From: a plasmid | Assembly: GCF_988242995.1 (NCBI RefSeq) | Contig: NZ_OZ547045.1 | Length of the DNA: 33,568 nt | Reading direction: 5' to 3' (one strand) | Shown: piece after piece, positions 1 through 33,568 of the stretch | Numbering within the stretch: position 1 is the stretch's first letter | How the letters are laid out: the number at the start of each line of letters is the position of its first letter | Made by a program: the position numbers and the translations under genes | The notes under the pieces: generated by a model | What the model was told of the DNA's origin: nothing | The model's input: the letters and a program-made list of their open reading frames with translations, nothing else | Database searches by the model: none

Positions 1-398
1 TTTTCTTCCGGTGTCAGTTCCTTTTTCTGGTTATTCAACGATTGCCGGGCAACCTGTTGCTGCTGCTGCTGCTGCGACGTCTGCAACGGCGGAACCACAT
101 CATTTTTCGGCGTGTTGTCGATAGTCGGCGGCACATCATCGAAAGACTGGCGCGGTAATGAGCTGGTCATAACCTGCTCTTTGTCCTTTTTGGGATCGTC
201 GGCCAGCTTCTTAACGTGCATCTGGTTATAGACGAACCATCCCACCATTGCCGTACCTATCAGCACCATCAGACCGACAAAGGCCCGCGCACCGGCAATA
301 CGCTTTTTAGGTGAGCCACTAAAGCCCTGGCGCTCATCCTCGATGCCGGTATCTTCTTCATCGAGGTAATCTAAGTTTTCCTCTCTGTCTTTGCTCAT
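1..398 (-). CDS. virB10: VirB10/TrbI-family T4SS protein, N-terminal part; frame runs off position 1 and resumes in frame at 33568 (C-terminal part at 32809..33568)
   Basis: ATG at 398..396 overlaps virB9 stop (ATGA). Translation MSKDREENLDYLDEEDTGIEDERQGFSGSPKKRIAGARAFVGLMVLIGTAMVGWFVYNQ... has a TM helix and Gln/Pro-rich linker. 398 nt + 760 nt = 1158 nt = 386 codons with no stop across the junction. Confidence 0.85.
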   Translation of the reverse strand, partial: MSKDREENLDYLDEEDTGIEDERQGFSGSPKKRIAGARAFVGLMVLIGTAMVGWFVYNQMHVKKLADDPKKDKEQVMTSSLPRQSFDDVPPTIDNTPKNDVVPPLQTSQQQQQQQVARQSLNNQKKELTPEE

Positions 399-1282
399 GA
401 TTTATCCCCCTCATCTTTTTTTACGCGCTTAACGTCTGGTGACGTAGTGCCGGTATTGATCGCCCCAAGATTTGGGTTGTAATTCATATTCAGGACGCCG
501 ACGACTTTATTCCCGTAACGAACACGCCATTCTTTAGCTACCGTTTCAGCAACAACAACGTTGTTATATTCACCGGCAGGGTGCTGATTAGGGGTATGCT
601 CTTTGCCATCAGCGCCAATATAAAACACAACGGGTAAATCTGCGTTTGCAGGGAATTTAAAATAGGTGAAACGGAAATTATCCCAGACGTTTACCGGGGC
701 CAAAGACCGCGATTCATCCTCATCGGACATTTTATAAAGCAGGTTGTAAGGCCCATTCTGAAGGTCTTTTAACGCCTTTTTCACGCGGTTGCTTTCCAGC
801 GTTTTATTTGCTTTTTTCATATCCTCAAACGGATAGAGATAAGTAAGCTGGAGAGTGGCATTTTTCATGCTCCACGGGGTTTTGATAAAGTTGGCTTTAA
901 CATTACCCTGGGCGTCTGTCGTGGTGTAGTCACCTACATAGTGCAGCACGATGTTATAAGTGCGCTTATTTGTGACCAGCACAAGGTTGGTGTCGCTGGG
1001 TACTTCCCCCTTCGGTTTGATGAACATGTTATTTTCTACATGGGTAAACGCATAACTATTGCTGTCACCAAAAGCATGTGTCACATAGCTTTCATCAGGC
1101 GCAACCACTATATGAGTGGCAACACCGGCAACGGAATCAATGCGCACCACATCAACCGGGTTATACACCACAGATTTAATCCGGTAGTCATATGGGCTAC
1201 CTTTCCCCACTTCCAGCGCCAGCGCCTGACCAGAAAGGCCAAGACTGACCAGAATTAAACCGGCAATTAATTGTTTTTTCAT
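395..1282 (-). CDS. virB9: VirB9/TrbG-family T4SS outer-membrane complex protein
   Basis: 295 aa, N-terminal signal peptide, beta-rich VirB9-like sequence, located between virB8 and virB10. Confidence 0.85.
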   Translation of the reverse strand: MKKQLIAGLILVSLGLSGQALALEVGKGSPYDYRIKSVVYNPVDVVRIDSVAGVATHIVVAPDESYVTHAFGDSNSYAFTHVENNMFIKPKGEVPSDTNLVLVTNKRTYNIVLHYVGDYTTTDAQGNVKANFIKTPWSMKNATLQLTYLYPFEDMKKANKTLESNRVKKALKDLQNGPYNLLYKMSDEDESRSLAPVNVWDNFRFTYFKFPANADLPVVFYIGADGKEHTPNQHPAGEYNNVVVAETVAKEWRVRYGNKVVGVLNMNYNPNLGAINTGTTSPDVKRVKKDEGDKS

Positions 1283-1284
1283 GA

Positions 1285-2007
1285 TCAGCCCCCCACAGCG
1301 CCAACGTTCTCAGCGTTCTTACGGTAACTCGTTACACGGAAGCCAAGCGGATTGATATAGCGCTGCTGCGCGGTCATTGGTAACGCTTTGTACTCATATG
1401 CAATCGTGGCAATCCAGTAGCGCGGAGGCTCAGGGTTTGGACGCTGGCGAATGCGCTGCTGCGTGGTGAAGCGAACGGTGGCAACGCCGTGTTCGCGGTC
1501 GGTTATGACAGAGTTGATATGAACGGTCGTCCTTTCCGTGTCGCCCAACCGCTTATCAATGCGGTTAGCGCCTTTGAACATGGAAAGATATTCATCTGCT
1601 ACATCACCGGCAGCCATCAGGCTCATTGCGTCATAATCAACCTGAATGCTGTTGTAGTCGTAGGACTCGCGGTGAATAACAAATTGTGAGATCCAGTATT
1701 GGTCTATCACATCGCCATAAGTGGCCTCATCGCGGGTAATTTTTACCTGCGATACTTCGCCAGTGTCTTTGTTAATCGTTGTGAGGTATGCCGGTAACGG
1801 CTGCGCAAAACGGATAATTACTCCGACCGCAGTAACCATGCTCACAACTGCAAAGACGAAAAAGGCCGTGGCAATCTTCCAGGCGCGTGAACGTGAATTA
1901 AGGATCTCATTAACCATATCGCGCTCAAGCCCTTGAGTTTCCTCATGGTACTTATTCAGCTCATCCCGCGATATTGCCTGATTTTTGTTTTTCTTAAACA
2001 TTGTCAC
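1285..2007 (-). CDS. virB8: VirB8-family T4SS inner-membrane protein
   Basis: 240 aa, single N-proximal TM helix followed by a periplasmic domain; synteny. Confidence 0.85.
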   Translation of the reverse strand: MTMFKKNKNQAISRDELNKYHEETQGLERDMVNEILNSRSRAWKIATAFFVFAVVSMVTAVGVIIRFAQPLPAYLTTINKDTGEVSQVKITRDEATYGDVIDQYWISQFVIHRESYDYNSIQVDYDAMSLMAAGDVADEYLSMFKGANRIDKRLGDTERTTVHINSVITDREHGVATVRFTTQQRIRQRPNPEPPRYWIATIAYEYKALPMTAQQRYINPLGFRVTSYRKNAENVGAVGG

Positions 2008-2174
2008 TCTCCGTTATTAGCGGCATCTGCACGATACAGCTCTGCGGGATACGTCTTGTTAACATCAACCAGCTTTCTCATGTTGGGTTCTGGCGGCGGC
2101 TTCGGGCTACTGGAACATGCGGCTAACATCAACCCGATAAGGGCCATTGCCGTGTATTTGAAGAAATGCACCAT
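2004..2174 (-). CDS. virB7: VirB7-like small lipoprotein
   Basis: Lipobox LAAC after a hydrophobic leader, Pro-rich mature part; ATG at 2174 preceded by GGGAG; ORF track extends to 2219 but has no RBS there; overlaps virB8 start. Confidence 0.6.
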   Translation of the reverse strand: MVHFFKYTAMALIGLMLAACSSSPKPPPEPNMRKLVDVNKTYPAELYRADAANNGE

Positions 2175-2213
2175 CTTTGTCACTCCCTTTGAGTCAGTCA
2201 CAAAAAAATAATA

Positions 2214-2243
2214 AGTCATCGAAATTACAATTTCAATGACTTA
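2214..2243. promoter_or_regulatory. 30-bp near-perfect palindrome overlapping a predicted minus-strand promoter (TTGAAA-17-TATTAT) upstream of virB7
   Basis: AAGTCATCGAAATTACAATTTCAATGACTT; shares the core TTGAAATTnCAATTTCAATGA with the site at 8650..8673. Confidence 0.5.
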
Positions 2244-2269
2244 TTAGAAATTTATTTCTACATCGTTTT

Positions 2270-3310
2270 TTAGCGCCGTGAACCCTTTGCGAAACCCTGC
2301 ATTTGAGAGGTCGCAGCGGAGGCCGCACCTGCGCCGGGGCCACCGGCAGCGGTAGCCGCCGCAGTCTTAGCACCAGAGCCGCCACCGGCACCCGCAGAGC
2401 CTTTTTGACCACCATCGCGGAGAGCGCCACCCCCACGGCTACCACCACCACCGTTGTTAGGAACCAGCTCCTGAATGCCCGCAGAAACACCATCCCCCCA
2501 ACGAGCGGCAATTTCAGGTACTCGCTGAAGGATCAGGTAAGAGACAATCATTATCAGCAGACACGCGAACACCGGCCCTAACAGGCTGGTATCAGCCCCG
2601 GAAGCGGTGACGGCATCGAGTGCCTTTTGATAGAACTTAATCATCAAGCCAAACAGCATCGACAGCAGGATTGTAACCAAGCCATAGTTAATCAACGAGC
2701 CAAGCCATTTATTGAACATGCCATGCAGCGGCTTGAATAACAGGCAGAAAATAAAGACAGGCCCAAAGCACACAGTGATTGCCAACAGTAACTTCGCCAT
2801 CAATATCAGCCCGGCCCCGATACCACAGATCAGCACCGTGGAGATAATGACGGCACAAGCCAGGAACAAAGACGCCAACCCGGAACCGCTATAAATATCG
2901 GCGTTATCAAATGCAGTACGTGCAACCTGCATCCCGTCATGAATAGCCTTGTCAATGTTGTTACCCATTGCATCTTCAGTGCCACCAGTCGAACCGTTAA
3001 TAACCAGCACCGAGGAAAACTCATCGGGGATCTTCATGGCCGCATCAGCCAGTTGGGTTTGATACAGCCCGCCCGCACTGGCAAAGCTGATTATCATCGA
3101 CCACACAATGAATTTTTTTATCAACGATGAGAGCGGATCACCATGTGGACGCGCTAATGTAAAAAGCCCGTCCAGGGTTAGTTTGCAAATCAACGCTAAC
3201 CCGATTACCGGTGAAATGGTGGATATAACAATTCCAAGATTAGAGGCCACAAATTCCTTTGTGACCGTATCCATGTAATTGAAAAGATCCGTTGTAAATG
3301 AAAAGGCCAT
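2270..3310 (-). CDS. virB6: VirB6-family polytopic T4SS membrane protein with C-terminal Gly/Ala-rich tail
   Basis: 346 aa, multiple hydrophobic helices, synteny after virB5/eex. Confidence 0.85.
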   Translation of the reverse strand: MAFSFTTDLFNYMDTVTKEFVASNLGIVISTISPVIGLALICKLTLDGLFTLARPHGDPLSSLIKKFIVWSMIISFASAGGLYQTQLADAAMKIPDEFSSVLVINGSTGGTEDAMGNNIDKAIHDGMQVARTAFDNADIYSGSGLASLFLACAVIISTVLICGIGAGLILMAKLLLAITVCFGPVFIFCLLFKPLHGMFNKWLGSLINYGLVTILLSMLFGLMIKFYQKALDAVTASGADTSLLGPVFACLLIMIVSYLILQRVPEIAARWGDGVSAGIQELVPNNGGGGSRGGGALRDGGQKGSAGAGGGSGAKTAAATAAGGPGAGAASAATSQMQGFAKGSRR

Positions 3311-3330
3311 GCTTTCCCCCTACGCCCTGT

Positions 3331-3567
3331 TCAGGGCGTGACTTTTGGCAATGAAAGGCCATCGTCATTTTTGCCAAACACTTTTAAATCTTTCTCTGCC
3401 TCCATCGCGTTCTGACAATCTGGCTTCACTTTGAGCGCCGCATCATCACGGCACTTTTCCACCATTGCTTTACGCTCTTTATCGTGCTCCTTGTACCAGG
3501 AAACAGGATGCTCAGAGTCGCAACCGGCCAGCAGGAAAAGAGCTAAAGGTAAAATCAGTTTTTTCAT
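3331..3567 (-). CDS. Small lipoprotein at the position of the entry-exclusion gene (eex) of pKM101-type T4SS loci
   Basis: 78 aa, lipobox LAGC, located between virB5 and virB6. Confidence 0.6.
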   Translation of the reverse strand: MKKLILPLALFLLAGCDSEHPVSWYKEHDKERKAMVEKCRDDAALKVKPDCQNAMEAEKDLKVFGKNDDGLSLPKVTP

Positions 3568-3570
3568 GGT

Positions 3571-4278
3571 TTATTCCGTTACGTTAGGCATGGAAAGATC
3601 TTCACCATCAGCACCGAGTACAAAGCGCTTCTGGGCGTATTGTTTTTGTTCCTGCAACATCTTGTCTTGCGAGGTTTGCAGCATTGCCATCAGTTGCAGC
3701 TTCGTTTGCTCCCCCTGAATAGCACCTTGCGCGGTCTGGATACGCGCCTGAAGGTCAGCGATTTGTTTCATATCCGTTGTTGAGTCAATTTGATTGGTCA
3801 GCTCCTGAATGTTGTTCAGCTCTGCCATTTCATTGTTATAAGCGGTCTGCGCCATCACGCGGTCATAAGCCCCTTTTTCAGCCAGTTTCTGCTTAATGAA
3901 ACTCATCGCTTCGGAACGGTTCATACCGTCAATCTGCGACTGAAATTCCTTCAGCATGGATTGAGCCGATGAAGTGATACCGGAATTGCTGTTCATGGCA
4001 TCGCTGTAAACCTGCGTCCAGTCAGACGGTAAATTTCCTTTGAGCTTACTAATGTCGCCATTCAGCAAATTACCAATGCCGGAGTTGCCGGTTAACGAGG
4101 CAAGGGTTTGCTCCTGCCTCAGCAATTGAGATTTGAGTTGTTCAATTTGCTGCGTCATTAACGAAACCTGTTCAACAGCCTGGGCCAGATTAGTAGGATC
4201 GTTAACAACCAGTTGCGCATTAACGGCAACCGGTGAAATAGCCAGAGCTAAAAAAACGCTAACAAGTGTCTTTTTCAT
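3571..4278 (-). CDS. virB5: VirB5-family minor pilus protein
   Basis: 235 aa, signal peptide, Gln-rich helical sequence, synteny after virB4. Confidence 0.8.
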
Positions 4279-4287
4279 GTCGTTACC

Positions 4288-6924
4288 TCACGCTGCGAGT
4301 ACAGATTTAAAGTAGGATTCGAGCCATTTATCAGGGGTATCATCCCCAATTTGCTCAATGATTTTCGCCAGTGTTTCGGCGTTTTGTGGTTCCCCTGACA
4401 GGATGCTAAGTATCTTGTCCAGCTTCCTGAAGTTCTCAGGCGTCTTAACGCGCGGGGCCAGGTTGAATTGCGCCATCGCACTTTGACTACCTTGTTTCAC
4501 AAGGAACTGGCGGGAGTTCTCAGGAATAGACAACAGCGCGTCAAACTCTGCCGGTGTCAGCTTGAGACGGGTTACGTAGTCCTCATAATCCGCATCCGGG
4601 TTTTCCAGAAGAATTTTAGTTACGCACTGCTGCATGATGGTTTTGCCAATGGCACTATCCAGCGCATCGTTTGGCTCTTGCGTGGAGAATACGTAAACCG
4701 CGTCTTTCTTACGGTCTGTTTTCAGGCCGCGTTTCACTTCCACCCGCATAATGGGATCGTCAAGGTACTGGTGAAACTCGTCGAATATCTGAATAACCCG
4801 GCGGCGGCCATCAATAGACTGACGCACACGGAAATTGAGATACATCAGCAGCGGTGTACGTGTTGCAGGAGGTATTTCATTATCTGCAACAATGAAATCA
4901 GTCAGGTCAAAACCGTAAATATCGTACTCACCGAGATTGAGGGAATCCGCGTCGTTATCGAACAACCACCCGTTTTCATGGCCGCGAGTCCACGGAACAA
5001 GCAACGATGCCAGCGTTTGTTTGCTACCCGCTGTTTGATATGGGTTAGGCATCTGACGCATCAACATATCCACGGTACGTAAATCCGTAGGGATAAGGGA
5101 GTTCTCATCCATCAAAGCGTCAACAGCGCGGTTAAGGTCATTCACCTGATCAGCATCGAGCACACTGCCTTTGGTAATTTCAGCACACAGGCGCATCAGG
5201 CGCTTACAAAACGCAATGTTAACTTTAGTGCCTGGCATCTGTAGAGGTGCCCACCCGGACGCAACACCTTCTTTCAAAACTGTATAGTGACCGTGTAACG
5301 CTTTAATCAGCGGCATCATGCCCTGATCACGGTCATAGGCAAAAATGCGCGGGTTATACTTCATTGATTGCGTCAGCAGGAAATTAAGCAGCGTCGTTTT
5401 ACCGGCCCCCGAACGGCCAAGCATTAACGTATGCGCCAGCGGGCGCTTACCGAAAGACATTTCATCTGCGGGCGTTACATGAAAGTTCATATACAGCGGC
5501 GTATTTGCCACAGTCTTGAACAACGTCAGTGCTGGCCCCCACGGATTATTGTTTGCTTTCCCGGACATAAAATTATGGAAAGGAGAGAAACAAAGAAAAT
5601 TCCAGCTATTCAGCGGGCAAGGGCGCGGCGATAAATGTTGATTAGCCGGGAGTTTTGCATAATAGGCCGCTTCGGAAGCTAACCCTACCTGGCTGGCGAT
5701 CAAGCCGCAATTGTTCAGCATATTTCTGGCTACACCGGCGTTTGAACGGGCCTCTTTGAGAGACTTGCCAAAGGTGTGTACCGTCAAATGATGCCAGCCC
5801 ATGATAAAGGTACGTGAAACCACGCCATCAACGGCGTCACTCATCTGGTTTATCTGCGTAAAGGACGGATCGCCTGTTTCCAGCAGCGCTTTTTGCTGGT
5901 TAGTAAGGTAAGTTCTTGCCGCTTGCTGGGACATACAGCAATACGTTTGAGTTAATACAAACTCAAACGGTGCTTCCATCAGGATATTGATTTGACCTGG
6001 TTCTGTATCAGAATCGTAATCCCGGATTTCAACGGCAGACGTGTAGCGGCGTTCGTCAGTACCGCGAATCTCGATACCATCCCCCCAAAATGAGGATATT
6101 GGGCGGGTAGTAGCTAAATATTCACGGATTCGGCCACGACAAACCGGCACTGGTGCCCACTCACCGTTAACCAGGTAATAGAGCCACTCAAGCGCTTTAG
6201 AATAGGTGTGTTGAGCACCACTAAAGACTTCTTTATCTTCCTGAATGTCCTGATATTCCACATCAGCCAGTAAATCCTCACGCAGATCGATAATGTCCTC
6301 ATCATCATCTTCTTCTGCATCTTCCTTTTTCTGCTCAGGAATGACATTCCCTCGCTTGTCGCGGAAGTAATAGCCTAAACGGTCGATGCCATAAGGACGC
6401 AGGGAGTTCATGACCTGCTCACAAACATCTTCCAACGCACCAATAGCATCAGTTTGCATTTCGCGCAGCTCGTCAGCCGATGGCTTATCAAACTTTGCCA
6501 GCATTTTTTGAGCGGCATCCCCTACCGGGTTATAAACAACCGTTAGGTAGAGGTCATTTACCATCATAGGAGTATCATCAAACTGATCGCGATAGTATTC
6601 ATTCACCATGCGCGGGAACGTCATATTGTAATGCGTGTCAGGATAATTATTAATTTCGCGGTGGTGTAAGTGAGTCCATAACTTAATATGTTCACTACCA
6701 ATACCCTTTAAAAGCTGATTTAAATCGGCATGCCACTTAATAAGTTCGGCATCAGAAGCGCAATCATGAGTTCGCCCCCGAATTTTAAATACAGAAAGGT
6801 ACTCCCCATTTACCGTACTGATAATATGAGGTGTTACATGGTAGGAGTAAGGAATATATTTTAAAGAGGATGGTTCTTTTCTGTAATCTTTAACCCCCCT
6901 CTTTTTCATTTCCGCTACGGCCAT
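4288..6924 (-). CDS. virB4: VirB4-family T4SS ATPase
   Basis: 878 aa, Walker A GRSGAGKT, characteristic size and position. Confidence 0.95.
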   Translation of the reverse strand: MAVAEMKKRGVKDYRKEPSSLKYIPYSYHVTPHIISTVNGEYLSVFKIRGRTHDCASDAELIKWHADLNQLLKGIGSEHIKLWTHLHHREINNYPDTHYNMTFPRMVNEYYRDQFDDTPMMVNDLYLTVVYNPVGDAAQKMLAKFDKPSADELREMQTDAIGALEDVCEQVMNSLRPYGIDRLGYYFRDKRGNVIPEQKKEDAEEDDDEDIIDLREDLLADVEYQDIQEDKEVFSGAQHTYSKALEWLYYLVNGEWAPVPVCRGRIREYLATTRPISSFWGDGIEIRGTDERRYTSAVEIRDYDSDTEPGQINILMEAPFEFVLTQTYCCMSQQAARTYLTNQQKALLETGDPSFTQINQMSDAVDGVVSRTFIMGWHHLTVHTFGKSLKEARSNAGVARNMLNNCGLIASQVGLASEAAYYAKLPANQHLSPRPCPLNSWNFLCFSPFHNFMSGKANNNPWGPALTLFKTVANTPLYMNFHVTPADEMSFGKRPLAHTLMLGRSGAGKTTLLNFLLTQSMKYNPRIFAYDRDQGMMPLIKALHGHYTVLKEGVASGWAPLQMPGTKVNIAFCKRLMRLCAEITKGSVLDADQVNDLNRAVDALMDENSLIPTDLRTVDMLMRQMPNPYQTAGSKQTLASLLVPWTRGHENGWLFDNDADSLNLGEYDIYGFDLTDFIVADNEIPPATRTPLLMYLNFRVRQSIDGRRRVIQIFDEFHQYLDDPIMRVEVKRGLKTDRKKDAVYVFSTQEPNDALDSAIGKTIMQQCVTKILLENPDADYEDYVTRLKLTPAEFDALLSIPENSRQFLVKQGSQSAMAQFNLAPRVKTPENFRKLDKILSILSGEPQNAETLAKIIEQIGDDTPDKWLESYFKSVLAA

Positions 6925-7238
6925 TATTTTTTATCTCCATAATCGGTAGGTGAGTAACTAGAGCCGCCCCATAGCTTAGTAAATGGGGAGTTAATCATAT
7001 TTAGCCCTTTCGTCATGATAGCGAGCCATATAATGCGAAACATACGGTCGTCATGCTTGCTGATACAAAATTCAATAAACCACAGCAAGCCAAAAAGAAC
7101 TAAGGCCCAAAGGTGGATCGTCATAAATAACGTCGCACAAAATATGAAGGTGGCAATAATCACTGTTCGCGGAACACCGGCAAATGTCGGCAGTCGCGTA
7201 GCGCCTTTAAATAATGGATATTTACCGGATAAATTCAT
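6924..7238 (-). CDS. virB3: VirB3-family T4SS membrane protein
   Basis: 104 aa, two hydrophobic segments, stop overlaps virB4 ATG (ATGA). Confidence 0.85.
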   Translation of the reverse strand: MNLSGKYPLFKGATRLPTFAGVPRTVIIATFIFCATLFMTIHLWALVLFGLLWFIEFCISKHDDRMFRIIWLAIMTKGLNMINSPFTKLWGGSSYSPTDYGDKK

Positions 7239-7287
7239 CGTTTCCTCCCGTTAGATACGGGCCGGGGGAAACCCCCGGCAAACCTTC

Positions 7288-7578
7288 TTAACTCAGCCCA
7301 AACAGGCCAACCAGGTAGGACGCGGAACCGACGACAATCAGACCGACAACAATACGAACCGCCCAGCTAGCAGGGAGCATATGAGCGATCCACGCGATAG
7401 CACTGACGATAATCAGAACGGTGGCCGCAACCGGAATCCACGTCATTAACCAGGAGTTAACCGAACTCATGGAGGATTCACCGGTATCTGCACCGGCGGC
7501 AAGCGCCAGCTCAGGAGCACACAAAGCAACCATCATGAACATTGCCACCGGGAAATAACGTTTAATCGCTGTATTCAT
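7288..7578 (-). CDS. virB2: VirB2/TrbC-family pilin precursor
   Basis: 96 aa, long signal sequence then two hydrophobic helices typical of T-pilin. Confidence 0.85.
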   Translation of the reverse strand: MNTAIKRYFPVAMFMMVALCAPELALAAGADTGESSMSSVNSWLMTWIPVAATVLIIVSAIAWIAHMLPASWAVRIVVGLIVVGSASYLVGLFGLS

Positions 7579-7879
7579 CTTTGTCTAACACTCCATCATC
7601 AGGAAAAATAAAATCAGGCTCATCCAGGAAAAGCCCCACTTCTTTTGCATCAAAATCGTCTCTCAGCATTTCGGCCAGTATCCTCAGATCGGCCCACGTT
7701 CTAACCCCCTCTCCAGACTGGACTCGCAGGGAGCACGTAATTACTCCCCCCTCGCTATTTCTCACATCAAAAAGCGGTATCCATTTCTTTTTATCCATCC
7801 GTTGAATAGCGATACGAATTACTTTTTTTTGATTAAAAACTTCCTCTAACTGCTTCAACAAGATGAGATAAACGCGCAT
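7562..7879 (-). CDS. Hypothetical 105-aa protein between virB1 and virB2 (the position occupied by korA in pKM101/R388-type loci)
   Basis: Intact ORF overlapping virB2 start; no motif recognised; function assigned by position only. Confidence 0.5.
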   Translation of the reverse strand: MRVYLILLKQLEEVFNQKKVIRIAIQRMDKKKWIPLFDVRNSEGGVITCSLRVQSGEGVRTWADLRILAEMLRDDFDAKEVGLFLDEPDFIFPDDGVLDKDEYSD

Positions 7880-7906
7880 TGAGCGAACTCCTGTTACTCC
7901 CTGCTT

Positions 7907-8640
7907 CTACCGAAAAGCGTCACCATCAGATGCACCAAAAGCGTCTTTATCCGAGCCACCAAAGGCATCAGTCATACCGGCATCTTTTGGTTTTTCTTCA
8001 CCAACAGCAGCATCTACCGGCACAGCATCAATAGCAGCATCAACACTTTCTATATCAGTGGAACCATCATCGGCTTTCAGAGCAGGGATTACGGGTTTTG
8101 ATTGCCCTATTTGAGCAACCACCTTCGAAACATAACCGTTTGTAAATCCGGCGGTTAATGAACCCGTATTATAGCAAGACAATGCGTGTCTCAAAGCTGA
8201 CTGCCCCGGCGCATATTCCTTTGTTGCGAGCTGGTAGCAGTAGTTAAGTACCGTTTGTGCAGCTTCAAGATTTTTACAGCCATTAAACAGGTCAGCGGCT
8301 GAAACATTCAATTTTGAGAAATTCGCAGAGTTGATTTGCCCTAAACCTACGTCAAAGTTATAACCATGAGCCGTTAACCATTCGGTCGTTTTCACAGCCT
8401 CATCAAGTGATCGCGGTTGTTTAGCTAGCGGTGATTTCGTACCTTCAGGAACGTTAACGTTTATCGCGTATGGGTTGTTGCGCGATTCATGGCTAACCAA
8501 GTAACCAACAGTTAATGGGTGTACTTCTGGCGCACAACGTTTCGCCAACGCCATAACTGGCGCAGACAGCTCCGCAGTTGCGGGCGTGGCACCCATAAGA
8601 CCAGCAATTAACAGTGGGAAAAGGCTAACAACCTGCTTCA
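7907..8640 (-). CDS. virB1: VirB1-family lytic transglycosylase with C-terminal DAFG-repeat tail
   Basis: Signal peptide MKQVVSLFPLLIAGLMGATPATA, SLT-like core (ESR.NPYA...GLGQIN), start taken at ATG 8640 with AAGGA RBS; ORF track extends further upstream. Confidence 0.85.
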
Positions 8641-8649
8641 TCTCTTTTT

Positions 8650-8673
8650 TCCTTGAAATTGCAATTTCAATGA
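8650..8673. promoter_or_regulatory. Palindromic operator-like site in the divergent virB1 / hns-like promoter region
   Basis: TCCTTGAAATTGCAATTTCAATGA containing the perfect 18-bp palindrome TTGAAATTGCAATTTCAA; overlaps a plausible TTGCAA-17-TATAGT plus-strand promoter. Confidence 0.55.
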
Positions 8674-8703
8674 TTAACTGGTATAGTAAAGGTAAATTAG
8701 AAC

Positions 8704-8940
8704 ATGTCAAGACAAGATGAAAAGAAGCACAAAACAGAGCAGGAGCGCAAAACATCAGTGCCTAGACGAAAAATCATATTCGTACCCTTGCAGTCAGAAA
8801 AAAGCCCCAAAGGGGAGCCGCGCTACAGAGATCCCACCAATCCATTCAACACATGGGTTGGGAGGGGAAAGCGCCCTGACTGGCTAAAAAAGTATCTTGC
8901 TGAAGGCCGCGAGCTTTCGGAGTTTGAGATAACAGAATAA
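8704..8940 (+). CDS. Short H-NS C-terminal-domain-like DNA-binding protein (no oligomerisation domain)
   Basis: 78 aa; C-terminus ...FNTWVGRGKRPDWLKKYLAEGRELSEF matches the H-NS DNA-binding motif TW(T/S)G(R/Q)GR.P. Confidence 0.6.
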   Translation: MSRQDEKKHKTEQERKTSVPRRKIIFVPLQSEKSPKGEPRYRDPTNPFNTWVGRGKRPDWLKKYLAEGRELSEFEITE

Positions 8941-8951
8941 GGAGTTGACGG

Positions 8952-9404
8952 ATGAGTAAAGTTATTGATTTTCCTACCGGGAAAAACAGGGAGAGAAGGG
9001 CTAAGGCGATCCGGGCGCGTCGTAATAAGGCGCAGCAGCGGAGCGGAATAACCCCCTCCCAATTTTGGTGGGTAAAGAAAATAAAGTTTCTCACCGTTAT
9101 TAAAGGGTCGGCACGTTTACTTTTGATACATTCAGGGTTATTAGTTGCCGACATCCTTATCTATCTCATCTTTATTTTAGGAAAACTCCTAAAGGTATTT
9201 ACGATAATTGGCATCATCGCGGCGCTTCTGTTTCTGGTCGTGGAATATAGGAAGGATTGGCAATATACGCAATCCGCAATCCACGTCGCAGCACTATTTG
9301 TTGGCCTGGTAGTAATACGTATCGGGCATGACAAACTACTGAATGGCCTGATAAGGCTTAAATCCTACCTATCCAGAAAAGGGCAACAACAATGCGGAAG
9401 ATAA
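8952..9404 (+). CDS. Hypothetical membrane protein with basic N-terminal region
   Basis: 150 aa, AAGGAG RBS, Arg/Lys-rich N-terminus followed by hydrophobic helices. Confidence 0.6.
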   Translation: MSKVIDFPTGKNRERRAKAIRARRNKAQQRSGITPSQFWWVKKIKFLTVIKGSARLLLIHSGLLVADILIYLIFILGKLLKVFTIIGIIAALLFLVVEYRKDWQYTQSAIHVAALFVGLVVIRIGHDKLLNGLIRLKSYLSRKGQQQCGR

Positions 9405-9709
9405 TACTTGCGTCCGTGGTGATACTGGCATCGTCTTATTCGGCTGCCAGCCTTGCAAAAGATCCATGTAAGACATTAGCTTGCATGGCTGCAAAATCAG
9501 GTGGTGAGTTTGGGAGTGTTGGCGATAGTGATTGCTCTGGTGCCATAGCTGACTTCTTCAACATTGTGAAGAAAAACAAACACGGCTTCCTTCCTAACCA
9601 TACCGCCGATGCTCGCAAAGAATTTATTATGAGTTGTCCAGGAGCGGCGCAGAACACCGCCGCAGTTAACCGGGTTATTTCAATGTTTGGACGTATCAGG
9701 AAAGGTTAA
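9392..9709 (+). CDS. Hypothetical secreted Cys-containing protein
   Basis: 105 aa, signal peptide ending ASLA, several cysteines; overlaps upstream gene end. Confidence 0.5.
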   Translation: MRKIILASVVILASSYSAASLAKDPCKTLACMAAKSGGEFGSVGDSDCSGAIADFFNIVKKNKHGFLPNHTADARKEFIMSCPGAAQNTAAVNRVISMFGRIRKG

Positions 9710-9711
9710 AC

Positions 9712-10026
9712 ATGAAACTTAAAAGCATGATCTTTACCGCCGCTCTTTTACTGACAGGTTGCGCCAGTCAATCACAGGTTGAGCAGCTAACCAAGCAGGT
9801 GAACACGCTCAAAACAGATATGTATAACCTACAGATTCAACAGCGTAACGATACTAAGGCACTTCAGCGCGAGGTACAGAAATCTCGCCCAATCGGTGTT
9901 TGCTACCTTGACGGCCAGCCCTATTCACAGGGAGCGGTCATTGCTGGCCGCATTTGCGCCAGCAATGGCGTTATTGTCAACGACAGGCCCGCAGAAGTTT
10001 CATGGCAGGTTTATCACCGCCGCTAA
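9712..10026 (+). CDS. Hypothetical lipoprotein
   Basis: 104 aa, lipobox LTGC, abuts upstream gene. Confidence 0.55.
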   Translation: MKLKSMIFTAALLLTGCASQSQVEQLTKQVNTLKTDMYNLQIQQRNDTKALQREVQKSRPIGVCYLDGQPYSQGAVIAGRICASNGVIVNDRPAEVSWQVYHRR

Positions 10027-10071
10027 CAGCAAATCCGGGGCTTCGGCCCCGTTTTTTATGGTACAGGTAGC

Positions 10072-10725
10072 ATGGACATACTTTCTCTTTTCCCGTCTAA
10101 CCTCATCGCATTATGGGCCGTCTCATTCGGTTTTCTGGCCGTCCTGTATTGGTGGAAAGTCACCGGCAGAAAACGCAGACACAAGCGCAAACAGCAACAG
10201 GCCCGGCGTGTACTCGCAAAAATTCAGACTCTACCGGGGTTCGGCTACAAGATCGCGTATCTCAGAAAGATAGACCCTTTCACCTTTGAAGAATTATTAC
10301 TGGAGGGGTTTGAATCGCATGGCTTCAGAACTATCAGAAACAAGCGCTATACCGGCGATGGAGGCATTGACGGCCAGGTAATCATTGGAAAGGATCGCTA
10401 TCTCATCCAGGCCAAACGCTATGGCGGTCATATCGCTTTACAGCACGTTCAGGAGTTCGATAAGTTGCTTAAACGTCATAATTGTCGCGGTCTGTTTTGC
10501 CATACCGGAAAAACCGGCGCAGGTTCAAAATCAGTTAGCCTTGCCAGTGATCGGATGGAGATTATCAGCGGCCAGCGCCTTATTGATTTACTCACGCCCG
10601 GCAGCTCCTTCACCATCGCAACCGCACCGCAGACAATGATGAGGCGTACCGCAGCAACGCGAGGAACGAACACCATTGTCGAGGAAGCGGATAAAGAAAC
10701 AACCAACAGCATGAGAGTTAATTAA
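10072..10725 (+). CDS. Membrane-anchored Mrr-like (PD-(D/E)xK restriction-endonuclease-fold) protein
   Basis: 217 aa; N-terminal TM helix and poly-basic stretch, then GDGGIDG ... IQAKRY motifs characteristic of the Mrr catalytic domain. Confidence 0.7.
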   Translation: MDILSLFPSNLIALWAVSFGFLAVLYWWKVTGRKRRHKRKQQQARRVLAKIQTLPGFGYKIAYLRKIDPFTFEELLLEGFESHGFRTIRNKRYTGDGGIDGQVIIGKDRYLIQAKRYGGHIALQHVQEFDKLLKRHNCRGLFCHTGKTGAGSKSVSLASDRMEIISGQRLIDLLTPGSSFTIATAPQTMMRRTAATRGTNTIVEEADKETTNSMRVN

Positions 10726-11127
10726 ATGAAGTCTGTAACTATAGAAGCTAAAGCGTTTGCTGAAATGTTGGGAATAACAGAGGGTGAGTTAGTTATTGCT
10801 ATCAAGACAACTGGAAAATTTAAAAACAAGACTATTCCACAGCCTCATACTCCCCATAAATCGAAGAACAGATTTTTATATTCTGACGTGGTGAAGTTTA
10901 TGGAATCAATAAAGCAAAAAGAAAATCTACATAAAAGTTACTTGATGCGTTTTCGTCGGTGCAGGTCATTAGATACTCTTGAAAAGGTATTTGAAAGTTT
11001 GCGCGAAAAGTTAACGGGTAACGAACTGGACGCAATGATGAGCGCGTCAGACCATCGCAGAGCCGAAATTGCTCACAATACTTTATGGGATAAAGTCCCG
11101 GCATCTGCATGGAGAAATGTAAAATAA
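10726..11127 (+). CDS. Hypothetical protein with putative HTH, AT-rich, translationally coupled to the Mrr-like gene
   Basis: 133 aa; ATG overlaps the upstream stop (TAAATG); visibly lower GC than the neighbouring gene; followed by a terminator. Confidence 0.55.
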   Translation: MKSVTIEAKAFAEMLGITEGELVIAIKTTGKFKNKTIPQPHTPHKSKNRFLYSDVVKFMESIKQKENLHKSYLMRFRRCRSLDTLEKVFESLREKLTGNELDAMMSASDHRRAEIAHNTLWDKVPASAWRNVK

Positions 11128-11130
11128 ACA

Positions 11131-11156
11131 AGGCCCGGCACCGGGCTTTGTTTTTA
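11131..11156. terminator. Bidirectional rho-independent terminator
   Basis: GGCCCGGCACCGGGC hairpin flanked by A-run and T-run, between convergent genes. Confidence 0.7.
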
Positions 11157-11158
11157 GT

Positions 11159-11485
11159 CTATCCAATCAGCACTTTTATTTTAGCCCTAACCTCAGCTAA
11201 TACGACAGGAGGCACTTTTCCCTTTTTAACCGCGCCACGTTCCCGCCAATCAAGGCTTTTCACCTGGTCAGCCAGTACAGCGCTCCCCTCCCCGCTCATA
11301 ACCTCAAACGGATAACCTTTTATTTTTGTTGTCATAGGGCAGCACAGCAACAACCCTATTCTGCCGTTATATACCGCAGGGCTTAACACTAAGGCTGGTC
11401 TATGCCCCGCTTGTTCATGCCCTGCTTGCGGATTAAAATCCATCCATACAATATCACCGGCATCAGGAATATAGTCATTCGCCAT
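11159..11485 (-). CDS. mazF: MazF/PemK-family endoribonuclease toxin
   Basis: 108 aa; YIPDAGDIVWMDFNPQAGHEQAGHRPALVLSP ... LADQVKSLDWRERGA ... KVLIG closely resembles E. coli MazF (from memory). Confidence 0.9.
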   Translation of the reverse strand: MANDYIPDAGDIVWMDFNPQAGHEQAGHRPALVLSPAVYNGRIGLLLCCPMTTKIKGYPFEVMSGEGSAVLADQVKSLDWRERGAVKKGKVPPVVLAEVRAKIKVLIG

Positions 11486-11753
11486 TTTCTAACTTCTTCC
11501 TTCTATAGCCAACCCAGATAAACGTCAAAATGATAACGCCGCAAAGAATAAACATCAGTGCAACTGGAGTTGTATCGAGCACAGAAATAACTTGCTTACC
11601 ACCCTGATCGTCTAATGAAAAAGATTTATCATTAAACAACCTGTCTATACCCAACCATATTGAGTAAACGGCAATCCAAACCCATGCAACCTTACCGGCT
11701 ATATCCAGTAAAGCCACCACTCTTTTAAATATTTTTTTCATTGCAGGAGACAT
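11475..11753 (-). CDS. Hypothetical two-helix membrane protein inserted between mazE and mazF
   Basis: 92 aa; ATG 1 nt after mazE stop, stop overlapping mazF start by 11 nt; two hydrophobic segments. Confidence 0.5.
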   Translation of the reverse strand: MSPAMKKIFKRVVALLDIAGKVAWVWIAVYSIWLGIDRLFNDKSFSLDDQGGKQVISVLDTTPVALMFILCGVIILTFIWVGYRRKKLENGE

Positions 11754-11754
11754 A

Positions 11755-12000
11755 TTACAACACCTCTTTTCCTACTGGTGCGCCGAAAGAAATTTCCTCA
11801 TGAATATTCTCGTTAGTAACACAGGCCATCAAAGCATCCAGTGAATATTCCTTCGTTTTAACCGGCACAATAGTAATTTTCCCGTCCTCAACAGACAGCT
11901 CCACTACATCATTCACGCTTAAAGAAGCCTCCCGGATAATCGAAGAAGGGAGACGAACGGACGGGCTGTTACCCCATTTTTTAATAGTTACTTGAGTCAT
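11755..12000 (-). CDS. mazE: MazE/PemI-family antitoxin (AbrB-fold)
   Basis: 81 aa; KKWGNSPSVRLPSSI ... IHEEISFGAPVGKEVL parallels E. coli MazE (from memory). Confidence 0.9.
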   Translation of the reverse strand: MTQVTIKKWGNSPSVRLPSSIIREASLSVNDVVELSVEDGKITIVPVKTKEYSLDALMACVTNENIHEEISFGAPVGKEVL

Positions 12001-12030
12001 TACGCACCTCAGTTAAAAGCAGTTAGCCGG

Positions 12031-12237
12031 TTATCGGCTATTTAAGATGTACCAGGTTTCTTTAGCTTTAAAGAAAGCCCATACCCACGCCAGAGCTGAA
12101 GCTATACACAACGCCGTCATATTGACGAAGTTTCCCGGCGTGTATTCAGGGCCATGTAAAACAAGACCCGCCAGAGAAGCCAGGCTAATGACTATGAAAA
12201 TCAGTCCAAACATGATGTGAAAAATAAGCCAAAACAC
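12031..12237 (-). CDS. Hypothetical small membrane protein upstream of mazE
   Basis: 68 aa, two hydrophobic helices; start codon uncertain. Confidence 0.4.
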   Translation of the reverse strand: MFWLIFHIMFGLIFIVISLASLAGLVLHGPEYTPGNFVNMTALCIASALAWVWAFFKAKETWYILNSR

Positions 12238-12249
12238 TCACCACCTCCC

Positions 12250-12313
12250 GTATCAACCTTGTTGATACATTAACGCTACACTCTGTAGATTGACGTGTCA
12301 ACATTGTTGATAC
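12250..12313. promoter_or_regulatory. Cluster of palindromes in the divergent TA-operon / resolvase control region
   Basis: GTATCAACcttGTTGATAC (12250..12268), TTGACGTGTCAA (12290..12301), GTCAACattGTTGATAC (12297..12313). Confidence 0.5.
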
Positions 12314-12336
12314 AGGTAGTGTCTCATAAACGATGA

Positions 12337-12441
12337 GTTTTGTTACACCGCTCCCGACCTATCCAAAAGCATCAAAATGTATGTTGCCAGTGTAACAAAA
12401 CTCGTTACAATAGTATGTGTAACAAAAACGGTGTAACAAAA
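12337..12441. promoter_or_regulatory. Putative res (resolution) site: repeated TGTAACAAAA half-sites just upstream of the resolvase gene
   Basis: TGTAACAAAA at 12391, 12418 and 12432, inverted TTTTGTTACA at 12337; position matches res of serine resolvases. Confidence 0.5.
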
Positions 12442-12451
12442 AGCAGGACAT

Positions 12452-13036
12452 ATGAAGATAGGCTACGCCAGAAAGTCAACTAAAGAGCAAGACACATCGC
12501 TTGAGTACCAGATTGAGGCTTTACAAAAAGCCGGGTGCGAAAAGTGGTATGCGGAGCAGGTATCGAGAAGCGGTAGTAAACGGCTTAAAGCAGGTACACC
12601 AGAGTTAGAAAATTGCATCAAAGCGCTTCGCCCTGGTGACACGCTGGTTGTGTGGGCGCTAGATCGGTTGGGCGGGACTCTATTACAGCTTTTGCAGCTT
12701 ATGAATGAGCTACGCAACAAAGGCATTCATTTTGAAAGTATTAAAGAACATATCGACACACAAAGTCCAATGGGTGAAATGTACTATTCGCTCATAGCTA
12801 TTTTTTCCAATTTCGAGGTAGCCAGAAACCACGAAAGGACAATGGCCGGGCTTGCGGCTGCAAAGAAGAAAGGGCGCATTGGTGGCAGAAAACCAAAGCT
12901 ATCACCACAAGACATAAAAGAAATTAACGCGCTTGTTAAATCGCCAGAAGTTACGGTAAAAGAGATCGCGGCTCGTTTTAACGTGTCACGGCCAACGATT
13001 TACAGACACATTACCCCCGATAGTAATACTGATTAA
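12452..13036 (+). CDS. Serine recombinase of the resolvase/invertase family (plasmid multimer resolution)
   Basis: 194 aa; N-terminal GYARKSTKEQ with catalytic Ser, C-terminal HTH (VSRPTIYRHI). Confidence 0.9.
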   Translation: MKIGYARKSTKEQDTSLEYQIEALQKAGCEKWYAEQVSRSGSKRLKAGTPELENCIKALRPGDTLVVWALDRLGGTLLQLLQLMNELRNKGIHFESIKEHIDTQSPMGEMYYSLIAIFSNFEVARNHERTMAGLAAAKKKGRIGGRKPKLSPQDIKEINALVKSPEVTVKEIAARFNVSRPTIYRHITPDSNTD

Positions 13037-13068
13037 CCGGCGGCAAACGGTAGCGAAGGAGCTAAACA

Positions 13069-13953
13069 GTGACAGATAAATCAGTACCAGCGAAGCAGAT
13101 AAAAACGGTAAACACCGGAATCGCGATTAAAGAGAATCCCCCCAAAGGGGATGATATGGCATTCACCCATTCGATATTGTGTCAAGTTGGCCTCCCCCGC
13201 TCTAAAGTGGATGGCCGGGAGTTCATGAGAAAATCAGGCGATGCCTGGCTAGTTGTCCAGGCCGGCTGGCTTGATGAAGGAAGCGGCCCGGTAGAACAAC
13301 CGATCCCCTACGGCTCAATGCCCCGTTTAGCGCTCGCCTGGGTATCGTCGTATGCACTCCGCAAAAAGACCCGCGAAATACCGATCGGTAAGAGTGCTAA
13401 TGAGTTCCTGCAATTAATGGGTTTATCAGGCGGCGGCAGACAATACAAAACACTACGCGAACAAATGCACGCGCTGGCAGCTTGCCGGTTGCAGTTAGGT
13501 TTTAAAGGTCGTTCTTTCAACGGCCAGCCTGTAGAGCAATTCGATGCCTGGCAGAAAGACGACCAAAGCGGCCAGCTAAGTTTATGGCCGGGCGTAATGA
13601 CCCTTTCAGAAGGGTACTTTAATGGGCTGATTGATAGCGCCGTTCCTCTCGATAACCGCGCTCTGTACGCGCTAAAGGGTTCGGCATTGTCGTTAGATGT
13701 TTATACGTGGCTTGCGCATCGTCTACACCGCATCCAGGGCCGACCGATTAAACTTCACTGGATGAATTTACGGGAGCAGTTTGCGCAAGAGTATATGGGT
13801 AAAGACCCTGACAAAGATTTTAAGAAGAAATTTCTTCCAGCTCTGCGCGACGTACTGACTGTATACCCACAGGCGAAGGTGGATAAAGTCACCGGAGGGA
13901 TATTACTGTATCCGTCTCCCCCACCTATCCCGTTCAAGGAAGGAAAAAAATAG
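13069..13953 (+). CDS. repA: Putative replication initiator (RepA-like)
   Basis: 294 aa; immediately upstream of the iteron array and DnaA boxes, downstream of resolvase. Assignment is mainly by context. Confidence 0.65.
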   Translation: MTDKSVPAKQIKTVNTGIAIKENPPKGDDMAFTHSILCQVGLPRSKVDGREFMRKSGDAWLVVQAGWLDEGSGPVEQPIPYGSMPRLALAWVSSYALRKKTREIPIGKSANEFLQLMGLSGGGRQYKTLREQMHALAACRLQLGFKGRSFNGQPVEQFDAWQKDDQSGQLSLWPGVMTLSEGYFNGLIDSAVPLDNRALYALKGSALSLDVYTWLAHRLHRIQGRPIKLHWMNLREQFAQEYMGKDPDKDFKKKFLPALRDVLTVYPQAKVDKVTGGILLYPSPPPIPFKEGKK

Positions 13954-13975
13954 GCCCATACGGGCCTTTTTTTTA
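13951..13975 (+). terminator. Rho-independent terminator after repA
   Basis: GGCCCATACGGGCC hairpin followed by T8. Confidence 0.75.
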
Positions 13976-14056
13976 TTCACAGCAATTCCACTGCGATTTT
14001 CTGACCAGATCGGGGTAATGTGAACAAACCTGTAAAAAACCTGTTGAAACATGAAG

Positions 14057-14370
14057 TTATCCACGTACATCCGACCCCCCTGATTACCGTACATCCGACC
14101 CCCCTTGTCGTACATCCGACCCCCTAGCTTTGTACATCCGACCCCCTAAGTCGTACATCCGACCCCCTTTTTTTGTACATCCGACCCCCTATTTTTTGTA
14201 CATTAGACCCCCTGAAAATACGTACATCAGACCCCCCCTAAACCTATAAGGTGATCTCCTGTAGGTTTCCTGTAGTTTGACCGATAGCACTTAACCTATA
14301 AATTTTGCTTCTAAGAGATCAGCCTGTATGAATGCCCTCCGATAATTTATTCAATAAAATCAGTGGATAA
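14057..14370. other. oriV: DnaA-box-like sites flanking the iterons plus an AT-rich stretch
   Basis: TTATCCACG at 14057..14065; AGTGGATAA at 14362..14370; AT-rich 14280..14400. Confidence 0.7.
14065..14240. repeat. Iteron array: 8 direct repeats of GTACATCCGACCCCC at 21-24 bp spacing (last two degenerate)
   Basis: Repeat units begin near 14065, 14089, 14110, 14132, 14153, 14175, 14198 and 14222. Confidence 0.85.
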
Positions 14371-14713
14371 AATAATAAATCGAATAATTTAAGTTCAGTG
14401 TGTACGTGCCAATATCAGCAGCGGGAGCCTTTGCGCTTCCTCGCTTTTGTTGTTCGTTCCTCGCGTTGCTGCGGTACGCCTCAACAAAAGACTGCGGCGA
14501 GCGCTGCGATCTCTCAGGTAACAGATTGGGATTTAGTGCAAAGGGGGGAGGTAAAAAAGAGTGAGGCCCATCACCGGCAAGTAATGGGCCTCTGTCTTTC
14601 CTGCGAAGGAGCAGATTAGACGTTGTAAGAAGTATAGACGAAAGCAGTGTGGTATTGAAAGGGGATTCAGAGCGCCCTATATTTAATCATCAATACATCA
14701 ATTTTGGTGACTT

Positions 14714-15133
14714 ATGAAAAAAACGCTATTGAGCCTAACCCTGTTAGCTACCACCTGTCAGGCAAGCGCCCAGCCTTGCACAGTGATCTTTGAAAATGGT
14801 CAGTTAATTACGTTACCGGCGGCTGTCACTCAGGCAGACCAGGTGAAAGGGCTATCTGGTGATAATCACAACACCGGCTTAATCCTGGCATGGAACACAG
14901 CAGAACCCCGCGCAGTCTGGATGAAAAACACACCGAATCCACTTACAGCGGCGTTTATCAGTGCAAATGGCGTAATCCAGAGCGTTCAGGATATGCAGCC
15001 CAACAGCGACACCGCGCATTCATCCCTCCACCCGACCATAGCAATCATTGAGATGAGGACGGAAAAATTTAAACAGTTCAAATTATCAAAAGGCGACAAA
15101 GTCATTTCCAGCCAATGTTTCCCCCTCAAATAA
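14714..15133 (+). CDS. Hypothetical secreted protein
   Basis: 139 aa, signal peptide with ASA cleavage motif; no family recognised. Confidence 0.5.
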   Translation: MKKTLLSLTLLATTCQASAQPCTVIFENGQLITLPAAVTQADQVKGLSGDNHNTGLILAWNTAEPRAVWMKNTPNPLTAAFISANGVIQSVQDMQPNSDTAHSSLHPTIAIIEMRTEKFKQFKLSKGDKVISSQCFPLK

Positions 15134-15245
15134 CGCCTCAGAACCCCGTAGAGCCATTCAATCAGAAAAAAGCGGCCTCATGTACAGCTCAACCAAAATA
15201 GCCGCTTACAGAGCCATACAGCGCGTATATAACCAATATCGCCCG

Positions 15246-15690
15246 GCGGCACCGGCGCTAACGTGCCTGTAGGGGCGCTGGCCGCGCTGCGGCCATCCCC
15301 CCAACACCCGGATAAATCGCGCCCGGCCCGTCGCTACGCGCCAGCCCGCCCGCTCAACCGGGCCGTTGTGACGGGCCACTGTTCCGGCAGCGGCATCGTG
15401 TGACAGCCCGCTAAAACCGGCTTTGCAGGGAGGGGGTGGGCGCGTCTCCCGGTTTGATCCCGCAAGGCCCGGCAATTTGACCACGTCGCCCAGGTTGAGA
15501 TCGGCGCAGTTGCCTTTTATTTGTCGGCATCGGCGCTAAATTTAAGTAAATTTATCGTACTATATAATGATACTTAAAGTTGACTTTTGAGGGGGAAAAG
15601 CCTATACTTTATTTACGGTTAGCAATGGTGCTGACCGACCCGGAACCAGTGGCGGCAACCGCTCCGGGGAACTTGCGAAGGGGGCAAGAA
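15246..15690. repeat. CUP-like GC-rich repeat, copy A (5'-truncated; lacks the first ~198 bp of copies B and C)
   Basis: Near-identical to 18515..18959 and 20672..21113. Confidence 0.85.
15580..15636 (+). promoter_or_regulatory. Cassette promoter P1 (TTGACT-17-TATACT) with leader hairpin GGTTAGCAATGGTGCTGACC
   Basis: -35 at 15580..15585, -10 at 15603..15608, inverted repeat at 15617..15636. Confidence 0.7.
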
Positions 15691-15960
15691 ATGAATTTAA
15701 CCACACTGCTTAAAAAGCATTTTGATATTGAGGAATGTACAGATGTAGACCCTATGGTAAACCGGGAGGTTTACGCCATATGGGTTTATGAAAAAGGCGA
15801 GGATTGCGAGCCGCTTTTAATCCTCAAAGATGCTCAGGATGTTATGGGCGTAGACGGCTGGCTTGTCGGGAATATCTATTCCACGTTGCAACATGGCTTA
15901 TTGCTTCAGCATGAAGAACTGAAAATGATGATCCGAAACGGCGAGATTAAGAGCCGTTAA
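15691..15960 (+). CDS. Hypothetical small protein (first gene after cassette P1)
   Basis: 89 aa; ATG 10 nt after the conserved CTGCGAAGG leader end; ORF track shows a longer frame whose upstream part lies in the repeat. Confidence 0.6.
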   Translation: MNLTTLLKKHFDIEECTDVDPMVNREVYAIWVYEKGEDCEPLLILKDAQDVMGVDGWLVGNIYSTLQHGLLLQHEELKMMIRNGEIKSR

Positions 15961-15970
15961 ATGTTTATGC

Positions 15971-16048
15971 GGTCGGCAATGGTGCCGACCGGCCCGGAAT
16001 CAGCGGCGGCAACCGCTCCGGGCAAACTGCGAAGGTACAGAGGCTAAT
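15971..16048 (+). promoter_or_regulatory. Promoter-less copy of the cassette leader (both hairpins plus RBS) in the intercistronic gap
   Basis: GGTCGGCAATGGTGCCGACC (15971..15990), CCCGGAATCAGCGGCGGCAACCGCTCCGGG (15993..16022), CTGCGAAGG, then ATG 16049. Confidence 0.6.
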
Positions 16049-16264
16049 ATGTCAGTAAAAGATTTCTCCCCTACCCTGGAAATTAAATTCCATCGTCGCC
16101 GCTGGCGTATCATGGCTGGATGCTCAAGCCTGGCGTCGTTCCGCTCCGAGCAGGACGCGATTGATGCGCTCAATAAGCGGCGCTCATTCTATGAATATTG
16201 GGCCGGTTCTGCCGGTGTCCAGGCAGAGAACACCGAGCCGGTGATAGTCCACATAACCTATTGA
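16049..16264 (+). CDS. Hypothetical small protein
   Basis: 71 aa; preceded by the leader-only cassette. Confidence 0.55.
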   Translation: MSVKDFSPTLEIKFHRRRWRIMAGCSSLASFRSEQDAIDALNKRRSFYEYWAGSAGVQAENTEPVIVHITY

Positions 16265-16341
16265 ACACTTTTAAAGCCCGTAAACCGGGCTTTTTTAGTC
16301 TTTAAAGTACAATTAAAAGTAAAAAATAATGATACCAATAG

Positions 16342-16399
16342 TTGACTTATGGAGGGTGAACACCTATACTTTATTCATCGGTTAGCAATAGTGCTGACC
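16342..16399 (+). promoter_or_regulatory. Cassette promoter P2 (TTGACT-17-TATACT) with leader hairpin
   Basis: -35 at 16342..16347, -10 at 16365..16370, GGTTAGCAATAGTGCTGACC at 16380..16399. Confidence 0.7.
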
Positions 16400-16453
16400 G
16401 GCCCGGAACCAGCGGCGGCAACCGCTCCGGGCAAACTGCGAAGGAGTAATATT

Positions 16454-17281
16454 ATGTTATCTAGCCGTTTTCGTTCTGCAAATATCCTGCGTTCTGACCG
16501 CCCTCTTAACGATGATCAAATCATGCGTTATGCCCCGTCTATCTTTGCAACTGAAGCGCATGAAAGCCGCTCTGACCGGTACGCTTACATTGCGACCAGC
16601 GAAGTGTTAAACGGTTTGCGTGATAACGGTTTTCATCCGTTTATGGTTTGTCAGACTCGCGTTCGCAACCTGGATAAGCGCGAACACACCAAGCACATGA
16701 TCCGTCTGCGTCATGCCGGGCAAATTAACGGTACAGAAGCGAAGGAAATCATTTTGCTTAACTCGCACGATGGCAGCAGCAGCTATCAAATGCTGGCCGG
16801 TGTATTCCGTTTCGTTTGCCATAACGGTTTAGTGTGTGGTGATACGGTAGCGGATATTCGTATTCCCCATAAAGGCGATGTTACCGAGCGCGTTATTGAA
16901 GGGGCATTTGAGGTGCTGGATCAGTTTGATATGGTTGAAAGCCATATGGAATCTATGAAGTCTGTAACGCTGGATGCGCTGGAGAAGCGTATTTTTGCAG
17001 AAGCGGCGTTAGCACTGCGTTATGACGAACAAAAAGACGGCCCCGCACCAATCGCCGCTAGCCAGCTCCTTGAGGCGCGCCGTTTTGAAGATCGCAAAGA
17101 TGATTTATGGACAACGTTTAACCGCGTACAGGAAAACATTATCCGTGGTGGTTTGAGCGCCAGAACCAAACAGGGGAAATCAACCCGTACCCGCGCCGTA
17201 ACTGGTATGGATAAAGATACGTCTTTAAACCGCGCTTTATGGATTCTCAGCGAGCGCATGAATGAAATTAAAGCCGCTTAA
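16454..17281 (+). CDS. Conserved plasmid leading-region protein, possibly DUF932-type (family name uncertain)
   Basis: 275 aa; ATG after the conserved leader; located immediately upstream of ssb. Confidence 0.6.
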
Positions 17282-17289
17282 TGGCAAAT

Positions 17290-17315
17290 GCCCCGCTTAC
17301 CGGCGGGGCTTTTAT
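17290..17315 (+). terminator. Intrinsic terminator / attenuator between the upstream gene and ssb
   Basis: GCCCCGCttaccgGCGGGGC hairpin followed by TTTTAT. Confidence 0.55.
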
Positions 17316-17337
17316 CAACCCGAAAAAGGTGATTATC

Positions 17338-17838
17338 ATGGCTTCAAGAGGTGTTAATAAAGTAATTCTGGTCGGCAATTTAGGCCAAGATCCTGAAGTG
17401 CGTTATATGCCGAACGGCGGCGCGGTTGCCAACATTACGCTAGCCACGTCAGAAAGCTGGCGCGACAAGCAGACCGGCGAAATGAAAGAACAAACGGAAT
17501 GGCATCGCGTTGTATTATTCGGCAAGCTGGCAGAGGTCGCCGGGGAATATCTGCGCAAGGGTTCGCAGGTGTACATTGAGGGCCAGCTCAGAACACGTAA
17601 ATGGACAGATCAAGCTGGCGTGGACAAGTACACTACAGAGGTTGTCGTTAACGTTGGCGGCACTATGCAGATGTTAGGCGGTCGCCAGCAAAACGGCTCT
17701 CAGCCAGGTAATAATGAATGGGGCCAGTCGCAGCAGCCGCAAGGCGGCCAGCAGTTCAGCGGCCAGCCACAGAACACCGGCGCAGCGCCAGCGGCAGGAA
17801 ATGAGCCGCCTCCTTTTGATGATGATATTCCGTTTTAG
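17338..17838 (+). CDS. ssb: Single-stranded DNA-binding protein
   Basis: 166 aa; OB-fold N-terminus ([43 protein letters not shown]), Gly/Gln-rich linker, acidic C-terminal tail DDDIPF. Confidence 0.95.
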
Positions 17839-17961
17839 CCCTGATAAATATTTAAATGTAAATTTATTTACAGATTTATCTAAATAAATAACCGTTTTAG
17901 AGTTAACCTTCTGTAATTATTGATTAAATCGGCCCGTTTTCGGGCCGTAATGAGGTAAAAA

Positions 17962-18264
17962 ATGGCAGTAGAACGCATTTCCCCTGAAGAATGGCAGCGC
18001 ATCGCACCGGCATTGCGTACATGCAGCCAGGTAACGATCGATATGGCTTATGCCGTACTGGTTGATGGCCGTAAACAAGTAGATGTGGCGTCAGAGTTTG
18101 ACCGGTCAAAGCAAACGGTCAATGCGGCTATCAGGCGCGTTACTGCAATTTTTAACGAGGTTATCCCGGAAGATGAGCAGTTAGAATTTGTACAAGTCTG
18201 GTTGCCGCCAGAGCTGGCGAAGCAGGTAAAAGAAATGGCTAAACCGTATCAGAATAAAAAATAA
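17962..18264 (+). CDS. Small HTH transcriptional repressor, KorA/TrfB-like (possible ArdK-type regulator of the cassette promoters)
   Basis: 100 aa; AYAVLVDGRKQVDVASEFDRSKQTVNAAIRRV resembles the KorA HTH region (from memory). Confidence 0.5.
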   Translation: MAVERISPEEWQRIAPALRTCSQVTIDMAYAVLVDGRKQVDVASEFDRSKQTVNAAIRRVTAIFNEVIPEDEQLEFVQVWLPPELAKQVKEMAKPYQNKK

Positions 18265-18316
18265 CAGGAGTTATCGACATGTGTGAGTACGGATTTAAAA
18301 ACTAACTGAAAAAAAT

Positions 18317-18959
18317 CACTTATGGCGTTCCCTGCGGGGCGGGCTTTCGTGCTGCGCATCGAGCCAGGCAAGCTGTCTCGCCCCTTCGGGCTTCAATCCC
18401 TAACGCCTCCGGGCTGTCGCCCTCCGCGCTCCGCTTGACCCCCACGCCCTGCGCCGGACTTGCCCCGCCTACGGCGGCCCCGCCCCTCCGGGGTGGCTTC
18501 GCCATCCTCTGCCAGCGGCACCGGCGCTAACGTGCCTGTAGGGGCGCTGGCCGCGCTGCGGCCATCCCCCCAACACCCGGATAAATCGCGCCCGGCCCGT
18601 CGCTACGCGCCAGCCCGCCCGCTCAACCGGGCCGTTGTGACGGGCCACTGTTCCGGCAGCGGCATCGTGTGACAGCCCGCTAAAACCGGCTTTGCAGGGA
18701 GGGGGTGGGCGCGTCTCCCGGTTTGATCCCGCAAGGCCCGGCAATTTGACCACGTCGCCCAGGTTGAGATCGGCGCAGTTGCCTTTTATTTGTCGGCATC
18801 GGCGCTAAATTTAAGTAAATTTATCGTACTATATAATGATACTTAAAGTTGACTTTTGAGGGGGAAAAGCCTATACTTTATTTATCGGTTAGCAATGGTG
18901 CTGACCGACCCGGAACCAGCGGCGGCAACCGCTCCGGGCAATCTGCGAAGGTGGGAATT
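18317..18959. repeat. CUP-like repeat, full copy B (GC-rich body ~530 bp plus promoter/leader)
   Basis: Near-identical to 20474..21113. Confidence 0.9.
18849..18906 (+). promoter_or_regulatory. Cassette promoter P3 (TTGACT-17-TATACT) with leader hairpin
   Basis: -35 at 18849..18854, -10 at 18872..18877, inverted repeat at 18887..18906. Confidence 0.7.
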
Positions 18960-19268
18960 ATGAATACTTTCAACGCTGACAAAATCCGCTCTGAACTGGA
19001 TGTTTTAGCGAAAGAAACAATGCCCGGTTGTGGTCTTATTTACGAGCTGTATCAGCGTCGTTTGAGCGCTGCCATTGATAACTTTGTCGCTACCCTGCCA
19101 GCAGAACAACACGCCCAGGCATTTGAACTGGCCCGCCAGGAGTTTGATTACCTTTCTGCGGAAGAAATTGCTGATGAAATCCGCCGCGACTCAGAAAACG
19201 GCTATTGCAGCCACGGCATTGATCGCAATTGCTGCCCTTTGGGTTGCGGGGATTTGGACGATTATTAA
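18960..19268 (+). CDS. Hypothetical small protein with C-terminal Cys cluster
   Basis: 102 aa; ends ...GYCSHGIDRNCCPLGCGDLDDY; ATG after the conserved leader. Confidence 0.6.
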   Translation: MNTFNADKIRSELDVLAKETMPGCGLIYELYQRRLSAAIDNFVATLPAEQHAQAFELARQEFDYLSAEEIADEIRRDSENGYCSHGIDRNCCPLGCGDLDDY

Positions 19269-19351
19269 TTGACAGGGGGCTATTGCCCCCTACAACCAAA
19301 ACGGGCGGCGGCAACCGCCACTATTTAAACAATCTGCGAAGGATATAGATT

Positions 19352-19774
19352 ATGAGCGCATACGTGGTATCTGATAAATCCATTTCTACTATCGTTAAAA
19401 CTCTGGTTATTGCCGGTACACTTCAACCTGTCGAAGCTGTTTCTTTTGGTCAGATGATGCTTAATCTGAATACTCATTCCGTTAATATTCGCTATCAAGA
19501 AAACAGCCCGGCGCACCCTTTTGAATACAGCGACCCGGAATTAAATATCCATGACCCCAAAACTCAAATGCAGGTGATTGTCTGTATTGATGAATATGAA
19601 TATCAGTCCTGCGAGTTTGCCGAATACTATGAAACGATGGTGCATACAGTCCTAAAAGCCATCAAATCAGCGCTTATGCAGGCTTACACGGATATGTTGC
19701 CTAACCCATCGCAATGGAAAGAAAAAAAGTCCTATGACTTGCCAGGCTACTCAGAAGCTGAATGGGGTTTATGA
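19352..19774 (+). CDS. Hypothetical protein
   Basis: 140 aa; preceded by a partial leader (GGCGGCGGCAACCGCC ... CTGCGAAGG); followed by tandem hairpin terminator. Confidence 0.6.
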   Translation: MSAYVVSDKSISTIVKTLVIAGTLQPVEAVSFGQMMLNLNTHSVNIRYQENSPAHPFEYSDPELNIHDPKTQMQVIVCIDEYEYQSCEFAEYYETMVHTVLKAIKSALMQAYTDMLPNPSQWKEKKSYDLPGYSEAEWGL

Positions 19775-19780
19775 TTGAAC

Positions 19781-19830
19781 GGGGGGGAAATCCCCCCCTT
19801 CTACCTGAAGGGGCTACGCCCCTTTTTTTA
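19781..19830 (+). terminator. Tandem hairpins with T-run
   Basis: GGGGGGGaaatCCCCCCC then AGGGGCtacGCCCCT followed by T7. Confidence 0.7.
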
Positions 19831-19845
19831 TGCCGGTTTTATGCC

Positions 19846-20005
19846 GCTTACTTATGGCGTTCCCTGCGGGCCGGGCTTTCGTGCTGCGCATCGAGCCAGG
19901 CAAGCTGTCTCGCCCCTTCGGGCTTCAATCCCTAACGCCTCCGGGCTTTCGCCCTCCGCGCTCCGCTTGGCCTCCGGGCTTTCGCCCTCCGCGCTTTGCT
20001 TGGCC
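19846..20005. repeat. CUP-like repeat fragment D (left arm only) with an internal 33-bp tandem duplication
   Basis: Matches the left ~125 bp of copies B and C; CCTCCGGGCTTTCGCCCTCCGCGCT(C/T)(C/T)GCTTGG duplicated at 19939..19971 and 19972..20004. Confidence 0.8.
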
Positions 20006-20243
20006 TTTCCAGCCGGTGCCAGCTCCGGGCCGCGAGGATAACCGGCGGGAGGCGAACTGTCCTCCACAGCTCCCCGTTCCGTTGGATGGTCTGCCGTTCC
20101 TCCATTACCGGTATTCCACACTAGCGCGGTGTGGCGTCAATAGTTCGCTTCGCCGCTTCGCGCTATTGACCCCACCCCTTGCGCCAGTGTTACACACCGG
20201 TTGTCGGAAACGACAAACCCTCCAACTACCCTACAGGTGCTTT

Positions 20244-20348
20244 ATGGCCGAAATTCTCCAACTCCTCCCGCCGGTTATCCTCGCTATTGCAGCCCTCATC
20301 ACAGCCATCACCGGGCTAATAAAAGTCCTGAAAAGCAAGAAGAAGTAA
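20244..20348 (+). CDS. Candidate 34-aa hydrophobic peptide
   Basis: MAEILQLLPPVILAIAALITAITGLIKVLKSKKK; AGGTG 5 nt upstream; followed by a hairpin at 20354..20373. Confidence 0.35.
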   Translation: MAEILQLLPPVILAIAALITAITGLIKVLKSKKK

Positions 20349-20352
20349 CGGA

Positions 20353-20380
20353 AAGGGGCGGCAAGCCGCCCCTTTCCCCT
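20353..20380 (+). terminator. Hairpin after the small peptide ORF (weak T-tract)
   Basis: AGGGGCGGCaagCCGCCCCT followed by TTCCCCT. Confidence 0.4.
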
Positions 20381-20473
20381 GCTCCCCTTGCTTACCCTGC
20401 TGTACGATCCGTGGATTTCACAGTTGAATAATTTTTTGTGGTCGCCGTAATTGGCCCCGCTGCGCCAGTCGCT

Positions 20474-21113
20474 TACTTAGGGCGTTCCCTGCGGGCCGGG
20501 CTTTCGTGCTGCGCATCGAGCCAGGCAAGCTGTCTCGCCCCTTCGGGCTTCAATCCCTAACGCCTCCGGGCTTCGCCCTCCGCGCTCCGCTTGGCCCCCA
20601 CGCCCTGCGCCGGACTTGCCCCGCCTACGGCGGCCCCGCCCCTCCGGGGTGGCTTCGCCATCCTCTGCCAGCGGCACCGGCGCTAACGTGCCTGTAGGGG
20701 CGCTGGCCGCGCTGCGGCCATCCCCCCAACACCCGGATAAATCGCGCCCGGCCCGTCGCTACGCGCCAGCCCGCCCGCTCAACCGGGCCGTTGTGACGGG
20801 CCACTGTTCCGGCAGCGGCATCGTGTGACAGCCCGCTAAAACCGGCTTTGCAGGGAGGGGGGGGGCGCGTCTCCCGGTTTGATCCCGCAAGGCCCGGCAA
20901 TTTGACCACGTCGCCCAGGTTGAGATCGGCGCAATTGCCTTTTATTTGTCGGCATCGGCGCTAAATTTAAGTAAATTTACCGTACTATATAATGATACTT
21001 AAAGTTGACTTTTTAGGGGGGAAAATCTATACTTTATTTACGGTTAGCAATGGTGCTGACCGACCCGGAACCAGCGGCGGCAACCGCTCCGGGTAATCTG
21101 CGAAGGAAAATGT
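20474..21113. repeat. CUP-like repeat, full copy C
   Basis: Near-identical to copy B over about 640 bp. Confidence 0.9.
21005..21061 (+). promoter_or_regulatory. Cassette promoter P4 (TTGACT-17-TATACT) with leader hairpin
   Basis: -35 at 21005..21010, -10 at 21028..21033, inverted repeat at 21042..21061. Confidence 0.7.
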
Positions 21114-21395
21114 ATGAATACGACCCTTTTTGTTTTAATCCTTGCCGTAGCTGGCGCGTTGTATCTGCCCTGGCGACTTGTGCGCGATGGTTACAAAGAG
21201 CTTGTACAGATGTGTCTGTTTTGCTCCTGTATCGTCACGCTGGCCGCTGTATATGCCGTGTTGGTCAATCTCAATAACCCACACCCGTTTATGCCTATGT
21301 TTATCGCGGTAACGGCGTTCGGTGCGGTATTTGTGGCTGATTGCGCTTTATCTCTCTGGCTCTATCAGCGTAAAGCTAAGACGGCTAACCACTAA
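21114..21395 (+). CDS. Hypothetical small membrane protein
   Basis: 93 aa with three hydrophobic segments; an overlapping alternative frame from ATG 21110 looks non-protein-like. Confidence 0.55.
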   Translation: MNTTLFVLILAVAGALYLPWRLVRDGYKELVQMCLFCSCIVTLAAVYAVLVNLNNPHPFMPMFIAVTAFGAVFVADCALSLWLYQRKAKTANH

Positions 21396-21405
21396 CCACT
21401 AACTA

Positions 21406-21428
21406 AACCGCCCTGCGGGGCGGTTTTT
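21406..21428 (+). terminator. Rho-independent terminator
   Basis: CCGCCCtgcgGGGCGG hairpin followed by T5. Confidence 0.65.
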
Positions 21429-21449
21429 AACCGTGATACGGGGGCAATT

Positions 21450-21692
21450 ATGGGAAACATCATTTTGATGGCCGAGAAGCTAAAAGGCGCGGTTTCCGAT
21501 GAATATGAAGTGTATGAATTTGAGGGCATGGATGATTTGATCCGGTTTCGTAAGAAATACCCGGAACAAATGAAGTATGAATATTCTTACTGTCTATCTG
21601 GCGGTACGAAAGATTTTCACCATATTGCGCTCGTCGAAGCTGACCATTTTAAGCAGTTCAAAAAGCAGGTTGACCAGTACCAGGCTCGATAA
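21450..21692 (+). CDS. Hypothetical small protein
   Basis: 80 aa, hydrophilic; no motif recognised. Confidence 0.5.
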   Translation: MGNIILMAEKLKGAVSDEYEVYEFEGMDDLIRFRKKYPEQMKYEYSYCLSGGTKDFHHIALVEADHFKQFKKQVDQYQAR

Positions 21693-21773
21693 CCTTGAAC
21701 GGCGCGGCAATACCGCGCTGTTTTTTACCCTCTATTTATGTCTTATTTTAGTATCATATTATGATACTAAATA

Positions 21774-21831
21774 TTGACTTATCAGGCCGCAAAAAGTATA
21801 CTTTATTTATCGGTTAGCAATGGTGCTGACC
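21774..21831 (+). promoter_or_regulatory. Cassette promoter P5 (TTGACT-17-TATACT) with leader hairpin but no second hairpin; upstream palindrome AGTATCAtattaTGATACT
   Basis: -35 at 21774..21779, -10 at 21797..21802, inverted repeat at 21812..21831. Confidence 0.65.
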
Positions 21832-21851
21832 GTATGCGAAGGAGTAAAGTT

Positions 21852-22007
21852 ATGAAAAAATTCATTGGCAACCGTAACGGCAAGGCGGTTTTTCAGGAAG
21901 GTGATCGTGAGTTGGTAGCCGCTTACCAGATGAAATCCTCCCCGATTCCGGTAACGCCACGCAAGCTGAAAGCTGAAATGGATGCTATCGCCGCTACAGC
22001 CCGATAA
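21852..22007 (+). CDS. Hypothetical small protein
   Basis: 51 aa; ATG after GCGAAGGAG RBS of the shortened leader. Confidence 0.45.
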   Translation: MKKFIGNRNGKAVFQEGDRELVAAYQMKSSPIPVTPRKLKAEMDAIAATAR

Positions 22008-22082
22008 TCATTCACCCGCGCCGTTGGCGCGGGTAACTCTCACAGCGGCGGCAACCGCTTTTTTATGCGAAGGAGCAACGCG

Positions 22083-22265
22083 ATGTATCTATCTTTGATG
22101 GAACAAGCACGACAGGCAGAGGAATTGCGCGACTGGAAAACCGCCGCGCAACTCTACACCCAGGCGATGGCCGTTAGTCCAAAAGCCAGAACTATGCGCC
22201 AGCGCCGCGAAAGGCTGTATCTGCAACAGCGCATTGAGTTTTGCGAGCGTAATTCGAGAATGTAA
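22083..22265 (+). CDS. Hypothetical small protein
   Basis: 60 aa; preceded by AGCGGCGGCAACCGCT hairpin, T6 and GCGAAGGAG. Confidence 0.45.
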   Translation: MYLSLMEQARQAEELRDWKTAAQLYTQAMAVSPKARTMRQRRERLYLQQRIEFCERNSRM

Positions 22266-22271
22266 AAAACT

Positions 22272-22304
22272 AAAAAAAACCGCCTCAATCCGGCGGTTTT
22301 TTTT
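22272..22304. terminator. Bidirectional rho-independent terminator between convergent genes
   Basis: A8 ... ACCGCCtcaatccGGCGGT ... T8. Confidence 0.75.
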
Positions 22305-22306
22305 GG

Positions 22307-23074
22307 TTAGGCTGCCTGGTATTCTGCCTTTCCGCAGTGTTCGCCGCCACAGTACAGAATTAGGCCCGGTTTCCCCCAAACGTTGGTATGGCATTTCGGG
22401 CAGGTGTATTTTGTCCGGTTTGATTTATTAACCGGCGTATCCGGTGGCGGGTTTACCAGGGAAAGGGCTTGCGTGATCTCATCATCCAGCTCGCCATTGT
22501 CGCTGTAACCCTCATCATCATCGCCATCATCAACATAACCTTTGCCGTCTGCGCCGGTTGGCGTTGGTGGCGTTGGTTTGTGCGGTGGGAACCTGTCCAG
22601 CCAGCTCAGTTTAAACTCCGTGGTTAGCAACTCCTTGCAGGCTGTATCAAACGGGCCGCCGTCCTCGATGTAGTGGCTCATCGACTCACCGACGCGCTTT
22701 CCTCCGGGCTGGCCGCTGTCGGATGGTATCAGGCCGATGCGCTCCATCATCGCCGCCCACTCTTTATTGTGGTATCCACGGCGTCCCGGTTGGCCGGTGT
22801 GTTGTTGGTACTGGTGAACCATTTCATGCACAAGCGTGGAAAGTGTGTCGCGTATCGTGCGGATCGAGAAATAGACCGGATTCATGGCGATTTCATCAAC
22901 GATTTGGCCGGTTGTGCGGCCAACAAAACGGGCATTTGAGAAATAGCCAAACGTTCGTTTTTCGCGCTGAAGGGTGATTAGGCAGGGCGGCAGCGTACTA
23001 TCAAACAGCCGCTGATTGAAAAATTCGTATGCGCGTTGAAGCTCGTCGTAAGTTTCCTGGGTAGGGATGATCAT
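22307..23074 (-). CDS. SprT-like zinc metalloprotease-domain protein with C-terminal zinc ribbon
   Basis: HEMVHQY (HExxH) motif, acidic linker, CPKCH...YCGGEHCG; start taken at ATG 23074 (TGAGG RBS); ORF track extends to 23113 across the operator repeats. Confidence 0.7.
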   Translation of the reverse strand: MIIPTQETYDELQRAYEFFNQRLFDSTLPPCLITLQREKRTFGYFSNARFVGRTTGQIVDEIAMNPVYFSIRTIRDTLSTLVHEMVHQYQQHTGQPGRRGYHNKEWAAMMERIGLIPSDSGQPGGKRVGESMSHYIEDGGPFDTACKELLTTEFKLSWLDRFPPHKPTPPTPTGADGKGYVDDGDDDEGYSDNGELDDEITQALSLVNPPPDTPVNKSNRTKYTCPKCHTNVWGKPGLILYCGGEHCGKAEYQAA

Positions 23075-23095
23075 AGCGGCCTCATAAATTAATTT

Positions 23096-23141
23096 CTGGA
23101 TTGTGCAATCCATTTTATTGCTTATGGATTGTGCAATCCAC
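23096..23141. promoter_or_regulatory. Two copies of the palindrome GGATTGTGCAATCC in the promoter region upstream of the SprT-like gene
   Basis: Copies at 23098..23111 and 23126..23139; the same 14-mer occurs three times inside the stbA-like gene. Confidence 0.6.
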
Positions 23142-23149
23142 TTTTATTT

Positions 23150-23233
23150 TGGGCGTTCCCTGCGGGCGGGCTTTCGTGCTGCGCATCGAGCCAGGCAAGC
23201 TGTCTCGACCCTTCGGGCGTCAATCCCTAACGC
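23150..23233. repeat. Isolated 84-bp left-end module of the CUP-like repeat (copy E)
   Basis: GGGCGTTCCCTGCGGGCGGGCTTTCGTGCTGCGCATCGAGCCAGGCAAGCTGTCTCGACCCTTCGGGCGTCAATCCCTAACGC matches the first 84 bp of copies B, C and D. Confidence 0.8.
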
Positions 23234-23242
23234 AATCCAGGC

Positions 23243-23269
23243 AAAAAAAAGCGGCCCGCATGGGGCCGC
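23243..23269 (-). terminator. Rho-independent terminator of the minus-strand stb-like operon
   Basis: On the minus strand GCGGCCCcatgcGGGCCGC followed by T8. Confidence 0.7.
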
Positions 23270-23287
23270 TTCCGGTCAGGCTTTTTA

Positions 23288-23656
23288 TCAGTGCAGCAGG
23301 AACGTTATAGCCGCCGCGCCGAGCGCTCCACCAACAAAGGAACAGACAACCGTGATAATCAGTATCTGCCTGATAAGCGCTTTCGAAAACCCTGTATGCG
23401 CCCCGGCCAGACGTTCAAAAAATTGTTCGCTAACCTTCTGCTCCTTCTTCAGAGTGTTGACCAGCTCGCGCTGGCTTGCGATCACTTCTGTTTTCGCAGT
23501 CTCCGATGATTTTGCTATCGCGTCGGAGGCTTTATCCAGCCGTTCTATTGCTTCGGTAACGCTTACACTTACACTTTCCAGTTTTGAGGTGATTTCTTTA
23601 GCATCGCCTAAAAACCAGTCCATCAGGACATCTAATTTATCAGGTTGCTTTTCCAT
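23288..23656 (-). CDS. Hypothetical coiled-coil protein with C-terminal TM anchor (third gene of the stb-like operon)
   Basis: 122 aa; helical N-terminal part, hydrophobic C-terminus. Confidence 0.55.
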   Translation of the reverse strand: MEKQPDKLDVLMDWFLGDAKEITSKLESVSVSVTEAIERLDKASDAIAKSSETAKTEVIASQRELVNTLKKEQKVSEQFFERLAGAHTGFSKALIRQILIITVVCSFVGGALGAAAITFLLH

Positions 23657-23657
23657 A

Positions 23658-24368
23658 TTATTCAGCCGTTAATATTTCAAAGGTGCGATCAAGATTACGT
23701 TTAACCGGTAATGCTAATTTCATCCAGCGATAACGACGCGCAGCCGCCGCACGTTCATCGGCATCGGTGCAAGTTTTAGCTTTTGCTTTAAAGGTTTCTG
23801 GATCTTCTGCCAGCAGTTCTTCAAACGAAATTTTGTGATACGCGAGGTATTCATAAATTTCACTTTCAAAAACGGCGGCATCTTTATGAATAGAGGCTTT
23901 TTTAGAATCTTTCGCCCATTCATATACCGAAGCAATATCCTCCTGCGGAGTCGATTTAATGCGGTTAGGCAGAAGAACAATTTTAGATTTAGGAACGCCA
24001 GCGGCACTTAACGCGAGGGCGGTCTTAATACTTTCCTGCCATGCTTTATCATCCGGGGTGACAGGAATCAGATATTTATCAAATTCGTCAATTGCACCCT
24101 CATATTTTGTCATGGTAGAAAGAAACCGCTCAACGTTCGACGCGCCAATATCCACGATGGCATTATCTTCAAATACGATTTCTTCAACGAGTTGACCAAA
24201 GTTATCGCCGGTTAAGCTCATCACTTCATCAACACCCAAATCCGCAGCCGACATATTGATTGTCTCGATGGCAAAGAATTTAGCGCCAGCCATGCGAGGA
24301 TACAGCAGGTATGACGAAATAATGGTTTTGCCGACGCTGCCACTGTAATTCATTACTGCAATTTTCAT
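23658..24368 (-). CDS. stbB: ParA/StbB-like partition ATPase
   Basis: 236 aa; N-terminal deviant Walker A (KIAVMNYSGSVGKT); position as in R388/pKM101 stb operons next to oriT. Confidence 0.75.
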   Translation of the reverse strand: MKIAVMNYSGSVGKTIISSYLLYPRMAGAKFFAIETINMSAADLGVDEVMSLTGDNFGQLVEEIVFEDNAIVDIGASNVERFLSTMTKYEGAIDEFDKYLIPVTPDDKAWQESIKTALALSAAGVPKSKIVLLPNRIKSTPQEDIASVYEWAKDSKKASIHKDAAVFESEIYEYLAYHKISFEELLAEDPETFKAKAKTCTDADERAAAARRYRWMKLALPVKRNLDRTFEILTAE

Positions 24369-24380
24369 CTGTAAGCTCCT

Positions 24381-24815
24381 TTAGAAACCTTTCTTATTAC
24401 CTACGCTACCTTTGAATGAGGTTGCGACTTTCTTTGCCTCATCACCAATTTTTTTAAAATCGGTATCGGATAAAAATTCTTTGTTCCCGCCCATATCCTC
24501 AACTAATTTTTCTGGTTCTGGATTGTGCAATCCAGTTTCCACCGGTTCCGCTTTCTCCTGCTCTTTTGGATTGTGCAATCCAGTATTTACCGTACTTTCT
24601 GGATTGTGCAATCCACCTTTTTTGCGTTTCAATCTTGCCCGGTACAAGGCCATATCTAACGCTTTCACAGTCACAGAAAAGCTGTATTCACTATCAAGAA
24701 GTTGAGCAATTTCTTGCCTACTAATACCCTTGTCTAACAAACCTTCAATCTCATCAAGACGCGCTCTTACAGCCGCAGCGAGATTGCGAGGTTCCAGTAA
24801 AAGGTCTTTTTTCAT
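24381..24815 (-). CDS. stbA: StbA-like DNA-binding protein with N-terminal HTH and C-terminal GLHNP repeats
   Basis: 144 aa; first gene of the operon divergent from oriT; three in-frame GLHNP repeats encoded by palindromic 14-mers. Confidence 0.5.
   Translation of the reverse strand: MKKDLLLEPRNLAAAVRARLDEIEGLLDKGISRQEIAQLLDSEYSFSVTVKALDMALYRARLKRKKGGLHNPESTVNTGLHNPKEQEKAEPVETGLHNPEPEKLVEDMGGNKEFLSDTDFKKIGDEAKKVATSFKGSVGNKKGF
24518..24616. repeat. Three intragenic copies of the operator-like palindrome (C)TGGATTGTGCAATCCA(G)
   Basis: Copies at 24518..24535, 24566..24583 and 24599..24616; spacings 48 and 33 bp. Confidence 0.85.
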
Positions 24816-24839
24816 ACCACCCCCGCTTGTCGAATTTCA

Positions 24840-25290
24840 CTATATGGCAGCCTGTTTTAGCTGTCAATCGGTTTTTGTAGTATTTCAGTAGTATTCCTGT
24901 AGTAATTCAGTAGTAACGCTTGTCGATACCGCTCATTTTTGTAGTATATCTGTAGTAATGGCTATTTCAGTTTGTAGTATTTTAGTAGTAATTCAGTAGT
25001 ATCGGTGTAGAAAACTTTCATGCAAGCATGAAAGTGGTGAATGTGAACGCTTTTTGAGCGTTTTATGCGTGTGTAAGACCTGTTTCTCCCTTAAAAAAGG
25101 CGTGTTATGGTATCCCTTAATGGCTATACACCATACGCAATTACGATTTTCATCGTAAATGCTTGAAAACAAAACAAATTATTCTAATTTGTGTTTTCAT
25201 ATGTAATACACTACGTATTACATATGTGTGTCTAAGCCGCATATATGCTAGATTTAACTGTATTACATCGGTATTACATCAAGGAAACCC
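24840..25290. other. oriT region: 11-bp direct repeats, inverted repeats and a putative nic site
   Basis: About 10 copies of (T/A)GTAGTA(T/A)(T/A)nn in 24876..25010; IR ACTTTCATGCaaGCATGAAAGT (25014..25035); IR CATATGTAATACactacGTATTACATATG (25198..25226) followed by GTGTGTCT|AAGCC. Confidence 0.65.
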
Positions 25291-25638
25291 ATGCCAACAA
25301 TCAGTTTAAGAGTGACCGAAGCGCAAAAAATCGACCTTGAATTTCGTTCGGAGGGCAACGTATCGGACTACATCAAGCAACAGCTTTTTGGACAAAAAGA
25401 GAGTGCCAGCGAAGTGATCTCCCGGCTTGATAAACTTCTGGAACGTCCTGTTTCAGAGCATCAAGCAGCCGGGCGAGATAGGTACATCGAGGCTATGTTG
25501 ATCGAGGTGTTATTGATACTTCGCCAGGTGAGTAAAGCAGATGCGCAGAAAGTAGCCGGTGGTGAAATTCGGCGCTTAGGGCTGGAGCCGTGGTCAGCAG
25601 AACTGGCCCAGGAAAGAGAGGAACAGAGTCATGAATGA
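25291..25638 (+). CDS. trwA: Relaxosome accessory protein (TrwA/TraK-like, ribbon-helix-helix)
   Basis: 115 aa; N-terminal MPTISLRVTEAQK beta-strand typical of RHH proteins; directly upstream of the coupling-protein gene. Confidence 0.7.
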   Translation: MPTISLRVTEAQKIDLEFRSEGNVSDYIKQQLFGQKESASEVISRLDKLLERPVSEHQAAGRDRYIEAMLIEVLLILRQVSKADAQKVAGGEIRRLGLEPWSAELAQEREEQSHE

Positions 25639-27208
25639 AGCGGATAAGGGTAAAATTTGCCTGGGAGCATTGCTGTTTACCCCTCTAGTTACGTGGTTTA
25701 TTGCTGCAAAATCATTGTATGGATTTACGCCAAAAGATGCGCGTGAACGTCTGGTTTTGCTTATTCAACAGACCTTTGATTTATGGCCGTTATGGGGCGC
25801 TTTATTAGCCGGTGAGATAGTTGCCATTATAGGGCTTGTCATCTTTTTTAAATTTAACCACCAGATATTCAAAGGCGCACCATTTAAGAAAATATACCGT
25901 GGCACACGGCTTGTTTCAAAAAGAGCTTTAGCCTCATTAACCAAAGAAAGGGAGCCGCAAATAACGATTGCTGATATTCCAATTCCTACTAAAGCAGAGG
26001 CTACGCATATTTCTATAGCCGGTGCTACAGGCGTTGGTAAGTCAACAATATTTGCTGAAATGATGAAATGTTGTTTAATGCGCGGCAAGATGGAGCGCGT
26101 AGCTTCAAAGAAAGACCGCATGATAATACTAGATCCAGACGGTGATTTTCTTTCTCGCTTTTATAAGAAAGGCGATAAGATTTTAAATCCCTACGATGCC
26201 AGAACGGAGGGGTGGGTATTTTTTAATGAAATTAAAAGTGATTTTGACTTTGAGCGGTTCGGTGTTTCAATCGTACCTACAGCGAAAGATTCACAAACAG
26301 AAGAATGGAATGGATACGGTCGCCTTTTGTTTACCGAGGTAGCGCGGAAGGTATTTAACACAAGCCGAAATCCAACAATGGAAGAAGTATTCTATTGGAC
26401 AAACGAAGTACCATTAGAAGAACTTGAAGGATATGTCAGAGGAACTAAAGCGCAGGCTTTATTTGCCGGTAGCGGTCGGGCCGTGGGTAGCGCTCGCTTT
26501 GTGCTTAGTAATAAACTTGCCGCGCACCTGAAAATGCCGACAGGAGATTTTTCAATTCGTGAATGGCTAGACGATCCAAACGGTGGGAATTTATATATCA
26601 CCTGGACTGATGAAATGCGTGAAGCACTGAAATCACTTATTTCATGCTGGACAGATAGCATTTTCTCTATTGTGTTAGGGATGAGTTCAAGCCATACCCG
26701 GAAAATCTGGACATTTATAGATGAACTGGAATCCCTTGATTACCTACCTTCATTGCGTGATGCGTTAACTAAAGGCCGCAAAAAAGGGCTTAGAGTTGTC
26801 ACCGGCTATCAATCGTATTCACAGGTTATCAGCATCTATGGCAGCGATGTAGCCGAAACCCTTTTATCTAACCATCGTACATCCGTTGTCATGGCCGCCG
26901 GTCGCCTGGGTGAAAGAACACTGGAATTTGTCTCTAAATCATTGGGTGAGATTGAAGGTGAAAGAGAGAAAACAGGAATTAGCCGCCGCTTTGGTCAGTT
27001 GGGAACAAAAAATACCAATGAAGATCACAAGCGCGAACGGGCAGTAACGCCAACCGAAATCGCTACGCTGGATGATTTGACCGGCTACATAGCGTTTCCG
27101 GGAAGTCTGCCAGTGGCAAAATTTGAGACTCATCACGTTAAATACACTCGTTCTAACCCCGTACCGGGCGTTGTCTTACGTGAAAGCACCGCATTTGCAG
27201 GAATGTAA
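25631..27208 (+). CDS. trwB: Type IV coupling protein (VirD4/TrwB family)
   Basis: 525 aa; N-terminal TM helices, Walker A GATGVGKST; overlaps trwA end. Confidence 0.9.
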   Translation: MNEADKGKICLGALLFTPLVTWFIAAKSLYGFTPKDARERLVLLIQQTFDLWPLWGALLAGEIVAIIGLVIFFKFNHQIFKGAPFKKIYRGTRLVSKRALASLTKEREPQITIADIPIPTKAEATHISIAGATGVGKSTIFAEMMKCCLMRGKMERVASKKDRMIILDPDGDFLSRFYKKGDKILNPYDARTEGWVFFNEIKSDFDFERFGVSIVPTAKDSQTEEWNGYGRLLFTEVARKVFNTSRNPTMEEVFYWTNEVPLEELEGYVRGTKAQALFAGSGRAVGSARFVLSNKLAAHLKMPTGDFSIREWLDDPNGGNLYITWTDEMREALKSLISCWTDSIFSIVLGMSSSHTRKIWTFIDELESLDYLPSLRDALTKGRKKGLRVVTGYQSYSQVISIYGSDVAETLLSNHRTSVVMAAGRLGERTLEFVSKSLGEIEGEREKTGISRRFGQLGTKNTNEDHKRERAVTPTEIATLDDLTGYIAFPGSLPVAKFETHHVKYTRSNPVPGVVLRESTAFAGM

Positions 27209-27210
27209 AC

Positions 27211-30117
27211 ATGCTGAATATTACGACTATTACCCGTCAGCGAGTGGATAAGGTTGTCGATTACTACTCTGATGGCGCAGACGATTATTATGCAAAAGAC
27301 GGCAACGCGATGCAGTGGCAAGGCGCTGGCGCGGAGGAATTGGGCCTAACCGGAGAGGTTGAGCAACAACGATTTGCAAAGTTGCTCGATGGTAAAATTA
27401 CGGATGATATTTCCGTGATGCGTAAGACGGCCAACAGCGAAAGCAAAGAGCGGTTAGGTTATGACCTCACGTTTTCCGCGCCCAAAGGCGTTACGCTTCA
27501 GGCGCTGGTCGGTGGTGATAAACGTATAATCGAAGCGCATGATCGGGCCGTGGCAAAAGCTATTGAGGAAGCGGAACGGTTGGCGTTAGGCCGCTTTACC
27601 ATCAACAAAAAAACGCACGTTGAAAACACCAATAAGCTGATTGTTGCGAAATTCAGACATGAAACTTCTCGTGAGTTAGATCCTGAATTACATACCCATG
27701 CGTTTGTAATGAACCTCACCAAAACCAGTGATGGTAAATGGCGTTCACTCACTAATGACGGCATTGTTAACTCGCTTACTTTATTGGGTAACGTCTATAA
27801 ATCGGAGCTGGCAAGAGAGCTGGAGCTGGCAGGTTACAACCTGCGTTATGACCGTAACGGCACATTTGATTTAGCACACTTCACCCCGGAACAAACCGCA
27901 CACTTCAGCCAGCGCAGCCAGCAAATTGAAGATGAGTTAGCAAAAGCGGGATTGACCCGCGAAACAGCCAGCCATGAACAAAAAAATGCGGCCGCACTTA
28001 AAACCCGCAAAAGCAAAAGCGAAGTGGATCGCGATGTTCTCTATGAGGGCTGGAAAACTCGCGCTAAAGAGCTTCAGATTGATTTTGATAGTCGTGAATG
28101 GAAAGGCGCAGCCAAAGACGACATAGCGCGTAATAAGCAACCAGAGCTGGAAAAGCCGATTGAGTATCAGGCTGACAAGGTTATGACCTTTGCTATCCGT
28201 TCGCTCACCGAACGTCAGTCCGTGATCACCGAGCGGGAGCTGATGGATGTAGCAATGAAGCATGGCTATGGCCGTTTAACCGTCAATGATATACGGGCAG
28301 CGAGAGAGCGGGCCATTTCCTCCGGCAACCTCATCAAAGAAGAAACCCGATACGCAGCGGCCACAACCAATAAAAAACAACAGAACGTTGCCATGACACG
28401 CGAACAATGGGTAACGGAACTGGTGAAAGCTGGCCGTAATAAAGATGAAGCCAGAAAACTTGTAGATAAGGGCATCACAAACGGGCGATTGGTACAGCAA
28501 AAAACACGCTATACCACGCAGTTAGCCCAACAACGAGAGCGCAATATCCTGAAACTGGAGAGGGAAGGGCGCGGGAAAATCCAGGCGCCATACACCCGCG
28601 AGTTTAGCGAAGGTTGGTTAGCCAGCAGAACACTAAAACCCGAACAGTTAAAAGCGGTCATGGGGATTATCCACACCTCTAACCAGTTTATTTCTGTACA
28701 TGGGTTTGCCGGTACTGGCAAAAGTTATATGACCAAATCGGCAGCGGATTTTCTCAAAGAGCAGGGCGTACACGTCACCAGTCTTGCCCCCTATGGTAGC
28801 CAGGTAAAAGCGCTACAGGCTGAAGGGCTGGAGTCTCGTACACTCCAGTCTTTCCTCCAGGCGTCAGATAAAAAAATTGGCCCCGGATCAGTCGTTTTTA
28901 TTGACGAAGCCGGGGTAATCCCTGCCCGTCAGATGGAGGAAACTATGCGCGTGATCCGTGATGCGGGCGCACGAGCGGTATTCCTGGGCGATACAAAACA
29001 GACCAAAGCCGTTGAAGCGGGTAAACCTTTCGAGCAGCTTATCAAAGCTGGCATGGAAACAGCCTATATGAAAGATATTCAGCGCCAGAAAGACCCGGAA
29101 TTGTTGAAAGCGGCGCTGAATGCAGCGGAAGGAAAAATAAAGGCATCGCTGGCGCACGTAACCAGTATCGTTGAAGAAAAAAACCATGATCAACGCTATC
29201 GCCGGATTGTCGGGGATTATGTGGCAATGGCACCAACAGAGCGGGCAAACTCCCTGATTATCACCGGCACGAACGACAGCCGGAAAAAAATCAATGAGTA
29301 CATTCAGGCCGAGCTGGGGCTGAAAGGGCAGGGCTTGAATTACCAGCTACTGAATCGCCTTGATACCACTCAGGCCCAGCGCCAGCACAGCAAGTATTAT
29401 GAGAAAGGAGCCGTAATCATCCCGGAGCGGGATTACAGTAACGGGTTGAAGCGTGGGGGCGTTTATACCGTTCTCGATACCGGCCCCGGCAATAAACTAA
29501 CGGTAAGCGACAGCAGCGGCGACACTATCGCATTTTCACCGGCGCGATTTTCAAAGTTATCCGTGTACTCAGTAGAAAAAACGGAGCTGGCCGTGGGCGA
29601 CCAGGTAAGGATCACCCGTAACGATGCACACCTTGATTTAGCGAACGGCGACCGTTTTAAAGTTAAGGGCGTCCAGAGTGGTGAGGTATTACTGGAGAAC
29701 GAAAGAGGGCGTCTGGTAAAAATTGATGCCAGCAAGCCTATGTACTTAGGGCTGGCATACGCCTCGACCGTACATAGCGCTCAGGGGCTGACCTGCGATA
29801 AAGTTTTTATCAATATGGATACCCGATCACTCACAACGGCCAAAGATGTTTATTACGTAGCTGTCACCCGCGCTAAACACGAAGCCGTCATTTATACCGA
29901 CGATGAGAAAAAGCTGGATAAAGCGGCCAGCCGTGAAGGGTTCAAAACCGCAGCGCTTGAGCTGGAACAACTCAAACGCTACGCCAAAGAGCAGCAACAT
30001 GATTCCCGCGAAAAAGGCCGCGACAAAGCAGAGCCGACACCGGAGAAAGATAATTCCCGGCGTAAAGGCAAGGGCCATGAAAAAAATAACGACGACAGAG
30101 CATTTAACCCGCTCTAA
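27211..30117 (+). CDS. trwC: MOBF relaxase-helicase (TrwC/TraI family)
   Basis: 968 aa; N-terminal relaxase domain with tyrosine pairs (DYYSDGADDYYAKDG), HTHA motif (ELHTHAF), C-terminal helicase Walker A GFAGTGKS. Confidence 0.95.
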   Translation: MLNITTITRQRVDKVVDYYSDGADDYYAKDGNAMQWQGAGAEELGLTGEVEQQRFAKLLDGKITDDISVMRKTANSESKERLGYDLTFSAPKGVTLQALVGGDKRIIEAHDRAVAKAIEEAERLALGRFTINKKTHVENTNKLIVAKFRHETSRELDPELHTHAFVMNLTKTSDGKWRSLTNDGIVNSLTLLGNVYKSELARELELAGYNLRYDRNGTFDLAHFTPEQTAHFSQRSQQIEDELAKAGLTRETASHEQKNAAALKTRKSKSEVDRDVLYEGWKTRAKELQIDFDSREWKGAAKDDIARNKQPELEKPIEYQADKVMTFAIRSLTERQSVITERELMDVAMKHGYGRLTVNDIRAARERAISSGNLIKEETRYAAATTNKKQQNVAMTREQWVTELVKAGRNKDEARKLVDKGITNGRLVQQKTRYTTQLAQQRERNILKLEREGRGKIQAPYTREFSEGWLASRTLKPEQLKAVMGIIHTSNQFISVHGFAGTGKSYMTKSAADFLKEQGVHVTSLAPYGSQVKALQAEGLESRTLQSFLQASDKKIGPGSVVFIDEAGVIPARQMEETMRVIRDAGARAVFLGDTKQTKAVEAGKPFEQLIKAGMETAYMKDIQRQKDPELLKAALNAAEGKIKASLAHVTSIVEEKNHDQRYRRIVGDYVAMAPTERANSLIITGTNDSRKKINEYIQAELGLKGQGLNYQLLNRLDTTQAQRQHSKYYEKGAVIIPERDYSNGLKRGGVYTVLDTGPGNKLTVSDSSGDTIAFSPARFSKLSVYSVEKTELAVGDQVRITRNDAHLDLANGDRFKVKGVQSGEVLLENERGRLVKIDASKPMYLGLAYASTVHSAQGLTCDKVFINMDTRSLTTAKDVYYVAVTRAKHEAVIYTDDEKKLDKAASREGFKTAALELEQLKRYAKEQQHDSREKGRDKAEPTPEKDNSRRKGKGHEKNNDDRAFNPL

Positions 30118-30330
30118 GTGACACCCCCGGACAGTACCGGCACAACGCACCCTGGATTATTGGGAGCCGGTTTTGTCGGGGGTTTTCCTGTATTTATATT
30201 GCGTCTAACCCGTACAATCTTTTTCAGGCAGCTTGAATGACTGCCACCTTTTTTTCGTCGCCGGCAGCTGATGGCCAACGCGGGCGCCCAACCAGCTAAA
30301 TCAATAAAAACAGTATGTTAACGGAGGGGG

Positions 30331-30370
30331 AAATAAAAAAAGGGCATTCAAATAATTTGATGCCCTTTGT
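30331..30370. terminator. Hairpin terminator between convergent trwC and the nuc operon
   Basis: A-run, AGGGCATtcaaataatttgaTGCCCT, then TTTGT. Confidence 0.6.
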
Positions 30371-30419
30371 GGGAATTTGCGTACCGGAGTAGTTAGCGGC
30401 TTTTAAGTTTGTGAACAGC

Positions 30420-30687
30420 CAAGAAGGGGTCAGTTTGGAGATCGGAAATTTTTGTACGTTAAGCGCATTATTTAACCAATCTTGGTTCGTAAGGGGTTGA
30501 TTTTGCGTCAGTGGCTATCGCTTTTAAGTTGTCGCTCTTGCAGTATCGCATTTAGGTTATCCGATTAAGGTCAAACCTCTGAAAATGCCGTATAGCGCGG
30601 GAGTACACCCTATTGCTATAGGTAAGTCTGTTCAAAAAACAGGCTTACCGTACAATAATTCTCTATATCCAAACTGACCCCAAGAAG
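30420..30687. mobile_element. MITE-like non-autonomous element: 12-bp terminal inverted repeats flanked by a 7-bp direct repeat
   Basis: CAAGAAG (30420..30426) - GGGTCAGTTTGG (30427..30438) ... CCAAACTGACCC (30669..30680) - CAAGAAG (30681..30687); 254 bp between TIR ends; no ORF inside. Confidence 0.55.
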
Positions 30688-30770
30688 CAAAGCCCCACGA
30701 CCACCACACCGACAAACACACAAAGTGAAAGTGTCAAAATAGCATCATTGAATCTATCGGCTGCTGTCAT
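30657..30770 (-). CDS. Candidate 37-aa single-TM peptide, translationally coupled to the GNAT gene; 3' end formed by the MITE-like insertion
   Basis: MTAADRFNDAILTLSLCVFVGVVVVGLCFLGSVWI; GGAGG 7 nt upstream of ATG; ATG 2 nt after the GNAT stop. Confidence 0.4.
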
Positions 30771-30772
30771 GG

Positions 30773-31267
30773 TTAACCCTCCAATCGGTACGTTTTTTTA
30801 CCGCCTTGCGTTTCATTGATGATAGTAAACCCACTTCCGGCCAGCAATCCCATCATTTTAGTTGATGGAGGCAAACAGGACGCTTCCAGCCGGTGGCCGG
30901 GGGTGGCTTCAATAATGGAGTTGAGCATACTCTTACCAATGCCTTTACCCTGCTTATCGGCTGAAACAGCGAACATGCGGATCTCAAGATGAGACGCAAG
31001 GCCAGCAAAGTTATTGCGTCCGGTTAACAGCGCAAACCCTACCGGTTTACGTGTTAATTGCTCATCAAAGATAAAGAGATAATCCGCAACGGGGATATTA
31101 GCGCTGTATTTTTGAGTGACAGCTTGTAGCTCAGATTTGACCGTTTCCAGGCCATCACCATTAGCATAGAAAAATGCGCCAGATGTAATGCCCTCGCGCA
31201 CCAGATTCATGATAAAAGGAATATCTTTGTCGTTTCCTAACCGCATATCGAGCATAGCGCCCTCCAT
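30773..31267 (-). CDS. GNAT-family N-acetyltransferase
   Basis: 164 aa; acetyl-CoA-binding motif region ...VSADKQGKGIGKSML...; ATG adjacent to nuc stop. Confidence 0.75.
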   Translation of the reverse strand: MEGAMLDMRLGNDKDIPFIMNLVREGITSGAFFYANGDGLETVKSELQAVTQKYSANIPVADYLFIFDEQLTRKPVGFALLTGRNNFAGLASHLEIRMFAVSADKQGKGIGKSMLNSIIEATPGHRLEASCLPPSTKMMGLLAGSGFTIINETQGGKKTYRLEG

Positions 31268-31822
31268 TCAATAAGACGGGGTAAAATCCCGGCCCTGATC
31301 CCAGCGAGATTGCCAGTGCTTCTGATACTGCGCGGCCAGTTCCGGCGCATCCCACATCACAATAGCGTTTTCAGAGTTATATTTTTCGGCGCTGGCCGTG
31401 TAGTTAAAACTACCGGTTTCCACATGGCGACCATCAACTATGATCACTTTGTCATGCTGGATTTTGTAATTACCGTTAACCCGCAGAGGAATACCGGCAC
31501 TTGTAACCAGATTCATTGCCGCACGACTCGCCCGGCCAGTATTACCATTCTCATCAATGACGATTTTCACATCGACGCCCCGGCGTTTAGCCGCAATCAG
31601 CGCTTTCATAATATCGGGGGCGGTAAAGCTGTAGGCCATCATTCTGATGTTCTCTTTTGCCGAACCGATAACGTTGATAACAAGCTCCTGCGCCGTCCCT
31701 TCTGGCGAAAAACCTACTTGCGCCGATGCAGCATAAACAGACGGGGCCGCAGCCCCGTAAAGTACGGCGGCAACCAGTGCCGCTTTAAAGAGAAAGTTGC
31801 GCTTTTTTAAACGCTGGATCAT
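31268..31822 (-). CDS. nuc: Phospholipase-D-superfamily endonuclease (Nuc-like), secreted
   Basis: HKD motif (IQHDKVIIVDG), signal peptide; start taken at ATG 31822 (ORF track extends to 31864); overlaps virB11 3' end. Confidence 0.8.
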   Translation of the reverse strand: MIQRLKKRNFLFKAALVAAVLYGAAAPSVYAASAQVGFSPEGTAQELVINVIGSAKENIRMMAYSFTAPDIMKALIAAKRRGVDVKIVIDENGNTGRASRAAMNLVTSAGIPLRVNGNYKIQHDKVIIVDGRHVETGSFNYTASAEKYNSENAIVMWDAPELAAQYQKHWQSRWDQGRDFTPSY

Positions 31823-32816
31823 AAAGAACCTCAACAATCTGGCGGTGTTCCATGTACACAACAATATCTATCGTGGTGTACAGCGTTTTCATAATTACGT
31901 CATAATCCAGCGTCTGGCCGATGCCGGTTTGCTTGATAAGTAGTGCAATGCGGCTGAAAGTCGATTTTGCATCATCGGCATGAGTGGATGTGATCCCGCC
32001 AGGATGCCCGGTATTAAGCGAGTTAATGTAATCCCATGCCGCATCATCCCTAAGCTCTGTCATCATGATACGGTCGGGAGAAAGGCGCATACACGCTTTC
32101 AGACTGACCGCCGGGGCCAGGCGGCCCTCCTGATCGCCGTACAGCATATAAACCATTTCATGATGTAGCTCAGACCCAATTTCGTGAACGTCCTCAGAAA
32201 CCACAATACGCTCTGTATAAGGCACTTCACGAAGCAGAGAACGGGTAAACGTTGACTTACCCGAACTTGTAGACCCCGATACAACGATATTCAGCTTATT
32301 GCGTACCGCTATTTTGAAAAACGAAACAAGGTCGTCTTTATCAAGCAATTCCAGTAATTCTTGCTCGAATGGCAGTAGGGCCACTTCACCCTGAATCTTT
32401 CGTTTCCAGCCAGTAAAACGGCCCTCATCGCGGAGTTGTTCGAGAGACTTATCAACCGGTAAATGCTTACGAAACGCGATTGCTACCGTACCCTCCAATA
32501 CGGCAGGGGGTAAGCAGATAATCCCCCTTGAGCCGTCCGGCAGAAGAACGTTATTAACGGACTCTTTCGGCAGACCGTTGAAGCCACACAGCGTATCGGT
32601 TAATCGGGAGATATACTCAGCGGTGATTTTCTCATTTTCATGGAAAACACGGCCTTTCGATGTTTCACAAACAACCTGCTGATACTTGTTGATTCTCAAC
32701 TCCCACACATCGGGATCGTTCAGGTACATCAGAAGTGGTTCGAGCGTCAGCCATACGCCCTGCTCACGGCGGGGGCGCTGGCGAATATCTTCAATATTGC
32801 TGATTAAATCACTCAT
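31785..32816 (-). CDS. virB11: VirB11-family T4SS ATPase
   Basis: 343 aa; Walker [10 protein letters not shown]; overlaps virB10 stop. Confidence 0.9.
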
Positions 32817-33568
32817 TCATTTCTAACCCATAAACAGTGCTGAAATCGAGATCGCGGGCTACGTAGATGGATACAGCATCGCCCTGGGCGGCATAGAGTG
32901 TTGGCGGGATATTGATTTTCGCCCGTAATGCCTCCGTAGCAAGCTGGTCGGTACTGTTTTCCGTTGTGTTAAACGTCACATCAGAGCTGTTGTTGTTTAT
33001 CGACGCGATACCGGCTTTCATCCCATCAGTCAGCACAGAGAAAAAGATTGCATCGCCCATGCGTTCCCAAAAGTGAGAATTAACCTGGCCGGGAATGCCC
33101 GCACTACCTAAAGAGTTAGTGCCGCTGCTGTCGAGGTTAACAAGCGTCTGATCCGGGTTACGCAAGCGTGACCAGAGGACAAACACACGATTCTGGCCGT
33201 TCTGGATACCGCTATTCTGCTCACCCGTTACTACAGCCCCTTTATCAATCAGTTTCACAGTGCCATCGGCAGAGTACACATCACGGCTAACGGTACATTT
33301 AACCTGGCCCGGAACAGTGGTATCCAGTTCGGTATTTGTACCGCAAGGGATCATAGTGCCTTGCGCAATTGTCAGATTGGGATGTGGCATTACAGATGCC
33401 TGGGCGACGGCCATACGCGCCGGTTTCATACGGCTAGCCAGTGCCTGGCTGCTTGAGCTGGTTTCTGTATTGTCCTGACCGGCCCGGCGCTCCTGGTCTT
33501 TCGCTGTCGTGGCCTGTTTTTCAGGATCTACACCGTTGAAAGACACACCTAACCGGGCGCGCATTATT
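32809..33568 (-). CDS. virB10: VirB10/TrbI-family protein, C-terminal part (continues in frame from positions 2..1 across the window junction)
   Basis: VirB10 C-terminal beta-barrel-like sequence; frame continuous with the N-terminal part at 1..398. Confidence 0.85.

What the first reader, a model, noticed from the sequence alone, without database searches (positions are those of the whole stretch)
18317..18848. GC-rich repeat bodies with a modular, independently dispersed 84-bp left-end unit
Two full copies of about 640 bp (18317..18959, 20474..21113), a 5'-truncated copy (15246..15690), a left-arm fragment carrying a 33-bp tandem duplication (19846..20005) and an isolated 84-bp left-end module (23150..23233) are present. 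The bodies are far more GC-rich than the plasmid and sit upstream of the cassette promoters, so they are probably not transcribed with the genes. The truncated and partial copies suggest these repeats act as recombination substrates. The 84-bp unit has complementary termini (GGCGTT ... AACGCC) and recurs alone, suggesting a discrete structural or recombination module.
Basis: seen in the sequence. Interest (0 to 1): 0.5.

Follow-up and report, generated by a model that had tools for sequence, protein, structure and literature searches.

The report
Conserved folded DNA unit in CUP repeats
The repeats are the known "CUP" promoter repeats of IncN plasmids, but their 84-base left end is one copy of a structure-conserved cloverleaf found in the first-transferred region of very different conjugative plasmids and integrative elements, where it may help the incoming single strand become double-stranded.

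Summary
The window is the leading region of an IncN-family plasmid. The ~640-bp repeats are CUP (conserved upstream repeat) elements, already described for pKM101/R46: the right part holds a near-consensus promoter (TTGACT-17-TATACT) and leader. What appears to be new is the 84-nt left unit. Four copies lie in the window, all on the + strand. Homologues occur in R46, R388 (IncW), R751 (IncP-1, inside oriV), an IncK plasmid, Pseudomonas, Xanthomonas, Aeromonas and Pandoraea plasmids, and Burkholderiales/Stutzerimonas chromosomal elements. 92.7% of cells pair, against 34-44% in slid controls, and 20 of 30 pairs show compensatory changes. No Rfam family matches. Copies are always co-oriented, on the relaxase-gene strand, even between oppositely oriented genes. 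Loops and DNA folding energies favour the complementary, transferred strand (GNA/GNNA mini-hairpins, as at G4-type priming sites). My best reading, which is inferred and untested, is a single-strand initiation signal that primes complementary-strand synthesis across each promoter-gene cassette. A sense-strand RNA element is the main rival. Recombination at CUPs is real but secondary.

The parts
18323..18408 (+). 84/86-nt cloverleaf unit, copy 1 (left end of full CUP copy c). Closing stem 18324-18329/18402-18407. Bulged hairpin P1 18330-18338. Inner stem GGG/CCC 18341-18343/18398-18400 plus TT/AA 18345-18346/18395-18396. Hairpin Pa GTGC-TGC-GCAT 18349-18359. Hairpin P2 18360-18380. Hairpin P3 CCC-TTC-GGG 18382-18390. 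The proposed working strand is the complement (the transferred strand).
   Evidence: Covariance model hit of 91.3 bits, E = 5e-19; covariation.
18405..18437 (+). 33-nt 3' extension unit: variable hairpin P4 (GGGC-TGTC-GCCC) followed by the conserved motif CCGCGCTCCGCTTG.
   Evidence: Present in 51 of 80 distinct homologues, with 21 different stem sequences. It varies in copy number between plasmids.
18438..18808 (+). G+C-rich, C>G body of CUP copy c. Its sequence is conserved only within this IncN subgroup. It is a string of short G+C hairpins whose loops read G..A on the complementary strand.
   Evidence: Composition; only 92 plasmid records cover at least 80% of the repeat; hairpin-loop census.
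18809..18959 (+). Promoter-proximal part of CUP copy c. -35/-10 TTGACT-N17-TATACT at 18849-18877. Conserved leader hairpin at 18909-18938. The ccgAII-like gene starts at ATG 18960.
   Evidence: (family D5). The leader hairpin is shared with the R388 ardC leader. Gene name taken from pCFSAN004085.
19855..19940 (+). Cloverleaf unit, copy 2. It lies 22 nt after an intrinsic terminator of the upstream operon (19807-19833).
   Evidence: 92.6 bits; terminator.
19937..20006 (+). Tandem array of the 33-nt extension unit: 2.1 copies here and 8.1 copies in pCFSAN004085.
20480..20565 (+). Cloverleaf unit, copy 3 (left end of full CUP copy d, 20474-21113). Promoter at 21005-21033.
   Evidence: 93.3 bits.
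23151..23235 (+). Isolated cloverleaf unit, copy 4. It lies between the stbC terminator (23247-23273, minus strand) and the start of the SprT-like gene (23113, minus strand), so it is antisense to both neighbours.
   Evidence: 83.3 bits. The same position and orientation are seen in R46 and in Pseudomonas pMOS94.
15243..15690 (+). 5'-truncated CUP copy a: body from the position equivalent to 18512, plus promoter 15580-15608. It has no cloverleaf unit.
16302..16444 (+). Promoter-only CUP copy (promoter 16342-16370), upstream of the DUF945/DUF932-ssb operon.
   Evidence: (D3, D5).
21734..21832 (+). Promoter-only CUP copy (promoter 21774-21802).
   Evidence: (D5).
25121..25138 (-). nic-like site GCGTATGGTGT/ATAGCCA in oriT. 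It sets the transferred strand as the window's minus strand, with the leading region at descending coordinates.
   Evidence: 15 of 18 matches to the R388 nic region, recalled from memory. Gene layout stbABC / oriT / relaxase operon.

Best explanation
The ~640-bp repeats are IncN CUP elements. Each is a composite of (i) an 84-nt cloverleaf unit with an optional 33-nt hairpin extension, (ii) a G+C-rich spacer made of short hairpins, and (iii) the ArdK-regulon promoter and leader. The cloverleaf unit belongs to a widespread family found in the establishment (leading) regions of proteobacterial conjugative plasmids and integrative elements. I propose that it works as folded single-stranded DNA on the transferred strand, which is the complement of the strand as read in the window. 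The most likely role is a single-strand initiation (priming or primosome-assembly) signal. Because each unit lies upstream of its promoter in gene sense, it enters the recipient just after its promoter-gene cassette. A primer laid there would be extended back across the spacer, promoter and genes toward oriT. That would turn the ordinary double-strand CUP promoters into active duplex DNA early, before any ArdK repressor exists. Shown here: the repeats, the family, the fold, the co-orientation and the loop/energy asymmetry. Inferred: which strand works, and priming itself.
For: Family and fold. The left ~110 nt match 1717 plasmid records, 1527 of them conjugative. A core pattern found more than 120 genomic stretches, and the model gave 88 hits at E <= 0.01 in the first 100 sequence sources searched. 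92.7% of cells pair against 34-44% in slid controls. 20 of 30 pairs show compensatory changes, and 0 of 500 shuffles reach the observed values. RNAalifold on an independent MAFFT alignment gives the same helices.

Polarity. Every locus with 2-4 copies has all of them co-oriented; I count 27 such loci. The unit lies on the relaxase-gene strand in the window, pCFSAN004085, R46, R388, R751, pMOS94 and P. syringae p107. That puts its complement on the transferred strand.

Independence from local transcription. The copy between stbC and the next gene is antisense to both neighbours. It is nevertheless conserved in the window, in R46 (that plasmid's best-scoring copy) and in Pseudomonas pMOS94. Copy 2 lies just after an intrinsic terminator. 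The R751 copy lies beyond the trfA terminator, among the oriV iterons. Units lie 300-700 nt upstream of the promoters in IncN and IncW, so they are not in the downstream mRNA.

Strand. With DNA parameters the complementary strand folds better in 69 of 75 instances, by 2.4 kcal/mol on average. Terminal loops read G..A (GNA/GNNA) on the complementary strand in 15/48 (P1), 71/79 (Pa), 26/43 (P2) and 30/52 (P3) cases, against 3, 0, 3 and 0 on the + strand. In the G+C-rich spacers, G..A-loop hairpins number 35 on the complementary strand and 7 on the + strand, against 4.4 and 3.3 in shuffles. GCGNAGC/GCGNNAGC mini-hairpins are hallmarks of G4-type priming origins and ssiA, and they bind SSB poorly (PMC13037366).

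Context. ssi/Frpo signals are known from F, R6K, R100, ColE1, ColE2, ColIb and RSF1010 (PMC7690428), but none is reported for IncN or IncW in the texts I read.
Against: No experiment bears on priming. Counts of G.U against A.C over all modelled pairs favour the + (mRNA-sense) strand, 129 to 41. Only after dropping three junction- or loop-adjacent pairs does this become 32 to 40. P1 loops often start with G on the + strand. In R388, and in integrative elements where genes form long co-oriented arrays, the unit directly follows a stop codon with no terminator, so it is certainly transcribed there. In Burkholderiales elements it is followed by a conserved ~200-nt leader running to a ribosome-binding site, which looks like an RNA leader. 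No conserved DnaG start triplet (CTG) lies in the conserved part of the complementary strand. The sequences are related to one another, so the counts are not independent events. The transferred-strand assignment rests on a nic similarity recalled from memory plus the general rule that the relaxase operon enters last.
Confidence: 0.4

Rival explanations
1. The unit works as RNA in the sense orientation. It is transcribed at the 3' end of the upstream operon or between cistrons. There it could define and protect a 3' end, possibly together with Rho-dependent termination in the C-rich spacer, insulate the next ArdK-controlled promoter, or bind a plasmid or host RNA-binding protein.
For: G.U exceeds A.C by 129 to 41 over all pairs. 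Pair 59-80 is G.U in 62 sequences, G-C in 11, A-U in 4, and never A.C. cUUCGg-type loops occur in P3. The unit starts at or within 60 nt of the upstream stop codon in R388, pMOS94 and the window. The spacer is C-rich and G-poor, like a Rho entry site. In Burkholderiales elements a conserved leader continues to the ribosome-binding site of DUF2958/RadC-like genes.
Against: The copy next to stbC is antisense to both flanking genes, yet it is conserved in three diverged plasmids. No credible promoter reads into it. Copy 2 and the R751 copy lie downstream of intrinsic terminators. Loops are U..C on this strand, which is not a known stable RNA loop class, but G..A on the complement. No Rfam family matches.
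Confidence: 0.27
2. The unit is mainly a recombination or mobility module. It would be either a cassette-boundary site used by homologous or site-specific recombination, or a small non-autonomous repeat that spreads (REP/MITE-like). Its fold would be needed for that reaction, for example recognition of a single-strand hairpin by an HUH enzyme.
For: The unit sits at the boundaries of gene cassettes that differ between plasmids. Copies within one plasmid are nearly identical, while plasmids differ. It occurs alone, with the extension only, or with the full CUP. CUP-mediated inversion and deletion are reported in IncN2 plasmids (PMC5371602). The 33-nt unit expands and contracts.
Against: There are no target-site duplications or terminal inverted repeats beyond the closing stem. 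The unit is confined to conjugative-element establishment regions, with 1-4 copies, always co-oriented, and is not genome-wide. No recombinase co-occurs consistently. Indel ends between the two closest plasmids lie outside the unit. Homology alone does not select for compensatory base changes.
Confidence: 0.13
3. The unit is a double-stranded binding site for a plasmid regulator or partition-type protein (ArdK/KorA/TrfB-like, StbA, ParB-like), or the repeats are remnants of a duplicated coding gene.
For: A TrfB/ArdK-like gene is present in every plasmid examined that carries the unit. The core bases are almost invariant.
Against: Extensive compensatory covariation in five helices, with variable-length hairpins, is not expected of a duplex protein site. 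The known ArdK sites lie at the promoter, not here (PMC6289460). No conserved ORF is present: homologues differ by a 62-nt length change, and the unit lies in unannotated intergenic DNA in all annotated records.
Confidence: 0.05

Closest known systems
CUP (conserved upstream repeat) elements of IncN plasmids pKM101/R46 (Delver & Belogurov 1997, J Mol Biol 271:13; cited in PMC6289460 and PMC5371602)
   Same: Repeated elements at the 5' ends of the ccg/ard operons of the leading region. They carry a strong promoter under ArdK control and are known to recombine with each other. The cloverleaf unit is also found in R46: in two intergenic regions of its ccg/ard leading region, and between stbC and the next gene.
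   Different: The texts I could read describe CUPs as ArdK sites plus promoters. None mentions a structured left-end unit, its covariation, or its presence outside IncN. This plasmid's body shares only the left ~180 nt (75% identity) with the R46 CUPs. I could not read the 1997 paper itself.
Single-strand initiation signals (ssi; G4-type and phiX174/PriA-type) and single-strand origins (sso) of rolling-circle plasmids
   Same: Orientation-dependent folded single-stranded DNA made of several G+C hairpins with GNA/GNNA mini-hairpin loops. They lie on the strand that needs a complement. Known ssi lie in leading regions and near vegetative origins, and the R751 copy lies in oriV.
   Different: No sequence homology to any ssi was tested or is known. 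The fold is a four-way junction with a near-invariant core rather than one to three independent hairpins. Priming activity is untested.
Frpo / ssi1-3 and class 2-3 single-strand promoters of F and IncI1 plasmids (Masai & Arai 1997; PMC11541004; PMC12672017)
   Same: Non-coding structured elements upstream of leading-region operons that are templated by the transferred strand. They are thought to give both early expression and primers.
   Different: Those are long stem-loops that rebuild -35 and -10 boxes. The unit is 66-77% G+C, has no -10-like sequence, lies 300-700 nt upstream of an ordinary duplex promoter, and no inverted copy of the promoter exists.
Integron attC sites
   Same: Structure-conserved, sequence-variable, strand-specific folded single-strand sites at cassette boundaries, whose folding is favoured by conjugation.
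   Different: The unit has no R/L box arrangement: its termini read GTT...AAC, the reverse of the attC order. It is a branched fold, not an imperfect hairpin. It has a near-invariant core and no associated integrase.

Membership tests
IncN CUP element | Dispersed direct repeat upstream of leading-region (ccg/ard) operons of an IncN-type plasmid | tested here: met
   Repeat families D1-D5. The closest relative, pCFSAN004085, is typed IncN replicon, MOBF, MPF_T, with ccgAII, ArdK-family, ssb and stbABC.
IncN CUP element | Carries a strong sigma-70 promoter directed at the downstream operon | tested here: met
   TTGACT-N17-TATACT, 10 of 12 matches, at five copies. This is a consensus match only; activity was not measured.
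IncN CUP element | ArdK-binding site overlapping the promoter | not tested
   The 13-nt consensus is shown only in figures of PMC6289460 and PMC5371602. An ArdK-family gene is present at 17962-18264, by transfer of annotation.
IncN CUP element | Sequence homology to the R46/pKM101 CUPs | tested here: met
   Left 180 nt are 75-81% identical to two R46 sites. The model finds three R46 copies at 56-73 bits. The middle of the body is not homologous.
Frpo-type single-strand promoter | Long stem-loop that reconstitutes -35 and -10 hexamers in the folded transferred strand | tested here: not met
   No inverted repeat of at least 30 nt in 14-25 kb. The unit is 66-77% G+C with no -10-like hexamer. The promoters present are ordinary duplex promoters.
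Frpo-type single-strand promoter | Sequence similarity to Frpo/ssi1-3 | not tested
   No reference sequence was fetched.
ssi / primosome assembly or G4-type priming signal | Stable folded structure on the strand that must be copied, with SSB-resistant GNA/GNNA mini-hairpins | tested here: met
   Loop census and DNA folding energies favour the transferred strand. Properties of mini-hairpins from PMC13037366. The wobble counts do not agree.
ssi / primosome assembly or G4-type priming signal | Supports primer synthesis and complementary-strand synthesis (M13 ori-minus rescue, or in vitro with DnaG, PriA or RNA polymerase) | not testable with these tools
   Needs an experiment.
Any Rfam 15 RNA family | Match to a curated covariance model | tested here: not met
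   No hit at gathering score in the window or in 8 other loci. Nothing at the units at E <= 1. Only noise on the 161 nt alone, best CRISPR-DR36 at E = 0.23. ARAGORN finds no tRNA.
REP/MITE-type dispersed repeat | Many copies across a genome in both orientations, with terminal inverted repeats or target duplications | tested here: not met
   1-4 copies per locus, always co-oriented, in regions of conjugative elements.

The most novel reading that the evidence does not exclude
The cloverleaf unit, with its hairpin-rich spacer, is a previously unrecognised and widespread class of single-strand DNA establishment signal. It would be the counterpart of Frpo/ssi in IncN, IncW, IncP-like and Pseudomonas/Burkholderia plasmids and integrative elements. 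It would punctuate the leading region into cassettes, each primed for complementary-strand synthesis as soon as it has entered the recipient. This would couple DNA entry to timed early expression of anti-restriction, SSB and other establishment genes.
Probability: 0.3. Interest if true: 0.85.

Novelty: new variant of a known kind. Interest (0 to 1): 0.62.

Why it matters
How plasmids without Frpo-type promoters or their own primase (IncN, IncW and many environmental plasmids and integrative elements) convert the entering single strand into duplex DNA and switch on early anti-defence genes is an open question. Leading regions are under active study (PMC11541004, PMC12672017). A sequence- and structure-conserved, strand-specific element gives a concrete target for deletion, inversion and in vitro priming tests. 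It is shared by major resistance-plasmid groups and positioned at each early-gene cassette. It is also a marker for finding leading regions and transfer polarity in unannotated elements. It further explains why CUP repeats carry a G+C-rich, seemingly useless upstream part. If it proves to be an RNA instead, it is a new widespread structured RNA of mobile elements.

Tried and rejected
Single-sequence folding of the unit on either strand did not differ from shuffles (z between -1.7 and +0.2). Only comparative analysis showed the fold.

Rfam (four searches) and ARAGORN gave nothing.

G.U against A.C counting was meant to fix the working strand, but its answer depends on three junction- or loop-adjacent pairs.

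An automatic search for the closing stem by best 6-mer complementarity failed in this G+C-rich DNA and was replaced by a covariance model.

NCBIfam and PHROGs named few neighbouring genes: SSB, RadC, ParB-like and TIGR03299 only.

Literature searches for a prior description of the unit found none. One search term (STAXI) was wasted on psychology papers. The nic sequence of IncN plasmids could not be found in the text of PMC2943615.

Rejected readings:
- attC site: wrong order of termini and a branched fold.
- Frpo-type promoter: no -35/-10.
- Coding remnant: a 62-nt length change in 92%-identical homologues, and unannotated intergenic positions.
- REP/MITE: restricted and co-oriented.
- Duplex protein site: covariation.
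- A sigma-70 promoter reading into copy 4: no acceptable hexamers on reading 23097-23150.

Full report
**1. What is there.** The window is the backbone of an IncN-family conjugative plasmid. The region 14-25 kb matches about 34-kb IncN plasmids at about 91% identity. It is collinear at 97-99.6% with Salmonella plasmid pCFSAN004085, typed IncN, MOBF, MPF_T.
- Two full ~640-bp copies, 18317-18959 and 20474-21113, 99% identical.
- A 5'-truncated copy, 15243-15690.
- A left-arm fragment, 19846-20005, with a 33-nt unit repeated 2.1 times.
- An isolated 84-nt unit, 23151-23235.

The bodies are 65-70% G+C against about 47% elsewhere. Each ends in a near-consensus promoter, TTGACT-N17-TATACT.

**2. 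The repeats are CUP elements.** The position upstream of the ccg/ard operons, the promoter, and the homology to R46 identify them as the "conserved upstream repeats" described for pKM101/R46. The homology consists of 75-81% identity over the left 110-190 nt and three model hits in R46. The reference is Delver & Belogurov 1997, as cited in PMC6289460 and PMC5371602. Those papers treat CUPs as ArdK-binding sites plus promoters. They also report CUP-CUP recombination: an inversion in p0801-IMP and a 5.2-kb deletion in p271A.

**3. The left-end unit is something more.** A sensitive search with the body alone matched 1717 plasmid records, 1527 of them conjugative. Outside the closest IncN relatives only the left ~110 nt matched. 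The hosts included Pseudomonas, Burkholderia, Xanthomonas, Aeromonas and Pandoraea, plus IncI-gamma/K plasmids of E. coli.

In annotated records the match is intergenic and lies among typical establishment genes: ssb, DUF932, DUF3560, kleA, yacAB and TrfB-like regulators. It is co-oriented with them.

About two thirds of the listed matches carry the full unit. These are mostly in Burkholderiales and Stutzerimonas, in regions encoding RadC and large ParB-like proteins typical of integrative conjugative elements. The rest are chance matches in high-G+C genes.

**4. Structure.** It is followed by a bulged hairpin of variable length (P1) and an inner stem. In the inner stem GGG/CCC alternates with GCG/CGC, and TT/AA with TG/CA. 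These enclose three hairpins:
- Pa: GTGC-TGC-GCAT, replaced by GGGC-TGC-GCCC in a subfamily.
- P2: base CGAG/CTCG, or CGTG/CACG in the subfamily, with a variable top.
- P3: CCC-loop-GGG.

RNAalifold on a plain MAFFT alignment predicts these helices, with 11 of 27 pairs compensated. I built a covariance model from 21 sequences. It found 88 hits at E <= 0.01 in the first 100 sources searched and more in later searches.

On the alignment of the 88 hits, 92.7% of cells pair against 34-44% when the partners are slid. 20 of 30 pairs have compensatory changes, in 298 cells, and no shuffle out of 500 reaches the observed values. That alignment was fitted to the model, which inflates the numbers somewhat. 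The independent alignment agrees.

About two thirds of units (51 of 80) carry a 3' extension: a covarying hairpin followed by YSCGCRCYNYGYTTR. In the window this is the 33-nt unit. It is present 2.1 times here and 8.1 times in pCFSAN004085.

No Rfam 15 family matches the unit on either strand, and no tRNA is called.

**5. Distribution in reference plasmids.** The model finds the unit in:
- R46: three copies.
- R388 (IncW): two copies, with Pa lengthened.
- R751 (IncP-1 beta): a degenerate copy inside the oriV region, next to iterons and beyond the trfA terminator.
- Pseudomonas pMOS94: three copies.
- An F-type Aeromonas plasmid: two copies.
- A Xanthomonas plasmid: one copy.

R388 has the full CUP-like layout upstream of ardC. 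The unit comes directly after the upstream stop codon, then about 470 nt of C-rich spacer, then the promoter. The leader hairpin that follows (GACCCGGAAC.AGCGGCGGCAACCGCTCCGGG) is shared with the IncN CUPs.

**6. Polarity.** A nic-like sequence lies on the minus strand at 25138-25121. With the order stbABC / oriT / relaxase operon, this makes the minus strand the transferred strand and the leading region the descending coordinates. The nic comparison rests on my memory of the R388 site.

All four window units lie within 7 kb of oriT on the leading side. In every multi-copy locus the copies are co-oriented; I count 27 such loci. In all seven plasmids where a relaxase gene is in view, the unit is on the relaxase-gene strand. 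Its complement is therefore on the transferred strand.

This orientation does not follow local genes. The copy between stbC and the next gene is antisense to both neighbours. It is nevertheless conserved at the same place in the window, R46 and Pseudomonas pMOS94.

Copy 2 lies 22 nt after an intrinsic terminator.

**7. Which strand folds.** The evidence is mixed.

For the sense strand: G.U pairs outnumber A.C by 129 to 41. This reduces to 32 against 40 once three junction- or loop-adjacent pairs are left out.

For the transferred strand:
- It folds better with DNA parameters in 69 of 75 instances, by 2.4 kcal/mol on average. With RNA parameters the count is 48 to 25.
- Hairpin loops read G..A (GCA, GAA, GACA, GTCA, GAGA, GCAA, GAAA) on that strand far more often than on the other, including in the freely varying hairpins P1, P2 and P4.
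- In the G+C-rich spacers of eight elements, G..A-loop hairpins number 35 on the transferred strand and 7 on the other. Shuffles give 4.4 and 3.3.

cGNAg and cGNNAg are the extraordinarily stable DNA mini-hairpins. They are found at the priming origins of phages G4, St-1 and alpha3 and at ssiA, and they bind SSB poorly (PMC13037366).

**8. Mechanism proposed (inferred).** On the transferred strand, a unit enters the recipient just after its own promoter-gene cassette. A primer made at the unit would be extended toward oriT, across the spacer, promoter and genes. This would create the duplex that the ordinary CUP promoter needs, at a time when no ArdK repressor is present.

The idea accounts for five observations:
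- the upstream position of the unit;
- the fixed polarity;
- the oriT-proximal copy, which would prime across stbCBA up to the nick;
- the copy in IncP oriV, since known ssi signals often sit near vegetative origins;
- the hairpin-rich spacer.

ssi/Frpo signals are documented for F, R6K, R100, ColE1, ColE2, ColIb and RSF1010 (PMC7690428). Further hairpin promoters were recently mapped in IncI1 (PMC12672017). The unit is not of that promoter type, because it has no -35/-10 boxes.

I give this reading 0.4. The main rival, at 0.27, is a sense-strand RNA element: a 3'-end or intercistronic structure, perhaps acting with Rho-dependent termination in the C-rich spacer. It is supported by the wobble counts, by units that abut stop codons, and by the conserved leader that follows the unit in Burkholderiales elements. 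A recombination or mobility module (0.13) and a duplex protein site or coding remnant (0.05) fit the data less well.

**9. Verdict.** The composite repeat is a known element (CUP). Its 84-nt left unit is a real, discrete, structure-conserved module of wide distribution. I found no description of it in Rfam or in the searchable literature. I could not read the 1997 CUP paper. Its function is unproven.

Noticed in passing
window 20244-20348 (+), with hairpin 20350-20377: A 34-codon ORF encodes a hydrophobic peptide with a basic tail, MAEILQLLPPVILAIAALITAITGLIKVLKSKKK. It lies about 300 nt downstream of cloverleaf copy 2 and is followed at once by a perfect 12-bp G+C hairpin. It resembles a small membrane toxin of type I toxin-antitoxin systems. 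PHROGs gave only weak hits (E = 0.01-0.02).
   Followed up: partly
window 23097-23112, 23125-23140, 24519-24534, 24567-24582, 24600-24615: Five exact copies of the 16-bp palindrome TGGATTGTGCAATCCA, against 0 expected. Two lie upstream of the SprT-like gene and three upstream of stbA, so this is probably an operator for a shared repressor. R46 has a different palindrome (GTGACTGTCAC) at the equivalent place.
   Followed up: partly
window 24874-25002: Arrays of an 11-bp direct repeat (GTAGTATTTCA-like) lie between the stbA promoter and the nic-like site. They resemble the StbA-binding direct repeats known next to oriT in R388 (from memory).
   Followed up: no
window 14064-14236: About 7.7 copies of a 21-22-bp repeat (CGTACATCCGACCCCCTAGATT) lie just downstream of the replication protein gene (13069-13953). 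These are presumably the iterons of the vegetative origin.
   Followed up: no
window 18909-18938 (and the equivalent positions in the other CUP copies); L128 (R388) about 23500-23545: The CUP leader contains a hairpin, CCCGGAACCAGCGGCGGCAACCGCTCCGGG, that is conserved almost base for base in the ardC leader of the IncW plasmid R388. This is a second conserved non-coding element, this time inside the 5' untranslated region.
   Followed up: partly
window 18279-18305: An 8-codon mini-ORF (MCEYGFKN) with a good AGGAG ribosome-binding site lies between the ArdK-family gene stop (18264) and cloverleaf copy 1.
   Followed up: no
L055, L029, L058, L070, L075, L098, L119, L017, L044, L035, L103 (Burkholderiales contigs), the ~200 nt after each unit: A second conserved non-coding block (GGCTGGCTTGCTGTTCCCTTCA...GGTCTCGGGCAATCCCGCCC) follows the unit. 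It runs to the ribosome-binding site of DUF2958-like (MTKLITDEQR...) or other genes, and it contains motifs reminiscent of the unit itself (GTCTCG, CAATCCC).
   Followed up: partly
window 18375-18404, minus strand: The complementary strand of the unit (GUUAGGGAUUGAAGCCCGAAGGGGCGAGAC) weakly resembles CRISPR repeat family DR36 in Rfam: 15.8 bits, E = 0.23, far below the threshold of 38. This is probably chance.
   Followed up: no
L001 6296-6610 versus window 18281/18282: pCFSAN004085 has an extra 315 bp ending 40 nt before cloverleaf copy 1; the record annotates a 342-nt ORF (6293..6634) across it. The window instead has an extra 54 bp just after the end of ssb (17838-17891).
   Followed up: partly

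Follow-up and report, generated by a model that had tools for sequence, protein, structure and literature searches.

The reading frame at 20244–20348 and its relatives

The window, by which we mean the whole stretch of 33,568 nucleotides analysed in this study, belongs to an IncN plasmid. At positions 20244–20348 of its + strand lies a 34-codon frame whose translation is MAEILQLLPPVILAIAALITAITGLIKVLKSKKK; the coordinates and the translation given in the original prediction were exact. The features of the locus are as follows.

19850–19975, + strand: truncated 5' fragment of a CUP repeat (126 nt; direct repeat D5, 97% identical to 18318–18443; fragment D of the original prediction)
20032–20284, - strand: imperfect palindrome of 253 nt, folding as one long stem-loop (ssDNA fold)
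20032–20052, no strand assigned: outer left arm of the palindrome, GCGAGGATAACCGGCGGGAGG, perfectly complementary to codons 7–14 of the frame
20107–20201, - strand: inner hairpin with the -35-like hexamer on both arms and an internal loop at the -10 region (repeats I1/I3)
20135–20140, - strand: mirror -35-like hexamer TTGACG (sequence)
20166–20171, + strand: -35-like hexamer TTGACC (sequence)
20188–20196, + strand: -10-like element TGtTACACA, 19 bp from the -35-like hexamer on duplex DNA
20201–20216, + strand: stem-loop TTGTCG-GAAA-CGACAA at the 5' end of the predicted mRNA (sequence)
20235–20239, + strand: Shine-Dalgarno-like AGGTG, 4 nt 5' of the ATG
20244–20348 including the stop codon, + strand: peptide gene of 34 codons, as judged from translation, purifying selection and a family of homologues
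20264–20284, no strand assigned: outer right arm of the palindrome within codons 7–14 (LLPPVILA; inverted repeat)
20350–20377, no strand assigned: GC hairpin with a 13-bp perfect stem and a T-rich tail on the - strand only
25121–25136, - strand: nic-like core of oriT, a hairpin plus GCGTATGGTGT|ATAGCCATTAAGGGATACC on the - strand

The peptide of 34 amino acid residues has a hydrophobic core, LLPPVILAIAALITAITGLI, and a KSKKK tail. The single transmembrane helix with a basic tail that had been proposed was recovered as one hydrophobic helix with a polar/basic tail, and a length below 60 residues with a single transmembrane helix is kept throughout the family. As had also been pointed out, the frame appears among the open reading frames of the window only as the C-terminal tail of a longer GC-rich frame, the 172-residue ORF at 19830–20348. 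The Shine-Dalgarno region, ACAGGTGC, is unchanged in six of the seven aligned lineages and reads TCAGGTGT in the metagenome lineage L018. Moreover, every lineage has a stem-loop at the 5' mRNA position corresponding to 20201–20216, with differing sequences.

The GC hairpin that had been described as the gene's own terminator was found at 20350–20377, and all lineages have a hairpin at the post-stop position. Given that no T-run follows it on the + strand, it is not a canonical + strand terminator, and the terminator scan flagged it on the - strand only. In the IncL/M-type loci read, four in number, the hairpin is a canonical terminator flanked by A- and T-runs in all but pOXA-48. The terminator reading thus holds for most of these relatives but not for this plasmid, where the hairpin has no U-tract.

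A 34-codon ORF by itself is within chance, and the significance of this one comes from the conservation of its frame. Six lineages were compared in all 15 pairings, and dN/dS ranged from 0.08 to 0.48; synonymous sites were close to saturation. The differences between the IncN1 and IncL/M versions by codon position were 6/2/19, the third position being dominant, and across all lineages only the peptide frame remained open and similar. These comparisons indicate that the peptide frame is under purifying selection. Lack of frame conservation in related plasmids, which had been named in advance as the finding that would speak against the gene, is clearly contradicted by the homologues and their dN/dS. 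On the strength of these alignments, the frame is a genuine, conserved and unannotated gene for a tiny membrane peptide.

Among PLSDB records, homologues were found in about 490 plasmids of IncN1 type, 92 of the type of the window and about 1,160 of IncL/M type, including pOXA-48. A profile search of 1.84 billion representatives recovered a tight family of peptides of 32–40 amino acid residues, in which L8, P9, A16, T20, A21, G24 and L25 are invariant. The homologues of IncN1-type and IncL/M plasmids always lie in the leading region and read toward oriT. The scanned genome contigs yielded only one IncL/M fragment and two unrelated transmembrane segments, and the scanned viral contigs yielded no match. 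Judged by these searches, the family belongs to the leading regions of IncN and IncL/M-type enterobacterial plasmids and is confined to them.

No Pfam family matched the peptide, and the only NCBIfam hit, NF038396, was sub-threshold (15.8 bits vs. a cut-off of 40). All 12 peptides of alignment A3 matched PHROG 3399, of unknown function, weakly (best E 1.6e-4). Matches in the PDB were spurious alphaRep repeats with no passing stretch and were discarded, and Rfam gave only chance hairpin matches on the locus. The core motif of the peptide was found in no paper by full-text literature search. In the PGAP annotation of pOXA-48, a shadow ORF on the opposite strand stands in place of the peptide gene. 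The published Tn-seq and CRISPRi studies of pOXA-48 report no phenotype at the peptide locus, and neither targeted it as a gene. The whole cassette is absent from the reference plasmid R46 and is therefore dispensable.

Promoter elements and position in the leading region

The original prediction placed the frame downstream of a repeat fragment that lacks the cassette promoter, and the 126-nt CUP copy at 19850–19975 is indeed promoterless. The CUP promoter module, TTGACT-17-TATACT, was found at about 15540, 16302, 18809, 20965 and 21734, and no D4-type CUP promoter module was found between the 19850–19975 fragment and the ORF. A CUP cassette is recognised by a full repeat that ends in the promoter, with an ArdK site immediately before the gene; of that repeat, the peptide locus has no more than the first 126 nt. 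Given that the gene upstream of the peptide gene ends in a canonical terminator, the peptide gene needs a start signal of its own.

Candidate elements for such a signal lie between 20135 and 20196. The -35-like hexamer is TTGACA in IncN1 and L018, and all lineages have TTGAC(C/A/G) on both arms of the stem. The -10-like hexamer is TACAGT in IncN1 and TACAAT in CP088696; in all lineages it is located 6–7 nt 5' of the conserved stem-loop, the position of TATAAT in the IncL/M plasmids. The spacer between the two hexamers is 19–20 nt on the + arm and 16–18 nt on the other arm. Both arms have a weak -10 (TACACA/TACAGT/TACAAT vs. GGAATA/TTCACT/GAAATG), situated in a mismatch or an internal loop; on the second arm of the window it can be read as GGAATA or GAATAC.

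The nic-like site is located between stbA (24381–24815, - strand) and the traK-like, T4CP and TrwC-relaxase genes (25291–30117, + strand). The stbABC genes lie between this site and the peptide locus, with the relaxase on the other side, which places the peptide ORF in the leading region, about 4.8 kb from the nic-like site. In IncN plasmids the stb side enters the recipient first (PMC3098194). Given the nic-like site and the gene order, the - strand is the transferred strand; since the peptide gene is read toward oriT, the incoming transferred strand is thus its template. The neighbouring genes, which encode SSB, KlcA/ArdB-like, ArdA, Hha and DUF932 proteins, are co-oriented toward nikA/relaxase or stb/oriT, and in IncN1 ardA is the next gene downstream of the peptide cassette.

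The palindrome around the start of the gene

The 253-nt palindrome spans the promoter region, the 5'UTR, the ribosome-binding site and the first 14 codons of the peptide gene. When folded as single-stranded DNA, the transferred strand of the window gave -76 to -80 kcal/mol (z -8.5 at -80.0). The long stem-loop gave -109.8 kcal/mol (z -17.2) in L018 and -75.2 kcal/mol (z -7.6) in IncN1, the latter value being borderline against a threshold of -75. The same folding method applied to Frpo2 of the F plasmid gave -77.7 kcal/mol over 311 nt (z -6.2), which puts the two elements in one class of size and energy. A published, homology-independent screen for ssDNA promoters uses 300-nt segments with an ssDNA folding energy below -75 kcal/mol, so that its elements are defined by structure and not by homology (PMC12672017). 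The palindrome passes the same folding screen (z -9.3) and is the sole segment within 11000–25300 that passes it independently of composition, the other passing segments owing their score to GC content. The inner hairpin at 20107–20201 gave -34.5 kcal/mol (z -6.6) as - strand DNA, and its architecture, in a different sequence, was also found in IncN1 and L018.

In a chimera test with three lineages, the native arm pairs gave -76, -66 and -108 kcal/mol vs. -37 to -48 kcal/mol for cross-lineage pairs; by this folding model, the arms of the palindrome are co-evolving across the three lineages. The outer arms are a 21-nt inverted repeat of 100% identity (E 1e-6 within the window), and at equivalent positions L018 has a perfect repeat of 22 nt whose sequence differs. 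A perfect inverted repeat can also be maintained by template switching or gene conversion, with no need for functional selection. Two IncN records retain the ORF despite deletion of the inner hairpin, and the IncL/M relatives keep the peptide gene without the palindrome. Of the two strands, the - strand consistently forms the more stable fold, with 5–9 G.T wobbles vs. 0–2, and A.C mismatches fall on the + strand. Taken with the modelled folds, these features make the palindrome a candidate Frpo-like ssDNA promoter or ssi element.

Two other readings of parts of the palindrome were rejected. The conserved box CCGTTCCGTTGG was considered as a repeated protein-binding site; it occurs only once in the window and forms part of the long stem by pairing with the 5'UTR. 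In a by-eye comparison with attC sites, no GTTRRRY core was found.

Codons 1–14 lie within the palindrome in two lineages, as they would if the ORF were untranslated and conserved only as the right arm of a DNA structure. This is scarcely credible, for codons 15–34, outside the palindrome, form the best-conserved part of the protein and show synonymous changes, and the IncL/M homologues without the palindrome keep the frame, the Shine-Dalgarno sequence and dN/dS well below 1.

It is very improbable that the 21-bp repeats bound an invertible switch, in which the 211-bp segment between them (promoter, ribosome-binding site and first six codons) would flip and disconnect the gene. Invertons typically have perfect repeats whose sequence is specific to the lineage, and two metagenome contigs from different samples contain the flipped junction, with a chimeric product of 45 amino acid residues. 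However, none of the 92 complete plasmids of the lineage has that junction, and the two contigs are low-coverage SPAdes assemblies (1.2x and 3.7x) in which a 21-nt repeat is ambiguous at k=21. Moreover, pairing runs along the segment that the repeats enclose, and the one recombinase close by is a resolvase whose TGTAACAAAA sites are unrelated.

The perfect complementarity of the left arm to the ORF, 211 nt upstream of it, also bears on the original suggestion of a type I toxin, that is, a membrane-depolarising peptide restrained by an antisense RNA that would stabilise the plasmid or its leading region by post-segregational killing. The duplex of IstR-1 with tisB is likewise 21 nt long, and toxins of the Ldr, TisB and PepA1 type are small, with a hydrophobic helix and a basic tail, as is the peptide. 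Furthermore, hok/flm modules occur in the leading regions of F and IncI plasmids (PMC9849209), and the small, often unannotated DqlB/AgrB system occurs on IncL/M and some IncN plasmids (PMC12365149). However, the complement at 20032–20052 shares the strand of the ORF, no promoter precedes it, and it is missing from IncN1 and IncL/M. It forms the outer end of a continuous hairpin whose wobbles favour - strand DNA rather than + strand RNA. A promoter for an opposite-strand small RNA, which had been recommended as a check, was sought at a consensus threshold in five lineages; none was found in four of them, and the weak match in L010 was not conserved. Neither Rfam nor any toxin family matched, and models of Hok, DinQ and DqlB showed no similarity to the peptide. 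An identity with DqlB was rejected, as DqlB is MINLLIVVLRAVVAVSNAVIAVLELIRQYFD at a different locus and is matched by NF041473, which does not match the peptide. Moreover, the Shine-Dalgarno sequence is strong, and RNAalifold on seven mRNAs identified no conserved RNA structure masking it beyond a 4-bp stem. Killing induced by curing of pOXA-48 is rescued by AgrB alone (PMC12365149), which makes a third addiction module hard to accommodate. Lack of a conserved antisense promoter and of any relationship to DqlB leaves the toxin proposal unsupported, and we consider it decidedly unlikely from the sequences compared.

The palindrome could also act in RNA, where transcripts reading through from upstream would fold back, or be cut by RNase III, and hide the ribosome-binding site and first codons; a harmful ORF would in this way be insulated from read-through and translated only from transcripts initiated in the right arm. 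Fold-back inhibition over long range is known for the hok and aapA1 mRNAs. The + strand RNA folds at -117 kcal/mol in the window and -164 kcal/mol in L018, and the Shine-Dalgarno sequence and the ATG lie within the stem in L018 and IncN1. Such a role is nonetheless quite improbable, given that the asymmetry of the wobbles (G.T on the - strand, A.C on the + strand) favours the other strand, that a strong terminator already precedes the region and that no promoter was found upstream of the left arm.

It is rather unlikely that the palindrome is a single-strand initiation site for priming only, with the gene expressed by read-through or from an ordinary, weak duplex promoter. Priming of DNA synthesis in addition to transcription is reported for Frpo/ssi elements (PMC12672017), the -10 hexamers of the palindrome are weak, and no primase gene was found among the window ORFs scanned, so the transferred strand may need host priming. 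Yet every lineage retains a consensus -35 in the stem, and, measured from the conserved 5'UTR, the -10-like element occupies precisely the place of the IncL/M TATAAT. The stem, moreover, consists of the promoter, UTR and start region of the peptide gene itself and is thus tied to that gene. Priming and promoter roles are compatible and not exclusive.

Proposed role and relation to known systems

The best explanation, which we hold with somewhat more belief than doubt, is a genuine membrane-peptide gene of a leading-region family whose expression in an early burst is provided by the palindrome. The peptide would be made in a short burst just after plasmid entry, and its expression would be low once the plasmid is established. 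In IncN plasmids, the timing would be supplied by the folding of the 253-nt palindrome on the incoming single strand. The fold would rebuild a duplex -35 (TTGAC), leave the -10 region mismatched, as in the Frpo design, and shorten the spacer between -35 and -10 to 16–18 nt on the non-template arm. Once the complementary strand is made, the hexamers would be 19–20 bp apart and the promoter weak.

Different from the IncN plasmids, the IncL/M plasmids have the peptide gene and its 5'UTR downstream of a duplex promoter that occurs in repeated copies and has a -10 overlapping with a 14-bp palindrome. The leading region of pOXA-48 contains seven copies of TTGATT-17-TATAAT overlapping ATTAGACGTATAAT, one of which fronts the peptide gene. 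We read this 14-bp palindrome, from its placement, as a putative operator; such an arrangement would give zygotic induction by a route other than that of IncN. Similar to the kil-kor regulons of RP4 and to KorC/Orf20 of pOXA-48, the IncL/M gene thus stands behind one of seven identical promoters with a -10 overlapping a 14-bp palindrome. In pOXA-48, KorC and Orf20 are essential repressors, and the loss of plasmid repressors is detrimental.

The peptide itself is predicted to be a single-pass inner-membrane peptide, with a short acidic/polar N-terminus and an invariant Leu-Pro followed by the helix and the charged tail, which probably faces the cytoplasm. The helix would present a conserved face of small residues (A16, T20/A21 and G24), and during establishment the peptide might act by helix–helix contacts, its partner being either another copy of the peptide or a membrane protein of the host. 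Continuous production of the peptide may be harmful. A bolder version, which we regard as unlikely, makes the peptide an entry-phase effector, produced only from incoming ssDNA in IncN or before the repressor accumulates in IncL/M, whose pulse would disarm a membrane-embedded defence or stress sensor or would serve as a dead-man switch harming recipients that destroy the plasmid. If the latter were true, the peptide would be a toxin with completion of the second strand as its 'antitoxin'.

Similar to Frpo1 and Frpo2 of F and ssi1–3 of ColIb-P9/pESBL, which are class 1 ssDNA promoters, the palindrome locus lies in the leading region and has the transferred strand as its template, the placement that characterises Frpo/ssi elements. 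It also shares with them a length of about 250–310 nt, a single long, imperfect stem-loop with a folding energy of about -76 to -110 kcal/mol, a -35 located close to the tip of the stem, a spacer interrupted by an asymmetric internal loop and a position directly upstream of an early gene. Frpo is described as rebuilding canonical -35 and -10 boxes (PMC9849209; PMC11541004), whereas the -10 of the palindrome is non-consensus. Different from Frpo/ssi elements, moreover, the palindrome belongs to an IncN plasmid (MOBF/MPF_T), its stem enters the coding region with the first 14 codons in the outer stem, and the gene it would drive encodes a 34-residue membrane peptide and not ssb, psiB or ygeA. 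It has no detectable sequence similarity to IncF/IncI plasmids: a blastn search of 20090–20440 with 11-nt words against 72,556 plasmids matched IncN and IncL/M only, and no IncI or IncF plasmid was among the 30 records listed by megablast for 19800–20450.

The CUP-controlled regulon of IncN plasmids, with its ArdK repressor, was reportedly described on R46 by Delver and Belogurov in 1997. The peptide locus lies in the same plasmid region as this regulon, has a similar cassette-like layout and starts with 126 nt of CUP, but it is without the CUP promoter/ArdK-site module. Similar to Hok/FlmA and DqlB/AgrB, the family consists of short hydrophobic single-helix peptides that are often missed by annotation, and similar to DqlB, it is common to IncN and IncL/M plasmids. 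Different from both systems, however, it has no sequence relationship to them and no antitoxin RNA gene was found, and its locus is in the leading region, whereas that of DqlB/AgrB is beside repA.

IncN and IncL/M plasmids, among them pOXA-48, are major carriers of carbapenemase genes, and their leading regions are under current study for anti-defence and establishment functions. Annotation has missed in them a conserved family of small membrane proteins present in more than 1,700 sequenced plasmids, as well as, in an IncN plasmid, a sequence that is a strong ssDNA-promoter candidate. In the literature found, experimental characterisation of ssDNA promoters is limited to F and the IncI1 plasmid pESBL, and early expression in IncN plasmids is attributed to repressor-controlled CUP promoters. 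If confirmed, the palindrome would mean that ssDNA promoters arise independently and can be fused to the start region of the gene itself. The peptide gene would then be one gene under two 'early-only' control schemes in two plasmid families, a difference that is directly testable.

The peptide gene and its conservation

Window positions 20244-20348 (plus strand) encode MAEILQLLPPVILAIAALITAITGLIKVLKSKKK, followed by a stop codon. The original prediction had placed a small hydrophobic ORF here, downstream of a repeat fragment without the cassette promoter and at the tail of a longer GC-rich frame, and all of these points were borne out by the sequence. The ORF also forms the C-terminal end of a GC-rich ORF of 172 aa (19830-20348), and upstream of it lies a copy of the first 126 nt of CUP, the ArdK-controlled repeat of the IncN leading region, without the CUP promoter module. 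The features of the locus and of the transfer origin are as follows.

Features in the window
19352-19774, upstream gene
19807-19825, canonical terminator of the upstream gene, then a T-run
20107-20201, inner hairpin of 95 nt, with TTGAC on both arms
20235-20239, plus strand, Shine-Dalgarno (SD)-like AGGTG, 4 nt before the ATG
20350-20377, GC hairpin with a perfect 13-bp stem, after the stop codon of the peptide gene
25040-25160, minus strand, oriT core: hairpin TTTACGATgaaaATCGTAA, then GCGTATGGTGT|ATAGCCATTAAGGGATACC

The distance between AGGTG and the ATG is about 6 nt in GGAGG terms once the position at which AGGTG pairs with the 16S rRNA tail is allowed for. Given that the upstream gene has a canonical terminator, the peptide ORF cannot depend on that operon for transcription. 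The GC hairpin at 20350-20377, previously proposed as the ORF's own terminator, did not qualify as such: no T-run follows it on the plus strand, and the terminator scan flagged it on the minus strand only. The next cassette (21114-21395, plus strand) codes for a protein of 93 aa that has several hydrophobic segments and matches no Pfam family. No plus-strand terminator was found between the peptide gene and this cassette, which could thus be co-transcribed from the putative hairpin promoter across the intervening CUP repeat.

DNA searches found the same ORF in ~490 classical IncN1-type plasmids at ~70% nucleotide identity, where the match was confined to window positions 20189-20375 (5'UTR, ORF and hairpin), and in ~1,160 IncL/M plasmids, including pOXA-48. 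The peptide reads MTSTILENLPQIITSLAALITAVTGLIKVLRDKDK in IncN1 and MTSSEILHNLPQIITAVAALITAITGLIKVMKDKGKD in IncL/M. Differences at the first, second and third codon positions numbered 10/5/19 between the window and IncN1 and 6/2/19 between IncN1 and IncL/M, so that the third position dominated. The peptide frame had the highest amino-acid identity; all other frames were far less conserved or had stops in some lineage. For all 15 pairs among six lineages, NG86 dN/dS was 0.08-0.48 and dS was 0.7-2.9. The frame is thus conserved in related plasmids of both the IncN1 and IncL/M types. Of 42 matches from a profile search across 1.84 billion representative proteins, the credible ones were peptides of 32-40 aa or mis-called longer ORFs ending in the peptide. 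L8, P9, A16, T20, A21, G24 and L25 were invariant; they make up a Leu-Pro cap and, along one face of the predicted helix, a stripe of small residues. The locus is a conserved, unannotated small membrane-peptide gene, and the ORF is very probably translated into a single-pass membrane peptide. By the positive-inside rule, the N-terminus would lie outside and the charged tail inside.

A long hairpin on the transferred strand of IncN plasmids

The region shares 99-100% identity with IncN plasmid pCFSAN004085 and about 96% with ~90 other 34-kb plasmids (PLSDB type MOBF/MPF_T). Judged by gene content (resolvase, RepA with iterons, DUF932, SSB, KorA/TrfB-like ArdK, CUP repeats, SprT-like and stbCBA, then the TrwB-like coupling protein and TrwC relaxase), the window is confirmed to carry a complete IncN backbone. 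Repeated TGTAACAAAA motifs at 12335-12440, among them a perfect inverted repeat of 14 nt, immediately precede the serine resolvase gene (12452-13036) and are probably the res site. Tandem GTACATCCGACCCCC copies ~21-22 bp apart (14089-14196), downstream of repA (13069-13953), are probably replication iterons. Outside the leading region are genes for a protein of 133 aa that ends in an Hha domain (10726-11127, plus strand) and a PemK/MazF-type toxin (11159-11485, minus strand).

The oriT core is located between stbA and the relaxase operon, and its GCGTATGGTGT|ATAGCCATTAAGGGATACC sequence after the hairpin is what we take to be the R388/IncN nic-region pattern. It is flanked by GTAGTA(T/A)T-type repeat arrays (24870-25010), possible binding sites for StbA or TraK. 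[quoted passage not shown] Given this and the minus-strand position of the nic-like site, the minus strand is the transferred strand. It follows that the peptide ORF lies ~4.8 kb into the leading region and that its template is the incoming strand.

A search for complements of the mRNA turned up an inverted repeat of 21 nt, perfect throughout, that pairs 20032-20052 with codons 7-14 of the ORF. In L018, an IncN-like metagenome lineage, a perfect 22-nt repeat of different sequence occupies the equivalent positions. When the full region was folded, these repeats formed the outer end of one long imperfect stem-loop. It runs through the -35, a spacer broken by an asymmetric internal loop and a mismatched -10, and takes in the 5'UTR with its SD as well as the ATG and first codons.

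Predicted ssDNA folds of the long stem-loop
Window: -80.0 kcal/mol, z-score -8.5
L018: -109.8 kcal/mol, z-score -17.2
IncN1: -75.2 kcal/mol, z-score -7.6

Native arms folded at -76, -66 and -108 kcal/mol, and cross-lineage chimeras at merely -37 to -48 kcal/mol. Between lineages, arm identity is just 63-74%; the arms therefore co-evolve. Moreover, the minus strand was always more stable than the plus strand (-76.1/-61.0, -65.6/-59.7, -63.9/-55.8 and -108.1/-89.6 kcal/mol) and contained 5-9 G.T wobbles, versus 0-2 on the plus strand. Together these differences suggest that selection has acted on the transferred DNA strand, not on a plus-strand RNA. The palindrome could possibly act as an RNA fold-back insulator, but the wobble asymmetry counts against this reading. 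Fused to the gene start in IncN is thus a long hairpin that co-varies by lineage and is biased toward the transferred strand. We consider it likely to be a functional structure of that strand.

The ssDNA-promoter screen of PMC12672017 (300-nt windows, < -75 kcal/mol) was applied to the minus strand of 11000-25300. Four segments passed, among which the palindrome had a z-score of -9.3; the other three, with z-scores of only -2 to -3, were GC-rich CUP bodies. The latter (15210-15539, 18300-18809 and 20430-20939; 69-75% GC, ~450 bp) exceed the threshold purely by composition; when applied to GC-rich plasmids, this screen therefore calls for a shuffle control.

The -10-like TGtTACACA lies 6-7 nt 5' of the 5' stem-loop, exactly at the position of the IncL/M TATAAT. 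On the duplex, the -35 is 19 bp from this -10 in the window and 20 bp in IncN1 and L018; on the folded non-template arm the spacing is down to 16-18 nt, so the predicted architecture fits Frpo-type ssDNA promoters. Folded in the same way, Frpo2 of the F plasmid formed a 311-nt stem-loop (-77.7 kcal/mol, z-score -6.2), also with a bulge in the spacer region. Different from Frpo-type promoters, however, the IncN element has a weak -10, and blastn detected no sequence similarity to IncF or IncI plasmids. Whether the palindrome is the promoter of the peptide gene is, on this evidence, an even call. A pure priming site is also compatible with the data and would leave room for a promoter role. Two IncN1-type plasmids, NZ_CP115698.1 (~1560-1600) and NZ_CP124396.1 (~1550-1590), have different deletions that take out the inner hairpin's tip or left arm and, despite this loss, keep the 5'UTR and peptide ORF, providing natural tests of the need for the hairpin.

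In two metagenome contigs, L023 (1-190) and L024 (1-265), the 211-bp segment between the 21-nt repeats is flipped, and the junction encodes a chimeric 45-aa ORF (MEERQTIQRNGELWRTVRLPPVILAIAAL...). They represent either a rare inversion or an assembly artefact at k=21. Against inversion, none of the 92 complete plasmids of the window lineage has the flipped junction, and both contigs are low-coverage SPAdes output, in which k=21 leaves an inverted repeat of 21 nt ambiguous.

Neighbourhood and control in other plasmids

Wherever the recovered flanks suffice to tell, the peptide gene is in the leading region and oriented as its neighbours.

Position of the peptide gene
IncN1: between a ccgD-like gene and ardA
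Third IncN-like metagenome lineage: 5' of SprT and stbCBA
pOXA-48 and three diverged IncL/M-like lineages: flanked by an Hha-family gene on one side and a KlcA/ArdB-like gene on the other

In the IncL/M-type loci, ssb, DUF5983, nikA and the relaxase gene come next. The Hha-family gene immediately upstream was reported to be necessary for efficient transfer (PMC12365149). A one-genome-per-species scan found only an IncL/M fragment, and a scan of viral contigs found no peptide gene. The gene is thus restricted to IncN and IncL/M-type leading regions, co-oriented with early genes. In the IncN reference plasmid R46 (NC_003292.1, 24042-25762), ardA directly adjoins ccgC; the peptide cassette is missing, as is the 333-nt ORF that precedes it in most IncN1 plasmids, consistent with a CUP-mediated deletion. 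The peptide gene is therefore accessory. Classic work on the leading region of pKM101 reportedly did not describe the gene, probably because R46 lacks the cassette. In pOXA-48, RefSeq/PGAP calls a hypothetical protein of 60 aa on the strand opposite the peptide gene (WP_172684944.1; 5983-6165, minus strand), probably in place of the real small gene. As this frame has stops in IncN lineages, it is most likely a shadow ORF.

The pOXA-48 leading region (NZ_CP068840.1, 3866-9583) contains seven copies of TTGATT-17-TATAAT; every -10 overlaps a near-perfect palindrome of 14 bp, ATTAGACGTATAAT. Its diverged relatives (L005, L010 and L011) contain six to eight copies of this promoter. Most copies are followed by a common structured 5'UTR (...TCGAAAGGCAAT..CTTTCG..CGGTAGCGCCCCGACTGGCGCAGGAG). 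One copy of this repeated promoter lies 5' of the peptide gene. The gene retains a 5'UTR of its own, homologous to that of IncN, in which a stem-loop precedes CCTTACAGGTGCATTATG (CTTTACAGGTGCTCTATG in two relatives). In three IncL/M-type lineages, the peptide gene ends at a canonical terminator flanked by A- and T-runs. This terminator and the next promoter are absent from pOXA-48, where the peptide gene thus appears to be the first of a two-gene unit. The arrangement looks like a repressor-controlled establishment regulon, an apparent IncL/M equivalent of the CUP regulon in IncN. Candidate repressors are KorC and the XRE-like Orf20, both of them essential in pOXA-48.

The type I toxin reading and the proposed role

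The original prediction suggested a type I toxin or membrane regulator and a search for an antisense sRNA promoter. Consensus scans of the opposite strand in and beside the ORF found no promoter in four of the five lineages and, in L010, a single weak match that is not conserved. Rfam searches yielded chance hairpin matches only, and the Hok, DinQ and DqlB models did not match the peptide. The seven aligned mRNAs shared only the 5' stem-loop, the SD, a 4-bp stem between the SD and codon 2, and the 3' hairpin. Moreover, DqlB/AgrB of pOXA-48 is a separate, experimentally validated locus with an unrelated peptide, and AgrB expressed alone rescued post-curing killing (PMC12365149), which leaves little room in pOXA-48 for a further addiction module. 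A type I toxin-antitoxin system is therefore quite improbable, and the locus is noteworthy for another reason.

In the proposed mechanism, the hairpin would have promoter activity, and the peptide would be expressed early and transiently in new transconjugants and act in the membrane via helix packing; its continuous expression might be harmful. The locus is best described as a new family of small proteins together with a new sequence class of Frpo-like element.

Follow-up and report, generated by a model that had tools for sequence, protein, structure and literature searches.

A 16-bp palindrome repeated inside stbA of an IncN3 plasmid follows sprT-like genes across Proteobacteria as a putative operator

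The locus described here raises a simple question: why is one palindrome written three times into the coding sequence of stbA and twice more over the promoter of an SprT-like gene lying beyond the end of the stb operon? The window, that is the whole stretch of 33,568 nucleotides that was analysed, is an IncN3 plasmid, matching, with 89-96% identity, the pN-Cit (IncN3) type of conjugative IncN plasmid, MOBF/MPF_T and about 34 kb in size. On its minus strand the genes run in the order stbA (24381..24815, 144 aa), stbB (23658..24368), stbC (23288..23656), a terminator (23247-23273) and the SprT-like gene, also named mpr (22307..23074, 255 aa), whose start codon is taken as the ATG at 23074, following the RefSeq annotation of relatives. 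On the plus strand, past the oriT region, lie a trwA-like gene and the genes for the coupling protein and the relaxase. Broad-host-range resistance plasmids (IncN, IncX3, IncU and Pseudomonas MOBF plasmids) commonly carry Mpr/SprT-like genes, whose product is described as a putative zinc metalloproteinase, its function listed as unassigned (PMC7414963, PMC7783346). A 16-bp operator following sprT across alpha-, beta- and gammaproteobacteria would offer a first handle on how these genes are controlled.

In the window, the sequence TGGATTGTGCAATCCA occurs in five exact copies, two over the sprT promoter and three inside stbA. A reading made from the sequence alone had described it as the 14-mer GGATTGTGCAATCC, three times in stbA and twice before the SprT-like gene, and the 14-mer is found exactly at 23098, 23126, 24520, 24568 and 24601; no further site appears in the window at up to two mismatches, where 0.19 are expected by chance, nor at up to three. 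That reading also gave the intragenic spacings correctly as 48 and 33 bp and proposed that each intragenic copy encodes GLHNP, which all three do, in frame on the minus strand. The 8-bp arms it assigned, CTGGATTG/CAATCCAG, are present only in the copy at 24519; the unit common to all window copies is the 16-mer TGGATTG-TG-CAATCCA, with 7-bp arms TGGATTG-NN-CAATCCA. We refer to the 16-bp form TG[G/T]AT[T/C]G-NN-C[A/G]AT[C/A]CA as the SprT box. The intragenic boxes, all read on the minus strand, are box 1 (24600..24615, StbA residues 68-72), box 2 (24567..24582, residues 79-83) and box 3 (24519..24534, residues 95-99), the last being nearest to stbB, 151 bp upstream of its start. The two promoter boxes, on the same strand, end 22 and 50 nt upstream of the sprT start codon. 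The promoter-proximal one, O1 (23097..23112), reads TGGATTGCACAATCCA in the sprT sense, and the distal one, O2 (23125..23140), lies 28 bp from it, start to start. Both stbB and stbC are situated between the intragenic and the promoter boxes.

Is it the DNA or the peptide that is maintained inside stbA? Every intact stbA copy in the window, in two further IncN3-type plasmids, in R46 and in an IncN2 plasmid uses the same codons, xxT GGA/GTA TTG CAC AAT CCA/ACA. The codon preceding each box may specify G, T, N, S, P or D, yet its final base is always T, the first base of the palindrome. When stbA of the window is compared with that of CP093127, nucleotide identity is 82% overall, 100% in the boxes and 80% in the remainder of the linker that carries them, and codons for the same amino acid differ at 40 of 105 positions outside the boxes and at 0 of 17 inside (Fisher p=0.0013). 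In IncN1 and IncN2 the stbA boxes read TGTATTGCACAATACA and the peptide is VLHNT, the result of a symmetric GG..CC to GT..AC change, and the same change is found in the copy before the sprT genes of these plasmids. A Pseudomonas monteilii plasmid that retains the stbABC-sprT synteny carries TGGATTGCGCAATCCA in stbA in a different reading frame, where it yields the peptide DCAIQ (the pSTW0522-72-3 type), and has further copies, two before sprT, 28 bp apart, and one 3' of sprT. In a P. aeruginosa plasmid, and likewise in four related Pseudomonas contigs, TGTATCGTACGATACA is found before sprT as well as inside stbA, where it encodes VSYDT (the pJUPA4001 type). In total, four peptides, two reading frames and three sequence variants are seen in stbA boxes; within an element the variant, be it GG..CC, GT..AC or ATCG..CGAT, is always the same in the stbA and sprT copies. 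Such joint variation of the copies of one element, together with conservation exceeding that of the neighbouring DNA, is the behaviour expected of an operator with auxiliary copies. Given the identical codons, the varying peptide and frame, and the joint change of stbA and sprT copies, these comparisons indicate that selection acts on the DNA and not on the peptide, the GLHNP repeats being a by-product of the DNA site. The sequence-only reading had anticipated as much when it took the motif for a DNA-level, binding-site-like element. Its proposal to look in relatives for conservation of palindrome versus peptide is answered in favour of the palindrome, which is kept in stbA when peptide or reading frame has changed, and the cis element it suspected of linking stb and sprT is borne out by the same variant at both places in every plasmid.

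The place of the boxes in StbA is consistent with such a by-product. In the AlphaFold2 model of StbA, residues 12-67 form a confident helical domain, the predicted DNA-binding domain, and residues 68-117, which carry the three repeats, are unstructured and of low confidence, in agreement with the C-terminal domain of R388 StbA, reported to be non-conserved and unstructured. Their location in a linker predicted to be disordered would explain why StbA tolerates box copies. Intragenic boxes are found in three divergent stbA lineages, always within the linker, and across these lineages the stbB start codon follows the last copy at a distance of 123-151 bp. Four stbABC-sprT loci have no stbA copy at all, and in pN-Cit a T-to-C substitution (L to S) has removed the middle copy; in a Raoultella plasmid with a StbA of 61% identity, all three persist at 15/16 bases. 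Being non-universal and able to decay, the intragenic copies seem, by this comparison, to be auxiliary sites that are less strongly constrained than the one at the promoter.

To which of the two genes does the box belong? Plasmid R388 has stbABC, with ardC in place of sprT, and no box, and a scan of its stbA for an equivalent found no palindrome and no recurring k-mer. The sprT plasmids without stbABC (IncX3 pEC14_35, pEC4115 and the MOBP/Trb plasmid pEC743_4) carry exactly one box each, directly upstream of sprT or its small operon. Given these two patterns we conclude from the sequences that the palindrome belongs to sprT rather than to stb, as a sprT-linked operator and not as a StbA/StbB centromere. 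A SprT alignment run against one genome per species gave 80 loci in alpha-, beta- and gammaproteobacteria. Within 700 bp upstream of sprT a perfect box, TG[G/T][A/T]T[T/C]G-NN-...CA, is present at 50 of the 80, usually at -20 to -120 (TGTATTG 24, TGGATTG 18, TGTATCG 5, TGTTTTG 2, TGGATCG 1). About 17 more have a copy with one or two mismatches at the same position, and a detectable box is missing in about 13. No gene family adjacent to sprT recurs in more than 11 of the 80 loci, and the family that does so in 11 is stbB, leaving 69 without a stbB neighbour. The seven complete box-bearing plasmids share only the T4SS core genes and sprT, and in complete plasmids perfect copies lie at sprT, inside stbA, at the stb operon end or 3' of sprT, and nowhere else. 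Full-text literature searches with the motif sequence and for SprT/mpr regulation returned nothing relevant within the texts covered.

Two box classes may also reside in one genome. Stutzerimonas stutzeri CLN100 (L017, L034) has both TGGATTG and TGTATTG, and the same two classes coexist in Burkholderia sp. TSV86 (L032, L077) and in Ca. Burkholderia verschuerenii (L019, L064); the differing classes of such paired sprT loci resemble separate specificity groups.

At sprT itself, O2 covers the expected -35 region, and the first T of O1 is the last base of TAAAAT (23112..23117, minus strand), a candidate -10 hexamer proposed from its position; the consensus promoter scan called no promoter at the window sprT. 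In close relatives the counterpart of O2 has one mismatch and a flipped centre. The P. monteilii plasmid shows the same layout, with TAAACT abutting O1 and the 28-bp spacing, and in many loci -10-like hexamers end on the first T of the box (TAAAAT, TAAACT, TAAATT, TATAAT, TAGACT); in IncN2 and IncX3, TATATT-type hexamers stand 3-5 nt upstream of it. A box directly upstream of the Shine-Dalgarno sequence with an abutting -10-like hexamer is thus a recurrent arrangement, and we infer from this placement that the box occupies the position expected of a repressor operator.

Other elements accompany the sprT boxes. A GC-rich non-coding element of about 85 nt (…GCGGGCTTTCGTGCTGCGCATCGAGCCAGGCAAGCTGTCTCGCCCCTTCGGGCTTCAATCCCT…) occurs in four copies in the window (18318-18443, 19850-19975, 20475-20600 and 23145-23230). 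The last abuts the sprT boxes and is nearly invariant, at the same position, in a Pseudomonas plasmid (L009 15850-16010); the element gave no significant single-strand fold and no Rfam match. Directly after the stbC terminator, at 23233-23239, stands an orphan half-site, CAATCCA (TGGATTG in the sprT sense). To judge by relatives, it may be a relic of another box, since a full or near-full box is found at the stb operon end in IncN1 (R46 22547) and IncN2 (pCRE1.4 6744). The Pseudomonas elements of the TGTATCG class (L060, L063, L066, L074, L079, L014) carry a second, unrelated perfect palindrome, TTCTCGC(A/G)TGCGAGAA, some 40 nt ahead of sprT, in the interval separating its start from the SprT box, which suggests a second regulator in this lineage.

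The explanation we favour, with moderate confidence, is that the SprT box is a conserved operator tied to the sprT-like (mpr) genes that conjugative plasmids and related elements carry, with Mpr as its likeliest binder and the stbA copies as auxiliary operators. A dimeric protein reading both half-sites would repress sprT by occupying the two boxes over -35 and -10/+1 of its promoter. The binder would be encoded by the element itself and would most probably be SprT/Mpr, in which case sprT is autoregulated. The three stbA copies would be the same operator, kept by selection on the DNA and tolerated in the disordered linker of StbA. As auxiliary operators they could form a loop with the sprT promoter, at a distance of 1.4 kb, or halt RNA polymerase some 150 bp ahead of stbB; either way, the expression of stbB and stbC would be coupled to the amount of box-binding protein. 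The distance between stbA and sprT is 1.4 kb in IncN3 and in the Pseudomonas plasmids and 9 kb in IncN1, so that looping cannot account in general for the boxes inside stbA. These boxes might also control an internal promoter before stbB, or recruit the binder beside the StbA-stbS/oriT region.

Which protein reads the box? SprT/Mpr is the only gene that always accompanies it; a conserved partner gene beside sprT was looked for as an alternative among the 80 loci and none was found. Its product contains the Pfam SprT-like domain (PF10263, E=6e-11) and an HExxH motif, with H83, E84 and H87 invariant. The nearest solved fold in Foldseek is the SprT domain of human Spartan (PDB 6mdx, E=4.5e-4, 25% identity), so that domain, motif and fold place it among the SprT-like/Spartan metalloproteases. 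In the AF2 model a Spartan-like protease core is followed by a disordered acidic linker and, at the C-terminus, by a zinc ribbon, the last conserved in plasmid SprT proteins as N-K-S-N-R-x-K-Y-x-C-P-x-C...W-G-K-P. Neither Pfam nor the AF2 model nor Foldseek shows a helix-turn-helix (HTH) or other recognisable sequence-specific dsDNA-binding domain in SprT/Mpr, and direct sequence-specific DNA binding by this protein would be unusual. Base 3 of the operator co-varies with SprT residue 99, which belongs to the conserved P-G-R-R-G-Y-H-N loop that follows the HExxH helix. Where the base is G the residue is Arg (22 of 22 loci), and where it is T the residue is other than Arg at 39 of 41 loci; the two exceptions are IncN1 and IncN2, to which the window is most closely related and which combine Arg-Arg with T-class boxes. 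On a neighbour-joining tree made without columns 98-100, nine joint changes account for the nine changes of the operator and the eight of the residue, the tree being poorly resolved at 60-70% identity and the number of independent switches accordingly uncertain. As sequence evidence this co-variation points to SprT as the binder, but is suggestive only. Hybrid boxes TGTATTGCACAATCCA, with one T-class and one G-class arm, are seen in Delftia (L037, L042, L048) at -46 to -73 from sprT, and in the SprT proteins of these loci residue 99 is not Arg.

Alternatively, the box may serve as the same operator for a protein other than SprT/Mpr, either an unrecognised small protein encoded by the element or a host factor conserved across Proteobacteria; we consider this possible, if rather unlikely. 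It would accommodate the lack of a canonical dsDNA-reading domain in SprT and the IncN1/IncN2 exception to the residue-99 correlation, and the core TG-AT-G..C-AT-CA is kept across very different hosts, as the site of a conserved host factor would be. A small partner protein is disfavoured by the absence of a conserved gene beside sprT, and a single host factor fits poorly with box variants that do not vary within an element but do vary among the elements of one host genome. Nor do the known sites we compared fit. The best-fitting copies to the LexA SOS box CTGT-N8-ACAG read CTGT-N10-ACAG or CTGG-N10-CCAG, with the wrong spacing; the box is found in Alphaproteobacteria too, where the LexA site differs from the gamma/beta LexA box. 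The sites that we take to be those of LexA, NrdR, Zur, DeoR, TyrR, PurR and the NifA UAS match the box in neither spacing nor core, and what we take to be sigma-54 sites and the DnaA box do not fit it either. A KorA-like protein, named as a possible binder by the sequence-only reading, can be set aside. The published operators of the ArdK/KorA family are different sequences, those of ArdK being direct repeats beside the -35 box (GTATTGACACCTATTGACA in R388 Pssb) and that of KorA an inverted repeat at the -10, and some plasmids with the box lack the gene: no TrfB-family ORF shared with the window is found in the box-bearing IncX3 plasmid, pEC4115 or pEC743_4 (blastp E<=1e-4).

A more doubtful proposal keeps Mpr as the binder and gives it a task beyond autoregulation. 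It would be a Spartan-like protease anchored to DNA in a sequence-specific manner, and the stbA boxes, with both the StbA-stbS complex and the oriT nick site only a few hundred bp away, would position it to cleave DNA-bound StbA or the relaxase, the latter when covalently attached to the transferred strand. Such cleavage could switch the plasmid between partition and transfer or establishment.

Could the palindromes act as RNA or single-stranded DNA rather than as protein-binding sites? They could fold into hairpins, with a 6-bp stem and a 4-nt loop, in the sprT 5' UTR and the stbA mRNA, where they would influence stability or translation, or on the single strand transferred in conjugation. 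Symmetric co-variation keeps base pairing as well, the Shine-Dalgarno sequence comes directly after the sprT copies in the 5' leader, and the stb side appears to be the leading region, going by a nic-like sequence near 25120-25140 and what we take to be the R388 oriT. Against this, ten of the fourteen arm positions are invariant in all lineages, though any complementary arms would pair; the stbA and sprT copies within one element are identical, the orientation of the central dinucleotide flips between copies, and the stems are short and AT-rich. Rfam covariance models run over the boxes gave no match at E<=1. A role as hairpins is, in our judgement, quite improbable.

Still less probable is the idea, put forward by the sequence-only reading, that the intragenic copies are a centromere or partition site, or autoregulatory operators, for StbA/StbB. 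The copies do lie inside stbA, beside oriT and stbS, and R388 StbA represses the promoter of ardC, which in that plasmid comes next after the stb operon. The R388 StbA system is functional; the HTH domain of its StbA binds 9-bp direct repeats (TTGCATCAT), arranged head-to-tail with 11-bp spacing upstream of stbA, and not dyads. The SprT box is an inverted repeat and lacks this arrangement; it is present without stbABC and absent from R388, and its occurrence does not follow that of stbA, nor its sequence the StbA DNA-binding domain. StbA-type direct repeats are found separately upstream of stbA, GTAGTA in the IncN3 window and TACATCA in R46 (IncN1); IncN1 and IncN3 share the palindrome core but not these repeats. 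In the window the GTAGTA array, with 11-bp spacing (24872..25001), forms two clusters upstream of the stbA promoter (-35 TTGACA at 24867, -10 TATAGT ending 24839), and by analogy it is probably the StbA-binding array, the analogue of stbDR/stbS, distinct from the palindrome. Finally, that the threefold GLHNP repeat itself is selected, for instance as a StbB- or nucleoid-interaction motif, with incidental promoter copies, is scarcely credible given no synonymous variation within the boxes, a peptide that varies among lineages and even comes from another frame, and non-coding sprT copies identical to the coding ones.

How does the SprT box, taken as a sprT operator with auxiliary copies in stbA, compare with known systems? 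In the lac system O2 lies in lacZ and O3 in the 3' end of lacI, that is, auxiliary operators lie inside coding sequence. As in lac, the SprT box would be a dyad over a promoter, with more copies in neighbouring ORFs and a DNA constraint on coding sequence. Unlike in lac, up to three tandem in-frame copies give a disordered linker its peptide repeat, stbA, as the host gene, is part of another functional module, and in IncN1 the copies are 9 kb from the regulated promoter. Like the RK2 KorB O_B, R388 ArdK and StbA sites, the box is reused at several places of a conjugative-plasmid backbone; those regulons coordinate maintenance and establishment genes, with operator and protein specificity co-evolving between lineages, as may hold for the SprT box. 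It is unrelated in sequence to the ArdK direct repeats and the stbDRs, its regulon is tiny (sprT and the stbA-internal sites), and, unlike the KorB, ArdK and StbA sites, it follows sprT across MOBF and MOBP, VirB-type and Trb-type backbones. PutA and BirA are bifunctional enzyme-repressors, and LexA and CI protease-linked repressors, which bind through RHH, HTH or wHTH domains. Mpr, if it binds the box, would likewise be an enzyme repressing its own gene by sequence-specific DNA binding, but no such domain is recognisable in it beside the Spartan-like protease core and the zinc ribbon. With the DNA-dependent metalloproteases SprT, Spartan and Wss1 it shares the core fold, HExxH and a DNA-linked family, whereas Spartan binds DNA without sequence specificity and has no known cognate operator, and plasmid sprT genes are accompanied by a conserved 16-bp dyad. 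Judged on sequence, what is new relative to these precedents is a site that tracks one accessory gene across unrelated backbones, with in-frame tandem copies that make a peptide repeat; new, too, is a sole candidate binder without a canonical DNA-reading domain.

Regardless of the binder, the stbA linker offers a clear example of a DNA binding-site-like motif dictating a peptide repeat in a disordered protein region. In R388, stbA balances partition against conjugation, and the box copies in stbA point to an undescribed regulatory or physical link between modules. Should Mpr prove to bind the box, a member of the Spartan protease family would be able to recognise a specific DNA sequence.

The window holds further repeats besides the box. 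Three long repeats, 99-100% identical (15243-15542, 18512-18811 and 20668-20967), each lead into a strong promoter-like unit, TTGACT...TATACT, and the near-palindrome GGTTAGCAATGGTGCTGACC, and stand before leading-region genes; the promoter repeats are at 15540, 16302, 18809, 20965 and 21734. These elements resemble the CUP elements of pKM101 and, by that analogy, are probably targets of a TrfB/ArdK-like repressor. An 18-bp palindrome, TTGAAATTGCAATTTCAA, lies upstream of T4SS genes at 2216-2239 and 8650-8673, one copy with two changes, and may be the operator of the KorA-like regulator of the tra region. A nic-like sequence, GCGTATGGTGT/ATAGCCATTAAGGGATACC, is found at about 25118-25140 on the minus strand, also read as GCGTATGGTGT/ATAGCC; it resembles what we take to be the R388 oriT nick region. 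A relation of the box to the nick region was also considered and rejected, the nic-like sequence containing no box. Just upstream of the trwA-like gene, GTATTACAT repeats at 25195-25285 are probably sites of a relaxosome accessory protein. Adjoining repA, six repeats with a 21-23-bp period, ending in GTACATCCGAC (14077-14208), are likely replication iterons.

Follow-up and report, generated by a model that had tools for sequence, protein, structure and literature searches.

The transfer origins (oriTs) of R388, an IncW plasmid, and of the IncN1 plasmids R46, pKM101 and pCU1 are among the closest described counterparts of the locus analysed here. In R388, nic is GCGTATTGTCT|ATAGCC, as given by the R(25+18) oligonucleotide, and saturation mutagenesis has revealed the critical, family-conserved nucleotides to be G17, T18, T23 and a purine at +1 (PMC4176350). 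Protein binding in this oriT has been assigned to numbered inverted repeats (IRs), with IR2 and nic bound by TrwC, IR3 by IHF, and IR4 (site sbaB) by TrwA (PMC4814116). Nicking is stimulated when TrwA binds oriT, and efficient conjugation depends on this binding (PMC4814116, PMC3264647); TrwA also represses the trwABC promoter (PMC3264647). In the stbA promoter of R388, StbA binds 9-bp repeats with 2-bp spacers, arranged in two sets of five (stbS), which modulate conjugation besides acting as a centromere and an operator (PMC3098194; bioRxiv 2022.04.29.490116). Where plasmids carry stb, these genes are located 3' of nic on the strand that is nicked and are the first to enter (PMC3098194).

For the IncN1 group, the pKM101 oriT57 oligonucleotide, TGTGATAGCGTGATTTATCGCGCTGCGTTAGGTGT|ATAGCAGGTTAAGGGATAAAAA, is cut in vitro by TraI after GGTGT to yield a 35-mer (PMC9868005, Table S1). 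IncN3 plasmids are self-transmissible at high frequency and are efficient helpers in mobilising virulence and carbapenemase plasmids in Klebsiella, with their oriT region reported only as an oriTfinder prediction (PMC9430514).

The plasmid and its stb–traK intergenic region

The window, i.e. the whole 33,568-nucleotide stretch of plasmid DNA analysed (NZ_OZ547045.1), has a backbone that is overall ~90% identical to IncN3 plasmids in PLSDB. Its stb–traK intergenic DNA matches 97 PLSDB plasmids from Enterobacteriaceae at up to 97.5% identity, including the IncN3 prototype, pN-Cit; these are mostly typed as IncN, MOBF and MPF_T, and 92 of them are conjugative. By sequence, the plasmid is thus classified as an IncN3-like (pN-Cit-like) plasmid of resistance type, with MOBF/MPF_T transfer functions. 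The genes relevant to the locus are:

13069–13953: repA, ~11 kb from the repeats described below
23288–23656, minus strand: stbC, above the NCBIfam curated cut-off
23658–24368, minus strand: stbB, above the NCBIfam curated cut-off
24381–24815, minus strand: stbA-like gene, 144 aa, first of the stbABC operon (NCBIfam, BLASTP)
25291–25638, plus strand: traK/trwA-like accessory protein gene, 115 aa (BLASTP)
25631–27208, plus strand: gene for a TrwB/TraJ-type type IV coupling protein, T4CP (Pfam TrwB_AAD_bind, 1.5e-86)
27211–30117, plus strand: gene for a MOBF relaxase-helicase, 968 aa (Pfam TrwC, 1.2e-80; NCBIfam MobF, 1.9e-83; cut-offs passed)

The region of interest, 24816–25290, is the gap between the minus-strand open reading frame (ORF) at 24381–24815 and the plus-strand ORF at 25291–25638. 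A sequence-only reading of the window had placed it between divergent stb-like and trwA-like operons, with which both the ORF map and the family scans agree. This layout, with stbABC divergent from an accessory protein/T4CP/relaxase operon, is common to the R388 and R46 records, and R46, pKM101 and pCU1 share with the window both the divergent stbABC and traK-traJ-traI operons and arrays of 11-bp repeats beside stbA. The StbA and TraK proteins of R46 are only 35% and 27% identical, respectively, to those of the window.

The StbA-like protein matches NCBIfam StbA_2 with E = 3.8e-23 and 82 bits, under the curated cut-off of 100, and gives BLASTP values of 1e-14 against R46 StbA and 3e-5 against R388 StbA. 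The TraK-like protein matches R46 TraK over its full length (4e-10) and R388 TrwA in the C-terminal part (2e-8). A Pfam scan of the two proteins gave a match to neither, and a search of the PDB returned nothing for the TraK-like protein and a weak match (E = 0.76) to 7pc1, an StbA structure, for the StbA-like one; the homology of both is therefore drawn from NCBIfam and pairwise BLASTP.

We consider 24816–25290 to be the transfer origin of a conjugative MOBF11 plasmid of IncN3-like type, built to the same modular layout as the R388 and R46/pKM101/pCU1 origins and with its nic on the minus strand, at a probability of roughly 0.88. The model draws on homology, conservation, covariation within a hairpin stem, covariation between repeats and StbA, and geometry, from which the protein–DNA contacts and the cleavage are predicted. 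An oriT of the MOBF, IncW/IncN type had already been proposed by the sequence-only reading, and in this respect it is borne out by the gene layout, the homology of the nic core, the hairpin and the relaxase. At the level of sequence, the region displays the defining features of a MOBF11 IncW/IncN-type oriT and of an stbS-like array. It is an element of a known kind in a known plasmid group, to which the R388/R46 paradigm can be fitted feature by feature, leaving concepts of conjugation unchanged.

Read from stbA to traK, the proposed order begins with the stbA promoter and three arrays of 11-bp repeats, an stbS-like centromere/operator whose binder would be the N-terminal HTH domain of StbA. 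These would be followed by two conserved IRs, the minus-strand nic, the relaxase-recognition hairpin, and an AT-rich IR that is probably a bending or IHF region. At the traK end, an inverted pair and a direct pair of GTATTACAT motifs would be bound by the TraK/TrwA-like accessory protein. In pN-Cit, pKP2648-34 and about 90 PLSDB records of IncN3 plasmids, the intergenic region is 92–97.5% identical to that of the window, and the nic core, hairpin and TraK motifs are identical; the window differs in having one repeat unit fewer than pN-Cit, and in small changes in a variable tract at 25228–25231.

The predicted minus-strand nic and relaxase hairpin

Two features make up the predicted relaxase target:

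25122–25138, minus strand: nic core, 5'-GCGTATGGTGT|ATAGCC-3', from alignment and as a unique consensus match, with the predicted cut at 25128/25127
25137–25162, minus strand: relaxase-recognition hairpin, IR2-like, GCATTTACGAT-GAAA-ATCGTAATTGC, with 11-bp arms and one mismatch

The oriT regions of R388 and R46 were oriented like the window, and the three were then aligned, giving one strongly conserved block: GGTATCCCTTAAT-GGCTATACACCATACGCAAT in the window, TTATCCCTTAACC-TGCTATACACCTAACGCAG in R46 and GGTATCCTTAAATCTGGGCTATAGACAATACGCACC in R388. On the opposite strand this block is GCGTATGGTGT|ATAGCC. The pKM101 nic substrate sequence is also found in R46, on the strand that reads towards stbA, and GCGCACCGAAAGGTGCGTATTGTCT|ATAGCC of R388 sits opposite the trwA coding strand, again reading towards stbA. 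As R46/pKM101 and R388 have defined nic sites, their alignment with the window predicts the homologous cut to lie between 25128 and 25127 on the minus strand. Here this strand reads 5'-GCATTTACGAT-GAAA-ATCGTAATTGCGTATGGTGT|ATAGCCATTAAGGGATACC (in shorter form, ATCGTAATTGCGTATGGTGT|ATAGCC), and within the longer stretch that spans the predicted nic, GCATTTACGATGAAAATCGTAATTGCGTATGGTGTATAGCCATTAAGGGATACC, the cut would fall after GGTGT.

G17, T18, T23 and the purine at +1 (A26) are all present in the nic core of the window, and position 21 (R388 numbering) is G, as in pKM101 and F. A consensus derived from the R388 and pKM101 nic cores, GCGT-N3-GT-N-T|AT(A/G)GC, has a single match in the window, at 25138–25122 on the minus strand, and one match in each of thirteen related loci, always opposite the traK/trwA strand. 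The core is also invariant in all of the IncN3-type relatives examined.

Set against its two models, the site is a hybrid in its U-turn, sharing GCGTAT with R388 and GGTGT with pKM101. R388 and the window have an identical order of elements, with GCGTAT and |ATAGCC flanking the U-turn and GAAA as the hairpin loop, whereas the U-turn itself has TTGTCT in R388 and TGGTGT in the window. On the strand running towards stbA, R46, pKM101 and pCU1 have, like the window, a nic core that finishes with GGTGT|ATAGC and a hairpin to its 5' side, but their U-turn is GCGTTAGGTGT rather than GCGTATGGTGT, and the pKM101 core as a whole is GCGTTAGGTGT|ATAGCA as opposed to GCGTATGGTGT|ATAGCC. The ‘TAG’ region of pCU1 is ‘ATG’ in the window, which agrees with R388 at this point; moreover, the R46-type hairpin is unlike that of the window in sequence, and the traK-proximal part of R46 is longer.

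The hairpin arms occupy 25137–25147 and 25152–25162, and their GAAA loop is that of R388 IR2. As DNA, the hairpin folds at -10 kcal/mol (z = -4.6 against shuffles), and two positions of the stem have undergone compensatory A-T to G-C changes in related orphan oriTs of small plasmids.

The relaxase domain of the 968-aa protein shares 58% identity with R46 TraI and 55% with TrwC, and it carries a YY-X(5-6)-YY motif and a histidine triad, with the catalytic motifs intact: Y18, Y19, Y26 and Y27, together with H150, H161 and H163, are invariant in an alignment with R46 TraI and TrwC. In the PDB it matches 8a1b (5e-107), 3l57 and 1omh (1e-98), the crystal structures of R46 TraI and TrwC being matched at 5e-107 and 1e-98. 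The positions equivalent to pKM101 D3 and K188 are changed, to N3 and L respectively, so the fine specificity of this relaxase may depart from that of both models.

In the proposed mechanism, the relaxase would read the hairpin's proximal arm together with the U-turn in single-stranded form, GCGTATGGTGT, cut the minus strand between 25128 and 25127, and remain on the 5' end. The minus strand would then move 5' to 3' towards stbA, such that stbABC, ssb and the ardK-like leading genes enter first, and the traK, T4CP and relaxase genes last. The ssb, KorA/ArdK-like and DUF932 genes are encoded on the plus strand; the predicted minus T-strand would therefore be their template, as expected of a leading region.

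Repeat arrays and proposed accessory-protein motifs

The remaining elements of the intergenic region, in order from stbA to traK, are:

24839–24867, minus strand: sigma-70-like stbA promoter candidate, TTGACA-17 nt-TATAGT, 11/12 matches in a consensus scan, lying between array 1 and stbA and adjoining array 1
24876–24919, plus strand: repeat array 1, four units (W-GTAGTA-WWnn)
24940–24961, plus strand: repeat array 2, two units; pN-Cit has one more unit here
24973–25016, plus strand: repeat array 3, three GTAGTA units and one degenerate GTAGAA unit
25014–25035: perfect 10-bp-arm IR, ACTTTCATGC/GCATGAAAGT (arms 25014–25023 and 25026–25035)
25044–25060: short IR, AACGCT-TTTTG-AGCGTT, counterpart of R388 TGACCCT-N4-AGGGTCA
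25164–25199: AT-rich imperfect IR, IR3-like, fold z = -4.6, in a position analogous to R388 IR3 (IHF site)
25198–25226: perfect 12-bp-arm IR, CATATGTAATAC-N5-GTATTACATATG (arms 25198–25209 and 25215–25226), IR4-like and at the R388 offset, proposed site of the TraK/TrwA-like protein
25260–25279, plus strand: two direct GTATTACAT copies, 11 bp apart, just 5' of the traK ribosome-binding site, proposed second TraK site/operator

The sequence-only reading had counted about ten copies of an 11-bp direct repeat, and the count is correct. Ten units start at 24876, 24887, 24898, 24909, 24940, 24951, 24973, 24984, 24995 and 25006, with exact 11-bp spacing within each of the three arrays, nine having the core GTAGTA and one GTAGAA. 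They are strongly concentrated in this region, which holds seven of the eight matches to WGTAGTAWW in the 33.6-kb window, where 1.2 are expected and none of 100 shuffles reaches eight; similarly, counting both strands, the window has 14 GTAGTA hexamers, 9 of them within these 130 bp. R388 and R46 have arrays of the same 11-bp period, with different cores: TTGCATCAT in two sets of five in R388 and GATGTA in R46, as opposed to GTAGTA in a 4+2+4 arrangement in the window.

Comparison among relatives links the repeat core to StbA. Plasmids with the core GTAGTA have an StbA 98–100% identical to that of the window, those with GTAGTT one that is 84–87% identical, and those with (T/A)GTC(T/C) one that is 61% identical. 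The substitutions concentrate in the N-terminal domain of StbA, whereas the StbA C-terminus and the nic core are constant, and TraK remains 91–94% identical with its motifs invariant. A sliding identity profile is that of a mosaic: against CP067554, stbB is 100% identical, and identity over 24500–25080 falls to 28–72%. That the repeat core tracks the N-terminal domain of StbA while TraK is constant favours StbA over an RHH protein as the binder, and the 11-bp repeats are best explained as an stbS-like array of candidate StbA sites.

Between the arrays and nic, the perfect 10-bp-arm IR, also noted in the sequence-only reading, was found as described. It folds as a single strand with z = -4.9 against shuffles, is invariant in all IncN3-type lineages, and has positional counterparts in R46 (GTATTCATGC/GCATGAATAC) and R388 (CCCAATGCGC/GCGCATTGGG). 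The window and R46, pKM101 and pCU1 have in common a TTCATGCAAGCATGAA inverted repeat.

On the traK side of nic, the window holds four copies of the 9-mer GTATTACAT, against 0.18 expected, all of them in this region: one inverted and one direct copy make up the 12-bp-arm IR, and two more direct copies precede traK. The IR, which has a single-strand fold z of -4.4 against shuffles, was correctly recognised as perfect by the sequence-only reading. Measured from nic, the copies lie at +74, +88, +133 and +144 in the window, compared with +74, +86, +130 and +141 for GTAGTG/CACTAC in R388. In both plasmids the proposed accessory-protein IR is thus at +74, and another two direct copies, spaced by 11 bp, come ahead of the start codon, the motif itself being CACTAC (with a CACTAC-N5-CACTAC direct pair) in R388 and GTATTACAT in the window. 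As the order of repeats matches that of R388, the 12-bp-arm IR is equated with IR4 and the AT-rich IR with IR3; that R388 IR4 is the GTAGTG/CACTAC repeat is taken here from the order of the numbered repeats and not from a printed sequence. Together, the 12-bp-arm IR and the direct GTATTACAT pair most likely make up a TraK-like accessory-protein site and operator, at which TraK would aid DNA melting and repress the traK operon. A simple consensus scan of the plus strand gave no clear sigma-70 promoter for traK. For the AT-rich IR, a possible role in IHF binding is proposed by analogy with R388, since a simple scan found no exact match to the IHF consensus, WATCAANNNNTTR, inside the intergenic region.

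A different role for the 12-bp-arm IR was envisaged in the sequence-only reading, namely that it is the relaxase hairpin and is followed by a plus-strand cut, GTCT|AAGCC, between 25233 and 25234. The sequence is there as claimed, 7 nt past the IR, as TGTGTCT|AAGCC, with TGTCTA at 25229–25234 on the plus strand (in context, CATATGTAATACACTACGTATTACATATGTGTGTCTAAGCCGCATATATGC). It has a certain appeal, in that a perfect IR is followed after 7 nt by TGTCT|A, the last five bases before and the first base after the R388 nic, and T21, T23 and the purine at 26 (R388 numbering) are matched. The R388 motif had been given correctly, but was sought on the trwA-sense strand, whereas in R388 it lies on the opposite one; a plus-strand nic would be on the wrong strand in comparison with R388, R46 and all relatives, transfer from it would lead with the traK, T4CP and relaxase genes instead of the stb side, and its T-strand would not be the template of ssb and the ardK-like genes. 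Positions 17 and 18 would be T and G, where the family has conserved G and T. Among eight IncN3-type plasmids, the proposed cut is preceded by TGTC, GAAT, TAAT, GTTC or GAGT, and nowhere else in the right half of the intergenic region is variation as great, whereas in the same plasmids the nic core is invariant and TraK is 91–94% identical. Relaxase-less small plasmids whose oriT core keeps the IR lack the plus-strand motif. Nor is TGTCTA enriched, with six copies in the window against 9.9 expected, so that it carries no statistical weight, and a much better nic homologue lies 106 bp away. Strand, critical nucleotides and conservation thus all argue against a cut at 25233/25234, which is very improbable and was rejected in favour of the homologous site on the minus strand, ~106 bases off; the 12-bp-arm IR is, in turn, not the relaxase-side repeat but the IR4-like, proposed TraK/TrwA-like site.

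Were this IR and the two direct GTATTACAT copies a transcriptional operator of the traK operon only, with no part in the relaxosome or nicking, their position immediately upstream of traK and the repression of the trwABC promoter by TrwA (PMC3264647) would be accounted for. This is unlikely, however, as hundreds of relaxase-less small plasmids that have no traK retain GTAATAC-N5-GTATTAC with its distance to nic unchanged, and R388 TrwA on oriT boosts nicking and is needed for efficient conjugation. Less probable still is the assignment of the 11-bp repeats to the TraK/TrwA-like RHH protein, or to replication as iterons. RHH accessory proteins often bind repeated oriT sites, and the sequence-only reading had offered such a protein and StbA as alternative binders. 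Of these, StbA is upheld and the RHH protein is not: changes in the repeat core parallel those in the N-terminal domain of StbA, with TraK nearly constant, a distinct motif in four copies, GTATTACAT, is found at the positions of the R388 TrwA sites, and the analogous repeats of R388 are bound by StbA (PMC3098194). Replication iterons were rejected, given that repA is ~11 kb away. StbA therefore stays the favoured binder of the arrays, and TraK that of the GTATTACAT motifs.

Orphan oriTs and a possible specificity cassette

About 150 small relaxase-less plasmids match 25095–25222 of the window at 72–76% identity, and a search with one of these retrieved 781 records, again mostly small plasmids, among which IncN3-type plasmids, at 73–77%, were the closest conjugative ones. 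The carriers of such orphan oriTs comprise several hundred relaxase-less Col-type plasmids of 1.7–18 kb from Enterobacteriaceae. Their nearest conjugative relatives are IncN3-type plasmids, at 72–77% identity, with none closer in PLSDB. The orphan core consists of nic, the hairpin, the AT-rich IR and the TraK-type IR, and its U-turn is either IncN3-type (GCGTAT GGTGT) or IncN1-type (GCGTTA GGTGT). Within the 12-bp-arm IR, it is the GTAATAC/GTATTAC core that these plasmids have kept.

It is tentatively suggested, at somewhat less than even odds, that an IncN3-type relaxosome may serve many parasitic small plasmids, and that the StbA DNA-binding domain, promoter and arrays (24500–25080) form a specificity cassette that can be exchanged and has at least three alleles, beside an invariant nic core. 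If both were true, the 12-bp-arm IR would be an element whose recognition hitch-hiking plasmids require, and the arrays a diversifying incompatibility/partition determinant. The analysis is useful in correcting the nic and strand: annotating IncN3-type plasmids, predicting which small plasmids are mobilisable by them, and designing oriT deletions and relaxase substrates all require that nic and the T-strand be placed correctly.

A further set of repeats lies outside the intergenic region. A 16-bp near-palindrome is present in three copies inside stbA, where it encodes GLHNP, and in two copies upstream of an SprT-like gene. The GLHN-coding palindromes are absent from R388 stbA, whereas R46 has near-palindromes in the same layout, with compensatory changes in their arms. 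This points to a DNA-binding factor as the putative reader; for the copies inside stbA, ArdK is an unlikely candidate, as it recognises TTGACA direct repeats (PMC9723621).

Orphan oriT cores and two candidate specificity residues of the relaxase

Window 25095-25222 is matched at 72-76% identity by an orphan oriT core present on hundreds of small Col-type plasmids (1.7-18 kb) from E. coli, Klebsiella, Salmonella and Shigella, which have no annotated relaxase. The core (loci L005-L008 and L015-L019) comprises nic, the hairpin, the AT-rich inverted repeat and a GTAATAC-N5-GTATTAC inverted repeat, and within PLSDB the IncN3 type is its nearest version on a conjugative plasmid. The U-turn, the single-stranded stretch between hairpin and nic, takes two forms among the orphan cores: it is of the IncN3 type, GCGTATGGTGT, in some and of the IncN1/pKM101 type, GCGTTAGGTGT, in others. 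Most of the small plasmids also have, on the opposite strand and ~40-80 bp past the orphan oriT, a conserved hypothetical ORF of 49 aa (e.g. WP_001138881.1), an observation made on L005, L006, L007, L008, L015, L017 and L019.

In pKM101 TraI, D3 and K188 contact U-turn G8 and T5. The window relaxase has N and L at the equivalent positions, and TrwC of R388 has T at the position matching K188:

27211-27219, plus strand, relaxase residue 3
~27772, plus strand, relaxase residue ~189

U-turn positions 5 and 6 read AT in the window and TA in pKM101, and residues 3 and ~189 may therefore be specificity determinants.

Variable segments flanking the conserved core

Between the TraK-type inverted repeat and the conserved TAAGCCGCAT lies a 4-bp hypervariable tract (25228-25231), which in relatives reads TGTC, GAAT, TAAT, GTTC or GAGT. 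These are the same bases that the sequence-only reading had taken as the core of a plus-strand nic site.

On the stb side, comparison with loci L009-L013 revealed a mosaic cassette at window 24500-25080, of which there are at least three alleles, distinguished by the repeat cores GTAGTA, GTAGTT and GTC(T/C). The cassette contains the 5' two-thirds of stbA, encoding the StbA N-terminal DNA-binding domain, together with the stbA promoter and the repeat arrays. It is flanked by stbB, with identity of up to 100%, and by the nic/traK side, which is at least 95% identical; its left boundary falls in the region of the GLHNP-encoding palindromes, and its right boundary near the 10-bp-arm inverted repeat.

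A near-palindrome in stbA and near the SprT-like gene

The window has five copies of a 16-bp near-palindrome, TGGATTG-TG-CAATCCA, all in a single orientation, where chance would give 0.01:

24519-24534, within stbA
24567-24582, within stbA
24600-24615, within stbA
23097-23112 and 23125-23140, upstream of the SprT-like ORF (22307-23113) or at its start

Each stbA-internal copy encodes the peptide GLHNP. The near-palindrome looks like a candidate operator for some protein, set within coding sequence. ArdK is probably not the binder, because its target is TTGACA direct repeats (PMC9723621). R388 has no copies, whereas those of pN-Cit, the IncN3 prototype, are likewise found at both stbA and the SprT-like gene. 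The layout is also the same in R46, with copies at 20733 and 20784 within stbA and at 30004 directly upstream of its SprT-like gene, but there both arms are altered in a compensatory manner (TGTATTG-CA-CAATACA), encoding VLHNT.

Follow-up and report, generated by a model that had tools for sequence, protein, structure and literature searches.

A MITESen1 insertion with a putative res-like interior in the last codons of a small open reading frame of an IncN-type conjugative plasmid

The stretch of DNA analysed here (the window; 33,568 nucleotides) is a complete circular plasmid, in which alignments continue from position 33568 into position 1, and the host is a small IncN-type conjugative plasmid. 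Its virB-PLD nuclease-GNAT operon, read on the minus strand, converges on the relaxase gene. The GNAT-family acetyltransferase gene (30773 to 31267, minus strand; Pfam matches and the annotations of the related plasmids L003 and L004) is read in line with the PLD nuclease and virB genes of this operon and lies immediately upstream of a small open reading frame (ORF; 30663 to 30770, minus strand; ORF list and translation), which is preceded by a good Shine-Dalgarno sequence (GGAGG, 7 nt upstream of the ATG). The operon ends at an intrinsic terminator (30344 to 30367, minus strand), a bulged one that a promoter/terminator scan missed and that was confirmed by folding (−13.8 kcal/mol, a stem followed by UUUUUUU, T7 in the DNA). 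Between ORF and terminator lies a 256-bp insertion, whose target was the last codons of the small ORF, after the GNAT gene and at the 3′ end of the operon.

In the window the small ORF encodes 35 amino acids, 30 native and 5 read from the right inverted repeat of the insertion, and ends in GLCFLGSVWI-stop. The original prediction had it as a 37-codon ORF closed by that repeat; the GSVWI-stop ending stands, and the count becomes 35 amino acids plus stop, or 36 codons. Removing the element together with one copy of the flanking repeat yields a 38-amino-acid ORF ending in GLCFLAVHKLKSR, as had been predicted, and plasmids with an empty site encode exactly that peptide. The insertion thus swaps the final eight codons (AVHKLKSR) for five (GSVWI), and it has moved the terminator, which in empty sites lies directly downstream of the intact ORF, 261 bp further away. 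The intact ORF has 38 amino acids in L003 and L021 to L025 and 44 in L004; among public contigs on which the ORF is called, 58 carry the intact 38-amino-acid form and 113 the 44-amino-acid variant, and the truncated 35-amino-acid form was absent among approximately 15 billion proteins. The frame is kept across an 18-bp indel in L004, substitutions remain hydrophobic, and the ORF is predicted by gene callers. Between L024 and L004 the small ORF has four nonsynonymous and two synonymous codon changes, and the GNAT gene has one and six. The peptide matched no family in an NCBIfam search, and tblastn against plasmids returned the identical L003 copy as its only match. The ancestral small protein that had been proposed is borne out as an ORF, and that it is a real protein-coding gene is plausible from its sequence.

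At the ends of the insertion, the direct repeat CAAGAAG (30420 to 30426 and 30681 to 30687) encloses two 12-mers, GGGTCAGTTTGG (30427 to 30438) and CCAAACTGACCC (30669 to 30680), spaced 230 bp apart, and the 13-mer GGGGTCAGTTTGG has two exact occurrences in the 33.5-kb window, both at the element ends. These strings had been taken for 12-bp terminal inverted repeats and a 7-bp target duplication; they are present where predicted, and both lengths have to be revised. Alignment of the two ends (30426 to 30463 against 30644 to 30681) gives imperfect 38-bp inverted repeats (IRs) matching at 32/38 positions, both arms of which start GGGGTC, one with the inner end ACGTTAAG and the other with ACGGTAAG. 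The left IR (IRR of the ISfinder entry; 30426 to 30463, plus strand) is GGGGTCAGTTTGGAGATCGGAAATTTTTGTACGTTAAG, and the right IR (ISfinder IRL; 30644 to 30681), which reads GGGGTCAGTTTGGATATAGAGAATTATTGTACGGTAAG on the minus strand, is the source of the codons GSVWI-stop. The element accordingly runs from GGGG (30426) to CCCC (30681), 256 bp, and the flanking duplication is the 5-bp AAGAA (left copy, 30421 to 30425; right copy, 30682 to 30686, from the end alignment and the comparison with empty sites, which have a single AAGAA). The native target is CC-AAGAA-GC, and the 7-bp repeat is only apparent, because the native C before and G after AAGAA equal the terminal C and G of the element. Towards the right end lies a subterminal hairpin, GGTAAGTCTGTT-CAAAA-AACAGGCTTACC (30621 to 30649; −16.5 kcal/mol, z = −4.6), which overlaps the inner end of the right IR and is kept in all family members compared.

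Empty sites were sought with the window sequence from which the element and one repeat copy had been removed in silico. This query gave continuous matches in two PLSDB plasmids, with a single CAAGAAG in the alignment, and empty sites were found in L003, L004, and L021 to L025; in five contigs with the intact ORF the genes follow one another as in the window, and the junction reads GTGAACAGCCAAGAAGCAAAGCCCC. L024 is 99.95 to 99.99% identical to the window over 19.6 kb, with 261 bp (256 + 5) as the sole structural difference, and the site is empty in the more diverged L004 (93.7% identical) as well. No filled site was found in PLSDB. Related plasmids thus match the conceptual excision base for base, and the predicted transposition event is confirmed by these empty sites and by the identity of the element with a catalogued one.

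That catalogued element is MITESen1, a named TIME (Tn3-derived inverted-repeat miniature element; PMC13367494) first described on an IncX1 Salmonella plasmid (Pong and Hall 2021, as cited in PMC13367494). The reverse complement of 30426 to 30681 is identical to the ISfinder sequence of MITESen1 (taken from Table S2 of PMC13367494) at 255/256 positions without gaps, the sole mismatch lying at window position 30617; the copy lies on the minus strand, reversed relative to the ISfinder entry. Chance origin is excluded by this agreement. The features by which TIMEs are delimited (50 to 500 bp, no transposase gene, a 5-bp or rarely 6-bp duplication) are all found here: the segment is 256 bp long and encodes no transposase, its only internal ORF being a mechanical one of 30 amino acids; its IRs have the Tn3-family form (about 38 bp, with GGGG at the outer end and ACGTTAAG at the inner end); and the AAGAA duplication was checked against empty sites. 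Tn3-family elements are recognised by IRs of about 38 bp that start GGGG and by a 5-bp duplication (Nicolas et al. 2015, as summarised in PMC13367494). The parental insertion sequence family that had been envisaged does not hold up: the element is nonautonomous, as proposed, with a Tn3-family transposon for its parent, which makes it a TIME, and membership among insertion-sequence-derived MITEs was rejected on the IRs, which match those of Tn3-family transposons, and on a duplication of 5 rather than 7 bp.

MITESen1 is abundant. Matches were found in 4,550 of 72,556 PLSDB plasmids, which answers the suggested search for other genomic copies; 1,410 of these extend over at least 80% of the element length, and 402 are at least 99% identical. 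Among complete Escherichia coli genomes (n = 5,426) it is present at 1,467 plasmid and 33 chromosomal sites. Copies 100% identical to that of the window sit in many unrelated plasmids in PLSDB, which points to a recent arrival; since the element had been catalogued before, the insertion is an ordinary finding. More distant family members, 76 to 92% identical to the window copy, keep the architecture of about 257 bp, and several have their own 5-bp duplications. In the family as a whole, five independent 5-bp duplications were found besides AAGAA (ATACG in L009, AAGTA in L014, TTCAA in L016, TTGCA in L018, and TGTAA in L034). Target duplications are absent from most copies examined, which shows that these copies were rearranged and does not indicate by what mechanism. 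MITEs of 256 to 257 bp with IRs of about 39 bp flanking blaNDM-1 modules were described in 2015 (Sun et al. 2015, PMC4439573); the 257-bp copy of pYNKP001-NDM (L026, 26037 to 26293) is 91.4% identical to the window element, and the same plasmid has an 89-bp remnant with 100% identity.

The original prediction of a mobilisable element without a transposase inside was upheld, no similarity to TnpA or TnpR being found in it. Nor was such similarity found in the whole circular plasmid, whose transposase-size ORFs are limited to the relaxase and VirB4. As the complete plasmid has no Tn3-family transposase, one encoded on another replicon would have mobilised the element in trans. Gomi and Yano (2026, PMC13367494) reported no similarity of the MITESen1 interior to the res sites of Tn3, Tn21, or Tn1721 and named no cognate transposon. 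Matches confined to the element ends led to Tn3-family transposases. One complete transposon (L013; NZ_CP059887.1, 111463 to 118363; 6,901 bp) is flanked by a CTGAA/CTGAA duplication and carries divergent tnpR and tnpA genes and the cargo frmR-frmA-fghA. Its IRs are identical to both MITE IRs at 34 to 35 of 38 positions, whereas the MITE IRs match each other at only 32/38. In NCBIfam, the L013-type TnpA is assigned only to the generic Tn3-family transposase (NF033527, 1,127 bits), with no lineage name; accessions of TnpA proteins of the L013/L010/L041 type are WP_072756842.1 and WP_000124023.1. Of the L013-type tnpR-tnpA module, at least 80% was found in each of 557 plasmid records. A literature search for the IR string returned only unrelated papers on pig qPCR primers.

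With IRs 35/38 identical to the left IR of the window element, transposons of the L013/L010/L041 type are the best candidates for the TnpA partner. The interior is only about 70 to 78% identical to theirs over the alignable part, which makes them kin of the parent rather than the direct parent itself. Klebsiella michiganensis DSM 25444 carries an intact TnpA, 97.8% identical to that of L013, on plasmid contig L041, and on another contig (L042) a MITESen1 that is 100% identical to the window copy; co-residence of this kind is what mobilisation in trans would call for. Tn5403 was also considered, because it accompanies these MITEs in IncN2 plasmids, and was rejected as parent or mobiliser: its 39-bp IR (from L026) matches at only 19 to 21 of 38 positions, and its TnpA shares 35% identity with that of L013. 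The IRs of Tn3, γδ, and Tn1721 were also used for comparison.

Tn3-type transposons with divergent genes have res in the tnpR-tnpA intergenic region, and it is with this region of L013 that the interior of the element aligns (Smith-Waterman score, 196; shuffles, 77 ± 14, 0/500 as high; one orientation only). A motif scan identified four 14-bp direct repeats, TATCGCTTTTAAGT, TGTCGCTCTTGCAG, TATCGCATTTAGGT, and TATCCGATTAAGGT (30516 to 30571, plus strand), in exact 14-bp phase (starts at 30516, 30530 [weak], 30544, and 30558), which are candidate accessory resolvase sites. After a spacer of about 20 bp they are followed by a 14-2-14 dyad, TATAGCGCGGGAGT-AC-ACCCTATTGCTATA (30591 to 30620, plus strand; centre at 30605 and 30606), which is an inverted pair of the 14-bp motif and the candidate res site I (crossover). 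Elsewhere in the window such motif matches number about 0.12 per 180 nt. The motif TATCGCATTTAGGT is common to the MITE interior and the L013 intergenic region, in the same layout, and the repeats align with the same repeats between tnpR and tnpA in both L013 and L010, so that the interior is homologous to the candidate res region of a transposon of the cognate type. Across the members that are 76 to 92% identical, conservation is patchy and concentrated on the 14-bp motifs and the dyad, and the spacers vary.

The candidate TnpR is a serine recombinase with Sin (2r0q), and not γδ resolvase, as its best PDB match (E = 1.7e-6, 31 bits); the res architecture is read by analogy, because this protein is only distantly related to characterised resolvases. 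Sin/β-type res sites consist of a crossover dyad and direct-repeat accessory sites, a layout reportedly worked out for Sin by Rowland and colleagues in 2002 and Mouw and colleagues in 2008. By this analogy, the MITESen1 interior would be the res site of an L013-type lineage. The plasmid also encodes a serine recombinase of its own (12452 to 13036), which shares only about 30% identity with the TnpR of L013 over 74 amino acids and is thus unlikely to be the cognate enzyme.

Junctions that map to the dyad bear on its putative function. L017 is a single-switch chimera with 48 L018-type informative sites followed by 12 of the MITESen1 type; its switch interval (30599 to 30617) contains the dyad centre, and it has no target duplication. 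A scan of species-representative genomes gave 20 further loci. These combine the conserved right module (IR, hairpin, and right half-site) with left partners unrelated to one another, and the junction lies at the dyad centre. The left partners are accessory sites of the L013 type with tnpR (L033 and L043), a tnpA-side half-site of the L013 type (L041, an IR-tnpA-IR element of 3,150 bp), the locus of a resolvase that shares 48% identity with that of L013 (L036), and DNA of no recognised kind (L027, L045, and L038, the last of which shares the whole dyad). Similarity to the right module ends no more than 3 nt from the dyad centre in 6 of 11 independent loci (binomial P, approximately 9e-7, or 3e-5 with a wider breakpoint interval), a small and nonrandom sample from which full-length family members were left out. 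Boundaries in this count are the ends of gapped blastn alignments; an ungapped breakpoint finder was replaced because 1- to 2-nt indels in full-length members confounded it. Since homologous recombination cannot join partners that lack homology on one side, the dyad would be a site-specific crossover point, and the junctions at its centre suggest a working res crossover site. The centre itself is AC in the MITE and GT in L013 in the collinear orientation, which complicates a simple parallel recombination of res with res. Taking alignment, architecture, and junctions together, we hold the odds to be about even that MITESen1 has a working Sin-like res that is recognised by an L013/L041-type resolvase, with TnpA of the same lineage moving the element.

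A competing explanation of these data is that the interior is a nonfunctional leftover and that the chimeras and swaps arose by homologous recombination, intramolecular transposition, or shared ancestry. The 2026 survey, which found no similarity to characterised res sites, agrees with it, as does the point made there that copies without duplications can come from RecA-dependent recombination between copies (PMC13367494); the differing centre dinucleotides of the MITE and L013 also fit, and a single true MITE × MITE chimera type was examined (L017; chance, about 7%). Against it, what diverged members have conserved sits on the 14-bp motifs and the dyad while spacers drift, and partners whose sequences left of the dyad are not homologous (those of the tnpA and tnpR sides, the locus of the 48%-identical resolvase, and unrecognised DNA) are nonetheless joined at its centre. 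We consider the leftover explanation possible but rather doubtful.

Far less can be said for co-option of the insertion at this site, for example as the source of a small RNA, as a promoter that reads outward, or in regulating the conjugation operon. The element does contain a stable hairpin and a promoter-like sequence (TTCAAA-17-AATAAT; 30631 to 30659, plus strand), which points outward from the right end and antisense to the operon. Promoter-like sites, however, occur at the frequency of shuffled sequence (2 found against 1.7 expected), and terminators were likewise no commoner than in shuffles; an Rfam scan of 30000 to 31000 had no match at an E value of ≤1, so that known small RNAs lend no support; and the insertion allele is rare or unique, which gives no sign of selection for it. 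Co-option is therefore very unlikely.

Two other histories of the element itself are more improbable still. The first is the literal parse, that of an insertion-sequence-derived MITE with perfect 12-bp repeats, a 7-bp duplication, and an insertion sequence transposase. CAAGAAG does flank a perfect 12-bp inverted repeat at this single site, but the inverted repeat extends to 38 bp in the Tn3-family form (GGGG to ACGTTAAG), all other copies start with GGGG and end with CCCC while the bases outside differ and the duplications are 5 bp, the native target flanks account for the two extra bases, and full-length relatives encode the Tn3-family TnpA mentioned above. The second has a full-length Tn3-family transposon arriving at this site and shrinking there to 256 bp. 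MITEs ultimately derive from their parents by internal deletion, and the interior has its homologue in the res region of a parent; yet the same 256 bp with the same internal junctions are found at many unrelated sites with their own duplications, and therefore the deletion occurred once, long ago, in keeping with an architecture of about 257 bp common to members down to 76% identity. We regard each of these histories as highly improbable. Weakest of all, and to be dismissed for practical purposes, is the idea that the plasmid lineage had the segment from the start and that precise deletion produced the empty sites, which draws no specific support beyond the fact that precise excision between repeats of 5 to 7 bp is possible in principle, and which meets an intact ORF on all of the contigs counted above, a truncated form found nowhere among proteins, no filled site in PLSDB, and a diverged relative (L004) that is empty too.

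The account we favour is that of a TIME, MITESen1, in an IncN-type plasmid, probably moved in trans by TnpA of the L013/L010/L041 type and carrying a res-like interior, and as a whole we judge it very probable. MITESen1 transposed into the last codons of the 38-codon ORF of the conjugative plasmid, duplicating AAGAA; the TnpA of a co-resident transposon would have acted on the 38-bp IRs by the replicative (cointegrate) route of the Tn3 family, and cointegrates could then have been resolved at the putative interior res by the cognate serine resolvase. The element may also serve as a portable recombination site at which flanking modules are swapped.

For the window itself the significance is small: a known mini-transposon sits in a permissive spot between convergent operons, where it has clipped an unproven 38-codon ORF. 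There is some value for annotation, as records routinely pass MITESen1 over (nearly all PLSDB matches listed have “none” or “hypothetical protein” as their feature). Pairs of MITESen1 mobilise qnrS1, floR, qnrD1, and blaNDM-1 contexts (PMC13367494, PMC4439573, and PMC10464136), and a solo copy makes the plasmid a ready docking site for resistance modules. If the res reading is true, every MITESen1 copy is a portable hotspot of site-specific recombination at which modules are exchanged at one dinucleotide, which would explain both the lack of target duplications at most copies and the resistance modules that adjoin copies. MITESen1 being already known, what is added to the 2026 survey is probably modest: a candidate parent lineage and a res-like interior, which would fill a gap stated there (PMC13367494).

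Among known elements, the window copy shares with the MITESen1 entry its 256-bp length, 38-bp Tn3-type IRs, 5-bp duplications, and plasmid-borne distribution, and differs in nothing substantial; it is a solo copy at an unrecorded site, outside a resistance-gene composite (TIME-COMP). The MITEs flanking Tn125-like blaNDM-1 modules in IncN2 and IncFII(Y) plasmids (PMC4439573) are of the same family, but those bracket resistance modules, whereas the window copy carries nothing. Two further TIMEs of enterobacteria, TIME244/MITEEc2 and IMU (PMC13367494; Poirel et al. 2009, as cited there), are close to MITESen1 in size and also make 5-bp duplications, and TIME244 has a putative res (PMC13367494); their IRs and the TIME244 res, however, belong to the Tn21 subgroup, while the MITESen1 IRs group with Tn3, IS101, and TIME2 (PMC13367494). 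Transposons of the L013/L010/L041 type resemble the MITE in their IRs (34 to 35 of 38 positions), the collinear tnpR-tnpA intergenic region, the 5-bp duplication, and the kinds of plasmid they inhabit; unlike the MITE, they are autonomous (TnpA, 995 amino acids; TnpR, 211 amino acids) and 3.1 to 6.9 kb long.

With Sin/β-type res sites, the interior has in common a 30-bp dyad, a variable spacer of about 20 to 30 bp, and direct-repeat half-sites; it differs from Sin res in having four phased 14-bp repeats in place of one site II, and no site for an architectural protein was identified in it. The closest functional parallel is IS101, the 209-bp TIME of pSC101, which is mobilised and resolved by γδ/Tn1000 (Ishizaki and Ohtsubo 1985, as cited in PMC13367494). 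IS101 is of a different lineage (the γδ IR matches the MITE IR at about 21/38), and its res function was shown experimentally, whereas that of MITESen1 is deduced here, with a candidate resolvase nearer to Sin than to γδ resolvase. In design, nevertheless, the two would be alike: two Tn3-type IRs around the res of a parent, no genes, and both TnpA and TnpR supplied in trans.

The conjugative IncN-type plasmid spanning window positions 1-33568 is circular and complete, since alignments to five related contigs pass from 33568 directly into position 1. Without the insertion it would be 33,307 bp long; the filled allele, carrying the 256-bp non-autonomous Tn3-family mini-transposon MITESen1 (30426-30681), had no match in PLSDB. 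Secondary BLAST hits within the plasmid marked several dispersed repeats (15243-15681, 16326-16445, 18318-18967, 19845-19969, 20473-20563, and 23152-23233; 84-98% mutual identity), which may be the conserved upstream repeats (CUPs) of IncN plasmids. The plasmid also encodes a 194-aa serine recombinase (12452-13036, plus strand; best NCBIfam hits, XisF and Mpi type), only ~30% identical over 74 aa compared to the candidate MITE-cognate resolvase TnpR, which is encoded by the Tn3-family transposon L013.

The small open reading frame whose 3' end is cut by MITESen1 also varies among empty-site plasmids. In the diverged plasmid L004 (CP074311.1), an 18-bp in-frame insertion (window equivalent, ~30400-30420) extends its basic tail, giving a product of 44 instead of 38 aa. 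In public data this longer form is the more frequent, found on 113 contigs versus 58 for the 38-aa form.

Copies of MITESen1 in three IncX5 plasmids (L001, L005, and L008) and two Col plasmids (L002 and L007) had one flank in common and the other different, with no target duplications at any of the five. In the IncX5 plasmids, ~115 bp separate the dqlB type I toxin gene from the element, which lies downstream of it. The KPC-2 region of p15WZ-82_KPC is bordered by the element.

Shortened and decayed family members were also observed. A 161-bp derivative in Acinetobacter idrijaensis (JQCU01000403.1, 2251-2411), the sole copy outside Enterobacterales among those found, kept both terminal inverted repeats (IRs) and lacked the 14-bp accessory repeats. 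Two Escherichia coli IncF plasmids (L019, CP099268.1; L020, CP088434.1) carried decayed members (locus ~1501-1744, ~76% identical) with degenerate IRs and without target duplication; ccdAB lies near the L020 copy. Such copies may be the source of many lower-identity E. coli plasmid matches to MITESen1 in the PLSDB search, which, if so, would point to a fixed insertion of long standing in an IncF backbone.

Remnants of MITESen1 were found beside Tn5403, a transposon rejected as its parent or mobiliser. In Shimwellia pseudoproteus (NZ_WBXP01000086.1, ~6881-6974), the outer limit of the dyad (a 14-2-14 inverted pair) is where a Tn5403-type IR directly meets a remnant, and Tn5403 therefore inserted immediately next to putative res site I. 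An 89-bp remnant lies within an accessory module of pYNKP001-NDM that contains Tn5403.

Two larger related elements were identified. L013 (NZ_CP059887.1, 111463-118363), on an IncHI2 plasmid, is a complete 6.9-kb Tn3-family transposon whose cargo is a module for formaldehyde detoxification, made up of frmR, frmA, a VOC-protein gene, and fghA. A 3.86-kb element in Serratia marcescens (JADMXW010000044.1, 583-4442) has one MITESen1-type end and no tnpA, and it is non-autonomous, with the layout IR-res-tnpR-cargo; its dyad is hybrid, its accessory sites are of the L013 type, and its tnpR shares 95% identity with that of L013.

Follow-up and report, generated by a model that had tools for sequence, protein, structure and literature searches.

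The 33,568-nt stretch of plasmid DNA analysed here (contig NZ_OZ547045.1, hereafter the window) comes from an IncN3-like conjugative plasmid (MOBF/MPF_T) and includes the 3′ end of its virB-type transfer operon; the tail of this operon quite probably consists of an ancestral nuclease gene (nuc), an added GNAT acetyltransferase gene, a variable spacer and a small hydrophobic open reading frame (ORF) which most likely is non-coding or dispensable. The first-pass annotation had suggested that the nuclease might be paired with a modification or immunity function. This does not agree with the distribution of the genes: Nuc mostly occurs without the GNAT, and GNAT homologues occur without Nuc. Since Nuc is commonplace and well known, the GNAT is a clade-limited add-on, and the small reading frame, tiny and unconserved, is cut here by a miniature element, a nuclease-partner system is disfavoured and the arrangement looks like an ordinary mosaic, in which the GNAT is most fittingly seen as cargo, an independent gene on the transfer-operon transcript. 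The features are as follows.

27211..30117, plus strand: MOBF (TrwC/TraI-type) relaxase ORF, convergent with the operon tail
30328..30368, minus strand: hairpin (fold -14.3 kcal/mol, z -2.8) then a U-tract, UUUUUUUAUUU; likely intrinsic terminator
30396..30425, minus strand: displaced 3′ remnant of the small ORF, encoding FLAVHKLKSR (tblastn with the 38-aa allele)
30426..30681, minus strand: MITESen1, 256-bp Tn3-derived inverted-repeat miniature element (255/256 identity)
30663..30770, minus strand: chimeric small hydrophobic ORF, 35 codons, with 30682..30770 as its original 5′ part
30773..31267, minus strand: GNAT acetyltransferase, longest ORF 164 aa (Acetyltransf_1, 1.6e-6)
31268..31822, minus strand: nuc, single-HKD phospholipase-D-family endonuclease (PLDc_2, 7.9e-28)
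31785..32816, minus strand: virB11/traG-type T4SS traffic ATPase (Pfam T2SSE, 9.4e-21)

Plasmid background and the nuclease gene

Resistance and virulence plasmids are mobilised by IncN3 plasmids. The nearest database records of the plasmid studied here are typed IncN, MOBF and MPF_T, and its assignment as IncN3-like is by backbone identity and synteny: it has a MOBF relaxase, an MPF_T virB-type T4SS, and synteny and identity with the IncN3 reference pN-Cit (NC_020122), at ∼89% of nucleotides over ∼86% of 22 kb. The relaxase gene is annotated as a conjugative or MobF relaxase in relatives, with the TrwC Pfam domain in related loci, and the virB11 homologue as P-type DNA transfer ATPase VirB11. 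The genes virB11/traG and nuc, the GNAT gene and the small hydrophobic ORF follow one another in this order on the minus strand, tightly packed, so that the first-pass annotation was right in its gene calls and in its remark on spacing. The paper describing IncN3 plasmids (PMC9430514) discusses neither nuc nor the GNAT.

As had been proposed, the start of nuc overlaps virB11: its ATG is at 31822, with GAGG 6 nt upstream, and the overlap is 38 nt long, an arrangement in which nuc would be translationally coupled to virB11; its TGA stop lies at 31268-31270. The PLDc_2 domain spans residues 49-174 (Pfam, E 7.9e-28) and contains an intact HKD motif (HDKVIIVD at residue 123, a single HxK(x)4D), while residues 33-184 align with chain residues 4-155 of the crystallised nuclease (PDB 1BYR/1BYS, E 7.2e-67). 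The part aligned to the crystallised chain is preceded by a basic and hydrophobic, signal-like leader (approximately residues 1-31). Judged by these alignments, the Nuc of the window is the orthologue of pKM101 Nuc. Its pN/pS ratio is ∼0.09 in comparisons with IncN3 and with a divergent Lonsdalea plasmid. We propose that nuc would have been the ancestral last gene of the transfer operon.

The spacer, the small ORF and MITESen1

What lies between the GNAT gene and the hairpin varies between plasmids: IncN3 proper has a DUF7706 gene there, the Lonsdalea plasmid nothing, and the sub-lineage of the window an orphan 125-bp segment with a hydrophobic ORF which, where uninterrupted, has 38 or 44 codons. 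The hairpin itself, which separates the convergent relaxase gene from the operon tail, is conserved in pCFSAN004085, pN-Cit and the Lonsdalea plasmid, and from its sequence it likely terminates the T4SS-nuc-GNAT transcript.

The small ORF does start where it had been placed, with an ATG at 30770, 2 nt past the GNAT stop (TAA), and it is hydrophobic, but it has 35 codons plus a stop rather than the 37 first counted, and its left edge had therefore been set 6 nt too far, at 30657. The strong GGAGG ribosome-binding site is there too (GGAGGG, 6-nt spacer); however, the motif is made of the last codons of the GNAT itself (Leu-Glu-Gly-stop), so it would be under constraint in any case, being part of the GNAT coding sequence. 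The ORF does not have its original 3′ end: the last 5-6 codons and the stop are supplied by MITESen1, a 256-bp TIME listed in ISfinder (PMC13367494), whose reference sequence we took from Table S2 of that paper. The copy in the window has Tn3-type inverted repeats (30426-30483 and 30624-30681, with GGGGTCAGTTTGGA... at both ends), is flanked by 5-bp direct repeats AAGAA (30421-30425 and 30682-30686) and contains no transposase gene, as is characteristic of a TIME; it is present in a single copy and hence is not part of a TIME-COMP composite. Sequences related to MITESen1, 80-99% identical, are present in over 2400 plasmid records; 11 close relatives lack the element. Excising the element together with one AAGAA repeat restores the sequence of the relatives, and its removal in silico yields the 38-aa ORF that relatives L005 and L018 have. 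Consistently, tblastn with the 38-aa allele matches the window in two pieces, 30770..30699 and 30425..30396. MITESen1 has transposed into the small ORF and replaced its basic C-terminus, a dated case in which the element interrupts an ORF of a Salmonella plasmid that is otherwise cryptic. We also considered that the matching IncHI2 megaplasmid fragment stopped at the MITE boundary, which proved wrong: L005 has the intact 38-aa ORF, and the match breaks only because the window carries the MITE.

It is conceivable, if rather doubtful, that the small ORF encodes a genuine coupled single-pass membrane peptide, recent in the sub-lineage and inactivated here by MITESen1. Toxin-like or T4SS-accessory peptides are examples of the role it might have had. 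The near-ideal Shine-Dalgarno sequence and the ATG 2 nt past the GNAT stop would suit such a peptide, as would a single hydrophobic span with a 19-residue core (Kyte-Doolittle 19-aa mean 2.8) followed by the basic tail HKLKSR. Moreover, the frame is open in all 11 uninterrupted relatives, the 18-nt indel between the two alleles stays in frame, and the replacements are mostly hydrophobic-for-hydrophobic; an open frame, an in-frame indel, conservative substitutions and a Shine-Dalgarno-ATG pair are what a weakly constrained membrane peptide would show. Against this, all four substitutions in 87 nt are nonsynonymous and none is synonymous, which gives, for the same pair of plasmids, a pN of 0.061 as compared to 0.0027 for the GNAT. 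The two alleles are only 86.7% identical, while the virB11-nuc-GNAT stretch is 98.9% and the adjacent intergenic DNA 95.1% identical, so that the ORF diverges at least as much as intergenic DNA. Searches beyond the sub-lineage brought no homologue of the segment, either by tblastn (2 of 72,556 plasmids matched in all) or by a blastn search for distant matches; Pfam, NCBIfam, PHROGs and PADLOC contain no matching family, and the site has no gene call in any of the related loci examined. Hydrophobic ORFs can arise from GT-rich composition alone, the plasmid tolerates truncation of this one, and Rfam gave no match at E≤1 between 30050 and 30900, hence no antisense RNA or other RNA family in the spacer. 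A type I toxin-antitoxin hydrophobic toxin (Hok/Ldr/TisB-like) was rejected, in the absence of family and Rfam matches, the resemblance being one of architecture only. The expectation that the small ORF would be conserved next to nuc was not borne out, since it is absent or replaced beyond the closest relatives and cut by the MITE here.

The acetyltransferase and its neighbours

The GNAT gene had been described as starting with an ATG that abuts the nuc stop. The longest ORF does open in this way, at TGAATG, but the second ATG, at 31255 and 12 nt past the nuc stop, is probably the conserved start and gives a protein of 160 aa: it is the start used by PGAP and in most database homologues, and the abutting ATG is missing in the Lonsdalea relative, which has TGAATAGAGG. 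The protein passes the Acetyltransf_1 gathering score in Pfam (28.8 bits for a cut-off of 20.7) and carries an acetyl-CoA loop, QGKGIG, at residue 102 (160-aa numbering). In an alignment of 26 family members, G105, which is the first loop Gly, never varies, and the other loop positions are majority consensus only; the family also has an invariant Cys of its own, in an A-x-C-L-P motif. The structure predicted with AF2 (pLDDT 95.1, pTM 0.88) has the GNAT alpha/beta fold, and Foldseek found 612 PDB matches to this model at E≤1e-3, the 50 listed all being GNAT-type acetyltransferases. Its pN/pS is 0.22-0.27, and at the protein level it changes about 3-4 times as fast as nuc and virB11; on the evidence of its substitution pattern, it is a real gene under purifying selection. 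Its substrate would probably be a small molecule or an N-terminal amine, on which it would act independently of Nuc.

Several more specific identities were tried and rejected. A known resistance or other equivalog enzyme is not indicated: the best NCBIfam match, ArsN1a (E 0.0017), scores 18 bits for a cut-off of 170, no equivalog model in that library reaches its cut-off, and a sequence search of PDB gave no match below E 0.03. As to defence or phage families, PADLOC matched neither the GNAT nor the small ORFs, and PHROGs gave only ‘acetyltransferase’. The GNAT-toxin type II toxin-antitoxin pairs (TacT/AtaT/KacT type), in which a tRNA-acetylating toxin has a small RHH/DUF1778 antitoxin gene as its neighbour, do not fit either, because the upstream gene is nuc, the downstream ORFs match no antitoxin family, and three different downstream states of the GNAT are found; the Pfam, NCBIfam and PADLOC matches include no toxin family. 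Finally, a two-gene GNAT-DUF7706 module was dismissed, DUF7706 being present in 2776 plasmids and GNAT homologues of any kind in 491, and the GNAT being found without DUF7706 as well.

Nuc homologues are present in at least 5000 plasmids, and the GNAT adjoins nuc only in the IncN3-like clade, i.e. in about 100 of them; the 102 plasmids with a GNAT at least 60% identical agree with the 103 with a Nuc at least 90% identical. The neighbourhoods of both genes were inspected in exemplars. IncN1 R46, IncN2 pTR3 and the two MPF_I plasmids examined have nuc with no adjacent GNAT; conversely, GNAT homologues with 27-60% identity are found by themselves on other plasmids and mobile elements, next to HTH, resolvase, ProQ, Rep or RdgC genes and never beside a PLD gene in the loci examined. 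With 54 representatives among 1.8 billion proteins at E≤1e-3, this is a small orphan family of plasmids and mobile-element-like regions of Enterobacterales. We suppose that the GNAT gene would have joined behind nuc in the IncN3-like clade only, and that it would be expressed by read-through from the transfer operon, with its own Shine-Dalgarno sequence, 12 nt after the nuc stop. Co-transcription with the T4SS operon would be in keeping with the layout; the minus strand ahead of the GNAT has no sigma-70-like promoter match, and promoter-like sites are as frequent as shuffling predicts.

A single module of Nuc, GNAT and membrane peptide, in which the GNAT would modify or neutralise Nuc or its substrate and the peptide would serve for anchoring or export, is hard to credit. 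The tight one-strand gene junctions do recommend it, and so does the fact that nuc and the GNAT have stayed neighbours in about 100 IncN3-like plasmids as well as in the divergent Lonsdalea plasmid. Because this adjacency has been kept for long (∼0.4-0.5 synonymous differences per site between pN-Cit and the Lonsdalea plasmid), some selective benefit of the position can be envisaged. However, Nuc is without the GNAT in nearly all of the at least 5000 plasmids, pKM101-type IncN1 included, and GNAT homologues do without Nuc; the presence of a signal-like leader on Nuc and of none on the GNAT points to separate compartments, Nuc being presumably periplasmic and the acetyl-CoA-dependent GNAT cytoplasmic; neither IncN3 proper nor the Lonsdalea plasmid has the peptide, which in the window is truncated; shortened GNAT variants are frequent in the database; and in one relative a Tn3-family transposase gene overlaps the 3′ end of the GNAT. 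Somewhat less remote, yet still improbable, is a role for the GNAT in conjugation-linked competition or establishment (fertility inhibition, anti-defence by acetylation), that of a conjugation-timed effector which would acetylate a host or rival-plasmid target and replace FipA at the junction that fipA occupies in IncN1. Anti-defence, fertility inhibition and establishment are examples of what such effectors may do. Its place at the end of the transfer operon, because of which the GNAT is probably co-expressed with it, would suit this role, as would the occurrence of the family on plasmids and mobile elements and the fact that IncN1 has FipA, a known inhibitor of IncP fertility (PMC5696584), at the equivalent junction while the window has none (FipA finds no significant tblastn match in it). 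But the GNAT has no sequence relation to FipA and no PADLOC match, its fold matches are generic small-molecule or N-terminal GNATs, and its position may reflect an insertion hot-spot, as the fipA region has been described (PMC5027574), given the Tn3-family elements here and in relatives. The mosaic tail with the GNAT as independent cargo thus remains our preferred reading; beyond annotation its significance is slight, apart from flagging an unstudied, narrowly distributed family of plasmid-borne GNATs which in IncN3-like plasmids would be tied to the transfer operon.

Comparison with known systems

The closest known arrangement is that of pN-Cit, where virB11, nuc and the GNAT have the same order, are likewise convergent with a MOBF relaxase and share the terminator hairpin with the window; the GNATs are 81-82% and the Nuc proteins 93% identical. 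Homology ends inside the final three codons of the GNAT gene, after which the backbone of pN-Cit has a 64-aa DUF7706 gene and the sub-lineage of the window the unrelated orphan segment. As for the fold, PA4866/YncA, RimI/RimJ, SpeG, ArsN and phosphinothricin acetyltransferase share it with the window GNAT (Foldseek probability 1.0, TM 0.6-0.75), as well as the acetyl-CoA loop (QGKGIG in the window GNAT), yet they are only 13-20% identical. MITESen1 shares with its reference 255 of 256 positions, Tn3-type inverted repeats, a 5-bp target duplication and the lack of a transposase, and differs in its setting, an IncN3-like backbone and the inside of the small ORF.

The order of virB11 homologue and nuc, which the first-pass annotation had noted for pKM101-type plasmids, is indeed found in IncN1 R46: in both plasmids nuc is the next gene after the virB11/traG homologue, in the terminal part of the T4SS operon. 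The window Nuc and that of pKM101/R46 are ∼67% identical, align over the whole mature domain, and have in common the single HxK(x)4D motif and, probably, a signal-like leader. In contrast, the nuc-virB11 overlap is 38 nt in the window and 1 nt in R46, and in the window, unlike in pKM101/R46, the operon continues past nuc. At the junction of nuc and the relaxase gene (traI), where the window has the GNAT, R46 has a DUF6710 gene (1.4e-44), which we take to be fipA. Its product belongs to a protein family unrelated to the GNAT and is encoded on the opposite strand; the GNAT cannot be equated with FipA, as the R46 gene lies on the relaxase strand and no GNAT is found beside R46 nuc. The nuc-traI junction of IncN-type plasmids thus appears as a landing pad for unrelated small genes (GNAT, DUF7706, FipA) and Tn3-family elements, and operon-like tight spacing is no proof of a common function.

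Gene order at the end of the transfer operon

All the relevant genes of the tail lie on the minus strand. The features, in window coordinates, are:

27211..30117, plus strand: MOBF relaxase gene, convergent with the tail
30339-30368, minus strand: hairpin followed by a U-tract (-14.3 kcal/mol, z -2.8), between the relaxase gene and the tail
30396-30425: displaced 3' coding remnant of the small ORF
30426..30681, minus strand: MITESen1, single copy, 255/256 identical to the reference sequence (Table S2 of PMC13367494)
30663-30665 (stop) to 30770 (ATG), minus strand: small hydrophobic ORF, 35 codons, its ATG 2 nt after the GNAT TAA and preceded by GGAGGG with a 6-nt spacer
30773..31267, minus strand: GNAT acetyltransferase gene, longest ORF (164 aa), opened by an ATG abutting the nuc stop (TGAATG)
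31268-31270 (TGA) to 31822 (ATG), minus strand: nuc, with GAGG 6 nt 5' of the start and a 38-nt overlap with virB11
31785..32816, minus strand: virB11/traG homologue

This is largely the anatomy drawn in the first-pass annotation, which missed the miniature element MITESen1. The overlap of the nuc start with virB11 is confirmed, and the small ORF does start where it was placed, is hydrophobic and follows a strong ribosome-binding motif, but it has 35 codons and not 37. That GGAGGG is made of the final codons of GNAT itself (Leu-Glu-Gly-stop). The ATG abutting the nuc stop opens the longest GNAT frame, but it is probably not the conserved start: in the Lonsdalea plasmid it is lost (TGAATAGAGG...) and GNAT begins at the second ATG, the start (160 aa) also used by PGAP and most database homologues, so that comparison of these sequences puts the conserved start of the window probably at 31255, after a 12-nt gap. 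Pfam assigns Nuc to PLDc_2 (7.9e-28) and GNAT to Acetyltransf_1 (1.6e-6, over its cut-off); the small ORF has no Pfam match.

The public records nearest to the window have the types IncN, MOBF and MPF_T. Closest of all are pCFSAN004085, with 98.9% identity, and, inside an IncHI2 megaplasmid, a fragment that is 100% identical; the backbone is about 88-89% identical to the IncN3 reference pN-Cit and some 100 similar plasmids. The window opens in virB9 (1-1282) and closes in virB10 (32809-33568) of the same T4SS operon and one relative contig measures 33,580 bp; it is therefore probably a complete, permuted circular plasmid of about 33.6 kb, opened within that operon. The megaplasmid fragment (pBD-50-Eh_2, IncHI2A, 336 kb; L005 3783-8611) adjoins a resolvase gene and comprises a truncated virB8, virB9-11, nuc, GNAT and an intact 38-codon ORF; it is a relic of earlier co-integration or transposition. 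The hairpin and U-tract are kept in every relative examined and are likely the operon terminator.

A miniature element in the small hydrophobic ORF

The MITESen1 copy has Tn3-type inverted repeats and lies between 5-bp AAGAA direct repeats (30421-30425 and 30682-30686), a target duplication. Taking out the element and one repeat restores a 38-codon ORF exactly as in pBD-50-Eh_2 and a second related locus (L018); the 35-codon ORF of the window is thus a chimera, in which the basic C-terminus AVHKLKSR has been exchanged for GSVWI. Since the insertion is absent from 11 of 11 close relatives, it arose recently and in this plasmid only. More than 2400 plasmid records contain MITESen1-related sequence, with identities of 80-99%. 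Within the element's end, a sigma-70-like match (TTCAAA-17-AATAAT, plus strand, 30631-30659) faces outward, on the strand opposite to nuc, GNAT and the small ORF; this is no more than agreement with a consensus, and the promoter count of the region is at shuffle expectation.

The nuc-relaxase junction, judging from related sequences, looks like a recurrent target of Tn3-family elements. In the Lonsdalea plasmid a MITESen1-like end abuts the relaxase gene (L006 5740-5880), the ORF downstream of nuc in the IncN2 plasmid pTR3 ends in a translated MITESen1-like repeat (L012 4575-4979), and a Tn3-family tnpA overlaps the GNAT 3' end in a close relative (L017 2898-3908). An insertion hot-spot within fipA has been described in IncN1 (PMC5027574).

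The 11 uninterrupted relatives carry the small ORF in three forms:

Form 1: 38 codons, C-terminus ...CFLAVHKLKSR
Form 2: 38 codons, L27I
Form 3: 44 codons, C-terminus ...CVLAVHKLTRPADTKSR

Beyond this sub-lineage none was found, with tblastn matches in 2 of 72,556 plasmids; blastn-distant detected no homologues of the segment, the terminator part alone matching IncN3. Its position in pN-Cit is taken by an unrelated 64-aa DUF7706 gene (1.5e-27; L002 5782-5976), starting 11 nt after the GNAT stop with its own SD (GAGGTGG) and encoding an acidic product. The window lacks this gene, of which 2776 plasmids carry homologues; many of those plasmids are large (about 190-450 kb) or measure about 60-90 kb. 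In the Lonsdalea plasmid the terminator directly follows GNAT. Homology between the lineages breaks off inside the last three codons of GNAT.

One may ask whether the ORF encodes a real but dispensable membrane peptide. It is open in every relative carrying it, the indel between its alleles is in frame, substitutions are mostly hydrophobic swaps, and one clear hydrophobic span is followed by a basic tail. Over the first 29 codons, window and pCFSAN004085 differ by four nonsynonymous and no synonymous changes, with a pN of 0.061 against 0.0027 for GNAT; the alleles are 86.7% identical, compared with 98.9% for virB11-nuc-GNAT and 95.1% for adjacent intergenic DNA, and no gene is called at the site in any related locus examined. 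We consider such a peptide rather unlikely. The ORF is lineage-restricted, fast-diverging and, in the window, truncated.

The acetyltransferase and its relation to Nuc

GNAT is an annotated gene, added to the transfer operon in one clade. Its product has the acetyl-CoA loop QGKGIG, an A-x-C-L-P motif whose Cys (C127) is invariant across the 26-member family alignment, and a conserved C-terminal G-G-K-(K/R)-T. The family counts 54 representatives (E<=1e-3) among 1.8 billion proteins, and those found so far come from Enterobacterales such as Yersinia, Rahnella, Erwinia, Citrobacter and Klebsiella, where they reside on plasmids or in mobile-element-like regions. There is no near NCBIfam equivalog or PDB sequence relative. 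The AlphaFold model, of high confidence (pLDDT 95.1), matches hundreds of GNAT structures, but at only 13-20% identity and across many substrate classes, so that no substrate can be assigned. Against pN-Cit and the Lonsdalea quercina plasmid, pN/pS is 0.22-0.27, from which the gene is judged functional and under constraint; for Nuc and VirB11 it is ~0.09, and the GNAT protein rate is 3-4 times theirs. Truncated variants are common in the protein database, many IncN3-type entries having 91-132 aa (hits P0010-P0019), which suggests that plasmid maintenance does not need GNAT. One pair of pieces shares the same longest-contig figure (35,043 bp), and the gene of that plasmid may be frameshifted or split.

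The first-pass annotation suggested, as an example to follow up, that GNAT and the peptide form a modification or immunity function paired with the nuclease. By tblastn, Nuc homologues occur in at least 5000 plasmids, 103 of them at >=90% identity, and GNAT at >=60% identity in 102; the nuc-GNAT pair thus marks one clade. Around nuc, GNAT is kept in that clade but missing in IncN1 R46, IncN2 pTR3, a Pseudomonas MPF_I plasmid and an IncI-type plasmid, where nuc adjoins the transfer ATPase gene. GNAT homologues of 27-60% identity stand by themselves, on other plasmids and in mobile-element-like regions; they lie next to genes for an HTH regulator, a resolvase, a ProQ-like protein, Rep or RdgC, or to transposon genes, and, in the loci inspected, never beside a PLD gene. 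Nuc has a basic and hydrophobic leader of ~30 residues, missing from the crystallised chain, and GNAT has none; we infer that Nuc would be exported and the acetyl-CoA-dependent GNAT cytoplasmic. This spread, the lone homologues, the truncations and the leader difference make the proposed partnership unlikely.

A better reading is that GNAT would be a cargo gene captured at the end of the transfer operon and, as we infer, expressed by read-through from it; the promoter scan of the tail's minus strand gave no promoter-like site, its count equalling shuffle expectation. That this orphan plasmid GNAT family acts in step with conjugation, for instance in anti-defence or fertility inhibition, seems to us improbable.

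Nuc and its place after virB11 are already known. It carries the catalytic motif HDKVIIVD and aligns from residue 33 on with the crystallised pKM101-type endonuclease (1BYR/1BYS, E 7.2e-67). In R46 the PLD gene likewise lies directly behind the virB11 homologue, a gene order that bears out the likeness to pKM101-type plasmids noted earlier.
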